Source of the DNA: Candidatus Latescibacterota bacterium
GTDB lineage: Bacteria > Latescibacterota > UBA2968 > UBA8231
Assembly: GCA_965204725.1 (NCBI GenBank)
Contig: CBDBFD010000001.1
Location: 1 to 51,736, forward strand
Direction of reading: 5' to 3'
DNA length: 51,736 bases
This document shows positions 1-51,736 of this stretch, piece after piece. Under the pieces are notes generated by a model. It was not told the DNA's origin and did not search any database. It saw only the letters and a list, made by a program, of their open reading frames with translations. Positions within the stretch are counted from its first letter, which is position 1. Each line of letters begins with the position of its first letter. The translations under genes were made by a program, and so were the position numbers.

Positions 1-3000
1 CAGGGTGATGGTGGGGTCGAGCGAGGTCGGGTCGGTGTCGAGCGTTGTGCCGCTGCCGATGACGGACTGTATCCCGGCCGGTGCTTTGGTCCATGCGCCG
101 CTGCCGACCTTGAACTCGAGCTCATAACGGGCCACCCCCGCTGTGGGTGTCGCCGCCGTCCATGAGAGGGGGAACGATACGAGGCCCGTGTCGCTGGCAA
201 ATGCGACCGTTGCCGTCATCACCGGCGTCGTCAGCTTGACCTGCGGCGGCACGACGAGGTTGACGCCGTTGCTGTCGAGCGAGTTCTGCCGCTGCGTTGG
301 GTCGGTGGTGATGGCGCGTACCGTGGCCCGCTGCGTCAAGGCAGGTAGCCCGGCGGCGGGGCGGGGGAGCCTTACCGTGTAGGTGGTGGCTCCCGTGACA
401 ATCGCCGTTGACCCGCCAATGCCGCCGTTTACGATTTGATAGCTCGCCAAGAGGTTCGCTGGACGCGATGCTCCCCACTCCATGCTAAACTCGATGTATA
501 AGGCCGTCGTGGTAAAGCTGGTGATACGCAGGTTGGTGGGCGTTGTCATGCGCGGGACGGCACTGGCGAGGGTCGTGAAGTTGGCTTGCGCCCATGCGGA
601 GTTGCGGTGCGTCCCGGCGGGCTTGGCGATGGCGATGATCGCAAAGACATAGGTGCTGTCTGCCTCCAGCCCCGTCAGCCTGTTGTTGGTGTTGCCCGGC
701 TGGATGGATATACGCCCCGCATGGGCGGCCTGTAGCTCCTCTTGCGTCGGGGTGCGGGGGCTGGCAGCGGTCCCGGCCCGCAGGAAGAAGTACCGATACT
801 CCTGCACTTGATCGGCGGGGGTAGACTCCACAAAGGAGGTCAGGATGCTGTTGGCCCGTCGCTCCGTGAAGGTGATACCCGAGGGGGCACTCAGCGGCAG
901 CCTGGTGCTCATCGTCACGTTGGCTGTCCCATAGGCGCTGAGGAGGTAGTTGCTGTTGGGCAGGGCGAGGATACGCAGCTCGATGTAATCGTCCGTGGTG
1001 CTGAGCAGCCGCTGGAGGCGAGTGCGGCTGATGTTATAGCGCGTCTGCGTCGCGGAGACGTTGCCGGACACGAGGATCCATTGGCCGCCGTCCACACGCC
1101 CCCATATCGCATACCGATAGACGCCCGCCTGCGGGGTCGAGCGCACCCACTCCATGTTGACGCGCAGGGTGGCTTGGTCCCAGGTGGCGGTCAGGGCGGG
1201 CGTCGAGAGTTGGTTGCCCGTGCCGGTCTCCTCGCCACTCGGCTGGGGGGCGGTCGCGCTGTCGGCGTTGGACGTGCTGCCTGAGTAGCCGCTGTTGGCG
1301 GCGGCTTGAACGCGAAACTCGAAGGTGAGTAGGCTGCTGCCGGTGGCAGCCCGGACGGCTTGCAGGGTATAACTGCCGGAGCGGGTGGCTCCCTTAGCGC
1401 GGGCCTCCAGCCGCTGCCATGAGCCGCCTGCGGCCCGGGCCTCGACGATGTATTCGTCCAGCCCCGCGGTGGGGGTGACGGCTGTATAGCCTACGACGAA
1501 GCGGCTGGTGGTGCTGCTCCATGCGGCCGTCACTGTGGCGCGGCTCAGGGGCGTGACCGCCGTGCCCGTGTCCGTGATCGTCGTGCGAAAGGTCTCCTCG
1601 TCGCTGTCCTGCGAGGTGCGGCGGTTGGCGTCGATAGCGTCGTCGGTCGCCACGGCCCGCACAAACACATCGTAGCGTGCGCCGTTGGTGGCCAGCCCCG
1701 TGAGGGTATAGGCGCGGCTCGTCTTGATCACCCGTATGCCGGTCGAGGGGAACGCCCCGCCGGTGGGTCGATGGAATACACGGTACTCCTTCAGGTCGGC
1801 ATCGGGGTTGGCCGCCGTCCATGCCAGGGCCGCCGTCCCATCGCCGGGCGTCACCGTCACCGTCACCTTAGACAGCGGGACGGCCCCCACCACAGGAACC
1901 TCGCCGGTGGCGAGGGTCTCCGCGGTATAGACGCCGCGCGCGGAGTCGATCCAGCGGACGTTGTTGAGGATGTAGTTGTTCTTGGCGCGGGCGACGATCT
2001 GCACATCATACACATCGTCTGTCCGTAGCCCCCCCACAGTGACAGAGGTCGTGGATGCCGACAGGCTGCGGCGTATAAAGCGGGCGGGGGGCGGCTCCCC
2101 CGACCAGCGGTAGTAAAAGTCGTACCGCTCAATCGCCTCGGAGGGGCTGGGAGTGGACCAGCGGGCGGTAAAGCTGCGGTCGCCCGCCGTGAACTGCACA
2201 CGCCCCAGCGTGATACGCCTATCCGTAGGGGAGGCCGGGGGAGCGGGCGGTCGCGGCGTCTGCGGTCTGTCGGTCTCGGCGGCGGGCTCTCCTACATCGT
2301 TGGTGACGCCGGCGGACCAGACGCTGTTGCGCCAGCCGGGTGCGCCAATCGACCGCGCTTGAAACTCCCAGCGGACGCCCTCGACGGGTGGCGGCTGGAT
2401 AGACAGGTTGCCGCGGGTCGCCTCCACGGAGCGGGTGAGCTCCCACCCGCGGCTTGACTCCGTCTGGTTGTTGCGGTCGAGGATGCGTCCGCGCACCTCC
2501 TTGCGGGCGATTCCGGTGTTGCTTGAGGGGGTGTGGAAGGCGATGGTGATGTCGGACAGCTGGTTGCCGTGCCCCGCGGTGAACACCACGGAGCGGATGG
2601 TCAGGGACGGTGCCCGTGCGCCCGTGGTGCGGGCGATGGTTGTGAAGCTGCCGTACACGAAGTTGCTATCGGTATAGGTTGAGCCGCCGATGGCCCGCAC
2701 CCGCCAGCTATAGGCGCTGCTGCTCTGTAAGCCATTGAGCCACGTGGTGGTGCCGCGCACCGTGCCGGGAAGCTCGGTCCACTCCGCATCCCCCCGCAGT
2801 TGATACTCAACCTTATAGCCGAGGATAGCCCCGGCATGGGTGCCCGTCGGGGCGGTCCAAAAGAGGGTCAGCCCTGAGTAGTTGATCTCGCGCGTCCCCA
2901 GCCCGGTAGGGGGCGGCAGCTGCCCCCCCGCCAGCGCGAAGATAGACGCCGTGCGGAAGTCAGCCCCCGACACGGGGTCGCTGTCTGTGTAGAACTGCGC

Positions 3001-6000
3001 GCCGACGCGCCCGCCGAGGCTGGTGAGTTGCCATTCGTAGTTCGTCTGTGCGTCTAGCCCGGGGATCGTGCCGCGGGTCGCCGTCCGACCAAAGCGTATG
3101 GGGGTCCAGCGGGGGCTACCCCGCTTGCGGTACTCCAGCTTATAGCCCCCCAAGCCCGTCGCCTCGACGCCAATGGGGGCGTTCCATGAGGCGGTCGCTG
3201 CGTTGTAGGTAAAGCTGTTGATGGACAGACCACTGGGGGCCCCCACGATATTGGGGTTGCCGCGTAGCCCGGCGGTGGGGCCGGGCGTGAAGTAGTCCAG
3301 TTCCGTGCGGTCGCTGTCTGTCAGGGCCGCTCCTGCGCGGTTGGTGCTGCCGGGTAGTACCAGTGCCCGGACCTGCCACTCGTAGCGCACGAGGGGACTG
3401 AGGCCGCTCAGTCGATAGCTGAGGTCCGTTGTGTAGCGCACCTGCCATGCCGCCGGGTCTGCCCCCGCCACCTGATAGCGCACCTCGTAGGTGCGTATAG
3501 CGCGGCTGTTGCCGTCCGTGGCGGCAGACCAGCGTACGGTTGCGCCGCCCGCGATAGGGGTGTTGCGCGGCGCGAGGGGGGTGCCGAGCGGTGTCGGCGG
3601 CACGGGCACGGTCGAGGAGGGCGTGATAAAGCGTTGCCAGCCGCTCTCCGTGTCTGAGTAGCGGTCGTTCTTGGCCTCGCTGGTGATCGTCCAGCGATAC
3701 TCTGTGCCCGGGTCGAGGTTGGGTAGGACGCGCAGGCGAGCCGATGGCTCTAGGTCGATCTCGGTGGCGGTCGCAGGGTCAGCGGACTGCTTCCAGTACC
3801 TGATGAGGAAGCCGCCCAAGCCGTCCGCGCCGCTGGTGGCCGCGTTCCATGTCCATGCCAGCGTTGCTGAGCGGCCATCGGCGGCGGGGGTGCCCGTCAG
3901 CCCGGTGGCCACCGGCACGGCTGTAACGGTGACTCCCGTGTCGCAGGCCGCCGACTGGAAGTTGCTGCCACCCCGCCATACCCCATGCGCAAAGAGAAAA
4001 CTGGATATTTGTGTCTCTAATCCTATTGCTTGTAGCTCGCGCCGCTGTTGTGCGAGGGGCTTGGCGAGGGCGCGGATGCGCCACTTGTAGGCGTTGCCAC
4101 ACGTCAGGTTGCGGACGATGGCATGGAGGAACTGTGAAAACGCGCTGACGTTGTAGTCCTTCTCGATGGGCGACCGCCACTGGGTGTCGCTCGTCAGCGC
4201 GACCTGTACCCGCATCTTGCCTGAATAGGCCCGCAGCTCATTGCGGTCGCGCAGGTTGCGGTCGATGGTGGCGGCGAGGCGTGCGCTGGTCTGCTGCCGC
4301 TCGTCGATGCCGCCGGGGTAGGGCGAGGTCAGGACACTGATGCGATCCCGTGGAAGGACACTGACCTGATAGCGGCTGGACCATGGACTGTCCCTGAACG
4401 CCTGCGGCTGGCTCGACTGCGCCTTGACGGCTACCACCCACGAGCCGCCGCTGTTGACCGTACCCTCCCCTAGTAGCTGGTCGAGGCGGACGGACAGGCC
4501 GAGGCTCTCGCCCAAGATGCGGGTAGGGCGCACATCGTCCGGGCTGGCAAACAGGCCAATGAGGTACTTGGTGACGGCCACGGTCGCCGGTGTCCCCAAC
4601 GCCCACGAGAGGGTGATGGTGGTGTCACTCGACTGGTCGCCGGGCGTGTGGGGGTCATCGAGGCTGCCGCGCACCACCGCGGCGGTGAGGCCCGTCGGCG
4701 CGGCCATGGCCTCGCGGCAGACGCCCGTCGTGGTCGCCACGGTCTCCTCGTAGCTGCTATCGTCCCACTGGGAGGCTTCCGTGGCGATGGCCTGCACCTT
4801 GACCTGATAGGGCTGGCAGGGGCTGAGGTCCGACAGGGCCACATGCCGCCGCCCCGCGGTCGGGGTATAGACCCATTGCCAGTCGTCCTCGTCTTGGATG
4901 GTATAGCCCACCCGATACTTCTCAATGAAGCTATAGCCGTCGGCTTGCGTGTCCGCCCCGGTAAAGCGCACAACCATCGAGGTGTCCTCGATCTCGTCCG
5001 CGCGGACGAAGATGCTCTGCGGCGGCGGCACGGCGGCGTCACGGGCCTCGGCGGTGAGGGCCACCCGCGCCTCGTCCGAATAGCTGACGCCCTGCGGGTT
5101 GACGGTCTCGACCTTATAGCGCCAGACATACGGCTCTGTCCTAACCTCCTCCAGCGTGATAGCCCCCTCGACCTGCCGCGTCTGCTGATTGAACGCCAGC
5201 CAGTTGGGGAGATCAGAGACACTGTAGCGGAGCGGGTCTGTGCCGTGATAGGCGGCCTCCGGGAGGGTGATCTCGACGATCCCCACGTCCTCCGTGTATT
5301 CATAGAGGCGATTGGCAAAGGCGGGCCGTCCCACCTCCAGCTCGTCAATGACCTCGACATACTCCCATGCCGTAGCGCGGTGCGGGTCGAGGCTGAACTG
5401 GCGCGTCAACGACCAGATATAGGGTGTTTCGGGCGTCGGCAGCGGCGGGTCATCGGATGCCCCCAGTGGGCGGTAGTCGGCGTTGGTGTTCTCTACAAAG
5501 GTCTGTGCAGGCAGGGCCTCAAGCTGGGTCTTGATCTTGGTGTCGGCGGCGAGGTAGCACGTTTGCTCCTCGATGGGCAAGCCGCGCGGCGTATCCATCG
5601 CCACCGGCTCCAGCGCGGCTTGATTACCCGGGTCGTCCCACACCTGCCACGCCAGCACCCGGCTCTGGTTGGCGATGAGGTTGTACTCGACCTGCCGCAC
5701 TTGGTAGATGTCGTTGGCATCCCCGGCGGCGTGATGCGGCCCCAAGTAGGGCAGGTTGCTGTCGAAGTTGGCGCGAAAGAGTTGTCCCACCTCAACGAAG
5801 CCTTGAAAGGTGGCGCGGATATAGACCTGCTGGCGGCTGAACCGGGCAAGGAACCGGGCCGCCCACGCATCTTGCTGGTCCGCATCAAGGAAGGCGAGGG
5901 CTATCTGGCGGTCTGCCACCTCTTGGCCAATGGCGGGCGTGTCGGCTTCGTAGGTCGTCGTCGCCTGCTCGCCATGCAGCACGAGGCGCGAGCAAGCCGT

Positions 6001-6648
6001 GCCAAACGCATTGGGATCATGCAGCACCTCCCACGCCAGCGGGTTGCGGTAGGTGGCCACGTTGCTTGTGGATGGGGAGCGCGTGAAGGACTTGGCCTGC
6101 ACAGAGCGGACACCGGCATTGTTGATAACCACAAAGCCCATGTCCCAAAAGCTCTCAAAGAGCACATGCGTCAGCGTATCCAGCACGGGGGTAGGCGAGA
6201 TAATGGCCGCGCTCCCCGTTGGCACATCCGTATCCGCGATATAGTCCGCGAACTGATAGGGCACAGCGGACGCGCGCGCGATCTCCTCGGCAAGGTCATT
6301 CAGGTCTTGGCTGTCCGGGTTGGTGAACGTGCTAGCGCGGTTGCGTATATCGCCGTAGAGCTTGACCTCGGTATAGGTGGGTGTGCGCTCAACGAGCTTG
6401 GGCTGAATGCGTCCGTAGAATACATCCTCCCCCGTGATATCGCCCATCGCCATGAGGCATTGCTGGCCGATCCAATCCTCGCTAAAGACGCCCTCAGCAA
6501 ACCGGATGCGCCCGACGGGTAGGACGGCGCGGGTGGGGCGCGTCAGGTTGGTCAGGCGCGTGTCGGCGGTGGCCTGTGTGATCTCGCCGTCTATGGACGA
6601 TAGGCGGTCGGCATCGCTGCCGCGGCCGATGGTGATGATGGCACTCAT
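1..6648 (-). CDS. Giant FN3-rich tail-tip/central fibre protein, partial copy cut at the window edge (full copy 34184-41566)
   Basis: Same sequence as 34919-41566; ATG at 6648 (MSAIITIG). Confidence 0.85.
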   Translation of the reverse strand, partial: MSAIITIGRGSDADRLSSIDGEITQATADTRLTNLTRPTRAVLPVGRIRFAEGVFSEDWIGQQCLMAMGDITGEDVFYGRIQPKLVERTPTYTEVKLYGDIRNRASTFTNPDSQDLNDLAEEIARASAVPYQFADYIADTDVPTGSAAIISPTPVLDTLTHVLFESFWDMGFVVINNAGVRSVQAKSFTRSPSTSNVATYRNPLAWEVLHDPNAFGTACSRLVLHGEQATTTYEADTPAIGQEVADRQIALAFLDADQQDAWAARFLARFSRQQVYIRATFQGFVEVGQLFRANFDSNLPYLGPHHAAGDANDIYQVRQVEYNLIANQSRVLAWQVWDDPGNQAALEPVAMDTPRGLPIEEQTCYLAADTKIKTQLEALPAQTFVENTNADYRPLGASDDPPLPTPETPYIWSLTRQFSLDPHRATAWEYVEVIDELEVGRPAFANRLYEYTEDVGIVEITLPEAAYHGTDPLRYSVSDLPNWLAFNQQTRQVEGAITLEEVRTEPYVWRYKVETVNPQGVSYSDEARVALTAEARDAAVPPPQSIFVRADEIEDTSMVVRFTGADTQADGYSFIEKYRVGYTIQDEDDWQWVYTPTAGRRHVALSDLSPCQPYQVKVQAIATEASQWDDSSYEETVATTTGVCREAMAAPTGLTAAVVRGSLDDPHTPGDQSSDTTITLSWALGTPATVAVTKYLIGLFASPDDVRPTRILGESLGLSVRLDQLLGEGTVNSGGSWVVAVKAQSSQPQAFRDSPWSSRYQVSVLPRDRISVLTSPYPGGIDERQQTSARLAATIDRNLRDRNELRAYSGKMRVQVALTSDTQWRSPIEKDYNVSAFSQFLHAIVRNLTCGNAYKWRIRALAKPLAQQRRELQAIGLETQISSFLFAHGVWRGGSNFQSAACDTGVTVTAVPVATGLTGTPAADGRSATLAWTWNAATSGADGLGGFLIRYWKQSADPATATEIDLEPSARLRVLPNLDPGTEYRWTITSEAKNDRYSDTESGWQRFITPSSTVPVPPTPLGTPLAPRNTPIAGGATVRWSAATDGNSRAIRTYEVRYQVAGADPAAWQVRYTTDLSYRLSGLSPLVRYEWQVRALVLPGSTNRAGAALTDSDRTELDYFTPGPTAGLRGNPNIVGAPSGLSINSFTYNAATASWNAPIGVEATGLGGYKLEYRKRGSPRWTPIRFGRTATRGTIPGLDAQTNYEWQLTSLGGRVGAQFYTDSDPVSGADFRTASIFALAGGQLPPPTGLGTREINYSGLTLFWTAPTGTHAGAILGYKVEYQLRGDAEWTELPGTVRGTTTWLNGLQSSSAYSWRVRAIGGSTYTDSNFVYGSFTTIARTTGARAPSLTIRSVVFTAGHGNQLSDITIAFHTPSSNTGIARKEVRGRILDRNNQTESSRGWELTRSVEATRGNLSIQPPPVEGVRWEFQARSIGAPGWRNSVWSAGVTNDVGEPAAETDRPQTPRPPAPPASPTDRRITLGRVQFTAGDRSFTARWSTPSPSEAIERYDFYYRWSGEPPPARFIRRSLSASTTSVTVGGLRTDDVYDVQIVARAKNNYILNNVRWIDSARGVYTAETLATGEVPVVGAVPLSKVTVTVTPGDGTAALAWTAANPDADLKEYRVFHRPTGGAFPSTGIRVIKTSRAYTLTGLATNGARYDVFVRAVATDDAIDANRRTSQDSDEETFRTTITDTGTAVTPLSRATVTAAWSSTTSRFVVGYTAVTPTAGLDEYIVEARAAGGSWQRLEARAKGATRSGSYTLQAVRAATGSSLLTFEFRVQAAANSGYSGSTSNADSATAPQPSGEETGTGNQLSTPALTATWDQATLRVNMEWVRSTPQAGVYRYAIWGRVDGGQWILVSGNVSATQTRYNISRTRLQRLLSTTDDYIELRILALPNSNYLLSAYGTANVTMSTRLPLSAPSGITFTERRANSILTSFVESTPADQVQEYRYFFLRAGTAASPRTPTQEELQAAHAGRISIQPGNTNNRLTGLEADSTYVFAIIAIAKPAGTHRNSAWAQANFTTLASAVPRMTTPTNLRITSFTTTALYIEFSMEWGASRPANLLASYQIVNGGIGGSTAIVTGATTYTVRLPRPAAGLPALTQRATVRAITTDPTQRQNSLDSNGVNLVVPPQVKLTTPVMTATVAFASDTGLVSFPLSWTAATPTAGVARYELEFKVGSGAWTKAPAGIQSVIGSGTTLDTDPTSLDPTITL

Positions 6649-6661
6649 AAGGCTCTACGCT

Positions 6662-7651
6662 CTACGTGGTATCCTCAATGGGCTGAGACTGGATGTCTGC
6701 TTGGACGATCTCTTGTAGGCGCATCTGCGCGTTATAGTAGATGGTCTGTGGCGAGTAGTCAAAAGAGGCTATGCGGACATAGCGCAGGCTGGCGGGTGTG
6801 CCCATCATTACACCCACGGGGGTTGTATCGCCCGCGGACTCTTGAACCGCAATGAGTTGGTCAAGCTGATCCTCGTCAATGAGGTCCCAAGCGACGTCCA
6901 AGTCGCGGTAGTTGCGCTGCCTCCGATTGTTGGGATAGCGCCCTTGCACACGCGGCGCGGCCGGGTTGCCGTAGCGCGTCTGTGCCCCATCGCGGTAGCG
7001 GCGCGGCCCAATGACCTGTCGCGTACCGTGCATCACCCGCCCAATGTAGAGGATGGAGTTGAGGGGGCTGGCCGGGCGTGTGACTGCGAACTGTAGGATA
7101 AAGCCCCCTGAGCGCGTTTGTCCCGGCCACGTGAACGCATGGTTGCCGCGCCAGATCGTACAGGGAAAGACACGGGGCGCGGTCGAGTGCCTGCGAAAGA
7201 AGCTGAAGGTAGAGGGCCGTAGGGTCACGGTCTCAGGGTCTTTATCGTAACTCGTGGACGATATGGCTGTGCCCAAGTTCTTGACGCCGATGGTGAGCGT
7301 TGGCTTGTCGGCAACGGGGAGCGAGTGCCGCAGCTTGTCGTCGCCATAGCCACTGGGGGCGTCATACTCGGGGCCGATTATAGCAATATCGAAGATGCCG
7401 ATGGTGTCGCCTCGCGGCGCGGTTGTCCCCAGCACATTCATTAGGAAGGTCTTAGACAGATTGCCTGCCGTGTGCGCCAGCGGGCGGCTGATCCACGCCA
7501 CCGCAGGGGAGGGGTTGGCAATGACCCGCGGCTGGTTGGCTCCGTCGGCGGTGTTGTTGCCGACCGCCGTTACGCTGACCACACTGGCGTTGTTATTGCT
7601 CTCGATGGCCTCCCGCCAGTCGGGATCGTCAAGGAACCATAGGTTGGACAT
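6662..7651 (-). CDS. Putative distal tail (Dit-like) / minor tail protein, 329 aa
   Basis: Lies between tape measure and tail-tip genes; GGAG RBS; function inferred from synteny only. Confidence 0.55.
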   Translation of the reverse strand: MSNLWFLDDPDWREAIESNNNASVVSVTAVGNNTADGANQPRVIANPSPAVAWISRPLAHTAGNLSKTFLMNVLGTTAPRGDTIGIFDIAIIGPEYDAPSGYGDDKLRHSLPVADKPTLTIGVKNLGTAISSTSYDKDPETVTLRPSTFSFFRRHSTAPRVFPCTIWRGNHAFTWPGQTRSGGFILQFAVTRPASPLNSILYIGRVMHGTRQVIGPRRYRDGAQTRYGNPAAPRVQGRYPNNRRQRNYRDLDVAWDLIDEDQLDQLIAVQESAGDTTPVGVMMGTPASLRYVRIASFDYSPQTIYYNAQMRLQEIVQADIQSQPIEDTT

Positions 7652-7662
7652 AGCCGTTCTCC

Positions 7663-10092
7663 CTACCCCCCAATGTTAAAGCGGCTGGTATAGGCCAGTT
7701 GCTCAAGCTCGTAGGCTATCTGCTCGGCCATAGACTTAGGATCGTCGTTGCCCTGCACAACCACCTCCACGCGCTCCACATTGACTGTCGGCTTGGACGC
7801 GCCGGGGATGCGGTTACGCGCCTCTTGTTCCTCAAGCTCCTCTGGCGTTGAGCGGCGCGGCTCGGCGGGTGGGCGGAAGGGTGAGCGGTTGGTGCGTAGG
7901 TTCGCGCCACCAAAGAACTCAACCTCCGCTTGGGCGATGCGATTGGTATTGCCGAAGATGCCTTCCAAGAAGTTCGTATTATCGAGGATACCCTGTAACA
8001 GCCGCTGTGTAGCCGCCTGCGCTACGAGGCCCGCCGCCGGCCCAAACGCGCCGCCGACCAAGGCCCCGGCTGCCAGCCCGCCCCCTTGCGCGAGGACGCC
8101 CCGTGCGCCCTCCCCGACGCTCTCAGCGGAGGCTATCTGACCAGCGAGGATGCTGGCGAACTGGAGGCGGGTGGCGTCGCTGGTCAGGGCGTCTAGGCCG
8201 CGCCCGAACCGCCCCTGCCCACCCGCGCCAAAGGTAAAGTCGGCATCGCTAAACAGATCGGCACCCCCCGCGCCGGTGATACCCGGGTTTTGTCCGAAGA
8301 AGGTGAGGGGCAACCCACGCCCAAAGAACGCCTCGCTCACGGGGCCTCGTCGCCGCAGCAAGGGGGACGTGGCCAGCCGCGCACGGGCCAGCACTGCGGG
8401 GATGCTCTCAATAGGCTGATCGGCGGCCTCGCGGTCAAGCTCGCGTAGGCGCATCTCAACCACCCGCGCGGCCCGGTCGGTGATAGTCTGATCAAGCTGT
8501 TGTAACTGCTGCCTAAACTCGCGTAGCTGGAGGTTGTAATCCGTGCCCGTGCCCGTGCCGGGGATCAAGCCCTCGATAGTCGTCAAGGTGGATCGGATCG
8601 CTTCCCGCTGGGCATCCCCCTCAAGCAGGCCAATGCCGCGCACCTGTAAGCCGAGGTCGGATAGAATAGCCTCGCGACGGCGTATCTGCTGGAGCGGCGA
8701 TAGTTGCCCAACAAGCGAGGGGGGGAGCGTCCGTAGCTGCTCAGGCGAGAGCAACCCCTGCTGCGAGAGCGGGAGCGTGAACGGGTCCGCCGGCGCGGGA
8801 GCAACAGGGAAGGCTGGCGCAATGAACCGCACCTGCCGCGCTGCTGCTTGTCGCACTGCACGTAGTTCGGCTGAGCGGCCAGCATCCACAACCGACAGGG
8901 CCGCCTCGTCAATCTCGCCGCCCTCTGGCCGCAGCACCCCAAACGCCGCCTCGCTTGTGCCGCTTATGATACGCTCGCGAGCACGAACCAAGTCTTGACG
9001 GGCGATGTCCGCCTCCGTCAGCCGCGCCCGCCCAATCTCACGGATCAGGTTTACATCACGCTGATACTGCTCGCGCTGGATAAAAAGCTCTCGCTCCTCG
9101 CCCGGTGCGAGGTCGCCAAGTCGGAACCGCTCGCGGGCGCGGGCCTGTAGGGCCTCCGTGCCTCGTGTCGCCTCGGTAAACCCCCCACCCACAAACGCAG
9201 GCTGACGGAACAAGTCAACATAGACGCCGAACTCGCTCTGAACCTCTGTGATAAAACGGAGAGCCTCGCTTGTGTCGCGGGGGAAGACTAAGTAGGCGGC
9301 TTCGGCGGCGTCCGCCACCTCGCTGATGGTGCGCTCTTGCTGGGCCACCGGCGCGAGGTAGAGCAAGCCGATATGGTATAGGTCGGCATCTGAGAAGGTG
9401 GTGTTACGGCTACGGAGAGCTTGGATCAGGCGATTGGACGTGGTGGGACCTACGCCTAGTCGCCGGGCAAGGGCGTTATACTCCTGCCGTGCCGATTGCA
9501 CATCAATGATAGCACCGGGGGTGGGCAGGTTGATGTTGCTAGCGACATAGCCCAGCCCAGCCCCTAACGCTGTGCCAATGGCGGCCCCTATAAGACCAAA
9601 ACCAAGCGACCCCCGTAGCCCGCCAGCCACCGCGCCACGCACAGCCCCAGCCGTGCCCCCCACATCCGCTAGCGTCCCTGTCGTGCCGGGGGCACCCAGC
9701 GGCACCCCTTGCGCCCCGTAGCGCACGTCGGCGCGGGTGGCACTATCCAACTGTTGCCCCAGCCGCTCAATGGCCGTCCGCGCTTGTGATACATCGAGGC
9801 GCACAGAGGCCCGCATAGAGCCTTGTAGCGACCGCCCGACATTATCAATGGCTACGAGGGCGTCTGTGGTGTCCACTTGCAGGCGTCCACCAACACCGCC
9901 CCGGAACTGGCTTTCAATGGAAGTAAGGTCGGCCTTGATCGCCGCCAGCCCTTGCTCGGCATCGCGGGTGTCGGCATCGACGCCGAACTGGGCATCGTCC
10001 AGCCCGGCAAGGGTGCGCTCAAGGTTCGATAGCTTGCCCTGCGCCCGGCTGGTCTGCGCTACTACATCAAGGTTTAGTCTCTCGCGCGGCAT
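7663..10092 (-). CDS. Tape measure protein, 809 aa
   Basis: Follows the chaperone pair; Ala/Gly/Leu-rich helical sequence with hydrophobic GxxxG segments (GLIGAAIGTALGAGLG); C-terminal VNVERVEVVVQG..A.QIA.EL pattern typical of TMPs. Confidence 0.85.
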   Translation of the reverse strand: MPRERLNLDVVAQTSRAQGKLSNLERTLAGLDDAQFGVDADTRDAEQGLAAIKADLTSIESQFRGGVGGRLQVDTTDALVAIDNVGRSLQGSMRASVRLDVSQARTAIERLGQQLDSATRADVRYGAQGVPLGAPGTTGTLADVGGTAGAVRGAVAGGLRGSLGFGLIGAAIGTALGAGLGYVASNINLPTPGAIIDVQSARQEYNALARRLGVGPTTSNRLIQALRSRNTTFSDADLYHIGLLYLAPVAQQERTISEVADAAEAAYLVFPRDTSEALRFITEVQSEFGVYVDLFRQPAFVGGGFTEATRGTEALQARARERFRLGDLAPGEERELFIQREQYQRDVNLIREIGRARLTEADIARQDLVRARERIISGTSEAAFGVLRPEGGEIDEAALSVVDAGRSAELRAVRQAAARQVRFIAPAFPVAPAPADPFTLPLSQQGLLSPEQLRTLPPSLVGQLSPLQQIRRREAILSDLGLQVRGIGLLEGDAQREAIRSTLTTIEGLIPGTGTGTDYNLQLREFRQQLQQLDQTITDRAARVVEMRLRELDREAADQPIESIPAVLARARLATSPLLRRRGPVSEAFFGRGLPLTFFGQNPGITGAGGADLFSDADFTFGAGGQGRFGRGLDALTSDATRLQFASILAGQIASAESVGEGARGVLAQGGGLAAGALVGGAFGPAAGLVAQAATQRLLQGILDNTNFLEGIFGNTNRIAQAEVEFFGGANLRTNRSPFRPPAEPRRSTPEELEEQEARNRIPGASKPTVNVERVEVVVQGNDDPKSMAEQIAYELEQLAYTSRFNIGG

Positions 10093-10414
10093 CGCGTCGT
10101 TCCTTGCTGGCCTCGAAGTGGGCGGTGGCGATCACATCAAAAGCACGGGCATACTTGGCCTCGACCTCCATCGGGTCGATAGCCGGGTGCAACAGGTATG
10201 CTCCGTCGCTGCTGACGGTGTGGTAGGTCTTGAACTGGCTCAAGGCTGAGAGTGTGAACGGCGTTGCGCGGTCGCAGTGATAAAGCTGGTCACGCTCCCG
10301 CGGCGTAAAGGACGCTCGCTGCGGATGCCGACAAGCCTTCACAAACACGCAGTCGCGGCAGTGTTCACACCGCTGGCCGTCGAGCGTGTGCTGGACGGCC
10401 TCCCTTAGTTTTTT
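10067..10414 (-). CDS. Tail assembly chaperone, -1 frameshift extension (GT-like)
   Basis: The -1 frame from A-AAA-AAC is open (KLREAVQHTLDGQRCEHCRDCVFVKAC...) and in frame with ORF 10067-10348. Confidence 0.75.
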   Translation of the reverse strand, partial: KKLREAVQHTLDGQRCEHCRDCVFVKACRHPQRASFTPRERDQLYHCDRATPFTLSALSQFKTYHTVSSDGAYLLHPAIDPMEVEAKYARAFDVIATAHFEASKERRDAARETKP

Positions 10415-10809
10415 GACTCATCCTCCGTCAGGACGGACGTGTCATTGACCGCGGCAAAGACCTCATTGCACCAAAGGGGCGTCCCATCGCTGGCGTGATA
10501 GACATTATCCAGCCACGCGGTCATCGCATCGGCCCCCTCCTCGATGCCCTTAAACCCGCGATAGTTGCGCGTCCCCAGCAAGAGGTGAATGAGCACTGTG
10601 GCCACCATGTCATTCAGCCCCGTCAACGCCTCTTTGGTCTCGTCGTCCTCCACGTGATCTTGAATGAACTCCTCTTGACGCTGGGGCGTCCGCTGGAGCA
10701 CCAGCAGGTCGCGCGTCTTGAGATACTTGACGTCCACCTTCGCGCCCTTGAACGGCTCGCCGGTCAGGGTGAGGGTGCGATAGTCCCCCTTAGTCTTCGT
10801 CGTCATCAA
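10405..10809 (-). CDS. Tail assembly chaperone (G-like), ~134 aa
   Basis: Between tail tube and TMP; ends ESKN at the slippery site. Confidence 0.8.
   Translation of the reverse strand: MMTTKTKGDYRTLTLTGEPFKGAKVDVKYLKTRDLLVLQRTPQRQEEFIQDHVEDDETKEALTGLNDMVATVLIHLLLGTRNYRGFKGIEEGADAMTAWLDNVYHASDGTPLWCNEVFAAVNDTSVLTEDESKN
10408..10414 (-). other. Programmed -1 ribosomal frameshift site (A AAA AAC)
   Basis: Minus strand reads TCA AAA AAC TAA: an X-XXY-YYZ heptamer just before the chaperone stop codon, at the canonical position before the TMP gene. Confidence 0.8.
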
Positions 10810-10820
10810 CAGTCTCCGGT

Positions 10821-12008
10821 CTAGTTGTAGGTCAAGGTCGCGCCATCGCCCAACGCCTGCCCGCTGAACGCCATCGTATCAAAGGCCCCTAGCCCCTGAC
10901 TGAGCGGCGCGGGGTCGAACTGGACGGACGGCAGGTAGAGCGCGTTGTTGCGCCCAGCCACATCGCCCAGCACGGCATAGACGCTGAAGCGGTCGTTGCG
11001 CCGGATCTGTCGGTTACGGATGTAGTCCGCCTTCTCGGCCCGCACAGTGAAGCTGAACCGCATGTCGCGGATGCCCGGGGAACCAACCCCCGTCGGGCCG
11101 CTCGTCCCCACGTCCTCATTGAATAGCTGGACGCCGTTGTTGAGCGTGAAGCTGCCCTGCGAGTGTAGGATGCGGTTGGCGGGCTGGCGAGCGAGGGCCA
11201 GCAGGGACGCCTCCGTAGCATTCTCGTCGCCGATGACCAGCACCCCCGCCGTCCCGTACTGCGCGTCGTTATCGAGGAAGGACGGCTCCGGCAGGCCGCT
11301 TGTGACGTTATCGGCCCCCGCGAAGATGGTCTGGCTGGCGATAGCCAACCCATTCGCCGCCACCGCCTTGACCACAAACGCACTGCCAAACGCATTGGCC
11401 GCGGTCGCCACCTTGAGGATGTTACCCACCCCGACAAGGTTGGCGATGTTCTGACTGGCGGGCGGCGTGACACGGGTCTGGCCGGCCCCCGACGCGGGCG
11501 TCTGGAACGGAATGAATGGCTCCGCCTTGTGCCCGCTGCCGGTGAACTGCCACGTAGTGTAATCGTTGCCGCTCCACGTCAGGGTGCCGCTGGTAAAGGC
11601 TTGCCCCAGCCCCGACCGCTGTACTTCCTCGTTCCACGTGTGGATAGCAAACGAGCCGTCTTGGTCGTTCTCTAGCCCGTAGATGTAGCCCGTGTTGGGG
11701 CCGGACGAAGCGGTCTCATCGCCCCATAGGTTCTTCAGCAGCACCGCCAACTCCGGGCGGCTCGACTGCGACGGCCCTAGGCGGTTGCGCGCGGAGATAT
11801 TGAGGCTGGTGGTCTCGCGTCCGGGCGTCCCGGCCTGCTGCGAGCGTCCCTGCCCCGCCTCCTGCGTCTGCTGGCGCGGCTGCACCGTCTCAAGCTGGAT
11901 GTTTGTGACGCGCAAGGCATCGCCCTGCTGAGGGATGGCATCGTTAGGGACGCCATACGCCACTTCCTCAGTAGCAAAGATTTCAAGTTCGGCAAGGGTC
12001 GTTGCCAT
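10821..12008 (-). CDS. Major tail (tube) protein, 395 aa
   Basis: AGGAGG RBS; N-terminal EEVAYG motif and C-terminal LYLPSVQF..F.A pattern typical of siphovirus tube proteins; synteny. No sheath gene seen. Confidence 0.8.
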   Translation of the reverse strand: MATTLAELEIFATEEVAYGVPNDAIPQQGDALRVTNIQLETVQPRQQTQEAGQGRSQQAGTPGRETTSLNISARNRLGPSQSSRPELAVLLKNLWGDETASSGPNTGYIYGLENDQDGSFAIHTWNEEVQRSGLGQAFTSGTLTWSGNDYTTWQFTGSGHKAEPFIPFQTPASGAGQTRVTPPASQNIANLVGVGNILKVATAANAFGSAFVVKAVAANGLAIASQTIFAGADNVTSGLPEPSFLDNDAQYGTAGVLVIGDENATEASLLALARQPANRILHSQGSFTLNNGVQLFNEDVGTSGPTGVGSPGIRDMRFSFTVRAEKADYIRNRQIRRNDRFSVYAVLGDVAGRNNALYLPSVQFDPAPLSQGLGAFDTMAFSGQALGDGATLTYN

Positions 12009-12027
12009 GATAACCTCCTAGCCCCGT

Positions 12028-12531
12028 TTAGGCTTCAATGTCGAGGGTGAATATAACGCTTCGATACAGGCTGCTGTCAACGGCGGCGGTCGCCGTGAAC
12101 TCAATGTCGCCTACTTCCAATGACCTAAAGCCGTTGTAGGCAACCCCCTGTGCCAGCACCGCACGGAGCGGCTCCGCATGCGCCTCCACGCGCCGCGTCA
12201 ACTGCTCCAGCGCGGTCTCGGGCGAGGAGGGGTTGGTCACGGCCCGCTCAATCACTTCGATTAGAGCCGTGTACTCATACCGCCCCGGGTTGCCTGCCAC
12301 CGGCTGCGCCCCGTCAATCCAGAGGCGCACAAAGGGATAGGCCGTGATCTTGTCCTCCTCAGCCTCTGAGAAGGTATAGGCAGGGGCGGTCGCTGAGGCG
12401 TTACCCAAGACCTCCCGCTGATACTGCTGCCAGACCACGCCAAGCCCTTCAATGCCAGCGGCGTCGCCAGCGAGCATGTCGCGCAGGTTGCCTACGACCT
12501 TTTCGGTTGCAGTGGTTAGGAAGGTGGCCAT
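12028..12531 (-). CDS. Tail terminator-like neck protein, paralogue B (167 aa, MATFLTT)
   Basis: Directly upstream of the tail tube gene; GAGGA RBS before ATG 12531; similar to 12665-13222. Confidence 0.6.
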   Translation of the reverse strand: MATFLTTATEKVVGNLRDMLAGDAAGIEGLGVVWQQYQREVLGNASATAPAYTFSEAEEDKITAYPFVRLWIDGAQPVAGNPGRYEYTALIEVIERAVTNPSSPETALEQLTRRVEAHAEPLRAVLAQGVAYNGFRSLEVGDIEFTATAAVDSSLYRSVIFTLDIEA

Positions 12532-12668
12532 AAATCCTCGTCGCAGCAGGCGAACGTAGCAACCGCCACCATCCCCAGCATAAGCGGCACAAAGGCCAGC
12601 ACAACGGCATCGGTGGCCGTGAGCCATTGGAGATAAGGGATTAGCACCAGAGTAGTCATGGCCGTCAT
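12516..12668 (-). CDS. 50-aa hydrophobic membrane protein not in the ORF track (holin-like candidate)
   Basis: MTAMTTLVLIPYLQWLTATDAVVLAFVPLMLGMVAVATFACCDEDLWPPS; ATGA overlap with the upstream stop; overlaps the next start and fills the gap. Confidence 0.55.
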   Translation of the reverse strand: MTAMTTLVLIPYLQWLTATDAVVLAFVPLMLGMVAVATFACCDEDLWPPS

Positions 12669-13222
12669 GCCGCTATGCTCAGGGTAAAGAGTGCGCTGCG
12701 ATGGCCCGCCCCCTCAATGTCCGGGTGGGCGCGAAAGTCAATGCCGGTGATGATGATGAACTCAAAGCCGTTGTAGGTCTGGTTCGCGTCAAGCAAGTAG
12801 CGCACTACATCCGCGAGCCCCTCGATGGTGCGCGTCGCCGTCTGAATATGCGCGGCGGTATCGGCCACCACCTCTTTGGACACATCCACAAAGGCCGTGT
12901 AGGTCCACACAGTCGGGCCGCCGATCTCTTGCGGCTCATAGGGCTGGGCCTCGTCCACCCACACCCGCACAAAGTTGGTCGCTAAGGTCGCCGGTGCGAC
13001 GGGCTTAGGGATCTGATCCCCATCGTAAATGGCCAAGTCGGTTGGCAACGTATCCGTGCTGGTCCCATAGTCAGAAGCCCCCGCACCTGTCCGGTAGCTA
13101 TTCCACTCCGCAACAAGCCCCATACCCGCTGGGTCGGGCGTTACAGTCTGGTCGCCCCCCAGTATCGCCTTGAGGTTGCCTGTAACGCGCCCTACGGGGA
13201 CTAAAGCGTCAAGGGATGCCAT
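12665..13222 (-). CDS. Tail terminator-like neck protein, paralogue A (185 aa)
   Basis: Synteny; shares FVRxWxD.AQP, YTA, YNGF..I.F and RS..FTL.I.A with paralogue B. Confidence 0.6.
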   Translation of the reverse strand: MASLDALVPVGRVTGNLKAILGGDQTVTPDPAGMGLVAEWNSYRTGAGASDYGTSTDTLPTDLAIYDGDQIPKPVAPATLATNFVRVWVDEAQPYEPQEIGGPTVWTYTAFVDVSKEVVADTAAHIQTATRTIEGLADVVRYLLDANQTYNGFEFIIITGIDFRAHPDIEGAGHRSALFTLSIAA

Positions 13223-13695
13223 TACGCCTGTACCTCCGTCAGATAGCGTCTGCGCCCCTTGAGGCGGCTCTTACGCAGCAACTGGTCACGCCGCCGGAAC
13301 TTGGCCACTAAAGAATAGCCGAAGATGTCGCCAAGAACCTCGCTGTTATCGAACAGGAACGGACGCCGCGCATTCACCGCCGCCGCGTAGGGAACCTTCG
13401 TGCCCAGCCGCAGCTTGTTGCCCCGCCCCCTGAACAGGTGGTCAGGGTCCTTGCGGCGCGTCAAGCTATCGTAGAGCCGCCCCGTCTCAATCAGTATCTG
13501 CGGCCCTTGCTTGCGAGCAGCATAGGCAGGGGTTAGGGGTGCCCACGGCTGGCCGTCCGGCCCCTGTTGCCGCGCGAACATCTGCTTCGTCTCCTCGATG
13601 AAGCACTGCTGGAAGGCGCGGCCTAGCTTCTTGCGCCGCGAGAAGGGCTTGTTGAGCCGCTGGGACACGCGGGTTATGAGGATGCTCTTAGCCAT
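13222..13695 (-). CDS. Phage virion morphogenesis / tail completion protein (Mu gpG-like)
   Basis: Motifs PDGQPWAPL, ILIETGRLYDSL, GTKVPYAA and ARRPFL. Confidence 0.85.
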   Translation of the reverse strand: MAKSILITRVSQRLNKPFSRRKKLGRAFQQCFIEETKQMFARQQGPDGQPWAPLTPAYAARKQGPQILIETGRLYDSLTRRKDPDHLFRGRGNKLRLGTKVPYAAAVNARRPFLFDNSEVLGDIFGYSLVAKFRRRDQLLRKSRLKGRRRYLTEVQA

Positions 13696-13960
13696 CGCGT
13701 CTATCCCGCTCCCTAAGCAGCTCCCGTATCTCGCGGTGATCGGCCCGGTTGTGCTCGTCGTTCTGCTGGATCAACAATTTCAAATCATCGACCTGCTGCT
13801 GGGTGGCCCGCTTGTCGATGCGCTTGTGCATGTCGCGCTCCAGCTTGTCGAGGTCGCTCTTGGACGGCGTGTTACGCAGGGCCTTCACAATGAAGCCAAT
13901 GATGGCGACCAGCACTGTGCCGTGTACGCCGAGCACTTGGTAGAGCGTTGTATCTTCCAT
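13688..13960 (-). CDS. Membrane-anchored coiled-coil protein (holin-like candidate), 90 aa
   Basis: One N-terminal hydrophobic helix (VLGVHGTVLVAIIGFIV) followed by a charged coiled coil. Confidence 0.5.
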   Translation of the reverse strand: MEDTTLYQVLGVHGTVLVAIIGFIVKALRNTPSKSDLDKLERDMHKRIDKRATQQQVDDLKLLIQQNDEHNRADHREIRELLRERDRRDG

Positions 13961-13963
13961 GAC

Positions 13964-16957
13964 TTAGGCCGCCATATACCAAGCGTCAATCGCCGGGATC
14001 GTGCCCGGCAACGAGGCCGTGGCGATCATCAGGTTACGTGCGGCATTCACGGAGACATACATCGCATTAAAACCCGCCGGTCGCCAACGGACGATGACGC
14101 CGTTCTCAGACTGCGGGGTCGTAGCCTCGTTGATGTCTTGGGCCAGTATAGAGCCGTGTACAGTCAGGCAGGCCGTGCCCCGCGCGTTGAGGTTGAAGGC
14201 GATGTTGTACATCCGGCTATTCACTTCGGATACGGTCCCAAGATTGATGCCGGTATCGACCCAGTTCGATTGACTGCCCGTCACGTTGGTGACGCCGCCA
14301 GCCCGCGTCCACCCGGCCGCCGGTGCGGGAGTGCCGCCGCCTGCCGATGCCCCGCCCGTCACCTGGGCAAAGGCAACCAGATGCGCCCCGATGGTGACGG
14401 AGCCGCTCGTGCCCGTCGATCCCGCGTTGTACACCAACTGGCGATAGAGGTTGTTATCAGCATCCCGCGACAGCCATAGCTCCAGCGTGCCAACGACATT
14501 CGACCCCTCATAGAGCTCCTGCTCGACGACCTTCAACCCCTCTTGTGCGCCCCCGGCCACCCATTCGTCACTATCAATCAGGTCGTTAATCGACACAAAG
14601 CCACTGACGGTTATCTGTGTCGTAGCCGCCGTGCTCGTTCTAGGGGGGATGCTCTCAAAGCCCACTGTGCCCGCCGGGACGGACGCGCCGACGATATTCA
14701 GTCGCAGCGAGCAATCGACGATCCCGTGCGTGTGGGTGTCCATGTCGAAGGCCGGACTGAACGCCGCCCGCACCCCCAAGACATCGGCGTCGTAGCCGCT
14801 GGTGATGGCGATGCCCCCTACCGCCCCGTCTTGCAGCTCGATGTTACCCGCGCCCGGTAGCCCCGTGATGCGGTTGGCCGGTATGTTGCCCTGTAGGGCC
14901 GCAGCGGGGAAACGGATGTTGTCGCCGAACTCCGTCGGGCCGTACCACTCCCCGAATATCTCCGCGCCTTCAGGGACGCTGATCTGCCCCGCCCCCTGCG
15001 GCGTCAAGTGCAGCTTCCAATAATCGTAGGTTACAGGCGAGTCAGCCGATGCCCCTGCATAGCTGTCGAGGGCCTCAATCAGGCCGTCGTCAATGACTAC
15101 CCGTAGGTCGGTGGCATCGGGCCGTCCACCCAGCACGGAACGCTCCGTGCGAAGGATCACCCATCGCTGCGTCCCCAGCGCGGGGGTCTGTTCAGGCAGG
15201 CGAGCGGAATAGGTCAGGCCGCGAATAGTCTGTAGGGTTGGGTCTGTCGTTTGCAACGGGGCCACGGTGACGCCCGTGGACGTGCGCCAGCCGCCGGTCT
15301 CTACATCCTTGCCTAGTGCCTCCAGTTGCCGCAGGTAGGGGTTGAGGGCGTTGTAGAAGCCCTGTAGCCCCGCGACCAGCTTGTCCCAGCCCCAACGGGC
15401 CGTGTTGCCTGTCAGCGCGATGGCGTTGACAAGGCGATTGACGCCCGCCGTGATCAGCGCGTTCGCCTCGTTTTGATTGAGGCCCCGCGCCGGGACATTG
15501 CCCAGCTTGTTCGACGGGACTTGATCTGTATTGCCCTCCTCGGCCCAATCGCTGACCCCTGCCGCGACACGGGCATCGACCTGCGCCTGCGTCAGCCCGC
15601 CACCGCCGCCGCTGGGTGCGTTCCCCAGCTTGTTGAGCGGTATCTGGCTCGTATCGCCTTCCTCTGCCCAATCGCTGACCCCAGCGGCTACCCGCGCATC
15701 CGCACGAGCGTCTATCTCCGCATTGGTTGGGATGTCGGGCAGCTTGGCGTCCGGCACTTGGGCTGTGCTGGACCGCCGCGCGAAGTCCTCAAGGTCAATC
15801 TGATTATCGAATAGCTGAAGCGTGACGTTGGTGCTGTTCTCCCAAGCGAGCAGGAACTTAGGCGTCGCGCCCCCCGTATGGCCCAAGTAGTACTGCGTAT
15901 TGGACAGGCTGAACGCCACGGAGTTCGCCGCCGTCAGCTGATCGCCGTTGCTGGTCGCCGGCTTACCCAGCAGCTCAGACACCGTCAGGGTGTGCGATTG
16001 GCCGCCAATGACGACGCGCAGTCGCCGGGCATCGGCAGCGGGCGGCACATCCGGGTTGGGATTGGGAAACGGCGAGGCCCGCTCAGAGAGGGCGATCGGG
16101 ACCGTGCCATTGAACAGGGACTCCTCAAAGCGCAGCCCCTCCTCGCTGTTGCTGAGGTCCACAACCGCCGGGTGCGTCGCCACGTTGCCCAGCTTGTCGG
16201 CGGGTATCTGATCCGTGTTGCCCTTCGTAGCCCAATCCGCTTGCGGCTGGGCGATCCACTCCGTGAAGCCATCGCTACCCACCGCCAGCACCCAGCCGAT
16301 CTGCGCGGTGCTGGCATCCCCAAAGTCGGCTATCACCGGGAGCTCGTCGTTATTTTTGACCGCGAACTCCTCGACCGCCTCGTTGATGATCGCCAGCACA
16401 TCGACGCGATCCAGCCCGCCCCCCTGCCCGCCGGAGGGAATGGTGATATTGAGGGTGTTCTCTACCCCGCTATCGTCTATCAGCGTAAAGGTGATCGTGC
16501 GCGTCGCAGGGGCATAGCGGACCGCCGTCACCCGCCCGCCGGTGGCCACCGCCTCGGCCCACGCACGGATGCGTACCAGCAGGGACGGTATATCCTCGAC
16601 ATCCAAGTCGAGCGCGTCAGGCAACTCCATAGACCCCAGCGTCTTGAGCCAGTCCTTCCACGGGGCCGCCCACGGGTTGCTCGCACGGTCGGACGCCTGG
16701 CTATACTCCATCGCATGGACGAGGTAGAGTGTCCCAAGCGCATTGCCGTAGGCTACGGCCTTATACGCGATGGGGGAGGAGGCCTCAACAAGGGGAACCT
16801 GATACATGACGCCCAAATAGGCGTTGATCTCATTGGCGATCTGAACGGCGGCCTCATGCACCTGACCCACATTGGGGACTATCGAGGCATCAAACGCCTT
16901 ACCGTAGAGGGCCTGTAACGCCTCGTCAGACGTGTAGCTGTTGGGAATGGCTGGCAT
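13964..16957 (-). CDS. Head-tail adaptor (Mu gp36/DUF1320-like) fused to a long repeat-containing fibre-like region, 997 aa
   Basis: Directly after the MCP; N-terminal ~120 aa has the gp36-type pattern (YTS..L, ANEINAYLG.MYQVPL, WL..L); internal DWA..G.T.Q.P..KLGN repeats. Confidence 0.7.
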   Translation of the reverse strand: MPAIPNSYTSDEALQALYGKAFDASIVPNVGQVHEAAVQIANEINAYLGVMYQVPLVEASSPIAYKAVAYGNALGTLYLVHAMEYSQASDRASNPWAAPWKDWLKTLGSMELPDALDLDVEDIPSLLVRIRAWAEAVATGGRVTAVRYAPATRTITFTLIDDSGVENTLNITIPSGGQGGGLDRVDVLAIINEAVEEFAVKNNDELPVIADFGDASTAQIGWVLAVGSDGFTEWIAQPQADWATKGNTDQIPADKLGNVATHPAVVDLSNSEEGLRFEESLFNGTVPIALSERASPFPNPNPDVPPAADARRLRVVIGGQSHTLTVSELLGKPATSNGDQLTAANSVAFSLSNTQYYLGHTGGATPKFLLAWENSTNVTLQLFDNQIDLEDFARRSSTAQVPDAKLPDIPTNAEIDARADARVAAGVSDWAEEGDTSQIPLNKLGNAPSGGGGGLTQAQVDARVAAGVSDWAEEGNTDQVPSNKLGNVPARGLNQNEANALITAGVNRLVNAIALTGNTARWGWDKLVAGLQGFYNALNPYLRQLEALGKDVETGGWRTSTGVTVAPLQTTDPTLQTIRGLTYSARLPEQTPALGTQRWVILRTERSVLGGRPDATDLRVVIDDGLIEALDSYAGASADSPVTYDYWKLHLTPQGAGQISVPEGAEIFGEWYGPTEFGDNIRFPAAALQGNIPANRITGLPGAGNIELQDGAVGGIAITSGYDADVLGVRAAFSPAFDMDTHTHGIVDCSLRLNIVGASVPAGTVGFESIPPRTSTAATTQITVSGFVSINDLIDSDEWVAGGAQEGLKVVEQELYEGSNVVGTLELWLSRDADNNLYRQLVYNAGSTGTSGSVTIGAHLVAFAQVTGGASAGGGTPAPAAGWTRAGGVTNVTGSQSNWVDTGINLGTVSEVNSRMYNIAFNLNARGTACLTVHGSILAQDINEATTPQSENGVIVRWRPAGFNAMYVSVNAARNLMIATASLPGTIPAIDAWYMAA

Positions 16958-16974
16958 AGCAAGCCTCAGATAGA

Positions 16975-17014
16975 GGGGTAGCTGAGGGACACGGAAAGCC
17001 CCTCAGCCTGCCCC
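16975..17014 (-). terminator. GC hairpin after the major capsid gene (terminator or mRNA-stabilising stem)
   Basis: gctgaggg/ccctcagc stem with a gggg/cccc extension; U-tract weak. Confidence 0.45.
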
Positions 17015-17033
17015 AGTGAAAGCTAAGCCACCG

Positions 17034-17981
17034 TTACAGCGCGGTGACGTTCAGATATGCGGAGCAAGAGGTGTCGTTGAAGTTGACCACCTCAGCGAAC
17101 AGCGTCACCCGGTAGATGCGACCCAGGTTGCCCTCCGCATAGCCCACGTCCACGACCTGCACACCCGGCATGGCGTCCGGCGTGATGGCCGCGAGACCCT
17201 TCGTCTTGCTGCCATCGTCGAACTTGACGGCATAGATGGTGCGGACTTGGCCCGTACCCTTCGTGGTCTCGGCGATATGGCCGTTGAACAGGATGGGCAC
17301 ACCGCGATACGCCTCCACGGTCTGCATCTCCATCTCCCCGGTGAACATATTGGGGATATTGACCGTCTCGGTGATGCCTGCGCCACCCGCGGCCCGCTGG
17401 GCCTTAGCGTAGCTGTTGAGCATCGTCGGGTGCATGATGAAGGCGTCCGTGCCGTGCTGGTTCTGCACGATGAGCTCGTCCAGCATGGCGAGGTCAAACG
17501 GGTCGCCGTTGGTGCTGGTGCTGTTGAGCTTCTGGCTGCCCTTGATGACGTCGGTGTCATCGAGGCCCTGCAGGCGCGTACCGGAGCCGTCCCCCGGGCC
17601 GTTGCCATTGATGAAGTCGTCGTCGAAGAAGCGAGAGACCCGCTCGGTGTGGAGGTCGATCTGACCCATCAGAAAGCCCGCGTCGCCGTTGTAGCTGGCG
17701 TCGAGGTCGATCTGCGAGTAAATGGGCTTCCACCGGCGGTTCTTCTGCGTCCACGTGGGGGCCGCCCGCGCCGAAGCAGCGACAGGCGCATACGCGCCCG
17801 AAGCGGCAGCACTGGCCGCGCCCAGGGCGTCAATCTCGTTCCACTGAACACCCGACGCGGGGCTACCGATAAACGGCAGGCGCGACAAGATGTTGCTGGA
17901 ACGGGTGAGGTTATTGGCAATACGCTGCGCGAGGTCAGGGTGACGTTGCGCCGTGTACTGCGCGAGAGTAGTAGCAGGCAT
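17034..17981 (-). CDS. Major capsid protein, 315 aa
   Basis: AGGAGG RBS; ILSRLPF, DFINGNG, LQGL, DLAMLDEL, FIMHPT and YRGVPI match HK97-fold MCP patterns; follows the scaffold. Confidence 0.9.
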   Translation of the reverse strand: MPATTLAQYTAQRHPDLAQRIANNLTRSSNILSRLPFIGSPASGVQWNEIDALGAASAAASGAYAPVAASARAAPTWTQKNRRWKPIYSQIDLDASYNGDAGFLMGQIDLHTERVSRFFDDDFINGNGPGDGSGTRLQGLDDTDVIKGSQKLNSTSTNGDPFDLAMLDELIVQNQHGTDAFIMHPTMLNSYAKAQRAAGGAGITETVNIPNMFTGEMEMQTVEAYRGVPILFNGHIAETTKGTGQVRTIYAVKFDDGSKTKGLAAITPDAMPGVQVVDVGYAEGNLGRIYRVTLFAEVVNFNDTSCSAYLNVTAL

Positions 17982-18020
17982 CGTGCCTCCTTATGCCTGC
18001 CCTCAGTCTTGCCTACGGGC

Positions 18021-18785
18021 TTAGCGCCCTATCTGAGCCACTAGCTCCGCATCCGTCTTGGTGATGGTCGGCTCGCGGCTCATGCCCGACTGGGGCGGCT
18101 GATTAGCGGGCGATGCCACTTGCGCGGGGAGGACCTTCTTAAAGCCCTCGTCCTTGAACGCCGCGTCAAGCAGATCGTCCAGAGTGTATGGAATACGATT
18201 GATCCCATCACTGGCCAGTCGAGTAGCGGGTCGGCCATTCGCATCTAAGACCGTGATGCTCTCCACACCCTTATCATCCCGATCCAAGCGGATGCGGTCT
18301 GACAGTTTCGCGCGGAGAGTGTCCAGCGGACTGAACGAACCAAGAGCCAACGGATCGTCGCTCTGGCCGTTCTCAGATGCCGTGTCGGGCGTCAGCCGCC
18401 GGGCAAATGCTGACACAAGTTTATGATCCAGCGCGGTCGTGTCAAGCCGCGACTGTAGGTCGTCAATCTTCTGCTTGGCATTCTCTACGGACTGCTCAAG
18501 CTCTTTCTCGCGCTCGCCGGGCGTCCCTTTGGCCTTCTCAAGCGCGGCTTGCGCCTCCGTGAGCTGGGTCGTCAACGCCTCCTTCTCGCCAGTCAGGGCC
18601 GCTACGGACGCCTTCTGCGTATCCAGGTCGCTGAGGATGCTGGCGTTGTTGGCGACGCTCCAGCCCTCGCCCGTGACCTGTAGCCGCCACGAGCTACTGC
18701 CATCTTGCCGCTTGTTCTCCACATAGTGCTCACGCAGGCTCTCAGGCACTTCCTCTTGCGTCTTGTAATCGGGCGTGAGGGCCAT
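18021..18785 (-). CDS. Capsid scaffolding protein, 254 aa
   Basis: EEVPESLREHYVE N-terminus and a long acidic coiled coil; immediately upstream of the MCP. Confidence 0.8.
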   Translation of the reverse strand: MALTPDYKTQEEVPESLREHYVENKRQDGSSSWRLQVTGEGWSVANNASILSDLDTQKASVAALTGEKEALTTQLTEAQAALEKAKGTPGEREKELEQSVENAKQKIDDLQSRLDTTALDHKLVSAFARRLTPDTASENGQSDDPLALGSFSPLDTLRAKLSDRIRLDRDDKGVESITVLDANGRPATRLASDGINRIPYTLDDLLDAAFKDEGFKKVLPAQVASPANQPPQSGMSREPTITKTDAELVAQIGR

Positions 18786-18788
18786 GGC

Positions 18789-19328
18789 TTACACCTCCGC
18801 CGGGGTGATAGGCGGCGGGATGGGCTGCGTCAGCTTGCGACACAGGCTATCCTCTTGCGACCACAGGTAATCAATCAGGTTCCTTAAGGCGTCTTGGCTG
18901 GTCGCCGCATCGCCATACGCCTTGTCAATCACGCCCTTATCAAGCGCGATACCCGTGCCGCCGATACGACGCAGGGCCAGCCGCACCTCATAGTTGCTGA
19001 AGCTGACGCCATTGCGAGCCTCGGTCAGCTTGCGACACAGGTGGCCCTGGGCCCAGTTACCCGCCCCATCGCGCCGATCCACCGCCGGGAACCGCTCCTG
19101 CGGCTCATTGGGTTGGAGGTTGAGGGCGGCCATGCTACGCACGTTGCGCGGAAAGATCACGCGATCATCGCCGTAGGGCTGAATTTTCACGCCCGCCTCG
19201 TCCATCACCTCCGTCGGCAGCGAGTGCAGGCTACGGAGGAACTGAGCCTCGTTCTTGAGTTCGTACACGCGACCCGCAAAACCGTCAAAGGTCTTGGCGG
19301 CTGCGGACTCCGGTTGCTTCGTTGCCAT
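18789..19328 (-). CDS. Hypothetical head-module protein, 179 aa
   Basis: AGGAG RBS; tightly packed between portal and scaffold; no family recognised. Confidence 0.7.
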   Translation of the reverse strand: MATKQPESAAAKTFDGFAGRVYELKNEAQFLRSLHSLPTEVMDEAGVKIQPYGDDRVIFPRNVRSMAALNLQPNEPQERFPAVDRRDGAGNWAQGHLCRKLTEARNGVSFSNYEVRLALRRIGGTGIALDKGVIDKAYGDAATSQDALRNLIDYLWSQEDSLCRKLTQPIPPPITPAEV

Positions 19329-19329
19329 C

Positions 19330-20748
19330 TTACTCTCCTTCCGGCGGGTCGGCCGGGGAATTAGGCGGATCAGGCGGGTCCGCCCGATTACCGCTGGGAT
19401 TTAACAACATTGTTTCCTCAAAAGACCGATCAATCGTCACCGCCAGATTAGACGGCGGCTCCCGGTCGAGCAGGCGATAGGCGAGGCGACACGCCTTCGT
19501 CAGGGCATCGTCCACATTCTGCACCGCACTACGCACCGCCGCCCGTGCTGCCACCGTACCCAGCAAGGTCTGCGTCGCCGTCACATTCGGCATCGGCTGG
19601 GCGGACACCTGACCAGCAAAGCGGCCCTGCACATAGTCAATCATCTCGCGGATGCTATTGGAGATAGGCTCAGCCGCGCTCGTGTCCGGCCCCACGTAGA
19701 ACACATCGCCATCCTTGCCAATCAGAATGCGCTGGCTTGTCTGCACATCCGTCGTGGAGGAGAGCACGTTGCGCTCCGTGCTGGCCTCGGCTTGACGCTT
19801 CTCGCGCTCAGCCCGCTGAACCTCTTTCAGGTTCACTTCCTTCAGCACCTGCCACCGCGTCATCGCCGTGTGCAGGTAGTGGTTGCGCGCATTCTGCTGC
19901 GAGTAAATCTCTATGTTCACGGCAGCACAGTCCGCAAACGGCGGGCGACCAATCATAGGGGCCTGCGGCTGGGACGCATAGCACTGGACGATGGGCGGCC
20001 CCGACAGCGTCAACTCCTCGTTGGCACTATACGGCATGTACGGCACATCGTCCGGGTCGTCAGCCAGCACGTCCTTGACGTTGCCCTGGCCGCGCTTGAC
20101 ACGCAGCTCCTTGAAGCCACGCGCATCGTAGTAGAGCACTGTCGCCTGCAGCGCGTGCTCGCGGTCGTAGTGATACTGAACCTCCCGTATCTCCTCAACC
20201 TGCTCACGCCGGTTCGTCAGCCAGTCATAGACATTGAGCGTCGGGAGCAAGCGAAAGTAGGGAGCGAGCCGACGCTGCTCGTAATCGAAGATGGAAGGGA
20301 CACCATCAAACGCAGGCAAGAACACGCCGATATGGGCCACACCATAGGTCAGCACCTCGCGCAACGCATTCTCAGCAAACTCCGTCAGGGTGCTCCCGCC
20401 GCCGTCCACATCCTCTTGCCACGCCTGTGGCAACGCACTGTCAGCCCTCAGCACCACCGGCTGGCTGAACGGCGCGGTCGAGAGTGTGTGGATACCATGC
20501 GCGTAGTAGTTCTCCAGCACCGCCCGCTCGGTGCGTATCAGGTAGTCGCTGTCGCGCTCCCCCTGCTGCTGAGGCAGGTAGCGGCTCGACAACGCCTGCA
20601 GGCGCGGCTGACCACCGAGGACGTCCACAACAGGACGCCAATGGCGCATCGAAAGGCTGTAGAGCGGGTGCTCGTCGAGGCCGTTGGTGCCGCGGACGAT
20701 AGCCCCGTCAGACGCATTGGCATTGAGCCTATTTTGAATTTCCGTCAT
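19330..20748 (-). CDS. Portal protein (DUF4055-like), 472 aa
   Basis: YLPQ...E..DY..R..RA...NY, DVDG.G..L..F, PPF.D.A.VN and TAT motifs; follows TerL. Confidence 0.9.
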   Translation of the reverse strand: MTEIQNRLNANASDGAIVRGTNGLDEHPLYSLSMRHWRPVVDVLGGQPRLQALSSRYLPQQQGERDSDYLIRTERAVLENYYAHGIHTLSTAPFSQPVVLRADSALPQAWQEDVDGGGSTLTEFAENALREVLTYGVAHIGVFLPAFDGVPSIFDYEQRRLAPYFRLLPTLNVYDWLTNRREQVEEIREVQYHYDREHALQATVLYYDARGFKELRVKRGQGNVKDVLADDPDDVPYMPYSANEELTLSGPPIVQCYASQPQAPMIGRPPFADCAAVNIEIYSQQNARNHYLHTAMTRWQVLKEVNLKEVQRAEREKRQAEASTERNVLSSTTDVQTSQRILIGKDGDVFYVGPDTSAAEPISNSIREMIDYVQGRFAGQVSAQPMPNVTATQTLLGTVAARAAVRSAVQNVDDALTKACRLAYRLLDREPPSNLAVTIDRSFEETMLLNPSGNRADPPDPPNSPADPPEGE

Positions 20749-20757
20749 GTCGTCAAT

Positions 20758-21999
20758 TTACACGTAGCGAGAGTAGGCGTCAAGGTTCCATACGCCACTT
20801 GCGAGGTATCGTAAAGCGTCCACAGCGTGATCGTTCTCTTTTACCGGCCCATCCTCGCCACGCGCCGCCTTCTTCTCGTCGTACACGTAGCCCTGTAACT
20901 CCTCAATGAGCCGCTCGCAGCGTTCAAGGATGTAGATGGTCGGCTTCTCAAGCTGCACACGCAGGCAGGCTATACCCGCCAGCACGTCCTTCTTCACACT
21001 CGGCAGGTAACAGTCCATCGAACGATACTCAGCCACATCGCCCGCCGCCGCCGGGTCCACGTAGAAGCCGCTGGCGTCCGGCCAGTCCGCCCCTAGCATA
21101 TTCTCCCGCTGTCGGGCGATCACCGCCTTTGCGTGTTCCCGCGGTGTCCGCTCGCCATCCTCGGGCCGAAAGTAGTATTCGTCGTAGATCAGCAGGTTAT
21201 CCAGCCGCGTCCGCGCCCCATAGACGGCGGCATAGGGCACAGCATAGCCTACATCCACCGCCACCAGCACCTCCTCGATGTAGGCGGTCGGCAACTCCCC
21301 CTCCTTGACCACTGTGAACTGCGGAAAGATGGCCCCCGACGCCACCGCCCACTCCCCCTCGACCAGCCGCGTGTAGTCCGCCCCGGCGAATAGCCCGCGG
21401 TAGAACGCGCGGTTTGACTCAGCCAGCGTCGGGTTGTCGTTCAGTGTGAAGTGCAGCGAGCGATCAATCGTCCCCCCGTCGTCGATCCGCTTCTTTAGCC
21501 ACGAGGTCGGCGCGGTGGGATTAGCACACATCCACACCTTCCCATTCGGCATCGTCACGCGGCTGAGGATGCGATTGACAAAATCTTCGGACAGAAGGGA
21601 GGCCTCGTCTATCAGGGCGCAGCAGGCACTAAATCCCATTGGAGCCGCCTCGCTGAGGATATTCTCCCCCGCCAGCAGCTTGTATTGCTGGTCGCCTATA
21701 TGCAGCATCGACCGCCCCCGGTCATACCGGCTGGGGATACCCGCATCATCGGCAAAGCCACGCATCGGCGCGACAATCGCCTCCTCTATCACGGAGACCT
21801 TGCGGCCAACCAGCAGATGCAGGTAGCCCGGCGGCAACGGCGGCATGGTGGCCGTGTAGAGGAACAGGCCCAACGCCGCGCTCCACGTCTTGCCGCTGCG
21901 TATCGCGCCTACGCTGGCGACGGTGCGCGGCTTGTCGGTAGGGGTCGTCCCCCAGCCAGCGAGAACCTTCTGCTTAGGGCTAAGCGTCGCTCGAGGCAT
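20758..21999 (-). CDS. terL: Terminase large subunit (probable start MPRATLS at 21999)
   Basis: Walker A GAIRSGKT, Walker B LIDEA, ANP coupling motif, RNase H-like VDVG and NDHAVDALRY. Confidence 0.95.
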   Translation of the reverse strand: MPRATLSPKQKVLAGWGTTPTDKPRTVASVGAIRSGKTWSAALGLFLYTATMPPLPPGYLHLLVGRKVSVIEEAIVAPMRGFADDAGIPSRYDRGRSMLHIGDQQYKLLAGENILSEAAPMGFSACCALIDEASLLSEDFVNRILSRVTMPNGKVWMCANPTAPTSWLKKRIDDGGTIDRSLHFTLNDNPTLAESNRAFYRGLFAGADYTRLVEGEWAVASGAIFPQFTVVKEGELPTAYIEEVLVAVDVGYAVPYAAVYGARTRLDNLLIYDEYYFRPEDGERTPREHAKAVIARQRENMLGADWPDASGFYVDPAAAGDVAEYRSMDCYLPSVKKDVLAGIACLRVQLEKPTIYILERCERLIEELQGYVYDEKKAARGEDGPVKENDHAVDALRYLASGVWNLDAYSRYV

Positions 22000-22393
22000 T
22001 GGCTTCGGCCTTGAGGGAGGCGAGCAGATCATTGAGCAGGGAGGCATCGACACCACTGGATTGAGCGGCCTGTGCCCGCTGCCGCTCACGGACCATCGCC
22101 GCCGCCTCTTTTACGCCGCGCCAGTCCTTCGCTTCGAGGGCCATCTCGCGAACCTTAAAGGGGGCCTCGGCCTCTTGCTCGGCGGCAAGCGCATCGCGCA
22201 CCGCTTCGTGCAGTACAAAGTGCGGACGCTGCCATTGAGGCCCCTCCCCTTTGTAGCAACGCCAGCGCGAAACCAAATAGGTCGAATAGCGAATACCAGC
22301 CTGCTTACAGGCCCACTGAATACCCTTCCCGTAATAGAGGTTCTTCTCAATATCACGGAGCTTGTCAGCCGTCAATTTTATCGGAGGTGCCAT
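21980..22393 (-). CDS. terS: Terminase small subunit, 137 aa
   Basis: HTH-like ACKQAGIRYSTY and KDWR motif; overlaps the terL start. Confidence 0.75.
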   Translation of the reverse strand: MAPPIKLTADKLRDIEKNLYYGKGIQWACKQAGIRYSTYLVSRWRCYKGEGPQWQRPHFVLHEAVRDALAAEQEAEAPFKVREMALEAKDWRGVKEAAAMVRERQRAQAAQSSGVDASLLNDLLASLKAEANASSDA

Positions 22394-22480
22394 AACGCGC
22401 GTGCGTAGAAGAATGGGGATTACAATTACAAACGCCTAATCAGTCGTCCGTCCGGTTACCCCACGCCATCCGCCCCAGTA

Positions 22481-22723
22481 TCAGCAGGCGAGGAACCGAT
22501 AGACGATCTTACGGTCGCTCTCTTTCTCGTCCTCTGATAGGTCGCAGTACGCCGTATCCATTTGCCGTTTCCAACGCTCTACGAGATCGGCGGGTATCAC
22601 CAAGCTGCCATCTTCGCGCGGCTCGCACTTGCTGAACTGGTAGCGCATCCAGTGCGACCAGATGATATGCTGGGCATCTGCTGCCTGTTCCAGCGTCAGG
22701 TTGATTTTGGGAGGGGCCGCCAT
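22481..22723 (-). CDS. Stand-alone RyR-domain-like protein, 80 aa
   Basis: A..H..W and Y.DLSEDEKESDR match the ends of the RyR repeat domain. Confidence 0.6.
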   Translation of the reverse strand: MAAPPKINLTLEQAADAQHIIWSHWMRYQFSKCEPREDGSLVIPADLVERWKRQMDTAYCDLSEDEKESDRKIVYRFLAC

Positions 22724-22724
22724 C

Positions 22725-23117
22725 TCAGACCTCGTGCTTCCCTTCCACGCCGCGCGCCTCGCGATCCCGCGTCCGCGCCTGCATCTCGCGGATCGCCGCC
22801 TCCAGGTGCTCTATCACCCGGGCGTTGCTCTCGCAGGCGAACTGCGTACTCTGGTAGAAGTGCATGCGGTCGAGCACCGCGCCGGTCACGGTCTCGACAA
22901 ATGAGCCATTTTGTCTATATCTGTTTTTGCCCTCCCGCAACGGGCCGTGCTGCCACGCGATGCCAAACCCCGGCCCGGTGCTGTTGCCGCCCCCCGGGTT
23001 GCCGTCCGCGTCTAAATGATGGATGGAGTCGAAGTCGGTGGACTGGGGATGCGCGGACGCCGGATCCTCCTCGGTCGCGTCCAGTATCTTCATCTTCGCT
23101 GCAAACTGTGGGGCCAT
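22725..23117 (-). CDS. tad1: Tad1/Acb2-family anti-defence nucleotide sponge, 130 aa
   Basis: WQHGP..E...NG, DR..FYQ..QFAC.SNA....LE.A and RT..RE.RGVEG.H follow the Tad1 pattern FQNG..NG..RL..FQ..F.CREN..A..KLEEA..RT..R..RGVEGTH. Confidence 0.82.
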   Translation of the reverse strand: MAPQFAAKMKILDATEEDPASAHPQSTDFDSIHHLDADGNPGGGNSTGPGFGIAWQHGPLREGKNRYRQNGSFVETVTGAVLDRMHFYQSTQFACESNARVIEHLEAAIREMQARTRDREARGVEGKHEV

Positions 23118-23164
23118 AGTCTCTGTCTCTCTCCGGTTAGCCGGTTAGGGATGGATGGATAAAG

Positions 23165-23320
23165 AGTGCCGGGGGCCTACCCATTGACTGATGCGCCGGT
23201 CACGGGGGCCGGTTGCCCGGTAGCCCTACCGACACAGGGAGACTCGAACTCCCATTCCCCGGCGATACCGCGGGGCGCGGCTGGGGTGAGTTATGTCCTC
23301 GACGACCCAGCCGCCCCCTA
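23165..23320 (-). ncRNA. Candidate structured RNA / 5' leader with a tRNA-type T-loop
   Basis: Stems found by eye: gcggctggg/cccagccgc; gccgggg/ccccggc enclosing gggag-TTCGAGT-ctccc and tgtgtcggt/accggcgca with a ccgg-GCAA-ccgg tip. Confidence 0.5.
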
Positions 23321-23332
23321 TCGCGCGATACG

Positions 23333-23363
23333 ATAATAAACACACCTACGCCGCGCACGTCAA
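23333..23363 (-). promoter_or_regulatory. Candidate promoter for the tad1/late transcript
   Basis: TTGACG-N19-TATTAT on the minus strand; the spacer is long. Confidence 0.35.
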
Positions 23364-23750
23364 CGCGATGGTGCGATGGCTGACATTCAGCTTGTCGGCG
23401 GCTTCGTCATTGGTGATCTCAGGATCAAGGGGCAAATTTGCCCCTTGATCCGACACCCGCACCGTGCCACGCTCAACCGCCTCAACAACGGGCGGCTCGG
23501 CGTCACGTAGGACAGACTTGGCGGTTCGGACACTGCGGGGGCTGACGTTCAGCTTGTTAGCTGCTTCCTCGTTGGTAATTTCTTTTCGAGTAGGCAAATT
23601 TGCCTCGTCGAAATTCTCGTCTTGCTCGCTTGGACGGTCGCCGCCGCTTTGGGCATCGGCCAGCCGCCCCGCCACGATAGCCCGCTGGCTCTCGCTCAGG
23701 TGCCGCCGGTGCAGGGCGCGGCGCGAGACAGGAGACAGAGGAGGGTCAGT
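23346..23750 (-). pseudogene. Truncated ParB-associated HTH remnant with an internal duplication
   Basis: Frame reads DPPLSPVSRRALHRRHLSESQRAIVAGRLA, with an upstream in-frame TGA and no start before the motif; ANLP...EITN.EAA.KLNVS occurs twice. Confidence 0.55.
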
Positions 23751-24120
23751 CCGTCACTCGCGCTTGCAGTGCCACCCACGCCTCGTAAATGGCCACCAGC
23801 CTCCCCCGGTGCTCGGCGGGCAACCCATCGCTGGGTAGGACGGACGGCCAGCCCGGAGGCAGCGGGTGGTCGATGCAGTCGAGCACATCGCAATCGCGGG
23901 CGAAATCGTAGATGATGCGCCACTGGCCCTCAGTATCGCCCAGTCCATCCGGGTCAAGGCAATCGTCCACCGGCGTCTCGGAGATCAGCGCGGCAATCGA
24001 GTAGGCGGCTACTTCGGGGTCATCATTCCAGTCCTGCCAATGCTGGCGCACATCGGCGGCGATACGGCTGACGGCAGCGGCGATACGGCTGGCTTCTTCG
24101 GTGTGAATCGTAGTGATCAT
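23746..24120 (-). CDS. Hypothetical protein, 124 aa (paralogue of 24196-24519)
   Basis: Shares IHT, AADVR..W.DW, IA.LI..TPVD and RL.AIY.AWV.L with its neighbour. Confidence 0.75.
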   Translation of the reverse strand: MITTIHTEEASRIAAAVSRIAADVRQHWQDWNDDPEVAAYSIAALISETPVDDCLDPDGLGDTEGQWRIIYDFARDCDVLDCIDHPLPPGWPSVLPSDGLPAEHRGRLVAIYEAWVALQARVTD

Positions 24121-24195
24121 GCGGCAATCCTTCGCTTGGCACCGGGCCTCCCCCCTTAGCCAGCTTTTGCCTAAGCCATTCCCGCCGCACAGTGG

Positions 24196-24519
24196 TTAGT
24201 GTGATACGCTACTCTTCAATGACACCCACGCCGCGTAAATGGCCCGCAGCCGCGCGAGGTCGCCCCCGGGCAGGGACAATAGTTCCGCCCGATCCAGCGG
24301 GCGGACAGGCAACCCCTCCACGCCGCTGTCGAGCAGGAAGTCGAACACCAGCAGGCATTGGGTATCAGCCAGATCGTATTCGCACAGGTAGCCGTCCACC
24401 GGCGTCTGCGCGATCAGATGCGCGATGCGGGCCGCGCTGCCCGGCGACCAGTCGCGCCACGCGGAGCGAACATCGGCAGCGAGGGCGCGGTGAAACTGAG
24501 TGTGGATTACAGCGGTCAT
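24196..24519 (-). CDS. Hypothetical protein, 107 aa (MTAVIHTQ; paralogue of 23746-24120)
   Basis: GGAG RBS before ATG 24519; similarity to the paralogue starts here. Confidence 0.75.
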   Translation of the reverse strand: MTAVIHTQFHRALAADVRSAWRDWSPGSAARIAHLIAQTPVDGYLCEYDLADTQCLLVFDFLLDSGVEGLPVRPLDRAELLSLPGGDLARLRAIYAAWVSLKSSVSH

Positions 24520-24544
24520 TGCGGTCTCCAGTGGGTTAAATGGG

Positions 24545-24862
24545 TAGTGTAACAGCAAAATGCCGTTACAGGGCAAAAATGCCGTTACACTCGTAAGATG
24601 TTGTTTTATACAGACTTGCGGCCACAAAAATCGAAAGTGTAACAGCAGTAACGGCATTTTCGCATTTCTGGCCTCACGCATGCGCGCGAGGCTTATCAAT
24701 ACAGCCCCTTTGCTGTTTTTCTTTCGCTCGCATGCGCGAGATGTTGTAAAAATGCTGTTACTGCAGTTACACATTGCTGTAAGTTCCTGTCTCGCATCCA
24801 TTTGCGGCGTAACGGCAAACATTGAAAATGCCGTTACAATGCCGTTACATGCCGTTACGGTC
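24545..24862. repeat. Iteron-like repeat cluster, putative replication origin
   Basis: Five direct ATGCCGTTAC copies plus inverted or variant copies (GTAACGGCA, GTAACAGCA, ATGCTGTTAC) in an AT-richer tract just after the primase stop. Confidence 0.75.
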
Positions 24863-24866
24863 GCCA

Positions 24867-27296
24867 TTAGTGATATGCGTGTGCGGGCAAGTCGCCGTTG
24901 GCTTGAAGCCGTGCGGCCGTGCGTTCCCCGGCGGTTAGGTCGTGTCCGTTTGTTGGCTTGGCGGCCTCTGGCGCGGCCTCTGGCGTGTGCGTAGGGGCGG
25001 TGTCGTTGTAGGGGTTATCGTCTTGGTCTGCTGCGTCATAGCCGTCGTATAGGTCGCCGTCCTCGGCATTACGCCACGTCATTCGCACCCCTCGCAGGAT
25101 GCGTTGCGGCTTGCCGTCTATCCGTTGCGAGAGGCTCTCTATCGAGGGCATGACCTTTTTCAAGTTCCGGCCAAACCACGCGCTGTTCTGTCGAGCGGCC
25201 TGCTTGTCGGCATTATTATTCTCGGCCCAAGCCTTCCACGCCTTGAACACTTCGGCGGCGATCTCTGAGGAGCCTTCCTCGGCCACCAGCGTGTCCGCAG
25301 CGAACTGCGCGATGGGGTTGTGCTCGTGGGCCATAGCCTTAGTCTCGCCGATTAAGAGGGCCTCGTTATCGAGCTGTCCTGTTTGGACATAGCGCGCGGC
25401 GCGGCAGGTCATGTTCCACGCGAGGGCGGGCACTTCTGGTTCCAGCTTGCTGATCAGTGCGCGGTCGCGTTCATCTTCGGGTATGTCGGGGAATAGGATG
25501 GTCCAGAGGCGTTCGCGTAGGGCGGTGTCGTTGCCGTCGATGGTCATGCGGTCGTCTTGCCCGACGATGGCGAGGAAGGCTGTGGGTCGGAATGAGAGCG
25601 TTTCGCCGCCCTTCTTCTCGGCATGGACCGTTCCGCCGCCGCCGGTATAGCTGAGAAACTCGGTAGCTTTCATGGGGCCGGAGGGGTCGGTGATGGTTAT
25701 GAGTCGCTTGCCGAGGTGGGCGAGCAGGTGGTGGTCGTGTCTGTCGCGGTAGCCGAAGAAGTATCCGGGTGCGGCCTCGATAAAACCGCCGTCCTTTCCG
25801 AGGATGCGGTGTCCGAGAATCTCGCTCCAAAATAGAGACTTTCCGTTGCGCCCCCCGCCGCGCCCCACAAAGGCCCGCTCTGCTCGCCTGCTTCCTTGCA
25901 GTGAATAGCCCCCGGCGTCCAGCAGGGCCTCTGTCTTGTCGTTTCTGAGCACCCGCCGCATGGTCTGGTCAAAGATGGGTGTTGGGCCATCGGCGGGTGT
26001 GCAGGCCAGTTCCCACGTGAAGCCGTGTTCGGGTAAGCGGTCGCTCTCGTAGGTGTTGCGCGGCGCGTCGGGCGCGAACTTGGATAGGTCCCACACCTTG
26101 CCGCCGGGGATGGGCAGCAGGTGGTCTTGCCCCGTCAGGCTGTCGGGGCTGCTGTCGAGGATGCCGCGGTCGTCTTGGAACACCTCTGCGGCAATGGCCA
26201 TGCGTCGCCGGTGCTTTTTGAGGGCGCTGGTCTGCTCGGCTATGGCCTCCCTGATGGCCTGTATCCCTTCCTCGTCCTTTTTCTTCGTCGCCATAGCGAG
26301 GGCTGGCTCGAAGTGGTCGCTGATGCGCTGAGGCAGGTACTTGTCTATGCAGCGCGCGACCGCGCCATTGGGCCTCGTTCCGGTCAGCGGCTCCCATAGC
26401 CTACGCTGGCCGTCGAAGCGATAGACCTGTTGCGATGGCATCACCCGCAGGCTTTGTGGCATAGGGGTCTGGTCGAGCAGGTACTGTGCCATTGACGCAT
26501 CCTCGAGCACGGCGCTGTTGAGTGCGTCTTGCACTTCGCTTGACAGGGGCTTCTTGTCGGCGGGTTGGCCTGTCTTTCCCTTGATCTTTGGAACGCTGGT
26601 ATGCTCTTGTATCTGGCTCCAGTCGCCTCCGCTGGCGAGCCAGTCGTCCACGCCTGCCGTTGGGTTGTTCTTGGGCGCGGGGAAGGACAGCATCTTGACC
26701 GTCCCTATCGCCTTAGTGCTCTTGCCGGTGGCGAGGAACTTCTGTGCAGCGTCGTTGACTTGGGGATTGGTGCGAAAGTCGGCGTCGAACAGGCCGCGCA
26801 CATCCTTGTCGTTGCAGAGGGCTATTATCTCTACCCGCAGCCCCCCGTCCTTGACCCATCCGTAGCATCCCTGCATGGCGATGATGGATAGGTTGGGTTG
26901 GGCCGTGGCGACGGCATCGGCTTGCTTGACGCCCTCGATGAGATAGACCGTATCAGCCTCTGGTTTGTAGTGGAGGGTGTCGAGCAGGCTGGGCTTGCCG
27001 GTGGCGGTGACATACTTGATGGTTCCGCCGTCTTTGTTGGTCACTGGCTCAATGAGCCGTAGCTGGCCGGCGGGGTAGTCGCTGTTGGGGGGCGTCAGGG
27101 GTATCCAGAAACCTGCGCCCCAAAAGTTTTTAGGGATGCCCTCGGGCTTGCCGATGGCCGTAAACTGGTTCGGCTTTACCGCTTGGTATCCGCGTGCGCT
27201 GGCGACCTCCTCGCTAATGGCGGATGCCTTGAGGGTGTCCTCCAGGTACTGTTCGGGTGTGGGGGTACTCGTGCTAGTGCTTGTGCGGGTAGCCAT
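24867..27296 (-). CDS. Primase-helicase replication protein (TOPRIM/DUF3854-like + D5/P4-type SF3 helicase), 809 aa
   Basis: LIEGVKQADA, FDAD and GVDDWL TOPRIM motifs; Walker A G.GRNGKS; TGG..AEKKG..F.P and D.AL.ER helicase motifs; C-terminal winged-helix-like segment. Confidence 0.9.
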   Translation of the reverse strand: MATRTSTSTSTPTPEQYLEDTLKASAISEEVASARGYQAVKPNQFTAIGKPEGIPKNFWGAGFWIPLTPPNSDYPAGQLRLIEPVTNKDGGTIKYVTATGKPSLLDTLHYKPEADTVYLIEGVKQADAVATAQPNLSIIAMQGCYGWVKDGGLRVEIIALCNDKDVRGLFDADFRTNPQVNDAAQKFLATGKSTKAIGTVKMLSFPAPKNNPTAGVDDWLASGGDWSQIQEHTSVPKIKGKTGQPADKKPLSSEVQDALNSAVLEDASMAQYLLDQTPMPQSLRVMPSQQVYRFDGQRRLWEPLTGTRPNGAVARCIDKYLPQRISDHFEPALAMATKKKDEEGIQAIREAIAEQTSALKKHRRRMAIAAEVFQDDRGILDSSPDSLTGQDHLLPIPGGKVWDLSKFAPDAPRNTYESDRLPEHGFTWELACTPADGPTPIFDQTMRRVLRNDKTEALLDAGGYSLQGSRRAERAFVGRGGGRNGKSLFWSEILGHRILGKDGGFIEAAPGYFFGYRDRHDHHLLAHLGKRLITITDPSGPMKATEFLSYTGGGGTVHAEKKGGETLSFRPTAFLAIVGQDDRMTIDGNDTALRERLWTILFPDIPEDERDRALISKLEPEVPALAWNMTCRAARYVQTGQLDNEALLIGETKAMAHEHNPIAQFAADTLVAEEGSSEIAAEVFKAWKAWAENNNADKQAARQNSAWFGRNLKKVMPSIESLSQRIDGKPQRILRGVRMTWRNAEDGDLYDGYDAADQDDNPYNDTAPTHTPEAAPEAAKPTNGHDLTAGERTAARLQANGDLPAHAYH

Positions 27297-27299
27297 TGA

Positions 27300-27432
27300 T
27301 GGCCTCCTGCCGCGTGTGCGGCGTGTAAAGTGAACCTCCCAAGTGACCGCCGTGCGGCCCGAAGCCGAAGCCCGGGCCGCCGGTCACTTTACAACAGGAG
27401 GGTAATCCTGTGCGAGGCGCGACCCTCGCGGC
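27300..27432 (-). promoter_or_regulatory. Structured 5' leader of the primase gene with alternative anti-SD pairings
   Basis: Anti-SD CCTCCTG and TGTAAAGTGACCG each have two mutually exclusive downstream partners. Confidence 0.55.
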
Positions 27433-27440
27433 GCAAAGAG

Positions 27441-27469
27441 ATAGTAGCTATAACTGAACGGGTTGTCAA
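27441..27469 (-). promoter_or_regulatory. Sigma70-type leftward promoter
   Basis: TTGACA (27464-27469)-N17-TACTAT (27441-27446) on the minus strand. Confidence 0.8.
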
Positions 27470-27508
27470 GGGGGTTTTATATTTCTTTGAAAAAAGTTTC
27501 TCAGTCCC

Positions 27509-27537
27509 TTGCGCGAACTTTGAATGGTGGTTAGTTT
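27509..27537 (+). promoter_or_regulatory. Candidate rightward promoter
   Basis: TTGCGC-N17-TAGTTT in the AT-rich divergent region upstream of the RHH gene. Confidence 0.4.
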
Positions 27538-27578
27538 TTTGTTTCCACGAACCAATACCCTAAAGGAGGGCGCATAGT

Positions 27579-27764
27579 ATGGCTACACGGAAGGACGAAG
27601 TGAACTTGGGCTTCTATGTCTCGCGGGGCTTCGCTCAAGAGGTCAAGCGGGCGGCTAAACAGGTCGGTTGTACCAAGTCGCGCTTGCTGCGTAAAGCCTG
27701 CTTCGTAGGCTTGGAGCAAGCGAAGGGCTTGGTTGCCGCCGAGATCGCAAAGGAGCGTGTGTGA
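27579..27764 (+). CDS. Ribbon-helix-helix (CopG/Arc-like) regulator, 61 aa
   Basis: Beta strand VNLGFYV, helix, G.TKSRLLR; AAGGAGG RBS; first gene of the rightward arm. Confidence 0.65.
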   Translation: MATRKDEVNLGFYVSRGFAQEVKRAAKQVGCTKSRLLRKACFVGLEQAKGLVAAEIAKERV

Positions 27765-28234
27765 TGGCAGGTAAAAAGGTTTTTGAGCACGAAGGTATTA
27801 TCTTCCGCGAGCGCGATGCGGAGGAGGGTCTGGACGGCTCTAATCCTCCGGGGGCACTTGATGTGTATGTAGCGGTTGAGAACAAGGACGTGGACATTTG
27901 GTATGGGACTAAGGAGTTCCACTTCGCTTTTGTCTGTGTCCATGAGAGTGTTCAAGATAGGTGGGGGTCTATTTATTTCAAGGATGGAGACGGCTGGTAT
28001 GCTGACAACTTTGAGACTTTGGCGCATATCGCGGAGGGTGGCAAGCGGGGGGAAGGCGCGGCGTCTTTTGCTGATAAGGTTCGCGGCCGTGTGGAAGATG
28101 TCCACAAGAAGCTCGGTTGCTCCACTGAGTTCGCTATTCTTGTTACTCAGCTTGAGTGCGAACATTCGCACTATCCGTGCTCTACCTTTAGCGTAGAGGC
28201 ACGCCCACAAGGAGGCTTAGCATGCGCGATATAA
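27761..28234 (+). CDS. Hypothetical protein, ~157 aa
   Basis: AAGGAG RBS; overlaps the RHH stop; T-rich codon usage. Confidence 0.65.
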   Translation: MMAGKKVFEHEGIIFRERDAEEGLDGSNPPGALDVYVAVENKDVDIWYGTKEFHFAFVCVHESVQDRWGSIYFKDGDGWYADNFETLAHIAEGGKRGEGAASFADKVRGRVEDVHKKLGCSTEFAILVTQLECEHSHYPCSTFSVEARPQGGLACAI

Positions 28235-28320
28235 TCGGGCTAGTTTTATTCGGGGCGTCGGTGGGACTATTCATATTCGTCCTGCTGTCCAAGATTTGGA
28301 GGCTATCGCTATGTCCGTGA
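28222..28320 (+). CDS. 32-aa single-helix membrane peptide not in the ORF track
   Basis: AAGGAGG RBS; MRDIIGLVLFGASVGLFIFVLLSKIWRLSLCP. Confidence 0.55.
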   Translation: MRDIIGLVLFGASVGLFIFVLLSKIWRLSLCP

Positions 28321-28586
28321 CCTCGAAGCTGAAAGACGAACTGGCCCGGTGTCGGACGGCGTATACCGAGATGCTGGGCGAGAAGCAGCGGCTGGCCGAT
28401 CATTGGGCCAAGACCGAGTCCGATAAATGGCGGGCCGTGGGCGAGCGCGACGAGGCGCGACGGCAGGCCAAGCACAACCGCCGACTGGCGGATGGGTATC
28501 GGCGGCAGCGCGACAGGGAGCGTGCGCGGGTCGAGGAGTTGGAGCGGGAGCTTGAGGCGTTGGGCGGGGCCAGTGTGGTGGCGTGA
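28311..28586 (+). CDS. Coiled-coil hypothetical protein (MSVTSKL)
   Basis: GGAGG RBS; ERDEARR-type coiled coil. Confidence 0.65.
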   Translation: MSVTSKLKDELARCRTAYTEMLGEKQRLADHWAKTESDKWRAVGERDEARRQAKHNRRLADGYRRQRDRERARVEELERELEALGGASVVA

Positions 28587-29368
28587 TGGTCCGTTCCCTG
28601 CTCCAATATCCCGGGGGGAAATTTCGCGGTGTCCCCGCCCTCCTACCCTATATTCCACCGAGACGGCGGGTAGTATCGCCCTTCTTCGGCGGCGGCACTC
28701 TGGAGCTAGCACTAGAGCATCGGCGGCAACCCGTGCGCGGCTATGACCTGCTCGCGCCGCTGGTGTCGTTTTGGCAACACGCCATCCGGGATGCCGCCCA
28801 ACTAGCAGAGGAGGCGGCTCAATACTTGACGCTTGACAGACCGCAGTTCCAGCGATTACAGCAGAGCCTAATGAGCCTGACGGGTTTCGAGCAAGCAGTC
28901 GCCTTTTATGTCCTAAGCCGTACAGCGTTCAGCGGGATGGCGTTGTCGAGCGGGATGAGAGATAGGGGTGTGAGCAATCGTTTTACGCCCAGTATCTTGC
29001 GCTCACTGGCGGCGTTCCGCGCCCCCTTCCTTGAGGTCGAGCAAGCCGATTTTCGCGAGGTGATACCCGCGCATCCTCAAGACTTCCTGTTCTTGGACCC
29101 GCCCTACATGGTGAACACCAAGCTATACGGCTATCGCGGCGACCTGCACGACGGCTTTGACCACGAGGCCCTGTGGTGCCTCCTGTTGCGCCGGAGCGAT
29201 TGGGTGCTGACCTATAACGATTGCCCAGAGGTTCGCGCTCTGTATGCCGGATGCGCGATTGACAAGGTGTCTTGGTCGTATGGGATGAACCGCTCCAAGC
29301 AATCGTCCGAAGTGATTATCCGTCCGGCGGGCAGTGCGCCGCTGGCGAAACAAATGGAGCTATTCTAA
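28583..29368 (+). CDS. Dam-family (D12 class) N6-adenine DNA methyltransferase
   Basis: YPGGK, SPFFGGG and FLDPPY motifs. Confidence 0.92.
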   Translation: MMVRSLLQYPGGKFRGVPALLPYIPPRRRVVSPFFGGGTLELALEHRRQPVRGYDLLAPLVSFWQHAIRDAAQLAEEAAQYLTLDRPQFQRLQQSLMSLTGFEQAVAFYVLSRTAFSGMALSSGMRDRGVSNRFTPSILRSLAAFRAPFLEVEQADFREVIPAHPQDFLFLDPPYMVNTKLYGYRGDLHDGFDHEALWCLLLRRSDWVLTYNDCPEVRALYAGCAIDKVSWSYGMNRSKQSSEVIIRPAGSAPLAKQMELF

Positions 29369-29655
29369 TGGCCTCTCCCGTGCGGCTGCAACCGCCTCGC
29401 CGGTGCGGTGCGCCTGAGTGCGGCCAGTGGCTGCCGCGGGTGAGGGCGTATAATCGCGCCTACTGCAATCACCAGTGTCGGGCGCGGGCGTGCCGTGCGC
29501 GGTTTGGGGCGCGCTATCTGACGGAGGTGCAAACGCGGTCGCGCCGGACGCGGTCGCAACGGCTGGCGCGGGAGAATGCGGAGCTGCGGCGGCGTCTGGC
29601 GGGGCAGGCGGCCGTCACCCCACAGTCAAAACAACCCAACCCAACGGAGGACTAG
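29368..29655 (+). CDS. Zinc-finger protein (MASPVRL)
   Basis: C-x4-C...YC-x3-CR; TAATG overlap with the upstream stop. Confidence 0.65.
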   Translation: MASPVRLQPPRRCGAPECGQWLPRVRAYNRAYCNHQCRARACRARFGARYLTEVQTRSRRTRSQRLARENAELRRRLAGQAAVTPQSKQPNPTED

Positions 29656-29656
29656 T

Positions 29657-29875
29657 ATGACCTATCCCAGCAAGCCCATCCACGAGCAGCCCGACGACGT
29701 CTCGGCGGAACAGGCCGCGGCGAACTATCGGGCGTTGCGTTTTTTAACAAACCAGGGCTACGCCCCGACACAGGAGACCATCGACAAGGTCGAGCGGCAG
29801 ATGGACCGGTCGTCGCCGCCGATGGTGCCGCCCCGCGTCCGGGGGAATGTCAAGCGTCGCGGGCGGCCGCAGTGA
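29657..29875 (+). CDS. Hypothetical protein, 72 aa (MTYPSK)
   Basis: GGAGG RBS before ATG 29657. Confidence 0.6.
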   Translation: MTYPSKPIHEQPDDVSAEQAAANYRALRFLTNQGYAPTQETIDKVERQMDRSSPPMVPPRVRGNVKRRGRPQ

Positions 29876-30738
29876 TGCCTAAGCCGCTGGCCGCATTCCC
29901 GTATCTCGGTGGAAAATCCTGGCACAATGTTCGCCAAATCGGGCCGTGGGTCGCCGCCCATTTACCGATGCGGAAGGGGTATTGTGAGCCGATGGGAGGC
30001 ATGGCCTCCGTCTTGCTGAACCGCCCCCGCGCCCGGCAGGAGATCCTCAACGACGCCAACGAGCATATCGTCTGTTGGTGGCGGGCGGTTAGGGACCAGC
30101 CAGAGGAGCTCAAATACCAACTTGAGCACACGCCCTATTCAGAGGCTGAATACCTGCGGGCGGTTCGCGCCGTGCGTGACAACGACCACGAGAGCGACCT
30201 GGCGAAAGCGCGGGATGCGGCTATCTGCTTGTGGCAAAGTTACGGTAGGACGATAAGCGGCAAGCATGAAGGTTGGAACAAACCGAAAGAGGGGGGATGG
30301 GCCAAGCCCGATGTATATGGCTCTCGGCGGCAAGACACCTTACCTGATATAGACGCCCTTGCTGACCGCCTCCGTGACGTGCGCCTGTTCTGCCGCGATG
30401 CGTTGGACGTGCTGGAGTATTTGGAGCGGTATGACTACTTGACGATATACCTTGACCCACCCTACGATGTGGATTGTTCGGCGGGCTATGGCCACACAAT
30501 CGACAGAGACGCCCTGTACGCCGCTCTGCTGCGTCAGAAGAACGCCTGTGCTATCAGTGGGTATGATGGCGAGTGGGACGCCCTGTTGGGCGAGGGGTGG
30601 CACAAGGACACACTGGGGATAAATATGTCGTTTGTGAATGTCGCTGATAGTGGTGTGCGTGAGGACAAGAGCCGCACGGAAGCCCTATATATGAACTACG
30701 AGTCGCCGGGCGTCCGCACTGGAGACCTGTTCGCATGA
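29872..30738 (+). CDS. Second Dam-family (D12 class) N6-adenine DNA methyltransferase
   Basis: YLGGK, EPMGGMASV, EILND and YLDPPY motifs. Confidence 0.92.
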   Translation: MMPKPLAAFPYLGGKSWHNVRQIGPWVAAHLPMRKGYCEPMGGMASVLLNRPRARQEILNDANEHIVCWWRAVRDQPEELKYQLEHTPYSEAEYLRAVRAVRDNDHESDLAKARDAAICLWQSYGRTISGKHEGWNKPKEGGWAKPDVYGSRRQDTLPDIDALADRLRDVRLFCRDALDVLEYLERYDYLTIYLDPPYDVDCSAGYGHTIDRDALYAALLRQKNACAISGYDGEWDALLGEGWHKDTLGINMSFVNVADSGVREDKSRTEALYMNYESPGVRTGDLFA

Positions 30739-31517
30739 CCGGCGGGGGGCAGATCATCACCGGCGACTGCGCTGCGGTCATGGACGGCCTCGATCCGGGG
30801 AGTGTGGATATGGTGCTGACCTCACCGCCCTACGATGCCCTGCGTGACTACCACGGCTACGAGTTCGACTTCGACCGCATCGCCGCCGGGCTGTACCATG
30901 TTCTCAAGGAAGGGGGCGTTGCCGTGTGGGTGGTAGGCGACCAGATCAATGGCGGATGGTCGGGCACGAGCTTCGAGCAGGCCCTGCGGTTCAAACAGAT
31001 CGGTTTCCGGCTGCATGATGTAATGATCTACGAGAAGATCAACACGCCCTTCCAGCGAGGCAACGCCTATACGCCCAGCTATGAGCTTATGCTGGTGTTG
31101 TCTAAGGGTGCGCCCAAGACCTTCCATCCGCTCAAGGAGCGCACCCAGCGGCAGGGCAGGGAGACGGCCGTCTATGGCAAGGGTGCGGATGGCGACAACA
31201 GTAAGCGGCGCGCCGTAGAGCTAGGCGAATGGAAGGTGCGCGGCAACATCTGGCGATACGCCGTTGGGCAGGGCGGAACCACAAAGGACGCCTACGCCTT
31301 TCAGCACCCGGCGATGTTCCCTGAGAAGCTGGCGCGCGATCATATTGAGAGTTGGACCAACCCCGGCGACCTTGTGCTTGATCCCATGTGCGGCGCAGGT
31401 ACGACGCCCAAGATGGCCAAGCGGCTGGGGCGTCGCTGGCTCGGCATTGAGATCAGCCCTGAGTATGCCGCGCTTGCTCGTCAGCGGGTGGCCGCGCAGA
31501 CGGAGAGCCTATTCTAA
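30735..31517 (+). CDS. Beta-class N4-cytosine/N6-adenine DNA methyltransferase
   Basis: TSPPY precedes HPAMFP and LDPMCGAGTT (SAM-binding); GIEIS. Confidence 0.92.
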   Translation: MTGGGQIITGDCAAVMDGLDPGSVDMVLTSPPYDALRDYHGYEFDFDRIAAGLYHVLKEGGVAVWVVGDQINGGWSGTSFEQALRFKQIGFRLHDVMIYEKINTPFQRGNAYTPSYELMLVLSKGAPKTFHPLKERTQRQGRETAVYGKGADGDNSKRRAVELGEWKVRGNIWRYAVGQGGTTKDAYAFQHPAMFPEKLARDHIESWTNPGDLVLDPMCGAGTTPKMAKRLGRRWLGIEISPEYAALARQRVAAQTESLF

Positions 31518-31649
31518 TTCTACTGGCCGGCCCCGCGTGTGAACGCCCCGGCCCCGCGCGGGATCGTCCCGCGCCGCATCGGAAGGGCGGGGCAACGATG
31601 CGGGCCTTTTCCCTGAACCTGAACCTGAACCTTTGACAGGAGAGTGATT

Positions 31650-32318
31650 ATGTCTAAAGACACGCGCCCCCTAGCGCCGTCCCAGCGCGGGCGCATCGTC
31701 GTTGTCCACCGGATGCAGCAACGCTCCTACTACGGGATGGGCAACCGTGCGACGGAGCGGTATCAACTGGCGCGGGTGCTCAAGGCCCGGCTCGATGGGC
31801 AGGCTACCCACTTTGTGCTGGGCAAGCCTCGCACGGAGGCTGGCGCGGGTGCGTTGCCGCGCCAGTTGAATGACCTGTTCCCGCTGGGCCGCCCGCGGCG
31901 CTCAGACGAATGGGCTCCGCTGGGTATCCAGAAGGTCTGGACGATCCCAGCGGCGATGGAGGAGCCGGCGGCGGTGGTACTAGGCGACACGGAGTATGAC
32001 ACGCTCGACGCAATTCGAACGGCTATTGCGAACATCAACCACAACCACAATCATCACCTGAACCTGAACCTGAGAAAGGAGACTACGATGGCAATCACGC
32101 ATGGCCCCACCCATTATTTCAAGCACCCATCGGGCTACGACCTCGAAGCTGCGGCGATCCCCGGTGGCCCCTACGCGCCCGGCTGGTACTATTGGGAGGG
32201 GCACCCCGGCAAGAAGATTGGCGAGCTATCGACCCTTGCGCCGGTAGGGCCATTTGAGAGCAATGACGCGGCGATGGCCGCGCACCGGGCGGCGGTCGCG
32301 GAGACGGAGGTGGCGTGA
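31650..32318 (+). CDS. Hypothetical protein with a probable in-frame internal gene from 32088 (MAITHG)
   Basis: AGGAG RBS before 31650; second AAGGAG RBS before ATG 32088, after a low-complexity linker. Confidence 0.6.
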   Translation: MSKDTRPLAPSQRGRIVVVHRMQQRSYYGMGNRATERYQLARVLKARLDGQATHFVLGKPRTEAGAGALPRQLNDLFPLGRPRRSDEWAPLGIQKVWTIPAAMEEPAAVVLGDTEYDTLDAIRTAIANINHNHNHHLNLNLRKETTMAITHGPTHYFKHPSGYDLEAAAIPGGPYAPGWYYWEGHPGKKIGELSTLAPVGPFESNDAAMAAHRAAVAETEVA

Positions 32319-32611
32319 TGGCCGCCGACCGCGATCACGACCAGCCGCAGCCGCACCCCATCCACCTGAACCGCCTCGCCGCGACCGCGCCGCTCAACGG
32401 CAAGCATATCCCGCGGACGACGCGCATGGTGGCGATCCCGCAGAATGTCGATGAGGCTATTGGCAACCTCGCCCGGGCGAATGGTATCAGCCACAACCAA
32501 GCCCTCGTCGAGCTACTAGTCCACGCGCTGATTGACTTGCAGCGGCAGGCGGCGGCGGCGGCGGATGCTGAGGCGGATAAACCCGATCCCTATGAAGGAG
32601 GCGACCTATGA
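32315..32611 (+). CDS. Hypothetical protein, possibly RHH-like DNA binding
   Basis: RMVAIP..VDEAI..LA..NGIS.N..L..LL pattern; GGAGG RBS. Confidence 0.55.
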   Translation: MMAADRDHDQPQPHPIHLNRLAATAPLNGKHIPRTTRMVAIPQNVDEAIGNLARANGISHNQALVELLVHALIDLQRQAAAAADAEADKPDPYEGGDL

Positions 32612-32881
32612 CCACACCCACGACACCCACCACACCCGCGACGGCCGCGCTGGAGCGTATCGCCGAGGCGGTCGTGGCCGCGTCGCGCGAACTACAGGAG
32701 CTCGACCTCCATCCCGGCCTCGCCATGCAGCAGCGGCGCGCGGTCGAGATCCTGCGCGGCCGCGGCAGCTACCGCACGGGCCTGTGCTGGCGGCTGGAGC
32801 ACCTCTACATGGAGAGCCAGCGGCTGGATGGCGCGGACGGCGCGGATAAACCCGACCCCTATGAAGGAGGCGAGCTATGAC
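32573..32881 (+). repeat. 40-bp direct repeat pair at gene junctions (32573-32612 and 32842-32881)
   Basis: gcggataaacccga(t/c)ccctatgaaggaggcga(c/g)ctatgac, two mismatches; contains the RBS and an ATGA stop/start overlap. Confidence 0.9.
32608..32880 (+). CDS. Hypothetical protein, 90 aa, flanked by the 40-bp repeats
   Basis: AAGGAGG RBS; ATGA overlaps at both ends. Confidence 0.7.
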   Translation: MTTPTTPTTPATAALERIAEAVVAASRELQELDLHPGLAMQQRRAVEILRGRGSYRTGLCWRLEHLYMESQRLDGADGADKPDPYEGGEL

Positions 32882-33707
32882 TATGAACCGGAACCGGAAC
32901 CGACCTGACAAGCACCCTTTTTCCCTCTCCGCGCTGGTGGCGTCGAAGCTGTGGCGGCTGGCGGCGTGTGGCTGTGTGGCCGCGCTGGTGGCCGCTGGGA
33001 CGGGGTGTCAGGGGGACGCGGGGGCGGATGTAGCACCTGATAGCTGGGGTAGCGTCAAGGCGCGTCTCGCGCCGTTACAGGATGCCTCAGCCAATGCTAC
33101 GCAGGTCAAGGCCACGCACGACAGCACAACCTACTGTTTCTCAGGCGAGAGCGCGGACGATCTGCGCTCGTGGGAATGTGGAGGCTATCCAACGGCGGCA
33201 AAGGCGGTGGCTGACCCATTCAACATCACCCTCGACTACACACCCACAGCTTTCACTGGCCAGTTTGGAGGCGGCCCCGCTTTTGCTCCCGCCGACACCG
33301 CGGCAATCAATCGCGCCGCCCGCCGCTGGGAGGCGGTCGTAGTGGGTGGCTTCCCCGACACGCTGGGCACGGATGACCTGTTGGTTGAGGTCTATGCCAG
33401 CGCACGTCCACACCGTCCCACGAGCGAGGGCTGGCACTCGCCGCATGACATCCATCGAGGGACACAGGTGTCCTTCTTTGGTATGGTTAGCTTCGTCCAC
33501 CGGGCAGGTGATGACTACATGGGCACGGACCGCATGTATCAGGTTGCACTCCACGAGCTTGGCCATGCGTTGGGGTTAGACCACCGGACTGAGAAGGGCG
33601 GCGTTATGCACATCACGGACTGGTTCTACACGGATACCATCACCCGCGCCGAAGGGGAGGCATTAGTGGCGATGGGACACACAGTTGATTGGGATGCGCT
33701 CGATTGA
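32877..33707 (+). CDS. Putative lipoprotein metzincin (matrixin-like) zinc metalloprotease, 276 aa
   Basis: Signal-like segment ending GTGC; HELGHALGLDH (HExxHxxGxxH) and a GVM Met-turn. Confidence 0.85.
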   Translation: MTMNRNRNRPDKHPFSLSALVASKLWRLAACGCVAALVAAGTGCQGDAGADVAPDSWGSVKARLAPLQDASANATQVKATHDSTTYCFSGESADDLRSWECGGYPTAAKAVADPFNITLDYTPTAFTGQFGGGPAFAPADTAAINRAARRWEAVVVGGFPDTLGTDDLLVEVYASARPHRPTSEGWHSPHDIHRGTQVSFFGMVSFVHRAGDDYMGTDRMYQVALHELGHALGLDHRTEKGGVMHITDWFYTDTITRAEGEALVAMGHTVDWDALD

Positions 33708-33734
33708 CCTCCCCGCCCTACCCGCGCTAACCAC

Positions 33735-33788
33735 ACAAATAGCCCCGCTGCCGATGGTGTCAATGCCGTCAGCAGCGGGGCTATTTGT
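33735..33788. terminator. Bidirectional terminator-like hairpin between the convergent arms
   Basis: 17-bp perfect inverted repeat acaaatagccccgctgc / gcagcggggctatttgt. Confidence 0.75.
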
Positions 33789-33849
33789 CTTGTGTCAGGT
33801 AGCACCCTTCCCCAAGAGCAACTACCCGCGTTATAGGGGGACGCTCCCC

Positions 33850-34149
33850 CTATTCCGTGTCGCCCTCCCCTTCCCCGCCGTCCTGCTCGCCCTCGCCATC
33901 GCCCTCCTCCTCGCCCTCGACCGGCGGGTCGATAATATCCGACACCTCGCGCTTGAGGTTGGCGAGCTCGGCGGGCGGCGACCCATCCTCGGTGGTGCCG
34001 TTGATGGTCCATCCCCCGGCGTCGGCGGTGGCTTGTACGGCGCGGGCGGTGGCGAGGCACTCCTGCGCGGGGCCGCGCGCCTCGACGATATACTCCTCGA
34101 CCGTGCCGTCGGCGGTGGTGCGGGAGGTGCTGAAGATGATCTGGAACAT
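33850..34149 (-). CDS. 99-aa protein with an acidic tail, last gene of the tail operon (MFQIIFS)
   Basis: AAGGAG RBS before ATG 34149; E/G/D-rich C-terminus. Confidence 0.7.
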   Translation of the reverse strand: MFQIIFSTSRTTADGTVEEYIVEARGPAQECLATARAVQATADAGGWTINGTTEDGSPPAELANLKREVSDIIDPPVEGEEEGDGEGEQDGGEGEGDTE

Positions 34150-34159
34150 GGTAGGCTCC

Positions 34160-34195
34160 TTAGTGGGTGATTTAGTTGGTGATTTAGTTGGTGAT
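34160..34195. repeat. 12-bp tandem repeat x3 spanning the tail-tip stop and the next RBS
   Basis: ttagt(g/t)ggtgat x3. Confidence 0.85.
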
Positions 34196-37100
34196 GGTGA
34201 GCGTAACCTCATTGGAATAGGTGCTGTCGGTATAGGTGCTGTCCACCGCGTCAGCCTTGACGCGGAAGGTAAACGAGCGGGTGGTGGTCGCGCCTGTCGA
34301 GGCTCGTAATATGAGGAGCTCGATGGAAAAATCAGTGAGTGTCCTACCAGCGGCTAGGGTGATCCATGCCCCACTCCCCTCTGCGCCGCGGGCCTGTACC
34401 GTATAACCAGAAACGCCTGCCGCCGGTGTCGAGGCGGTCCATGAGATGTCGAACTGATCAAAAGGCGTCGAGCTCGTGGAGCCGGTCAGGGTGGGACGGC
34501 TGAGCGCTTGTGGGGCCGGCTCCGCAAGCGTAATCGCATCCGAGTAGTCGCTGGCGGTGTACCCCGCTGTGGGGTTGCTCTTGATGCGGAAGTCGAAGCT
34601 GGTCTCCGTGCTCCCGGTCTGGCTCTGTACGGTGGCCAGCGGCGTCGTAAAGCTGCGGCCTGTCAGGTTGTTCATCAAGACGGTCCATGCGCTGCCGCTT
34701 GTGGGCTTGGCCTCCAGCACCATAGAGCGGTAAGCGGTATCCGTAGTAGGCTGCCACGTAAAGCTGAACTGGCGGCTCGTCACCCAAGTGCCTATCAGTC
34801 GCGGCTTGGGGGCCGACTGGAGCGACGTGCGGACCGTCGCCTCGTTGCTCACGTCGCTGTCGTGGTATCCTGCCGCCCCTATCGCGGTGATGCGGAAGCT
34901 AAAGTCGTCCGTGGTGGGCAGGGTGATGGTGGGGTCGAGCGAGGTCGGGTCGGTGTCGAGCGTTGTGCCGCTGCCGATGACGGACTGTATCCCGGCCGGT
35001 GCTTTGGTCCATGCGCCGCTGCCGACCTTGAACTCGAGCTCATAACGGGCCACCCCCGCTGTGGGTGTCGCCGCCGTCCATGAGAGGGGGAACGATACGA
35101 GGCCCGTGTCGCTGGCAAATGCGACCGTTGCCGTCATCACCGGCGTCGTCAGCTTGACCTGCGGCGGCACGACGAGGTTGACGCCGTTGCTGTCGAGCGA
35201 GTTCTGCCGCTGCGTTGGGTCGGTGGTGATGGCGCGTACCGTGGCCCGCTGCGTCAAGGCAGGTAGCCCGGCGGCGGGGCGGGGGAGCCTTACCGTGTAG
35301 GTGGTGGCTCCCGTGACAATCGCCGTTGACCCGCCAATGCCGCCGTTTACGATTTGATAGCTCGCCAAGAGGTTCGCTGGACGCGATGCTCCCCACTCCA
35401 TGCTAAACTCGATGTATAAGGCCGTCGTGGTAAAGCTGGTGATACGCAGGTTGGTGGGCGTTGTCATGCGCGGGACGGCACTGGCGAGGGTCGTGAAGTT
35501 GGCTTGCGCCCATGCGGAGTTGCGGTGCGTCCCGGCGGGCTTGGCGATGGCGATGATCGCAAAGACATAGGTGCTGTCTGCCTCCAGCCCCGTCAGCCTG
35601 TTGTTGGTGTTGCCCGGCTGGATGGATATACGCCCCGCATGGGCGGCCTGTAGCTCCTCTTGCGTCGGGGTGCGGGGGCTGGCAGCGGTCCCGGCCCGCA
35701 GGAAGAAGTACCGATACTCCTGCACTTGATCGGCGGGGGTAGACTCCACAAAGGAGGTCAGGATGCTGTTGGCCCGTCGCTCCGTGAAGGTGATACCCGA
35801 GGGGGCACTCAGCGGCAGCCTGGTGCTCATCGTCACGTTGGCTGTCCCATAGGCGCTGAGGAGGTAGTTGCTGTTGGGCAGGGCGAGGATACGCAGCTCG
35901 ATGTAATCGTCCGTGGTGCTGAGCAGCCGCTGGAGGCGAGTGCGGCTGATGTTATAGCGCGTCTGCGTCGCGGAGACGTTGCCGGACACGAGGATCCATT
36001 GGCCGCCGTCCACACGCCCCCATATCGCATACCGATAGACGCCCGCCTGCGGGGTCGAGCGCACCCACTCCATGTTGACGCGCAGGGTGGCTTGGTCCCA
36101 GGTGGCGGTCAGGGCGGGCGTCGAGAGTTGGTTGCCCGTGCCGGTCTCCTCGCCACTCGGCTGGGGGGCGGTCGCGCTGTCGGCGTTGGACGTGCTGCCT
36201 GAGTAGCCGCTGTTGGCGGCGGCTTGAACGCGAAACTCGAAGGTGAGTAGGCTGCTGCCGGTGGCAGCCCGGACGGCTTGCAGGGTATAACTGCCGGAGC
36301 GGGTGGCTCCCTTAGCGCGGGCCTCCAGCCGCTGCCATGAGCCGCCTGCGGCCCGGGCCTCGACGATGTATTCGTCCAGCCCCGCGGTGGGGGTGACGGC
36401 TGTATAGCCTACGACGAAGCGGCTGGTGGTGCTGCTCCATGCGGCCGTCACTGTGGCGCGGCTCAGGGGCGTGACCGCCGTGCCCGTGTCCGTGATCGTC
36501 GTGCGAAAGGTCTCCTCGTCGCTGTCCTGCGAGGTGCGGCGGTTGGCGTCGATAGCGTCGTCGGTCGCCACGGCCCGCACAAACACATCGTAGCGTGCGC
36601 CGTTGGTGGCCAGCCCCGTGAGGGTATAGGCGCGGCTCGTCTTGATCACCCGTATGCCGGTCGAGGGGAACGCCCCGCCGGTGGGTCGATGGAATACACG
36701 GTACTCCTTCAGGTCGGCATCGGGGTTGGCCGCCGTCCATGCCAGGGCCGCCGTCCCATCGCCGGGCGTCACCGTCACCGTCACCTTAGACAGCGGGACG
36801 GCCCCCACCACAGGAACCTCGCCGGTGGCGAGGGTCTCCGCGGTATAGACGCCGCGCGCGGAGTCGATCCAGCGGACGTTGTTGAGGATGTAGTTGTTCT
36901 TGGCGCGGGCGACGATCTGCACATCATACACATCGTCTGTCCGTAGCCCCCCCACAGTGACAGAGGTCGTGGATGCCGACAGGCTGCGGCGTATAAAGCG
37001 GGCGGGGGGCGGCTCCCCCGACCAGCGGTAGTAAAAGTCGTACCGCTCAATCGCCTCGGAGGGGCTGGGAGTGGACCAGCGGGCGGTAAAGCTGCGGTCG

Positions 37101-40100
37101 CCCGCCGTGAACTGCACACGCCCCAGCGTGATACGCCTATCCGTAGGGGAGGCCGGGGGAGCGGGCGGTCGCGGCGTCTGCGGTCTGTCGGTCTCGGCGG
37201 CGGGCTCTCCTACATCGTTGGTGACGCCGGCGGACCAGACGCTGTTGCGCCAGCCGGGTGCGCCAATCGACCGCGCTTGAAACTCCCAGCGGACGCCCTC
37301 GACGGGTGGCGGCTGGATAGACAGGTTGCCGCGGGTCGCCTCCACGGAGCGGGTGAGCTCCCACCCGCGGCTTGACTCCGTCTGGTTGTTGCGGTCGAGG
37401 ATGCGTCCGCGCACCTCCTTGCGGGCGATTCCGGTGTTGCTTGAGGGGGTGTGGAAGGCGATGGTGATGTCGGACAGCTGGTTGCCGTGCCCCGCGGTGA
37501 ACACCACGGAGCGGATGGTCAGGGACGGTGCCCGTGCGCCCGTGGTGCGGGCGATGGTTGTGAAGCTGCCGTACACGAAGTTGCTATCGGTATAGGTTGA
37601 GCCGCCGATGGCCCGCACCCGCCAGCTATAGGCGCTGCTGCTCTGTAAGCCATTGAGCCACGTGGTGGTGCCGCGCACCGTGCCGGGAAGCTCGGTCCAC
37701 TCCGCATCCCCCCGCAGTTGATACTCAACCTTATAGCCGAGGATAGCCCCGGCATGGGTGCCCGTCGGGGCGGTCCAAAAGAGGGTCAGCCCTGAGTAGT
37801 TGATCTCGCGCGTCCCCAGCCCGGTAGGGGGCGGCAGCTGCCCCCCCGCCAGCGCGAAGATAGACGCCGTGCGGAAGTCAGCCCCCGACACGGGGTCGCT
37901 GTCTGTGTAGAACTGCGCGCCGACGCGCCCGCCGAGGCTGGTGAGTTGCCATTCGTAGTTCGTCTGTGCGTCTAGCCCGGGGATCGTGCCGCGGGTCGCC
38001 GTCCGACCAAAGCGTATGGGGGTCCAGCGGGGGCTACCCCGCTTGCGGTACTCCAGCTTATAGCCCCCCAAGCCCGTCGCCTCGACGCCAATGGGGGCGT
38101 TCCATGAGGCGGTCGCTGCGTTGTAGGTAAAGCTGTTGATGGACAGACCACTGGGGGCCCCCACGATATTGGGGTTGCCGCGTAGCCCGGCGGTGGGGCC
38201 GGGCGTGAAGTAGTCCAGTTCCGTGCGGTCGCTGTCTGTCAGGGCCGCTCCTGCGCGGTTGGTGCTGCCGGGTAGTACCAGTGCCCGGACCTGCCACTCG
38301 TAGCGCACGAGGGGACTGAGGCCGCTCAGTCGATAGCTGAGGTCCGTTGTGTAGCGCACCTGCCATGCCGCCGGGTCTGCCCCCGCCACCTGATAGCGCA
38401 CCTCGTAGGTGCGTATAGCGCGGCTGTTGCCGTCCGTGGCGGCAGACCAGCGTACGGTTGCGCCGCCCGCGATAGGGGTGTTGCGCGGCGCGAGGGGGGT
38501 GCCGAGCGGTGTCGGCGGCACGGGCACGGTCGAGGAGGGCGTGATAAAGCGTTGCCAGCCGCTCTCCGTGTCTGAGTAGCGGTCGTTCTTGGCCTCGCTG
38601 GTGATCGTCCAGCGATACTCTGTGCCCGGGTCGAGGTTGGGTAGGACGCGCAGGCGAGCCGATGGCTCTAGGTCGATCTCGGTGGCGGTCGCAGGGTCAG
38701 CGGACTGCTTCCAGTACCTGATGAGGAAGCCGCCCAAGCCGTCCGCGCCGCTGGTGGCCGCGTTCCATGTCCATGCCAGCGTTGCTGAGCGGCCATCGGC
38801 GGCGGGGGTGCCCGTCAGCCCGGTGGCCACCGGCACGGCTGTAACGGTGACTCCCGTGTCGCAGGCCGCCGACTGGAAGTTGCTGCCACCCCGCCATACC
38901 CCATGCGCAAAGAGAAAACTGGATATTTGTGTCTCTAATCCTATTGCTTGTAGCTCGCGCCGCTGTTGTGCGAGGGGCTTGGCGAGGGCGCGGATGCGCC
39001 ACTTGTAGGCGTTGCCACACGTCAGGTTGCGGACGATGGCATGGAGGAACTGTGAAAACGCGCTGACGTTGTAGTCCTTCTCGATGGGCGACCGCCACTG
39101 GGTGTCGCTCGTCAGCGCGACCTGTACCCGCATCTTGCCTGAATAGGCCCGCAGCTCATTGCGGTCGCGCAGGTTGCGGTCGATGGTGGCGGCGAGGCGT
39201 GCGCTGGTCTGCTGCCGCTCGTCGATGCCGCCGGGGTAGGGCGAGGTCAGGACACTGATGCGATCCCGTGGAAGGACACTGACCTGATAGCGGCTGGACC
39301 ATGGACTGTCCCTGAACGCCTGCGGCTGGCTCGACTGCGCCTTGACGGCTACCACCCACGAGCCGCCGCTGTTGACCGTACCCTCCCCTAGTAGCTGGTC
39401 GAGGCGGACGGACAGGCCGAGGCTCTCGCCCAAGATGCGGGTAGGGCGCACATCGTCCGGGCTGGCAAACAGGCCAATGAGGTACTTGGTGACGGCCACG
39501 GTCGCCGGTGTCCCCAACGCCCACGAGAGGGTGATGGTGGTGTCACTCGACTGGTCGCCGGGCGTGTGGGGGTCATCGAGGCTGCCGCGCACCACCGCGG
39601 CGGTGAGGCCCGTCGGCGCGGCCATGGCCTCGCGGCAGACGCCCGTCGTGGTCGCCACGGTCTCCTCGTAGCTGCTATCGTCCCACTGGGAGGCTTCCGT
39701 GGCGATGGCCTGCACCTTGACCTGATAGGGCTGGCAGGGGCTGAGGTCCGACAGGGCCACATGCCGCCGCCCCGCGGTCGGGGTATAGACCCATTGCCAG
39801 TCGTCCTCGTCTTGGATGGTATAGCCCACCCGATACTTCTCAATGAAGCTATAGCCGTCGGCTTGCGTGTCCGCCCCGGTAAAGCGCACAACCATCGAGG
39901 TGTCCTCGATCTCGTCCGCGCGGACGAAGATGCTCTGCGGCGGCGGCACGGCGGCGTCACGGGCCTCGGCGGTGAGGGCCACCCGCGCCTCGTCCGAATA
40001 GCTGACGCCCTGCGGGTTGACGGTCTCGACCTTATAGCGCCAGACATACGGCTCTGTCCTAACCTCCTCCAGCGTGATAGCCCCCTCGACCTGCCGCGTC

Positions 40101-41566
40101 TGCTGATTGAACGCCAGCCAGTTGGGGAGATCAGAGACACTGTAGCGGAGCGGGTCTGTGCCGTGATAGGCGGCCTCCGGGAGGGTGATCTCGACGATCC
40201 CCACGTCCTCCGTGTATTCATAGAGGCGATTGGCAAAGGCGGGCCGTCCCACCTCCAGCTCGTCAATGACCTCGACATACTCCCATGCCGTAGCGCGGTG
40301 CGGGTCGAGGCTGAACTGGCGCGTCAACGACCAGATATAGGGTGTTTCGGGCGTCGGCAGCGGCGGGTCATCGGATGCCCCCAGTGGGCGGTAGTCGGCG
40401 TTGGTGTTCTCTACAAAGGTCTGTGCAGGCAGGGCCTCAAGCTGGGTCTTGATCTTGGTGTCGGCGGCGAGGTAGCACGTTTGCTCCTCGATGGGCAAGC
40501 CGCGCGGCGTATCCATCGCCACCGGCTCCAGCGCGGCTTGATTACCCGGGTCGTCCCACACCTGCCACGCCAGCACCCGGCTCTGGTTGGCGATGAGGTT
40601 GTACTCGACCTGCCGCACTTGGTAGATGTCGTTGGCATCCCCGGCGGCGTGATGCGGCCCCAAGTAGGGCAGGTTGCTGTCGAAGTTGGCGCGAAAGAGT
40701 TGTCCCACCTCAACGAAGCCTTGAAAGGTGGCGCGGATATAGACCTGCTGGCGGCTGAACCGGGCAAGGAACCGGGCCGCCCACGCATCTTGCTGGTCCG
40801 CATCAAGGAAGGCGAGGGCTATCTGGCGGTCTGCCACCTCTTGGCCAATGGCGGGCGTGTCGGCTTCGTAGGTCGTCGTCGCCTGCTCGCCATGCAGCAC
40901 GAGGCGCGAGCAAGCCGTGCCAAACGCATTGGGATCATGCAGCACCTCCCACGCCAGCGGGTTGCGGTAGGTGGCCACGTTGCTTGTGGATGGGGAGCGC
41001 GTGAAGGACTTGGCCTGCACAGAGCGGACACCGGCATTGTTGATAACCACAAAGCCCATGTCCCAAAAGCTCTCAAAGAGCACATGCGTCAGCGTATCCA
41101 GCACGGGGGTAGGCGAGATAATGGCCGCGCTCCCCGTTGGCACATCCGTATCCGCGATATAGTCCGCGAACTGATAGGGCACAGCGGACGCGCGCGCGAT
41201 CTCCTCGGCAAGGTCATTCAGGTCTTGGCTGTCCGGGTTGGTGAACGTGCTAGCGCGGTTGCGTATATCGCCGTAGAGCTTGACCTCGGTATAGGTGGGT
41301 GTGCGCTCAACGAGCTTGGGCTGAATGCGTCCGTAGAATACATCCTCCCCCGTGATATCGCCCATCGCCATGAGGCATTGCTGGCCGATCCAATCCTCGC
41401 TAAAGACGCCCTCAGCAAACCGGATGCGCCCGACGGGTAGGACGGCGCGGGTGGGGCGCGTCAGGTTGGTCAGGCGCGTGTCGGCGGTGGCCTGTGTGAT
41501 CTCGCCGTCTATGGACGATAGGCGGTCGGCATCGCTGCCGCGGCCGATGGTGATGATGGCACTCAT
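34184..41566 (-). CDS. Giant tail-tip/central fibre protein with an Ig-like domain and ~17 FN3-like domains, 2460 aa
   Basis: Follows TMP and the Dit candidate; repeated P.GL...W....Y.V.Y...GL....Y.(W/F).V.A...DS signatures; LPNWLAFN Ig-like motif. Confidence 0.88.
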   Translation of the reverse strand: MSAIITIGRGSDADRLSSIDGEITQATADTRLTNLTRPTRAVLPVGRIRFAEGVFSEDWIGQQCLMAMGDITGEDVFYGRIQPKLVERTPTYTEVKLYGDIRNRASTFTNPDSQDLNDLAEEIARASAVPYQFADYIADTDVPTGSAAIISPTPVLDTLTHVLFESFWDMGFVVINNAGVRSVQAKSFTRSPSTSNVATYRNPLAWEVLHDPNAFGTACSRLVLHGEQATTTYEADTPAIGQEVADRQIALAFLDADQQDAWAARFLARFSRQQVYIRATFQGFVEVGQLFRANFDSNLPYLGPHHAAGDANDIYQVRQVEYNLIANQSRVLAWQVWDDPGNQAALEPVAMDTPRGLPIEEQTCYLAADTKIKTQLEALPAQTFVENTNADYRPLGASDDPPLPTPETPYIWSLTRQFSLDPHRATAWEYVEVIDELEVGRPAFANRLYEYTEDVGIVEITLPEAAYHGTDPLRYSVSDLPNWLAFNQQTRQVEGAITLEEVRTEPYVWRYKVETVNPQGVSYSDEARVALTAEARDAAVPPPQSIFVRADEIEDTSMVVRFTGADTQADGYSFIEKYRVGYTIQDEDDWQWVYTPTAGRRHVALSDLSPCQPYQVKVQAIATEASQWDDSSYEETVATTTGVCREAMAAPTGLTAAVVRGSLDDPHTPGDQSSDTTITLSWALGTPATVAVTKYLIGLFASPDDVRPTRILGESLGLSVRLDQLLGEGTVNSGGSWVVAVKAQSSQPQAFRDSPWSSRYQVSVLPRDRISVLTSPYPGGIDERQQTSARLAATIDRNLRDRNELRAYSGKMRVQVALTSDTQWRSPIEKDYNVSAFSQFLHAIVRNLTCGNAYKWRIRALAKPLAQQRRELQAIGLETQISSFLFAHGVWRGGSNFQSAACDTGVTVTAVPVATGLTGTPAADGRSATLAWTWNAATSGADGLGGFLIRYWKQSADPATATEIDLEPSARLRVLPNLDPGTEYRWTITSEAKNDRYSDTESGWQRFITPSSTVPVPPTPLGTPLAPRNTPIAGGATVRWSAATDGNSRAIRTYEVRYQVAGADPAAWQVRYTTDLSYRLSGLSPLVRYEWQVRALVLPGSTNRAGAALTDSDRTELDYFTPGPTAGLRGNPNIVGAPSGLSINSFTYNAATASWNAPIGVEATGLGGYKLEYRKRGSPRWTPIRFGRTATRGTIPGLDAQTNYEWQLTSLGGRVGAQFYTDSDPVSGADFRTASIFALAGGQLPPPTGLGTREINYSGLTLFWTAPTGTHAGAILGYKVEYQLRGDAEWTELPGTVRGTTTWLNGLQSSSAYSWRVRAIGGSTYTDSNFVYGSFTTIARTTGARAPSLTIRSVVFTAGHGNQLSDITIAFHTPSSNTGIARKEVRGRILDRNNQTESSRGWELTRSVEATRGNLSIQPPPVEGVRWEFQARSIGAPGWRNSVWSAGVTNDVGEPAAETDRPQTPRPPAPPASPTDRRITLGRVQFTAGDRSFTARWSTPSPSEAIERYDFYYRWSGEPPPARFIRRSLSASTTSVTVGGLRTDDVYDVQIVARAKNNYILNNVRWIDSARGVYTAETLATGEVPVVGAVPLSKVTVTVTPGDGTAALAWTAANPDADLKEYRVFHRPTGGAFPSTGIRVIKTSRAYTLTGLATNGARYDVFVRAVATDDAIDANRRTSQDSDEETFRTTITDTGTAVTPLSRATVTAAWSSTTSRFVVGYTAVTPTAGLDEYIVEARAAGGSWQRLEARAKGATRSGSYTLQAVRAATGSSLLTFEFRVQAAANSGYSGSTSNADSATAPQPSGEETGTGNQLSTPALTATWDQATLRVNMEWVRSTPQAGVYRYAIWGRVDGGQWILVSGNVSATQTRYNISRTRLQRLLSTTDDYIELRILALPNSNYLLSAYGTANVTMSTRLPLSAPSGITFTERRANSILTSFVESTPADQVQEYRYFFLRAGTAASPRTPTQEELQAAHAGRISIQPGNTNNRLTGLEADSTYVFAIIAIAKPAGTHRNSAWAQANFTTLASAVPRMTTPTNLRITSFTTTALYIEFSMEWGASRPANLLASYQIVNGGIGGSTAIVTGATTYTVRLPRPAAGLPALTQRATVRAITTDPTQRQNSLDSNGVNLVVPPQVKLTTPVMTATVAFASDTGLVSFPLSWTAATPTAGVARYELEFKVGSGAWTKAPAGIQSVIGSGTTLDTDPTSLDPTITLPTTDDFSFRITAIGAAGYHDSDVSNEATVRTSLQSAPKPRLIGTWVTSRQFSFTWQPTTDTAYRSMVLEAKPTSGSAWTVLMNNLTGRSFTTPLATVQSQTGSTETSFDFRIKSNPTAGYTASDYSDAITLAEPAPQALSRPTLTGSTSSTPFDQFDISWTASTPAAGVSGYTVQARGAEGSGAWITLAAGRTLTDFSIELLILRASTGATTTRSFTFRVKADAVDSTYTDSTYSNEVTLTITN

Positions 41567-41579
41567 AAGGCTCTACGCT

Positions 41580-42569
41580 CTACGTGGTATCCTCAATGGG
41601 CTGAGACTGGATGTCTGCTTGGACGATCTCTTGTAGGCGCATCTGCGCGTTATAGTAGATGGTCTGTGGCGAGTAGTCAAAAGAGGCTATGCGGACATAG
41701 CGCAGGCTGGCGGGTGTGCCCATCATTACACCCACGGGGGTTGTATCGCCCGCGGACTCTTGAACCGCAATGAGTTGGTCAAGCTGATCCTCGTCAATGA
41801 GGTCCCAAGCGACGTCCAAGTCGCGGTAGTTGCGCTGCCTCCGATTGTTGGGATAGCGCCCTTGCACACGCGGCGCGGCCGGGTTGCCGTAGCGCGTCTG
41901 TGCCCCATCGCGGTAGCGGCGCGGCCCAATGACCTGTCGCGTACCGTGCATCACCCGCCCAATGTAGAGGATGGAGTTGAGGGGGCTGGCCGGGCGTGTG
42001 ACTGCGAACTGTAGGATAAAGCCCCCTGAGCGCGTTTGTCCCGGCCACGTGAACGCATGGTTGCCGCGCCAGATCGTACAGGGAAAGACACGGGGCGCGG
42101 TCGAGTGCCTGCGAAAGAAGCTGAAGGTAGAGGGCCGTAGGGTCACGGTCTCAGGGTCTTTATCGTAACTCGTGGACGATATGGCTGTGCCCAAGTTCTT
42201 GACGCCGATGGTGAGCGTTGGCTTGTCGGCAACGGGGAGCGAGTGCCGCAGCTTGTCGTCGCCATAGCCACTGGGGGCGTCATACTCGGGGCCGATTATA
42301 GCAATATCGAAGATGCCGATGGTGTCGCCTCGCGGCGCGGTTGTCCCCAGCACATTCATTAGGAAGGTCTTAGACAGATTGCCTGCCGTGTGCGCCAGCG
42401 GGCGGCTGATCCACGCCACCGCAGGGGAGGGGTTGGCAATGACCCGCGGCTGGTTGGCTCCGTCGGCGGTGTTGTTGCCGACCGCCGTTACGCTGACCAC
42501 ACTGGCGTTGTTATTGCTCTCGATGGCCTCCCGCCAGTCGGGATCGTCAAGGAACCATAGGTTGGACAT
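41580..42569 (-). CDS. Putative distal tail protein (repeat copy)
   Basis: Identical to 6662-7651. Confidence 0.55.
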   Translation of the reverse strand: MSNLWFLDDPDWREAIESNNNASVVSVTAVGNNTADGANQPRVIANPSPAVAWISRPLAHTAGNLSKTFLMNVLGTTAPRGDTIGIFDIAIIGPEYDAPSGYGDDKLRHSLPVADKPTLTIGVKNLGTAISSTSYDKDPETVTLRPSTFSFFRRHSTAPRVFPCTIWRGNHAFTWPGQTRSGGFILQFAVTRPASPLNSILYIGRVMHGTRQVIGPRRYRDGAQTRYGNPAAPRVQGRYPNNRRQRNYRDLDVAWDLIDEDQLDQLIAVQESAGDTTPVGVMMGTPASLRYVRIASFDYSPQTIYYNAQMRLQEIVQADIQSQPIEDTT

Positions 42570-42580
42570 AGCCGTTCTCC

Positions 42581-45010
42581 CTACCCCCCAATGTTAAAGC
42601 GGCTGGTATAGGCCAGTTGCTCAAGCTCGTAGGCTATCTGCTCGGCCATAGACTTAGGATCGTCGTTGCCCTGCACAACCACCTCCACGCGCTCCACATT
42701 GACTGTCGGCTTGGACGCGCCGGGGATGCGGTTACGCGCCTCTTGTTCCTCAAGCTCCTCTGGCGTTGAGCGGCGCGGCTCGGCGGGTGGGCGGAAGGGT
42801 GAGCGGTTGGTGCGTAGGTTCGCGCCACCAAAGAACTCAACCTCCGCTTGGGCGATGCGATTGGTATTGCCGAAGATGCCTTCCAAGAAGTTCGTATTAT
42901 CGAGGATACCCTGTAACAGCCGCTGTGTAGCCGCCTGCGCTACGAGGCCCGCCGCCGGCCCAAACGCGCCGCCGACCAAGGCCCCGGCTGCCAGCCCGCC
43001 CCCTTGCGCGAGGACGCCCCGTGCGCCCTCCCCGACGCTCTCAGCGGAGGCTATCTGACCAGCGAGGATGCTGGCGAACTGGAGGCGGGTGGCGTCGCTG
43101 GTCAGGGCGTCTAGGCCGCGCCCGAACCGCCCCTGCCCACCCGCGCCAAAGGTAAAGTCGGCATCGCTAAACAGATCGGCACCCCCCGCGCCGGTGATAC
43201 CCGGGTTTTGTCCGAAGAAGGTGAGGGGCAACCCACGCCCAAAGAACGCCTCGCTCACGGGGCCTCGTCGCCGCAGCAAGGGGGACGTGGCCAGCCGCGC
43301 ACGGGCCAGCACTGCGGGGATGCTCTCAATAGGCTGATCGGCGGCCTCGCGGTCAAGCTCGCGTAGGCGCATCTCAACCACCCGCGCGGCCCGGTCGGTG
43401 ATAGTCTGATCAAGCTGTTGTAACTGCTGCCTAAACTCGCGTAGCTGGAGGTTGTAATCCGTGCCCGTGCCCGTGCCGGGGATCAAGCCCTCGATAGTCG
43501 TCAAGGTGGATCGGATCGCTTCCCGCTGGGCATCCCCCTCAAGCAGGCCAATGCCGCGCACCTGTAAGCCGAGGTCGGATAGAATAGCCTCGCGACGGCG
43601 TATCTGCTGGAGCGGCGATAGTTGCCCAACAAGCGAGGGGGGGAGCGTCCGTAGCTGCTCAGGCGAGAGCAACCCCTGCTGCGAGAGCGGGAGCGTGAAC
43701 GGGTCCGCCGGCGCGGGAGCAACAGGGAAGGCTGGCGCAATGAACCGCACCTGCCGCGCTGCTGCTTGTCGCACTGCACGTAGTTCGGCTGAGCGGCCAG
43801 CATCCACAACCGACAGGGCCGCCTCGTCAATCTCGCCGCCCTCTGGCCGCAGCACCCCAAACGCCGCCTCGCTTGTGCCGCTTATGATACGCTCGCGAGC
43901 ACGAACCAAGTCTTGACGGGCGATGTCCGCCTCCGTCAGCCGCGCCCGCCCAATCTCACGGATCAGGTTTACATCACGCTGATACTGCTCGCGCTGGATA
44001 AAAAGCTCTCGCTCCTCGCCCGGTGCGAGGTCGCCAAGTCGGAACCGCTCGCGGGCGCGGGCCTGTAGGGCCTCCGTGCCTCGTGTCGCCTCGGTAAACC
44101 CCCCACCCACAAACGCAGGCTGACGGAACAAGTCAACATAGACGCCGAACTCGCTCTGAACCTCTGTGATAAAACGGAGAGCCTCGCTTGTGTCGCGGGG
44201 GAAGACTAAGTAGGCGGCTTCGGCGGCGTCCGCCACCTCGCTGATGGTGCGCTCTTGCTGGGCCACCGGCGCGAGGTAGAGCAAGCCGATATGGTATAGG
44301 TCGGCATCTGAGAAGGTGGTGTTACGGCTACGGAGAGCTTGGATCAGGCGATTGGACGTGGTGGGACCTACGCCTAGTCGCCGGGCAAGGGCGTTATACT
44401 CCTGCCGTGCCGATTGCACATCAATGATAGCACCGGGGGTGGGCAGGTTGATGTTGCTAGCGACATAGCCCAGCCCAGCCCCTAACGCTGTGCCAATGGC
44501 GGCCCCTATAAGACCAAAACCAAGCGACCCCCGTAGCCCGCCAGCCACCGCGCCACGCACAGCCCCAGCCGTGCCCCCCACATCCGCTAGCGTCCCTGTC
44601 GTGCCGGGGGCACCCAGCGGCACCCCTTGCGCCCCGTAGCGCACGTCGGCGCGGGTGGCACTATCCAACTGTTGCCCCAGCCGCTCAATGGCCGTCCGCG
44701 CTTGTGATACATCGAGGCGCACAGAGGCCCGCATAGAGCCTTGTAGCGACCGCCCGACATTATCAATGGCTACGAGGGCGTCTGTGGTGTCCACTTGCAG
44801 GCGTCCACCAACACCGCCCCGGAACTGGCTTTCAATGGAAGTAAGGTCGGCCTTGATCGCCGCCAGCCCTTGCTCGGCATCGCGGGTGTCGGCATCGACG
44901 CCGAACTGGGCATCGTCCAGCCCGGCAAGGGTGCGCTCAAGGTTCGATAGCTTGCCCTGCGCCCGGCTGGTCTGCGCTACTACATCAAGGTTTAGTCTCT
45001 CGCGCGGCAT
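42581..45010 (-). CDS. Tape measure protein (repeat copy)
   Basis: Identical to 7663-10092. Confidence 0.85.
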   Translation of the reverse strand: MPRERLNLDVVAQTSRAQGKLSNLERTLAGLDDAQFGVDADTRDAEQGLAAIKADLTSIESQFRGGVGGRLQVDTTDALVAIDNVGRSLQGSMRASVRLDVSQARTAIERLGQQLDSATRADVRYGAQGVPLGAPGTTGTLADVGGTAGAVRGAVAGGLRGSLGFGLIGAAIGTALGAGLGYVASNINLPTPGAIIDVQSARQEYNALARRLGVGPTTSNRLIQALRSRNTTFSDADLYHIGLLYLAPVAQQERTISEVADAAEAAYLVFPRDTSEALRFITEVQSEFGVYVDLFRQPAFVGGGFTEATRGTEALQARARERFRLGDLAPGEERELFIQREQYQRDVNLIREIGRARLTEADIARQDLVRARERIISGTSEAAFGVLRPEGGEIDEAALSVVDAGRSAELRAVRQAAARQVRFIAPAFPVAPAPADPFTLPLSQQGLLSPEQLRTLPPSLVGQLSPLQQIRRREAILSDLGLQVRGIGLLEGDAQREAIRSTLTTIEGLIPGTGTGTDYNLQLREFRQQLQQLDQTITDRAARVVEMRLRELDREAADQPIESIPAVLARARLATSPLLRRRGPVSEAFFGRGLPLTFFGQNPGITGAGGADLFSDADFTFGAGGQGRFGRGLDALTSDATRLQFASILAGQIASAESVGEGARGVLAQGGGLAAGALVGGAFGPAAGLVAQAATQRLLQGILDNTNFLEGIFGNTNRIAQAEVEFFGGANLRTNRSPFRPPAEPRRSTPEELEEQEARNRIPGASKPTVNVERVEVVVQGNDDPKSMAEQIAYELEQLAYTSRFNIGG

Positions 45011-45332
45011 CGCGTCGTTCCTTGCTGGCCTCGAAGTGGGCGGTGGCGATCACATCAAAAGCACGGGCATACTTGGCCTCGACCTCCATCGGGTCGATAG
45101 CCGGGTGCAACAGGTATGCTCCGTCGCTGCTGACGGTGTGGTAGGTCTTGAACTGGCTCAAGGCTGAGAGTGTGAACGGCGTTGCGCGGTCGCAGTGATA
45201 AAGCTGGTCACGCTCCCGCGGCGTAAAGGACGCTCGCTGCGGATGCCGACAAGCCTTCACAAACACGCAGTCGCGGCAGTGTTCACACCGCTGGCCGTCG
45301 AGCGTGTGCTGGACGGCCTCCCTTAGTTTTTT
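44985..45332 (-). CDS. Tail chaperone frameshift extension (repeat copy)
   Basis: Identical to 10067-10414. Confidence 0.75.
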   Translation of the reverse strand, partial: KKLREAVQHTLDGQRCEHCRDCVFVKACRHPQRASFTPRERDQLYHCDRATPFTLSALSQFKTYHTVSSDGAYLLHPAIDPMEVEAKYARAFDVIATAHFEASKERRDAARETKP

Positions 45333-45727
45333 GACTCATCCTCCGTCAGGACGGACGTGTCATTGACCGCGGCAAAGACCTCATTGCACCAAAGGGGCGT
45401 CCCATCGCTGGCGTGATAGACATTATCCAGCCACGCGGTCATCGCATCGGCCCCCTCCTCGATGCCCTTAAACCCGCGATAGTTGCGCGTCCCCAGCAAG
45501 AGGTGAATGAGCACTGTGGCCACCATGTCATTCAGCCCCGTCAACGCCTCTTTGGTCTCGTCGTCCTCCACGTGATCTTGAATGAACTCCTCTTGACGCT
45601 GGGGCGTCCGCTGGAGCACCAGCAGGTCGCGCGTCTTGAGATACTTGACGTCCACCTTCGCGCCCTTGAACGGCTCGCCGGTCAGGGTGAGGGTGCGATA
45701 GTCCCCCTTAGTCTTCGTCGTCATCAA
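45323..45727 (-). CDS. Tail assembly chaperone (repeat copy)
   Basis: Identical to 10405-10809. Confidence 0.8.
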   Translation of the reverse strand: MMTTKTKGDYRTLTLTGEPFKGAKVDVKYLKTRDLLVLQRTPQRQEEFIQDHVEDDETKEALTGLNDMVATVLIHLLLGTRNYRGFKGIEEGADAMTAWLDNVYHASDGTPLWCNEVFAAVNDTSVLTEDESKN

Positions 45728-45738
45728 CAGTCTCCGGT

Positions 45739-46926
45739 CTAGTTGTAGGTCAAGGTCGCGCCATCGCCCAACGCCTGCCCGCTGAACGCCATCGTATCAA
45801 AGGCCCCTAGCCCCTGACTGAGCGGCGCGGGGTCGAACTGGACGGACGGCAGGTAGAGCGCGTTGTTGCGCCCAGCCACATCGCCCAGCACGGCATAGAC
45901 GCTGAAGCGGTCGTTGCGCCGGATCTGTCGGTTACGGATGTAGTCCGCCTTCTCGGCCCGCACAGTGAAGCTGAACCGCATGTCGCGGATGCCCGGGGAA
46001 CCAACCCCCGTCGGGCCGCTCGTCCCCACGTCCTCATTGAATAGCTGGACGCCGTTGTTGAGCGTGAAGCTGCCCTGCGAGTGTAGGATGCGGTTGGCGG
46101 GCTGGCGAGCGAGGGCCAGCAGGGACGCCTCCGTAGCATTCTCGTCGCCGATGACCAGCACCCCCGCCGTCCCGTACTGCGCGTCGTTATCGAGGAAGGA
46201 CGGCTCCGGCAGGCCGCTTGTGACGTTATCGGCCCCCGCGAAGATGGTCTGGCTGGCGATAGCCAACCCATTCGCCGCCACCGCCTTGACCACAAACGCA
46301 CTGCCAAACGCATTGGCCGCGGTCGCCACCTTGAGGATGTTACCCACCCCGACAAGGTTGGCGATGTTCTGACTGGCGGGCGGCGTGACACGGGTCTGGC
46401 CGGCCCCCGACGCGGGCGTCTGGAACGGAATGAATGGCTCCGCCTTGTGCCCGCTGCCGGTGAACTGCCACGTAGTGTAATCGTTGCCGCTCCACGTCAG
46501 GGTGCCGCTGGTAAAGGCTTGCCCCAGCCCCGACCGCTGTACTTCCTCGTTCCACGTGTGGATAGCAAACGAGCCGTCTTGGTCGTTCTCTAGCCCGTAG
46601 ATGTAGCCCGTGTTGGGGCCGGACGAAGCGGTCTCATCGCCCCATAGGTTCTTCAGCAGCACCGCCAACTCCGGGCGGCTCGACTGCGACGGCCCTAGGC
46701 GGTTGCGCGCGGAGATATTGAGGCTGGTGGTCTCGCGTCCGGGCGTCCCGGCCTGCTGCGAGCGTCCCTGCCCCGCCTCCTGCGTCTGCTGGCGCGGCTG
46801 CACCGTCTCAAGCTGGATGTTTGTGACGCGCAAGGCATCGCCCTGCTGAGGGATGGCATCGTTAGGGACGCCATACGCCACTTCCTCAGTAGCAAAGATT
46901 TCAAGTTCGGCAAGGGTCGTTGCCAT
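45739..46926 (-). CDS. Major tail protein (repeat copy)
   Basis: Identical to 10821-12008. Confidence 0.8.
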   Translation of the reverse strand: MATTLAELEIFATEEVAYGVPNDAIPQQGDALRVTNIQLETVQPRQQTQEAGQGRSQQAGTPGRETTSLNISARNRLGPSQSSRPELAVLLKNLWGDETASSGPNTGYIYGLENDQDGSFAIHTWNEEVQRSGLGQAFTSGTLTWSGNDYTTWQFTGSGHKAEPFIPFQTPASGAGQTRVTPPASQNIANLVGVGNILKVATAANAFGSAFVVKAVAANGLAIASQTIFAGADNVTSGLPEPSFLDNDAQYGTAGVLVIGDENATEASLLALARQPANRILHSQGSFTLNNGVQLFNEDVGTSGPTGVGSPGIRDMRFSFTVRAEKADYIRNRQIRRNDRFSVYAVLGDVAGRNNALYLPSVQFDPAPLSQGLGAFDTMAFSGQALGDGATLTYN

Positions 46927-46945
46927 GATAACCTCCTAGCCCCGT

Positions 46946-47449
46946 TTAGGCTTCAATGTCGAGGGTGAATATAACGCTTCGATACAGGCTGCTGTCAACG
47001 GCGGCGGTCGCCGTGAACTCAATGTCGCCTACTTCCAATGACCTAAAGCCGTTGTAGGCAACCCCCTGTGCCAGCACCGCACGGAGCGGCTCCGCATGCG
47101 CCTCCACGCGCCGCGTCAACTGCTCCAGCGCGGTCTCGGGCGAGGAGGGGTTGGTCACGGCCCGCTCAATCACTTCGATTAGAGCCGTGTACTCATACCG
47201 CCCCGGGTTGCCTGCCACCGGCTGCGCCCCGTCAATCCAGAGGCGCACAAAGGGATAGGCCGTGATCTTGTCCTCCTCAGCCTCTGAGAAGGTATAGGCA
47301 GGGGCGGTCGCTGAGGCGTTACCCAAGACCTCCCGCTGATACTGCTGCCAGACCACGCCAAGCCCTTCAATGCCAGCGGCGTCGCCAGCGAGCATGTCGC
47401 GCAGGTTGCCTACGACCTTTTCGGTTGCAGTGGTTAGGAAGGTGGCCAT
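46946..47449 (-). CDS. Terminator-like paralogue B (repeat copy)
   Basis: Identical to 12028-12531. Confidence 0.6.
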   Translation of the reverse strand: MATFLTTATEKVVGNLRDMLAGDAAGIEGLGVVWQQYQREVLGNASATAPAYTFSEAEEDKITAYPFVRLWIDGAQPVAGNPGRYEYTALIEVIERAVTNPSSPETALEQLTRRVEAHAEPLRAVLAQGVAYNGFRSLEVGDIEFTATAAVDSSLYRSVIFTLDIEA

Positions 47450-47586
47450 AAATCCTCGTCGCAGCAGGCGAACGTAGCAACCGCCACCATCCCCAGCATA
47501 AGCGGCACAAAGGCCAGCACAACGGCATCGGTGGCCGTGAGCCATTGGAGATAAGGGATTAGCACCAGAGTAGTCATGGCCGTCAT
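47434..47586 (-). CDS. 50-aa membrane protein (repeat copy)
   Basis: Identical to 12516-12668. Confidence 0.55.
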   Translation of the reverse strand: MTAMTTLVLIPYLQWLTATDAVVLAFVPLMLGMVAVATFACCDEDLWPPS

Positions 47587-48140
47587 GCCGCTATGCTCAG
47601 GGTAAAGAGTGCGCTGCGATGGCCCGCCCCCTCAATGTCCGGGTGGGCGCGAAAGTCAATGCCGGTGATGATGATGAACTCAAAGCCGTTGTAGGTCTGG
47701 TTCGCGTCAAGCAAGTAGCGCACTACATCCGCGAGCCCCTCGATGGTGCGCGTCGCCGTCTGAATATGCGCGGCGGTATCGGCCACCACCTCTTTGGACA
47801 CATCCACAAAGGCCGTGTAGGTCCACACAGTCGGGCCGCCGATCTCTTGCGGCTCATAGGGCTGGGCCTCGTCCACCCACACCCGCACAAAGTTGGTCGC
47901 TAAGGTCGCCGGTGCGACGGGCTTAGGGATCTGATCCCCATCGTAAATGGCCAAGTCGGTTGGCAACGTATCCGTGCTGGTCCCATAGTCAGAAGCCCCC
48001 GCACCTGTCCGGTAGCTATTCCACTCCGCAACAAGCCCCATACCCGCTGGGTCGGGCGTTACAGTCTGGTCGCCCCCCAGTATCGCCTTGAGGTTGCCTG
48101 TAACGCGCCCTACGGGGACTAAAGCGTCAAGGGATGCCAT
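47583..48140 (-). CDS. Terminator-like paralogue A (repeat copy)
   Basis: Identical to 12665-13222. Confidence 0.6.
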   Translation of the reverse strand: MASLDALVPVGRVTGNLKAILGGDQTVTPDPAGMGLVAEWNSYRTGAGASDYGTSTDTLPTDLAIYDGDQIPKPVAPATLATNFVRVWVDEAQPYEPQEIGGPTVWTYTAFVDVSKEVVADTAAHIQTATRTIEGLADVVRYLLDANQTYNGFEFIIITGIDFRAHPDIEGAGHRSALFTLSIAA

Positions 48141-48613
48141 TACGCCTGTACCTCCGTCAGATAGCGTCTGCGCCCCTTGAGGCGGCTCTTACGCAGCAAC
48201 TGGTCACGCCGCCGGAACTTGGCCACTAAAGAATAGCCGAAGATGTCGCCAAGAACCTCGCTGTTATCGAACAGGAACGGACGCCGCGCATTCACCGCCG
48301 CCGCGTAGGGAACCTTCGTGCCCAGCCGCAGCTTGTTGCCCCGCCCCCTGAACAGGTGGTCAGGGTCCTTGCGGCGCGTCAAGCTATCGTAGAGCCGCCC
48401 CGTCTCAATCAGTATCTGCGGCCCTTGCTTGCGAGCAGCATAGGCAGGGGTTAGGGGTGCCCACGGCTGGCCGTCCGGCCCCTGTTGCCGCGCGAACATC
48501 TGCTTCGTCTCCTCGATGAAGCACTGCTGGAAGGCGCGGCCTAGCTTCTTGCGCCGCGAGAAGGGCTTGTTGAGCCGCTGGGACACGCGGGTTATGAGGA
48601 TGCTCTTAGCCAT
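48140..48613 (-). CDS. Virion morphogenesis protein (repeat copy)
   Basis: Identical to 13222-13695. Confidence 0.85.
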   Translation of the reverse strand: MAKSILITRVSQRLNKPFSRRKKLGRAFQQCFIEETKQMFARQQGPDGQPWAPLTPAYAARKQGPQILIETGRLYDSLTRRKDPDHLFRGRGNKLRLGTKVPYAAAVNARRPFLFDNSEVLGDIFGYSLVAKFRRRDQLLRKSRLKGRRRYLTEVQA

Positions 48614-48878
48614 CGCGTCTATCCCGCTCCCTAAGCAGCTCCCGTATCTCGCGGTGATCGGCCCGGTTGTGCTCGTCGTTCTGCTGGATCAACAATTTCA
48701 AATCATCGACCTGCTGCTGGGTGGCCCGCTTGTCGATGCGCTTGTGCATGTCGCGCTCCAGCTTGTCGAGGTCGCTCTTGGACGGCGTGTTACGCAGGGC
48801 CTTCACAATGAAGCCAATGATGGCGACCAGCACTGTGCCGTGTACGCCGAGCACTTGGTAGAGCGTTGTATCTTCCAT
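48606..48878 (-). CDS. Holin-like membrane protein (repeat copy)
   Basis: Identical to 13688-13960. Confidence 0.5.
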   Translation of the reverse strand: MEDTTLYQVLGVHGTVLVAIIGFIVKALRNTPSKSDLDKLERDMHKRIDKRATQQQVDDLKLLIQQNDEHNRADHREIRELLRERDRRDG

Positions 48879-48881
48879 GAC

Positions 48882-51736
48882 TTAGGCCGCCATATACCAA
48901 GCGTCAATCGCCGGGATCGTGCCCGGCAACGAGGCCGTGGCGATCATCAGGTTACGTGCGGCATTCACGGAGACATACATCGCATTAAAACCCGCCGGTC
49001 GCCAACGGACGATGACGCCGTTCTCAGACTGCGGGGTCGTAGCCTCGTTGATGTCTTGGGCCAGTATAGAGCCGTGTACAGTCAGGCAGGCCGTGCCCCG
49101 CGCGTTGAGGTTGAAGGCGATGTTGTACATCCGGCTATTCACTTCGGATACGGTCCCAAGATTGATGCCGGTATCGACCCAGTTCGATTGACTGCCCGTC
49201 ACGTTGGTGACGCCGCCAGCCCGCGTCCACCCGGCCGCCGGTGCGGGAGTGCCGCCGCCTGCCGATGCCCCGCCCGTCACCTGGGCAAAGGCAACCAGAT
49301 GCGCCCCGATGGTGACGGAGCCGCTCGTGCCCGTCGATCCCGCGTTGTACACCAACTGGCGATAGAGGTTGTTATCAGCATCCCGCGACAGCCATAGCTC
49401 CAGCGTGCCAACGACATTCGACCCCTCATAGAGCTCCTGCTCGACGACCTTCAACCCCTCTTGTGCGCCCCCGGCCACCCATTCGTCACTATCAATCAGG
49501 TCGTTAATCGACACAAAGCCACTGACGGTTATCTGTGTCGTAGCCGCCGTGCTCGTTCTAGGGGGGATGCTCTCAAAGCCCACTGTGCCCGCCGGGACGG
49601 ACGCGCCGACGATATTCAGTCGCAGCGAGCAATCGACGATCCCGTGCGTGTGGGTGTCCATGTCGAAGGCCGGACTGAACGCCGCCCGCACCCCCAAGAC
49701 ATCGGCGTCGTAGCCGCTGGTGATGGCGATGCCCCCTACCGCCCCGTCTTGCAGCTCGATGTTACCCGCGCCCGGTAGCCCCGTGATGCGGTTGGCCGGT
49801 ATGTTGCCCTGTAGGGCCGCAGCGGGGAAACGGATGTTGTCGCCGAACTCCGTCGGGCCGTACCACTCCCCGAATATCTCCGCGCCTTCAGGGACGCTGA
49901 TCTGCCCCGCCCCCTGCGGCGTCAAGTGCAGCTTCCAATAATCGTAGGTTACAGGCGAGTCAGCCGATGCCCCTGCATAGCTGTCGAGGGCCTCAATCAG
50001 GCCGTCGTCAATGACTACCCGTAGGTCGGTGGCATCGGGCCGTCCACCCAGCACGGAACGCTCCGTGCGAAGGATCACCCATCGCTGCGTCCCCAGCGCG
50101 GGGGTCTGTTCAGGCAGGCGAGCGGAATAGGTCAGGCCGCGAATAGTCTGTAGGGTTGGGTCTGTCGTTTGCAACGGGGCCACGGTGACGCCCGTGGACG
50201 TGCGCCAGCCGCCGGTCTCTACATCCTTGCCTAGTGCCTCCAGTTGCCGCAGGTAGGGGTTGAGGGCGTTGTAGAAGCCCTGTAGCCCCGCGACCAGCTT
50301 GTCCCAGCCCCAACGGGCCGTGTTGCCTGTCAGCGCGATGGCGTTGACAAGGCGATTGACGCCCGCCGTGATCAGCGCGTTCGCCTCGTTTTGATTGAGG
50401 CCCCGCGCCGGGACATTGCCCAGCTTGTTCGACGGGACTTGATCTGTATTGCCCTCCTCGGCCCAATCGCTGACCCCTGCCGCGACACGGGCATCGACCT
50501 GCGCCTGCGTCAGCCCGCCACCGCCGCCGCTGGGTGCGTTCCCCAGCTTGTTGAGCGGTATCTGGCTCGTATCGCCTTCCTCTGCCCAATCGCTGACCCC
50601 AGCGGCTACCCGCGCATCCGCACGAGCGTCTATCTCCGCATTGGTTGGGATGTCGGGCAGCTTGGCGTCCGGCACTTGGGCTGTGCTGGACCGCCGCGCG
50701 AAGTCCTCAAGGTCAATCTGATTATCGAATAGCTGAAGCGTGACGTTGGTGCTGTTCTCCCAAGCGAGCAGGAACTTAGGCGTCGCGCCCCCCGTATGGC
50801 CCAAGTAGTACTGCGTATTGGACAGGCTGAACGCCACGGAGTTCGCCGCCGTCAGCTGATCGCCGTTGCTGGTCGCCGGCTTACCCAGCAGCTCAGACAC
50901 CGTCAGGGTGTGCGATTGGCCGCCAATGACGACGCGCAGTCGCCGGGCATCGGCAGCGGGCGGCACATCCGGGTTGGGATTGGGAAACGGCGAGGCCCGC
51001 TCAGAGAGGGCGATCGGGACCGTGCCATTGAACAGGGACTCCTCAAAGCGCAGCCCCTCCTCGCTGTTGCTGAGGTCCACAACCGCCGGGTGCGTCGCCA
51101 CGTTGCCCAGCTTGTCGGCGGGTATCTGATCCGTGTTGCCCTTCGTAGCCCAATCCGCTTGCGGCTGGGCGATCCACTCCGTGAAGCCATCGCTACCCAC
51201 CGCCAGCACCCAGCCGATCTGCGCGGTGCTGGCATCCCCAAAGTCGGCTATCACCGGGAGCTCGTCGTTATTTTTGACCGCGAACTCCTCGACCGCCTCG
51301 TTGATGATCGCCAGCACATCGACGCGATCCAGCCCGCCCCCCTGCCCGCCGGAGGGAATGGTGATATTGAGGGTGTTCTCTACCCCGCTATCGTCTATCA
51401 GCGTAAAGGTGATCGTGCGCGTCGCAGGGGCATAGCGGACCGCCGTCACCCGCCCGCCGGTGGCCACCGCCTCGGCCCACGCACGGATGCGTACCAGCAG
51501 GGACGGTATATCCTCGACATCCAAGTCGAGCGCGTCAGGCAACTCCATAGACCCCAGCGTCTTGAGCCAGTCCTTCCACGGGGCCGCCCACGGGTTGCTC
51601 GCACGGTCGGACGCCTGGCTATACTCCATCGCATGGACGAGGTAGAGTGTCCCAAGCGCATTGCCGTAGGCTACGGCCTTATACGCGATGGGGGAGGAGG
51701 CCTCAACAAGGGGAACCTGATACATGACGCCCAAAT
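48882..51736 (-). CDS. Adaptor-fibre fusion (repeat copy, 5' end cut by the window edge)
   Basis: Identical to 13964-16818. Confidence 0.7.
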   Translation of the reverse strand, partial: LGVMYQVPLVEASSPIAYKAVAYGNALGTLYLVHAMEYSQASDRASNPWAAPWKDWLKTLGSMELPDALDLDVEDIPSLLVRIRAWAEAVATGGRVTAVRYAPATRTITFTLIDDSGVENTLNITIPSGGQGGGLDRVDVLAIINEAVEEFAVKNNDELPVIADFGDASTAQIGWVLAVGSDGFTEWIAQPQADWATKGNTDQIPADKLGNVATHPAVVDLSNSEEGLRFEESLFNGTVPIALSERASPFPNPNPDVPPAADARRLRVVIGGQSHTLTVSELLGKPATSNGDQLTAANSVAFSLSNTQYYLGHTGGATPKFLLAWENSTNVTLQLFDNQIDLEDFARRSSTAQVPDAKLPDIPTNAEIDARADARVAAGVSDWAEEGDTSQIPLNKLGNAPSGGGGGLTQAQVDARVAAGVSDWAEEGNTDQVPSNKLGNVPARGLNQNEANALITAGVNRLVNAIALTGNTARWGWDKLVAGLQGFYNALNPYLRQLEALGKDVETGGWRTSTGVTVAPLQTTDPTLQTIRGLTYSARLPEQTPALGTQRWVILRTERSVLGGRPDATDLRVVIDDGLIEALDSYAGASADSPVTYDYWKLHLTPQGAGQISVPEGAEIFGEWYGPTEFGDNIRFPAAALQGNIPANRITGLPGAGNIELQDGAVGGIAITSGYDADVLGVRAAFSPAFDMDTHTHGIVDCSLRLNIVGASVPAGTVGFESIPPRTSTAATTQITVSGFVSINDLIDSDEWVAGGAQEGLKVVEQELYEGSNVVGTLELWLSRDADNNLYRQLVYNAGSTGTSGSVTIGAHLVAFAQVTGGASAGGGTPAPAAGWTRAGGVTNVTGSQSNWVDTGINLGTVSEVNSRMYNIAFNLNARGTACLTVHGSILAQDINEATTPQSENGVIVRWRPAGFNAMYVSVNAARNLMIATASLPGTIPAIDAWYMAA

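What the first reader, a model, noticed from the sequence alone, without database searches (positions are those of the whole stretch)
13964..16957. Head-tail adaptor fused to a ~870-aa fibre-like extension
Seen: the gene after the MCP starts with a Mu gp36/DUF1320-like segment and stays open for 997 aa. It contains 3-4 repeats (ADWATKGNTDQIPADKLGN, SDWAEEGDTSQIPLNKLGN, SDWAEEGNTDQVPSNKLGN, looser EDFARRSSTAQVPDAKLPD), Gly linkers and beta-rich C-terminal domains. Established: gp36-type adaptors are small (~140 aa) proteins forming a ring under the portal. Inference: the neck ring itself may display large collar fibres or adhesins, an architecture I do not recognise from described phages.
Basis: partly seen in the sequence, partly recalled or inferred. 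Interest (0 to 1): 0.8.

Follow-up and report, generated by a model that had tools for sequence, protein, structure and literature searches.

The report
Head-tail adaptor fused to long fibre
A phage gene joins the small protein that normally links head to tail with a roughly 870-residue modular, fibre-like extension, so the neck ring itself probably carries its own collar fibres, which described phages build from separate proteins.

Summary
A single 997-aa ORF lies on the minus strand at 13964-16957, directly after the major capsid gene. It has four copies of an 18-aa motif, Gly linkers and a beta-rich C-terminal half.

Residues 1-140 are adaptor-like, on several weak but concordant lines:
- Pfam Mu Gp36 at E 0.004, below the curated cut-off.
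- PHROG head-tail adaptor at E 0.049.
- A family profile whose best three PDB hits are Mu gene product J and the JBD30 DUF1320 adaptor.
- A confident AlphaFold model whose best viral-structure matches are head-to-tail adaptors and DUF1320 proteins.

The fusion is real:
- Codon bias is uniform along the ORF.
- Contigs from three runs cross the junction with no difference.
- Six metagenomic relatives of 641-1555 aa carry the same N-terminal domain; in five of them alignments run across the junction.

The phage is long-tailed. No other ORF in the window matches this adaptor profile.

My reading is an adaptor ring with covalently attached collar or neck fibres, probably accessory adhesins. Display, copy number and binding are untested, and the extension's folds stay unassigned. 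I rate it a new variant of a known kind, of moderate interest.

The parts
13964..16957 (-). Whole gene: 997-aa adaptor-fibre fusion protein (P0001), including the stop codon
   Evidence: Uniform GC3 in one frame. Independent contigs are identical over 15281-17100.
16637..16957 (-). aa 1-107: alpha-helical bundle, DUF1320 / Mu gp36-like head-tail adaptor core. Contains the conserved NPW-x3-W motif at aa 94-100.
   Evidence: PF07030 E 0.004. phrog_195 E 0.049. Profile A1 against PDB: the best 3 of 7 hits are Mu gene product J and the JBD30 DUF1320 protein. AF2 pLDDT 85.7. BFVD Foldseek best hit is a head-to-tail adaptor, E 6.9e-4, TM 0.60. Conserved columns.
16538..16636 (-). aa 108-140: lower-confidence arm with an invariant Asp in the LPD motif, then a helix (125-139) with a conserved Trp133. 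Inferred to be the portal-binding C-terminal arm or hook of the adaptor.
   Evidence: Alignments. pLDDT falls to 56-72 here. The analogy is to JBD30 gp41, whose C-terminus wedges between portal clip domains and stacks two Trp on the portal stem (paper PMC11445458, passages). This is inference, not a test.
16253..16537 (-). aa 141-235: junction module, made of a beta-hairpin mini-domain (153-173), a Gly linker (175-181) and two helices (184-235)
   Evidence: Secondary structure (low pLDDT). Conserved in P0026, P0030, P0023, P0024 and P0002, with BLAST alignments running through it.
16184..16237 (-). Repeat motif copy 1 (aa 241-258)
15794..16132 (-). aa 276-388: confidently predicted beta-sandwich module between motif copies 1 and 2
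   Evidence: pLDDT 77-90 per 10-residue block, all-beta DSSP
15734..15787 (-). Repeat motif copy 2 (aa 391-408, the looser copy)
15620..15673 (-). Repeat motif copy 3 (aa 429-446), preceded by a short helix and followed by a Gly5 linker
15497..15550 (-). Repeat motif copy 4 (aa 470-487)
   Evidence: This helix-plus-motif unit is what most of the 21 other proteins share with the query.
14933..15295 (-). aa 555-675: beta-rich domain, moderately confident
   Evidence: pLDDT mostly 68-87. Conserved in P0002, P0024 and P0030.
14360..14845 (-). aa 705-866: beta-sandwich (jelly-roll-like) domain
   Evidence: pLDDT 67-91. Only weak Foldseek resemblance to legume lectins and viral jelly-roll capsid proteins (E 1e-3 to 4e-2, low TM).
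13967..14314 (-). aa 882-997: C-terminal (distal) beta domain after a Gly/Ala/Pro linker. Present twice in P0002.
   Evidence: DSSP beta but pLDDT below 50. BLAST 787-994 and 899-997 against two places in P0002. Atlas search uninformative.
48882..51734 (-). Second copy of the same gene, cut by the window's end, in the wrap-around part of the window
   Evidence: 0 mismatches over 16,818 positions at offset 34,918.

Best explanation
The gene encodes this long-tailed phage's head-tail adaptor. Residues 1-140 form a DUF1320 / Mu gp36-type helical bundle plus a portal-binding arm, expected to assemble as a 12-subunit ring under the portal. The same polypeptide continues into about 860 residues of modular extension: linkers, a repeated helix-plus-motif unit, and four or five beta-rich domains.

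The extension would leave the ring at the head-tail junction. It would form up to 12 covalently anchored collar or neck fibres, or fewer if the chains pair or form trimers. Most likely these act as accessory adhesins for reversible first contact with the host surface.

Shown here: one ORF; an adaptor-like N-terminus; a fusion conserved in a small family; a long-tailed gene set; and no second ORF in the window that matches this adaptor profile.

Inferred: ring formation, exit point, copy number, display and binding function.
For: (1) Position. The gene lies between the major capsid gene and a Phage_tail_S / Neck1-type gene (PF05069 E 1.7e-11, 44.7 bits above the 24.3 cut-off; phrog_26 E 2.9e-16). 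That is the usual adaptor slot.

(2) Adaptor-like N-terminus by sequence.
- PF07030 E 0.004.
- phrog_195 'head-tail adaptor' E 0.049.
- The 10-sequence profile A1 against PDB gave 7 sequences at E <= 10. The best 3 are Mu 'Gene product J' (5ydn_A E 0.023, 9khx_A E 0.045) and the JBD30 DUF1320 protein 8rka_B (E 0.18), all aligned N-terminus to N-terminus.
- hhalign of A1 against JBD30 gp41 gave E 0.0025 over 65 columns at 34% identity.

(3) Adaptor-like N-terminus by fold. AF2 of aa 1-140 has pLDDT 85.7 and five helices. In Foldseek against BFVD, ranks 1, 3, 5, 8 and 9 of the top 9 are named head-to-tail adaptor, DUF1320 or Mu Gp36 (E 6.9e-4 to 9.5e-2, TMq 0.47-0.60). The other four are unnamed.

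(4) The fusion is not an artefact. GC3 is uniform. Contigs of three runs cross the junction with 0 differences.

(5) The fusion is conserved. phmmer of aa 1-140 against 1.84 billion representatives found 8 proteins at E <= 0.001.
- Five are 641-1446 aa with the domain at the N-terminus: P0023, P0024, P0025 (N-truncated), P0026 and P0030.
- Three are 236-249 aa with the domain at the C-terminus.
- None is a bare protein of about 140 aa.
- P0002 (1555 aa) also has the domain.
- BLAST alignments run through the junction: P0024 1-855, P0023 1-260, P0026 1-239, P0030 41-196, P0002 42-258.

(6) No other ORF of at least 40 aa, of 722 in the window, matches the A1 profile at E <= 10. The neighbouring small ORFs show no adaptor signal.

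(7) Long tail. There is an in-frame A-AAA-AAC slippery site at the end of the 134-aa ORF. A -1 shift there reads into the 93-aa ORF. A gene for a Gly-rich, helical 809-aa tape-measure-like protein comes next.

(8) In JBD30, the adaptor's C-terminus runs up the outside of the portal clip and stem to about the level of the capsid shell (PMC11445458, passages). A C-terminal extension would therefore start at the head-tail junction.
Against: - Every sequence match to adaptor families is below curated or conventional significance: 17.7 against 24.7 bits, PDB E 0.023-0.18, hhalign probability 12%.
- Foldseek against solved structures found nothing. 0 of 59 matches had E <= 0.001, the best was E 2.3, and the solved DUF1320 adaptors were not among the listed rows. 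The only adaptor listed was Sf6 gp7, at rank 4 with E 3.3.
- In the full-length AF2 run, the N-terminal domain was low-confidence, though it had the same helices.
- The extension matches no Pfam or PHROG family. Foldseek gave only weak jelly-roll and lectin rows with TM <= 0.28. The Atlas scores of 0.80 and 0.87 are in the chance range. 'Fibre' and 'adhesin' therefore rest on architecture alone.
- The oligomeric state is unknown.
- In canonical DUF1320 adaptors the C-terminus is the portal-binding element, so a large C-terminal fusion might interfere with docking.
- Several neighbouring ORFs (90, 179, 185 and 199 aa) have no assignment. One of them could be an adaptor of another type.
- The genomic context of the relatives could not be seen.
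Confidence: 0.6

Rival explanations
1. The protein is a fibre or decoration that only borrows an adaptor-like helical domain as its anchor, for example to the tail, baseplate or capsid. The true portal-binding adaptor would be one of the unassigned small neighbours (90, 179, 185 or 199 aa).
For: The small neighbours have no family assignment, so an adaptor of another fold family cannot be excluded. Every sequence match of the N-terminus to adaptor families is sub-threshold. There was no significant PDB fold match.
Against: The gene sits exactly in the adaptor slot, after the capsid gene and before the Neck1 / tail-completion gene. All hits, sequence and fold, point to the same family in the same register. 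Only this ORF matches the family profile. The arm with its conserved LPD and Trp, which resembles the portal-binding tail of solved adaptors, is kept in all fused relatives.
Confidence: 0.17
2. The ORF is made as a precursor, or in two forms. The extension would be cleaved off, or a shorter adaptor-only product would be made by frameshifting or slippage. The mature ring would then be mostly or wholly ordinary small adaptors, with few or no attached fibres.
For: Twelve chains of about 860 aa at one ring may be crowded. Gly-rich linkers directly follow the adaptor part. An in-frame G-GGG-GGC run lies at codon 178, and the -1 frame there stops near codon 201.
Against: No protease or self-cleaving chaperone domain was found by Pfam or PHROGs. 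At the matching place, the relatives P0026 and P0030 have no Gly run in their protein sequence, so the G-run is not a conserved signal. Contigs of three runs show no length variation there. The junction module itself is conserved as protein, which argues that it is used.
Confidence: 0.15
3. Assembly or annotation artefact: two genes, a small adaptor and a fibre gene, joined by a sequencing error or a missed stop.
For: Canonical DUF1320 adaptors are about 140 aa: Pfam model 124 positions, PDB chains 109-141 aa. The window is an over-assembled wrap-around contig.
Against: There is no stop in 997 codons and the third-position GC is uniform. Contigs from three runs in three studies are identical across the junction. 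Five relatives at 26-36% identity align straight through the junction. The two copies in the window agree at 16,818 of 16,818 positions.
Confidence: 0.02

Closest known systems
DUF1320 / Phage_Mu_Gp36 head-tail adaptors (PF07030): Mu gene product J (PDB 5ydn, 9khx) and JBD30 gp41 (PDB 8rka)
   Same: The first ~140 aa share the N-terminal register, the helical-bundle fold, the gene position after the capsid gene, and a C-terminal arm with conserved aromatic residues.
   Different: Those proteins are 109-141 aa and end at the portal-binding hook. This one continues for about 860 more residues. Its sequence score is below the family's gathering cut-off.
Collar-whisker complex of myophage Bas63, with related assemblies in Sf14 and podophage GP4
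   Same: A 12-fold ring at the connector from which 12 whiskers extend up and down. This is the same place and symmetry I propose here (PMC12609058, abstract and passages).
   Different: In Bas63 the collar is a separate Ig-like protein mounted on the adaptor, with a putative disulfide link. The whiskers are a third protein wrapped round a 'rope' extension of the collar protein. Here the anchor is the adaptor itself and the fibre is the same polypeptide. No sequence relation was found.
Neck passage structure (NPS) of lactococcal 936 and P335 siphophages
   Same: A large (~500-900 aa), modular, non-essential collar-and-fibre protein at the head-tail junction of a siphophage. It has variable distal carbohydrate-binding modules and acts as an accessory host-binding device (PMC6669499, passages). 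This is the functional model I adopt.
   Different: The NPS anchors through a BppU-like beta-sandwich, predicted to form an 18-mer (6 x 3) ring with trimeric coiled-coil fibres. It is a gene separate from the adaptor. Here the anchor is a helical adaptor domain, no coiled-coil or known CBM was detected, and the stoichiometry would follow 12.
T4 fibritin (wac), XM1 gp40 and the neck fibres of cyanophage A-1(L)
   Same: Fibres attached at the neck of long-tailed phages. T4 and XM1 are as described in the Bas63 paper's discussion. For A-1(L) I saw only the start of the abstract in a search listing: a pentadecamer anchors five bead-chain-like neck fibres.
   Different: All are separate proteins bound non-covalently to neck rings, and none is the adaptor. 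T4 and XM1 whiskers are trimeric coiled coils.
Adaptors with one extra domain: mycobacteriophage Jabs ORF78 (247 aa, inserted beta-domain; said to resemble DT57C) and BFVD adaptor-like entries of 284-365 aa
   Same: They show that adaptor proteins can tolerate added domains at the periphery of the ring (Jabs preprint, passages; BFVD rows 2, 7, 10, 12 and 18). The short relatives P0027-P0029 here carry an extra N-terminal domain.
   Different: The additions are single domains of about 100-200 aa that pack on the portal or capsid. They are not an 860-1400-aa multi-module chain.

Membership tests
Phage_Mu_Gp36 / DUF1320 head-tail adaptor (PF07030) | Sequence match to the family model at or above the curated gathering score | tested here: not met
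   17.7 bits, E 0.004 for aa 1-140, against a cut-off of 24.7 bits. No hit at E <= 0.01 with the whole protein. The relatives P0026 and P0029 also give sub-threshold hits to the same family (E 0.043 and 0.035).
Phage_Mu_Gp36 / DUF1320 head-tail adaptor (PF07030) | Alpha-helical bundle fold shared with known adaptors of the family | tested here: met
Phage_Mu_Gp36 / DUF1320 head-tail adaptor (PF07030) | Gene placed between the major capsid gene and the head-closure / neck / tail-completion genes | tested here: met
   The capsid gene is at 17034-17981. The target follows, then a 90-aa ORF, then a Phage_tail_S / Neck1 gene at 13222-13695.
Phage_Mu_Gp36 / DUF1320 head-tail adaptor (PF07030) | Extended C-terminal arm or hook that inserts between portal clip domains (JBD30: Trp134 and Trp138 stack on the portal stem) | tested here: inconclusive
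   A lower-confidence arm (aa 108-124) with an invariant Asp114, and a helix with conserved Trp133, follow the bundle. The JBD30 description comes from passages read. The portal-adaptor complex prediction returned no verdict.
Phage_Mu_Gp36 / DUF1320 head-tail adaptor (PF07030) | Small stand-alone protein of about 110-140 aa | tested here: not met
   The protein is 997 aa. The relatives are 641-1555 aa, or 236-249 aa with an added N-terminal domain.
Phage_Mu_Gp36 / DUF1320 head-tail adaptor (PF07030) | Dodecameric ring under the portal in the virion | not testable with these tools
   Needs cryo-EM or a 12-mer model.
Neck collar / whisker / NPS fibre proteins (T4 wac, Bas63 collar and whisker, lactococcal NPS) | Separate gene product that docks on the finished connector | tested here: not met
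   The anchor and the extension are one ORF.
Neck collar / whisker / NPS fibre proteins (T4 wac, Bas63 collar and whisker, lactococcal NPS) | Sequence relation to a known collar or whisker family | tested here: not met
   0 Pfam and 0 PHROG families for the whole protein at E <= 0.01. For the three extension pieces there was no Pfam hit up to E 10, and only chance-level PHROG rows (E 0.099 and 0.54). tblastn against 50,697 GenBank phage records found no match.
Neck collar / whisker / NPS fibre proteins (T4 wac, Bas63 collar and whisker, lactococcal NPS) | Fibres visible at the head-tail junction | not testable with these tools
   Needs electron microscopy of virions.
Phage tail fibre / receptor-binding proteins with carbohydrate-binding modules | Recognisable fibre shaft or carbohydrate-binding fold | tested here: inconclusive
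   Three beta domains are modelled with fair confidence. Foldseek gives only weak rows for legume lectins and jelly-roll capsid proteins (E 1.1e-3 to 4e-2, TMt <= 0.28). The Atlas best for aa 550-870 is 0.80, 'tail tip fibre', which is within the chance range. One repeat-sharing protein, P0014, carries PF02839 in the precomputed column; I recall that family as a carbohydrate-binding module.

The most novel reading that the evidence does not exclude
A so far undescribed family of 'fibre-bearing adaptors'. In these long-tailed phages, the dodecameric head-tail adaptor ring is itself the base of up to twelve covalently tethered, modular, rapidly shuffled adhesin fibres. The phage would therefore recognise its host from the neck as well as from the tail tip, with a stoichiometry fixed by the 12-fold ring rather than by a docking interface. 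The bare ~140-aa form of this adaptor subfamily may not exist at all: none was found among 1.84 billion representatives.
Probability: 0.4. Interest if true: 0.7.

Novelty: new variant of a known kind. Interest (0 to 1): 0.55.

Why it matters
Neck and collar fibres are increasingly seen in cryo-EM structures, but always as extra proteins that dock on the connector.

A covalent adaptor-fibre fusion would be the simplest way to build them. It fixes copy number and position without a docking interface. It also raises a structural question: how do twelve long chains leave a ring whose C-termini normally grip the portal, and how do they resolve 12-fold against 6-, 5- or 3-fold symmetry?

It would add a third site, besides the tail tip and the tail tube, where host-binding modules can be swapped. 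That matters for predicting host range from phage genomes, and it matters for annotation. Such genes are likely to be labelled 'tail fibre' or 'hypothetical', leaving the phage apparently without an adaptor.

The family is small, known only from metagenomes, and unannotated. This complete 34.9-kb genome, linked to a bacterial assembly, may offer an experimentally tractable member.

Tried and rejected
- **Plus-strand reading.** The given coordinates read on the plus strand are full of stops. The gene is on the minus strand.
- **Family scans of the whole protein.** Pfam and PHROGs found nothing at E <= 0.01. Only the isolated N-terminus gave hits.
- **Pfam on relatives.** Ten relatives from the repeat-based search gave nothing meaningful.
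- **Foldseek against PDB.** The N-terminal model had no significant match. The full-length model gave only weak jelly-roll and lectin rows.
- **Complex prediction.** Portal (472 aa) plus adaptor domain (alignment A1) returned 'no answer', score 0.00 against a mark of 0.32. I count this neither for nor against binding.
- **ESM Atlas.** The searches of aa 550-870 and 868-997 gave best scores of 0.80 and 0.87, which are leads only.
- **Genomic context of relatives.** I found none:
  - IMG/VR with P0001 or alignment A3.
  - GTDB genomes.
  - JGI metagenomes.
  - 75 other genomes of the host's order, searched with the A1 profile: 0 of 75.
  - GenBank phages by tblastn.
  - The repeat region alone found one IMG/VR locus, L003. 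Its ORF of at least 1574 aa runs off the contig's 5' end, so its N-terminus is unknown.
- **Word-index searches with A1.** They found only P0028 at near length, and P0001, P0030 and P0002 among longer proteins.
- **Sharing with other genes of the phage.** None: BLAST and the motif scan hit only the gene itself.
- **Programmed frameshift to make a short adaptor.** A G-GGG-GGC run lies at codon 178, but the relatives have no Gly run at the matching place. I rejected it as a conserved signal.
- **The 157-aa neighbour against the JBD30 stopper gp42.** No similarity.
- **PDB sequence searches of the 90-, 185-, 199-, 395- and 179-aa neighbours.** Nothing relevant.
- **RNA evidence.** No RNA holder was listed.
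- **Oddities in the contig tables.** A one-base insertion at 15596 and several joints in run X2 belong to short contigs with loose ends on both sides, or to variant contigs. I do not read them as errors in this gene.
- **Literature.** Searches found no paper describing an adaptor fused to a fibre. These searches cover only the held library and these wordings. Supplementary files, for example the tables of PMC6669499 and PMC11445458, were not seen.

Full report
**What is there.** The window is a whole 51,736-bp contig, the second of a two-contig, 5.43-Mb assembly. It consists of 1.48 copies of a 34,918-bp unit, and the overlapping 16,818 positions agree without a mismatch. So it is a wrap-around assembly of a circular or terminally redundant phage genome of 63% G+C.

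The finding's coordinates are right, but the gene is on the minus strand: 13964..16957, ATG start, 997 codons, no stop. A GAGG lies 7 nt before the ATG.

The minus-strand gene order is:
- large terminase, 20758-22089
- portal, 19330-20748
- a 179-aa ORF
- scaffold, 18021-18785
- major capsid protein, 17034-17981
- the target
- a 90-aa ORF
- a Phage_tail_S / Neck1 protein, 13222-13695
- ORFs of 185, 199, 395 and 134 aa
- an 809-aa protein
- a 329-aa protein
- a 2460-aa protein with seven fibronectin-III stretches

- The four repeat units are at aa 241-258, 391-408, 429-446 and 470-487.
- A pattern written from them matches four times in the protein and never in 20,000 shuffles. The two central units share 24 of 35 residues.
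- Gly-rich linkers and a mostly beta C-terminal half are present.
- Third-position G+C is 0.73-0.83 in every 100-codon block of the single frame.
- Logan contigs of runs X1, X2 and X4 cover window 15281-17100, 15284-17100 and 16039-16720. They show no differing letter and no gap, and so span the adaptor/extension junction. The three runs come from three studies, and one may be the source of the window.

**The N-terminus.** On its own, aa 1-140 hits Pfam Phage_Mu_Gp36 (E 0.004; 17.7 bits against a cut-off of 24.7) and PHROG 195 'head-tail adaptor' (E 0.049).

I built a 10-sequence alignment of this domain, A1. Its profile found seven PDB sequences at E <= 10. The best three are phage Mu 'Gene product J' (E 0.023 and 0.045) and the DUF1320 protein of entry 8rka (E 0.18), all aligned N-terminus to N-terminus. 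The other four are receptor fusion constructs at E > 1. hhalign of A1 against JBD30 gp41 gave E 0.0025 over 65 columns at 34% identity, with a probability of only 12%.

AlphaFold2 with A1 gave a five-helix model of mean pLDDT 85.7. Foldseek against solved structures found nothing significant (best E 2.3). Against BFVD, the best match is the head-to-tail adaptor of Gordonia phage Teatealatte (E 6.9e-4, TMq 0.60). Ranks 3, 5, 8 and 9 are DUF1320 / Mu Gp36 proteins.

Each line is weak or rests on predicted structures. But all point to one family in one register, at the genomic place where an adaptor is expected. I take the domain to be adaptor-like, with about 85-90% confidence. It does not formally meet the Pfam family threshold.

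**The fusion is conserved.** phmmer of aa 1-140 against 1.84 billion representative proteins found eight at E <= 0.001.
- Five are long, with the domain at their N-terminus: P0023 (811 aa), P0024 (806), P0025 (1025, N-truncated), P0026 (641) and P0030 (1446).
- Three are 236-249 aa, with the domain at their C-terminus behind an extra domain.
- None is a bare protein of about 140 aa.
- P0002 (1555 aa) also carries the domain.

BLAST alignments pass straight through the junction: P0024 over 1-855, P0023 1-260, P0026 1-239, P0030 41-196 and P0002 42-258. A missed stop or a chimeric assembly is therefore excluded for practical purposes.

Most of the other 21 proteins found with the full-length query share only the helix-plus-motif repeat of aa 389-506. 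That unit is a widespread shaft or linker unit of long, unannotated metagenomic proteins.

**The extension.** The full-length AlphaFold model is poor overall (pLDDT 56). It has fairly confident beta domains at 276-388, 555-675 and 705-866, a low-confidence beta domain at 882-997, and low-confidence helices through the repeat region.

No Pfam or PHROG family matches. Foldseek shows only weak jelly-roll and legume-lectin rows, and the Atlas scores are in the chance range. 'Fibre-like' is thus an architectural description: repeats, linkers, beads of beta domains, and shuffled modules among relatives. 'Adhesin' is an inference by analogy.

**The phage has a long tail.**
- The Neck1 / tail-completion gene is above Pfam's cut-off.
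- The 134-aa ORF ends in an in-frame A-AAA-AAC heptamer, directly before its stop.
- A -1 shift there reads on into the 93-aa ORF at 10067-10348. This is the classical tail-chaperone arrangement.
- An 809-aa Gly-rich, helical, tape-measure-like protein follows.

So the fused protein is not simply a podovirus tail fibre joined to its adaptor. Its extension would sit at the neck, far from the tail tip.

**Mechanism proposed.** In JBD30, the DUF1320 adaptor is a helical bundle. Its C-terminus wedges between portal clip domains, runs up the stem and ends near the wing, with two Trp stacked on the portal (PMC11445458, passages read).

In the present family, the bundle (aa 1-107) is followed by an arm with an invariant Asp (LPD motif) and a helix with a conserved Trp133. 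I infer that this is the portal-binding element. The chain would then emerge at the head-tail junction into the junction module and the fibre.

Twelve chains could stay single, pair into six, or form four trimers. This is unknown. By analogy with lactococcal neck passage structures, which carry carbohydrate-binding modules and bind host cells weakly (PMC6669499, passages), the most likely role is accessory, reversible host binding. A bracing role between head and tail, as suggested for the Bas63 whiskers (PMC12609058, passages), is the alternative.

**Rivals.**
- A borrowed adaptor-like anchor, with the real adaptor among the unassigned small ORFs (0.17).
- Processing, or a two-form product (0.15).
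- Artefact (0.02).

No other ORF of the window matches the adaptor profile. The small neighbours gave no adaptor signal in Pfam, PHROGs or PDB sequence searches. These negatives are weak.

**Comparison and novelty.** Collar, whisker and neck fibres are known in T4, XM1, Bas63 / Sf14, GP4, A-1(L) and lactococcal phages, always as separate proteins. Adaptors with a single added domain are known too (Jabs), and BFVD holds adaptor-like entries of 284-365 aa.

I found no description of an adaptor carrying a fibre of 500-1400 aa in six literature searches. Nor was there any relative in GenBank phages, IMG/VR, GTDB genomes, JGI metagenomes or 75 genomes of the host's order.

Noticed in passing
window 1-51736 (unit length 34,918 bp; for example 6662-7651 equals 41580-42569): The window is a whole contig made of 1.48 exact copies of a 34,918-bp unit, with 0 mismatches over 16,818 overlapping positions. 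It is the second contig of a 2-contig, 5.43-Mb bacterial assembly. This indicates an extrachromosomal or co-purified phage genome over-assembled round its circle. In the ORFs I scanned, no integrase family appeared.
   Followed up: partly
window 10408-10414 (-), with ORFs 10405-10809 (-), 10067-10348 (-) and 7663-10092 (-): An in-frame A-AAA-AAC slippery heptamer lies directly before the stop of the 134-aa ORF. A -1 shift reads on into the 93-aa ORF. Next comes an 809-aa Gly-rich, helical, tape-measure-like protein. This is a classical tail-chaperone (G/GT-type) frameshift arrangement and marks a long-tailed phage.
   Followed up: partly
window 34184-41566 (-); partial copy at 1-6648: A 2460-aa protein at the end of the tail module has seven fibronectin type III stretches (PF00041, E 7e-51) and no PHROG match. 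It is probably a giant tail-tip or fibre protein. It shares no sequence with the adaptor-fibre protein.
   Followed up: partly
window 28583-29368 (+), 29872-30738 (+), 30735-31517 (+): There are three DNA methyltransferase genes close together: two of the D12 N6-adenine class and one of the N6_N4_Mtase type. They would suit evasion of host restriction.
   Followed up: no
window 16981-17007 (-), between the capsid gene's stop and the target's start: An 8-bp G+C-rich stem with an 11-nt loop lies in the 76-nt spacer after the capsid gene, with no T-run behind it. It could set the ratio of capsid to neck-gene expression. It was not folded or tested.
   Followed up: no
proteins P0027, P0028, P0029 (236-249 aa; metagenomic): The closest short relatives of the adaptor domain carry it at their C-terminus, behind an extra N-terminal domain of about 100 aa that looks beta-rich by eye. 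This adaptor subfamily was therefore found only in extended forms, at either end.
   Followed up: partly
window 14866-14941 and 15241-15434, run X2: Besides contigs identical to the window, run X2 holds short variant contigs with 7 and 29 differing letters over parts of the extension. This suggests a second, related version of the fibre modules in that sample.
   Followed up: no
window 32877-33707 (+): A 276-aa protein has a short match to the zinc-binding region of matrixin-type metallopeptidases (PF00413, E 2e-6, aa 217-246). It may be a lysis or cell-wall enzyme.
   Followed up: no
window 16418-16424 (-), codons 178-180 of the target: A G6 run (G-GGG-GGC, in frame) lies in the Gly linker just after the adaptor part. 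The -1 frame there stops near codon 201. The relatives' proteins have no Gly run at this place, and three runs show no length variation, so it is probably not a signal.
   Followed up: partly

What the first reader, a model, noticed from the sequence alone, without database searches (positions are those of the whole stretch)
22481..22723. Stand-alone RyR-like domain right behind Tad1: candidate new anti-defence factor
Seen: an 80-aa ORF starting one base after the tad1-like stop, with H..W and Y.DLSEDEKESDR motifs. Established: RyR repeat domains occur in bacteria and phages, and anti-defence genes tend to cluster. Inference: it could be a second small nucleotide-signal sponge or an immune decoy co-expressed with Tad1. 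I know of no demonstrated function for it.
Basis: partly seen in the sequence, partly recalled or inferred. Interest (0 to 1): 0.7.

Follow-up and report, generated by a model that had tools for sequence, protein, structure and literature searches.

The report
Minimal RyR-repeat gene behind Tad1
Right behind a known immune-signal sponge gene, this phage encodes an 80-residue, stripped-down relative of the ryanodine-receptor-type domain that two 2026 preprints showed phages use to trap or destroy bacterial alarm nucleotides; this short version has not been tested.

Summary
ORF 22481..22723 (-) encodes 80 aa and starts one base after the stop of a Tad1 homologue, which matches solved Tad1 8kbb at E 2.5e-6. 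It carries H19..W22 and Y59-x-DLSEDEKESDR71.

The ORF itself gets no Pfam hit. Its family does: 34 of 48 homologues match PF02026 RyR at E<=0.01, and the family profile hits solved RyR repeats at E 1.2e-9. Most members score below Pfam's cut-off.

RyDEP (PMC13232231) cleaves 2'/3'cADPR. RyR Tad (PMC13251945) sponges these signals.

The window protein keeps three of RyDEP's four ligand residues (H19, W22, D70) and has Arg for the fourth. It lacks the N-terminal half of their domain. It is predicted to form a tight homodimer (ipSAE 0.88, best control 0.00).

The Tad1 plus RyR-like cassette recurs in an unrelated podophage contig.

Best reading, about 50%: a dimeric binder of TIR-made ADPR signals, probably a sponge. 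Other contexts, such as fusions to dCMP deaminase and neighbouring terminase genes, keep rivals alive. I rate it a new variant of a known kind.

The parts
22481..22723 (-). 80-aa gene for a minimal, divergent single RyR-repeat domain. Putative ligand residues are H19, W22, R53, Y59 and D70.
   Evidence: ORF. Family and Pfam RyR hits. Profile hits to solved RyR repeats. Residue register against RyDEP and RyR Tad. Conservation. AF2 model with pLDDT 90.1. Predicted homodimer.
22725..23117 (-). Tad1-family gene (130 aa), first gene of the two-gene cassette.
   Evidence: PDB 8kbb Tad1 at E 2.5e-6. phrog_2428 at 2.2e-18. 8 of 10 homologues carry PF24729. Alignment A7.
22724..22733 (-). Junction: one base between the Tad1 stop and the RyR-like ATG, with a GAGG 6 nt upstream of the ATG. 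Probably translational coupling.
   Evidence: Read from the sequence. The same cassette in L079 has overlapping stop and start (ATGA).
23118..23345 (-). 228-bp non-coding gap upstream of Tad1. A terminator-like hairpin lies at 23366..23348, at the end of the preceding HTH gene. The cassette's own promoter may lie here, but none was detected.
   Evidence: 0 sigma-70-like sites and one terminator-like site on the minus strand. These are consensus scans only.
22394..22480 (-). 87-bp gap between the cassette and the next minus-strand gene (21980..22393), a weak small-terminase candidate.
   Evidence: ORFs. phrog_4102 'terminase small subunit' at only E 0.095. The following ORF 20758..22089 has sub-threshold terminase nuclease-domain hits.

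Best explanation
The ORF is a real phage accessory gene. It encodes a minimal RyR-repeat domain: one repeat of 80 aa. It corresponds to helices alpha3-alpha4 of RyDEP / RyR Tad, with an extra beta-hairpin and a short helix. Inferred mechanism: two copies pair into a symmetric dimer that stands in for the two-repeat, R12-like unit. His19, Trp22 and Arg53 of one chain, together with Tyr59 and Asp70 of the other, line nucleotide pockets at the interface. The dimer binds ADP-ribose-derived alarm molecules made by bacterial TIR (Thoeris-type) systems. It more likely sequesters them (sponge) than cleaves them. This would blunt the host effector alongside the Tad1 sponge, with which it is co-translated. 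Shown here: the gene is real, it is homologous to the RyR repeat, three of four ligand residues are conserved, the model supports a dimer, and the cassette recurs. Inferred: the ligand, the choice of sponge over enzyme, and the anti-Thoeris effect.
For: (1) Homology. 34 of 48 family members hit PF02026 at E<=0.01. The family profile hits RyR repeats in PDB at 1.2e-9 to 1.2e-4, in two blocks that cover the H..W helix and the PYxxLxxxEKxxDR helix.
(2) Function of the parent family. RyDEP is a dimeric glycosidase for 2'/3'cADPR with residues H75, W78, H100 and D117, and 6 of 8 viral homologues bind these signals (PMC13232231; sections 2-5, 22, 27 read). RyR Tad (CB1 gp68) is a dimeric sponge with Kd 43 nM for 1''-3' gcADPR. 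Its binding residues are H129/W132, K147/H154 and K170/D171 (PMC13251945, passages only).
(3) Residue register. In a domain-trimmed L-INS-i alignment, H19, W22, R53, Y59 and D70 align with RyDEP H75, W78, H100, F106 and D117. In 148 representatives these positions are kept in 143, 147, 130 (R or K), 142 and 144 sequences.
(4) Dimer. ipSAE was 0.88 in each of three runs, and the best of 3 controls scored 0.00. The runs agree in at least 97% of contacts, and partner pLDDT is at least 89. The mark was reached by 20 of 30 proteins solved as pairs and by 1 of 23 solved as single chains. These counts hold only roughly, because my own alignment was used and ADP-ribose rode along. Contacts include H19(A)-D70(B) and H19(A)-Y59(B). 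Solved RyR-repeat dimers exist, so the pass may partly come from memory. A natural tandem two-domain member also exists (P0083).
(5) Context. The gene is coupled to Tad1. A Tad1 HMM finds Tad1 within 4 kb in 5 of 80 loci, which is 4 of 73 non-redundant loci. The same-strength tblastn finds Tad1 in only 123 of 50,697 phage records, or 2.3 Gb. That gives about 0.03 expected in these loci.
(6) Cassette mobility. L079 shares only the two-gene cassette with the window. There it sits between portal and capsid genes of a different phage type.
(7) Other counter-defence genes. The phage also carries three DNA methyltransferases.
(8) Possible host. The chromosome contig binned with the phage has 6 ThsB_TIR places and 6 TIR_2 places over cut-off. 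Among them are TIR genes next to SLATT and 8xMP membrane proteins.
Against: The window protein itself has no Pfam hit at E<=1. Of 7 relatives scored individually, only 1 exceeds the RyR cut-off: they score 16-29 bits against a cut-off of 27.4. hhalign of the family against the RyDEP clade is not significant (probability 0.35%, E 0.17).

The protein lacks the alpha1-alpha2 half that forms half of the pocket and the dimer interface in RyDEP and RyR Tad.

Of the six RyR Tad contact residues, three differ: K147 becomes D46, H154 becomes R53 and K170 becomes S69.

The reverse test fails. 0 of 80 Tad1 loci have this gene or a RyDEP-type gene within 4 kb.

Neighbours across 73 loci are heterogeneous. 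A terminase subunit is present in 14, thymidylate kinase in 4, ThyX in 3 and a C5 methylase in 3. 3 of 25 long forms are fused to dCMP deaminase.

The phage-host link rests only on co-binning and similar composition. No spacer match was found, and genome contamination is 9.97%.

No binding, cleavage or protection has been measured.
Confidence: 0.5

Rival explanations
1. It is a nucleotide-metabolism accessory domain. The repeat binds an ordinary nucleotide (ATP or a dNTP) and tunes or scaffolds phage dNTP-synthesis enzymes. It is not an immune antagonist.
For: 3 of 25 long ORFs fuse the domain to the C-terminus of a dCMP deaminase. In L007, L011 and L021 the fusion sits between thymidylate kinase and ThyX. 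Thymidylate kinase is a neighbour in 4 of 73 loci and ThyX in 3 of 73. The animal R12 domain binds ATP analogues (PMC13232231 section 4).
Against: The window phage has no such enzymes near the gene: it lies between Tad1 and terminase-like genes. The nucleotide-metabolism contexts come mostly from one jumbo-phage lineage (L007, L011, L021). One of those loci (L007) also carries Tad1 1.4 kb downstream. Most of the 73 loci show neither context.
Confidence: 0.2
2. It is a counter-defence sponge or enzyme for a different signal or metabolite, such as CBASS or type III CRISPR cyclic oligonucleotides, cNMPs or NAD+. It would then complement Tad1 across systems rather than within Thoeris.
For: The subfamily has invariant residues of its own that RyDEP and RyR Tad lack: W25 in 146, W51 in 148, Q54 in 147 and S69 in 141 of 148 sequences. 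Three of six RyR Tad contacts are replaced. This fits a changed specificity. Known sponges bind several signal classes (PMC13251945 passages).
Against: There is no positive evidence for any other ligand. The only demonstrated ligands of phage RyR domains are ADPR-derived.
Confidence: 0.15
3. It is a small packaging-associated or regulatory protein that acts on protein or DNA near the terminase, and its RyR-like motifs are structural.
For: A terminase large or small subunit lies within 4 kb in 14 of 73 non-redundant loci. In the window the next genes downstream are terminase-like.
Against: The stretch before the terminase genes is, from general knowledge, a common insertion site for accessory genes. 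In L079 the cassette sits between portal and capsid genes instead. The near-invariant His, Trp and Asp match ligand residues of RyDEP. No DNA-binding family hit was found.
Confidence: 0.05

Closest known systems
RyDEP (mycobacteriophage DyoEdafos gp78; PMC13232231, bioRxiv 29 May 2026)
   Same: It is a phage-encoded RyR-type (PF02026-related) domain and a homodimer. His, Trp and Asp ligand or catalytic residues are in register with H19, W22 and D70. It sits among counter-defence genes.
   Different: RyDEP has 138 aa and a four-helix R12-like domain, whereas the window protein has 80 aa and only the alpha3-alpha4 equivalent plus a hairpin and short helix. H100 is replaced by R53. Pfam RyR gives 33.3 bits for RyDEP and no hit for the window protein. 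The profile-profile link is not significant. RyDEP lies in a NARP1 NAD+ synthesis operon, not beside Tad1. Enzyme activity is unknown here.
RyR Tad (Pectobacterium phage vB_PatP_CB1 gp68; PMC13251945, bioRxiv 5 Jun 2026)
   Same: It is a dimeric phage RyR-domain sponge for gcADPR in an anti-signalling hotspot. H129, W132 and D171 align with H19, W22 and D70.
   Different: gp68 has 183 aa, with an extra N-terminal domain and a 119-aa RyR domain. K147, H154 and K170 are replaced by D46, R53 and S69. In gp68 the dimer is back-to-back through alpha1 and alpha4. Here the predicted interface uses the hairpin and all three helices.
Bacterial single RyR-repeat proteins (Bacteroides thetaiotaomicron 'putative ryanodine receptor', PDB 3nrt, 6uag)
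   Same: Each is a stand-alone single repeat of about 100 aa. The family profile matches them at E 3.1e-5 and 1.2e-4 over the PYxxLxxxEKxxDR helix.
   Different: The middle of the domain differs: the classical GWxYG...HP.LVPY is replaced by DGSxxIPxxxVxRWKRQMxTPY. Their function is not known to me.
Animal ryanodine receptor Repeat12 domain (e.g. PDB 6uhi, 4etv, 9l90)
   Same: It has the same repeat motifs, and two repeats pair into a two-fold unit that binds adenine nucleotides (PMC13232231 section 4).
   Different: It is a tandem repeat inside a roughly 5000-aa channel, whereas this is a free 80-aa protein that must pair with itself.
Tad1 (Thoeris anti-defence 1; PDB 7uav, 8kbb)
   Same: It is a small oligomeric phage sponge for gcADPR signals. 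It is the adjacent, co-translated gene.
   Different: The fold and family are unrelated (Acb2/Tad1 hairpin).

Membership tests
RyR repeat domain (Pfam PF02026) | Score over the Pfam gathering cut-off (27.4 bits) | tested here: not met
   The window protein has no family at E<=1. Seven relatives scored 16, 26.2, 26.9, 26.4, 26.8, 29.1 and 27.2 bits, so only 1 of 7 is over the cut-off. 34 of 48 hit at E<=0.01, and 8 of 48 carry a precomputed PF02026 hit.
RyR repeat domain (Pfam PF02026) | The two signature helices: ..A..H..W.. and PY..L...EK..DR | tested here: met
   The sequence has A15..H19..W22 and Y59..L62..E66-K67..D70-R71. The family profile aligns these blocks to solved RyR repeats, with 6uhi at 1.2e-9.
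RyR repeat domain (Pfam PF02026) | RyR-repeat three-dimensional fold, with two repeats paired in a two-fold unit | tested here: inconclusive
   The AF2 monomer (pLDDT 90.1) has three helices and a hairpin. The homodimer is supported by the model: ipSAE 0.88 against a best control of 0.00. No fold search listed a RyR structure.
RyDEP / RyR Tad anti-Thoeris proteins | Four-helix R12-like domain (alpha1-alpha4, about 115-120 aa) | tested here: not met
   The protein has 80 aa. The alignment covers only RyDEP residues from about 65 to 125. No N-terminal half is present.
RyDEP / RyR Tad anti-Thoeris proteins | Ligand or catalytic residues H75, W78, H100 and D117 (RyDEP numbering) | tested here: inconclusive
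   H19, W22 and D70 are identical and H100 is replaced by R53. These positions are kept in 143, 147, 144 and 121 (+9 Lys) of 148 representatives. The register comes from MAFFT on trimmed domains. hhalign supports only the Y59/D70 block, and weakly.
RyDEP / RyR Tad anti-Thoeris proteins | Homodimer | tested here: met
   This is a prediction only: ipSAE 0.88 in three runs, controls 0.00.
RyDEP / RyR Tad anti-Thoeris proteins | Binds or cleaves 2'cADPR / 3'cADPR and rescues phage from Thoeris | not testable with these tools
   This needs biochemistry and plaque assays.
Tad1 family (the neighbour gene 22725..23117) | Sequence match to solved Tad1 proteins / Acb2_Tad1_hairpin | tested here: met
   8kbb at E 2.5e-6 and 7uav at 1.5e-3. 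8 of 10 homologues carry PF24729. The window copy itself gave no PF24729 hit at E<=1.

The most novel reading that the evidence does not exclude
The minimal RyR repeat is a separate class of immune-signal sponge. Its pocket is built across a symmetric homodimer interface, with His19 of one chain beside Asp70 and Tyr59 of the other. It captures a TIR product that Tad1 does not handle well, for example the canonical cADPR of TIR-SLATT (type VII) Thoeris, a gene pairing that the co-binned chromosome carries. Tad1 plus the RyR-like protein would then be a portable two-sponge cassette giving broad anti-TIR cover, and it moves as a unit between unrelated phages. The family is very large (4098 cluster representatives) and mostly invisible to Pfam. 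If this is right, much phage anti-Thoeris capacity is currently unannotated.
Probability: 0.2. Interest if true: 0.75.

Novelty: new variant of a known kind. Interest (0 to 1): 0.55.

Why it matters
Phage RyR-domain proteins were shown to be anti-Thoeris factors only in mid-2026, and only for the classical forms that match Pfam. This 80-residue form belongs to a large, mostly viral sister group with 1391 representatives at E<=1e-10. Most members fall under the Pfam cut-off, so a survey based on PF02026 membership would probably miss them.

If the group binds TIR-made signals, three things follow. The known anti-Thoeris repertoire grows markedly. We would have the smallest known version of the RyR ligand pocket, built from two chains. 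It would also be the first case I know of where two different anti-Thoeris binders travel as one coupled cassette.

If instead it binds ordinary nucleotides, as the dCMP deaminase fusions hint, that would show what the ancestral RyR repeat does.

Tried and rejected

hhalign of the family against RyDEP alone and against a 40-sequence RyDEP-clade profile was not significant.

Whole-length MAFFT mis-registered the N-termini. I replaced it with a domain-trimmed alignment.

The top hit of the exhaustive search, P0049 (2803 aa, 17 stretches), is a low-complexity S/V/P/T repeat protein. It has no significant domain under the family HMM, so I dropped it as spurious.

Megablast of 8.5 kb of the window against the phage collection found no match.

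I looked for a host link. There is no copy of the element in the chromosome contig. There is no spacer-like match apart from one 26-nt hit with a mismatch at E 0.01, which is not in a repeat array.

The sigma-70 promoter scan of the cassette region found 0 sites.

The Atlas look-up gave only unnamed, mostly viral clusters, one of which has PF02026 on 14% of members.

Two antisense-ORF clusters in the neighbour analysis (23 and 12 loci) overlap the RyR-like gene itself. I discarded them as artefacts.

The supplements of both preprints are closed. I therefore could not see whether any of the eight tested RyDEP homologues (H1-H8) belongs to this short subfamily.

Full report
**Observation.** The window carries an 80-codon ORF on the minus strand at 22481..22723. 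Its ATG (22723-22721) lies one base after the TGA (22727-22725) of the upstream 130-codon ORF at 22725..23117. A GAGG sits 6 nt before the ATG, so the two genes are probably translationally coupled.

The upstream gene is a genuine Tad1 relative. phmmer against PDB gives 8kbb 'Thoeris anti-defense 1' at E 2.5e-6 and 7uav at 1.5e-3. It also matches phrog_2428 at 2.2e-18. 8 of its 10 homologues carry PF24729 Acb2_Tad1_hairpin.

**What the element is.** Window positions 1-16818 are identical to 34919-51736 (16818 of 16818 bases). The contig is therefore about 1.48 copies of a 34,918-bp genome. It is contig 2 of a two-contig assembly whose other contig is a 5.38-Mb chromosome. No copy of the element lies in the chromosome.

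Downstream of the cassette on the same strand are a weak small-terminase candidate (phrog_4102, E 0.095) and a terminase-large-like ORF with sub-threshold nuclease-domain hits. Upstream are an HTH protein, two paralogous unknown ORFs (39% identity, E 2e-14) and an 809-aa ORF with a weak DUF3854 hit. The element also has three DNA methyltransferase genes.

**Is it RyR-like?** The protein alone gives nothing: no Pfam family at E<=1, no PHROG and no PDB sequence hit better than E 1.3.

Its family is large and well conserved. One search found 48 homologues at E<=1e-3. The exhaustive search found 4098 representatives at E<=1e-3 and 1391 at E<=1e-10.

- 34 of the 48 hit PF02026 (RyR) at E<=0.01, the best at 8.5e-7.
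- 8 of the 48 carry a precomputed PF02026 hit.
- Scored one by one, seven relatives get 16-29.1 bits against a cut-off of 27.4, so only one passes. RyDEP scores 33.3, Ruegeria phage V17 gp52 scores 32.5 and Pectobacterium CB1 gp68 scores 40.4.
- A profile of the family hits solved RyR repeats: 6uhi at 1.2e-9, 4etv at 2.6e-6, and the stand-alone Bacteroides proteins 6uag at 3.1e-5 and 3nrt at 1.2e-4. The match falls in two blocks that cover the H..W helix and the PYxxLxxxEKxxDR helix.

This is a divergent sister group of the RyR repeat that sits on the edge of the Pfam model.

Fold searches neither confirmed nor contradicted this. The monomer model (pLDDT 90.1) and a model of a natural tandem relative found no RyR structure.

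**What is now known about phage RyR domains.** A literature search found PMC13232231 (bioRxiv, 29 May 2026). I read its abstract, results sections, extended-data legends and figure legends. [quoted passage not shown] H75 and D117 are catalytic, W78 stacks on the adenine and H100 holds the phosphates. Six of eight other viral PF02026 proteins bind the signals without cleaving them. A Ruegeria-phage homologue and a Pectobacterium-phage homologue act as nanomolar sponges.

A second preprint, PMC13251945 (5 June 2026), I read only in passages. It names Pectobacterium phage CB1 gp68 'RyR Tad'. This is a dimeric sponge with Kd 43 nM for 1''-3' gcADPR and under 1 uM for 1''-2' gcADPR and canonical cADPR. 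Its binding residues are H129/W132, K147/H154 and K170/D171.

A search for 'RyDEP' found no other relevant paper. The first preprint does not mention Tad1 (0 occurrences).

**How the window protein compares.** I fetched gp78, V17 gp52 and CB1 gp68. A whole-length MAFFT alignment mis-registered the N-termini.

With the classical proteins trimmed to their RyR repeat, L-INS-i aligns H19, W22, R53, Y59 and D70 with RyDEP H75, W78, H100, F106 and D117. The same positions align with gp68 H129, W132, H154, Y160 and D171. gp68 K147 and K170 fall on D46 and S69.

Among 148 representatives the counts are: H19 in 143, W22 in 147, R53 in 121 (plus Lys in 9), Y59 in 142 and D70 in 144. The subfamily also has invariants of its own: W25 in 146, W51 in 148, Q54 in 147 and S69 in 141.

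There are weaknesses. Profile-profile comparison with a 40-sequence RyDEP-clade alignment pairs only Y59-D70 with F106-D117, at probability 0.35%. The window protein also lacks the alpha1-alpha2 half of the 115-120-residue domain, which in both published structures contributes half of the pocket and the dimer interface.

**Dimer.** Two copies co-folded with two ADP-ribose molecules scored ipSAE 0.88 in each of three runs. The best of three controls scored 0.00, at least 97% of contacts agreed between runs, and partner pLDDT was at least 89. That mark was reached by 20 of 30 proteins solved as pairs and by 1 of 23 solved as single chains. These counts hold only roughly, because my own alignment was used and a ligand rode along.

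Solved RyR-repeat pairs exist, so the pass may partly reflect memory of those structures. In the model, strand 40-43 pairs with its twin, and H19 of one chain touches D70 and Y59 of the other. This suggests composite sites across the interface. A natural tandem two-domain protein (P0083; domains 3-84 and 99-180) shows that two such repeats can work together.

**Genomic company elsewhere.** 189 IMG/VR contigs encode a relative, and 80 loci were fetched. These make 73 clusters at 90% identity.

- A Tad1 HMM finds Tad1 within 4 kb in 5 of 80 loci: L007, L019, L060, and L076, which is the same phage as L079. That is 4 of 73 non-redundant loci. tblastn alone found 4 of 80.
- For scale, the same Tad1 query finds only 123 of 50,697 phage records in 2.3 Gb. 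That is roughly 0.03 expected in about 0.55 Mb. This background comes from another collection and a less sensitive method.
- In L079 the two genes are adjacent with overlapping stop and start. The locus shares nothing else with the window in a tblastx against window 16001-35500. There the cassette lies between a T7-type portal gene and a capsid gene. The cassette therefore moves as a unit.
- The reverse test is negative: 0 of the 80 best Tad1 loci carry this gene or a RyDEP-type gene within 4 kb.
- The commonest neighbours are terminase subunits (14 of 73 loci), thymidylate kinase (4), Tad1 (4), ThyX (3), C5 methylase (3) and ParB_N (3).
- 3 of 25 long ORFs fuse the domain to dCMP deaminase, and 1 fuses it to DUF4031.
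- Pfam tallies of immediate neighbours are just as mixed.
- In isolated phages the subfamily appears in 10 records, 8 of them Microcystis phages. RyDEP-type proteins appear in 250 records.

**Possible host.** The chromosome contig has 6 places over the ThsB_TIR cut-off and 6 over the TIR_2 cut-off. Two loci interleave TIR genes with membrane proteins: TIR_2, TIR_2/ThsB, 8xMP, ThsB in one, and ThsB, SLATT/DUF4231, ThsB, 8xMP in the other.

TIR plus SLATT is the layout of type VII Thoeris, which signals with canonical cADPR (bioRxiv 10.64898/2025.12.03.692087, passages only).

The phage-host link is weak. It rests on co-binning and similar composition only: GC 63.4% against 60.4%, and tetranucleotide correlation 0.91 against 0.86-0.98 for chromosome pieces. 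No spacer match was found, and assembly contamination is 9.97%.

**Verdict.** This gene is a shorter, divergent variant whose function is untested.

I put about 50% on a dimeric binder of TIR-made ADPR signals. A sponge is likelier than an enzyme, because only 1 of the 9 tested family members cleaves. I put 20% on a nucleotide-metabolism accessory, 15% on another signal or metabolite, and 5% on a packaging-linked role.

Earlier notes of this scan describe host-side TIR loci with RyR domains on other genomes. They agree with the ligand-sensor idea but are not independent evidence.

Noticed in passing
window 1-16818 and 34919-51736: The two stretches are identical (16818 of 16818 bases). The contig is therefore about 1.48 copies of a 34,918-bp circular or terminally redundant genome. 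It has no copy in the chromosome contig.
   Followed up: yes
window 28583-29368, 29872-30738, 30735-31517 (+): Three DNA methyltransferase genes lie in a row: two D12-class N6-adenine and one N6_N4 type. They are probably anti-restriction genes.
   Followed up: partly
window 23746-24120 and 24196-24867 (-): Two paralogous ORFs of unknown function (39% identity over 104 aa, E 2e-14) lie between the HTH gene and the 809-aa replication-type ORF. Neither has a Pfam hit.
   Followed up: partly
G000 C1:4756354-4758161 (L102) and C1:4152462-4154400 (L103): Two chromosomal loci interleave ThsB-like TIR genes with small membrane proteins (8xMP PF24838; SLATT/DUF4231). They are Thoeris-like, and one resembles type VII (TIR + SLATT). 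The 8xMP partner was not found in the preprint passages I searched.
   Followed up: partly
L007:1623-2810, L011:3125-4222, L021:2855-4222: Jumbo-phage contigs encode dCMP deaminase fused to a C-terminal copy of this RyR-like domain. Thymidylate kinase lies upstream and ThyX downstream. L007 also has Tad1 1.4 kb further on.
   Followed up: partly
L019:3725-4261: Here the RyR-like domain is fused behind a DUF4031 domain, in a 168-kb viral contig that also has Tad1 1.4 kb downstream.
   Followed up: no
protein P0083 (183 aa, metagenome): This is a natural tandem duplication of the RyR-like domain (residues 3-84 and 99-180). Its AF2 model was only moderate (pLDDT 79.2).
   Followed up: partly
window 34184-41566 (-), also 1-6648: A very long ORF (2460 aa) lies in a 35-kb phage genome. 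I did not examine it.
   Followed up: no
L084:4010-4252 (Microcystis phage Ma-LMM01 gp044): This isolated cyanophage's 'hypothetical protein' gp044 belongs to the short RyR-like subfamily (48% identity to the window protein; Pfam RyR 16 bits). It could serve as a culturable test case.
   Followed up: partly
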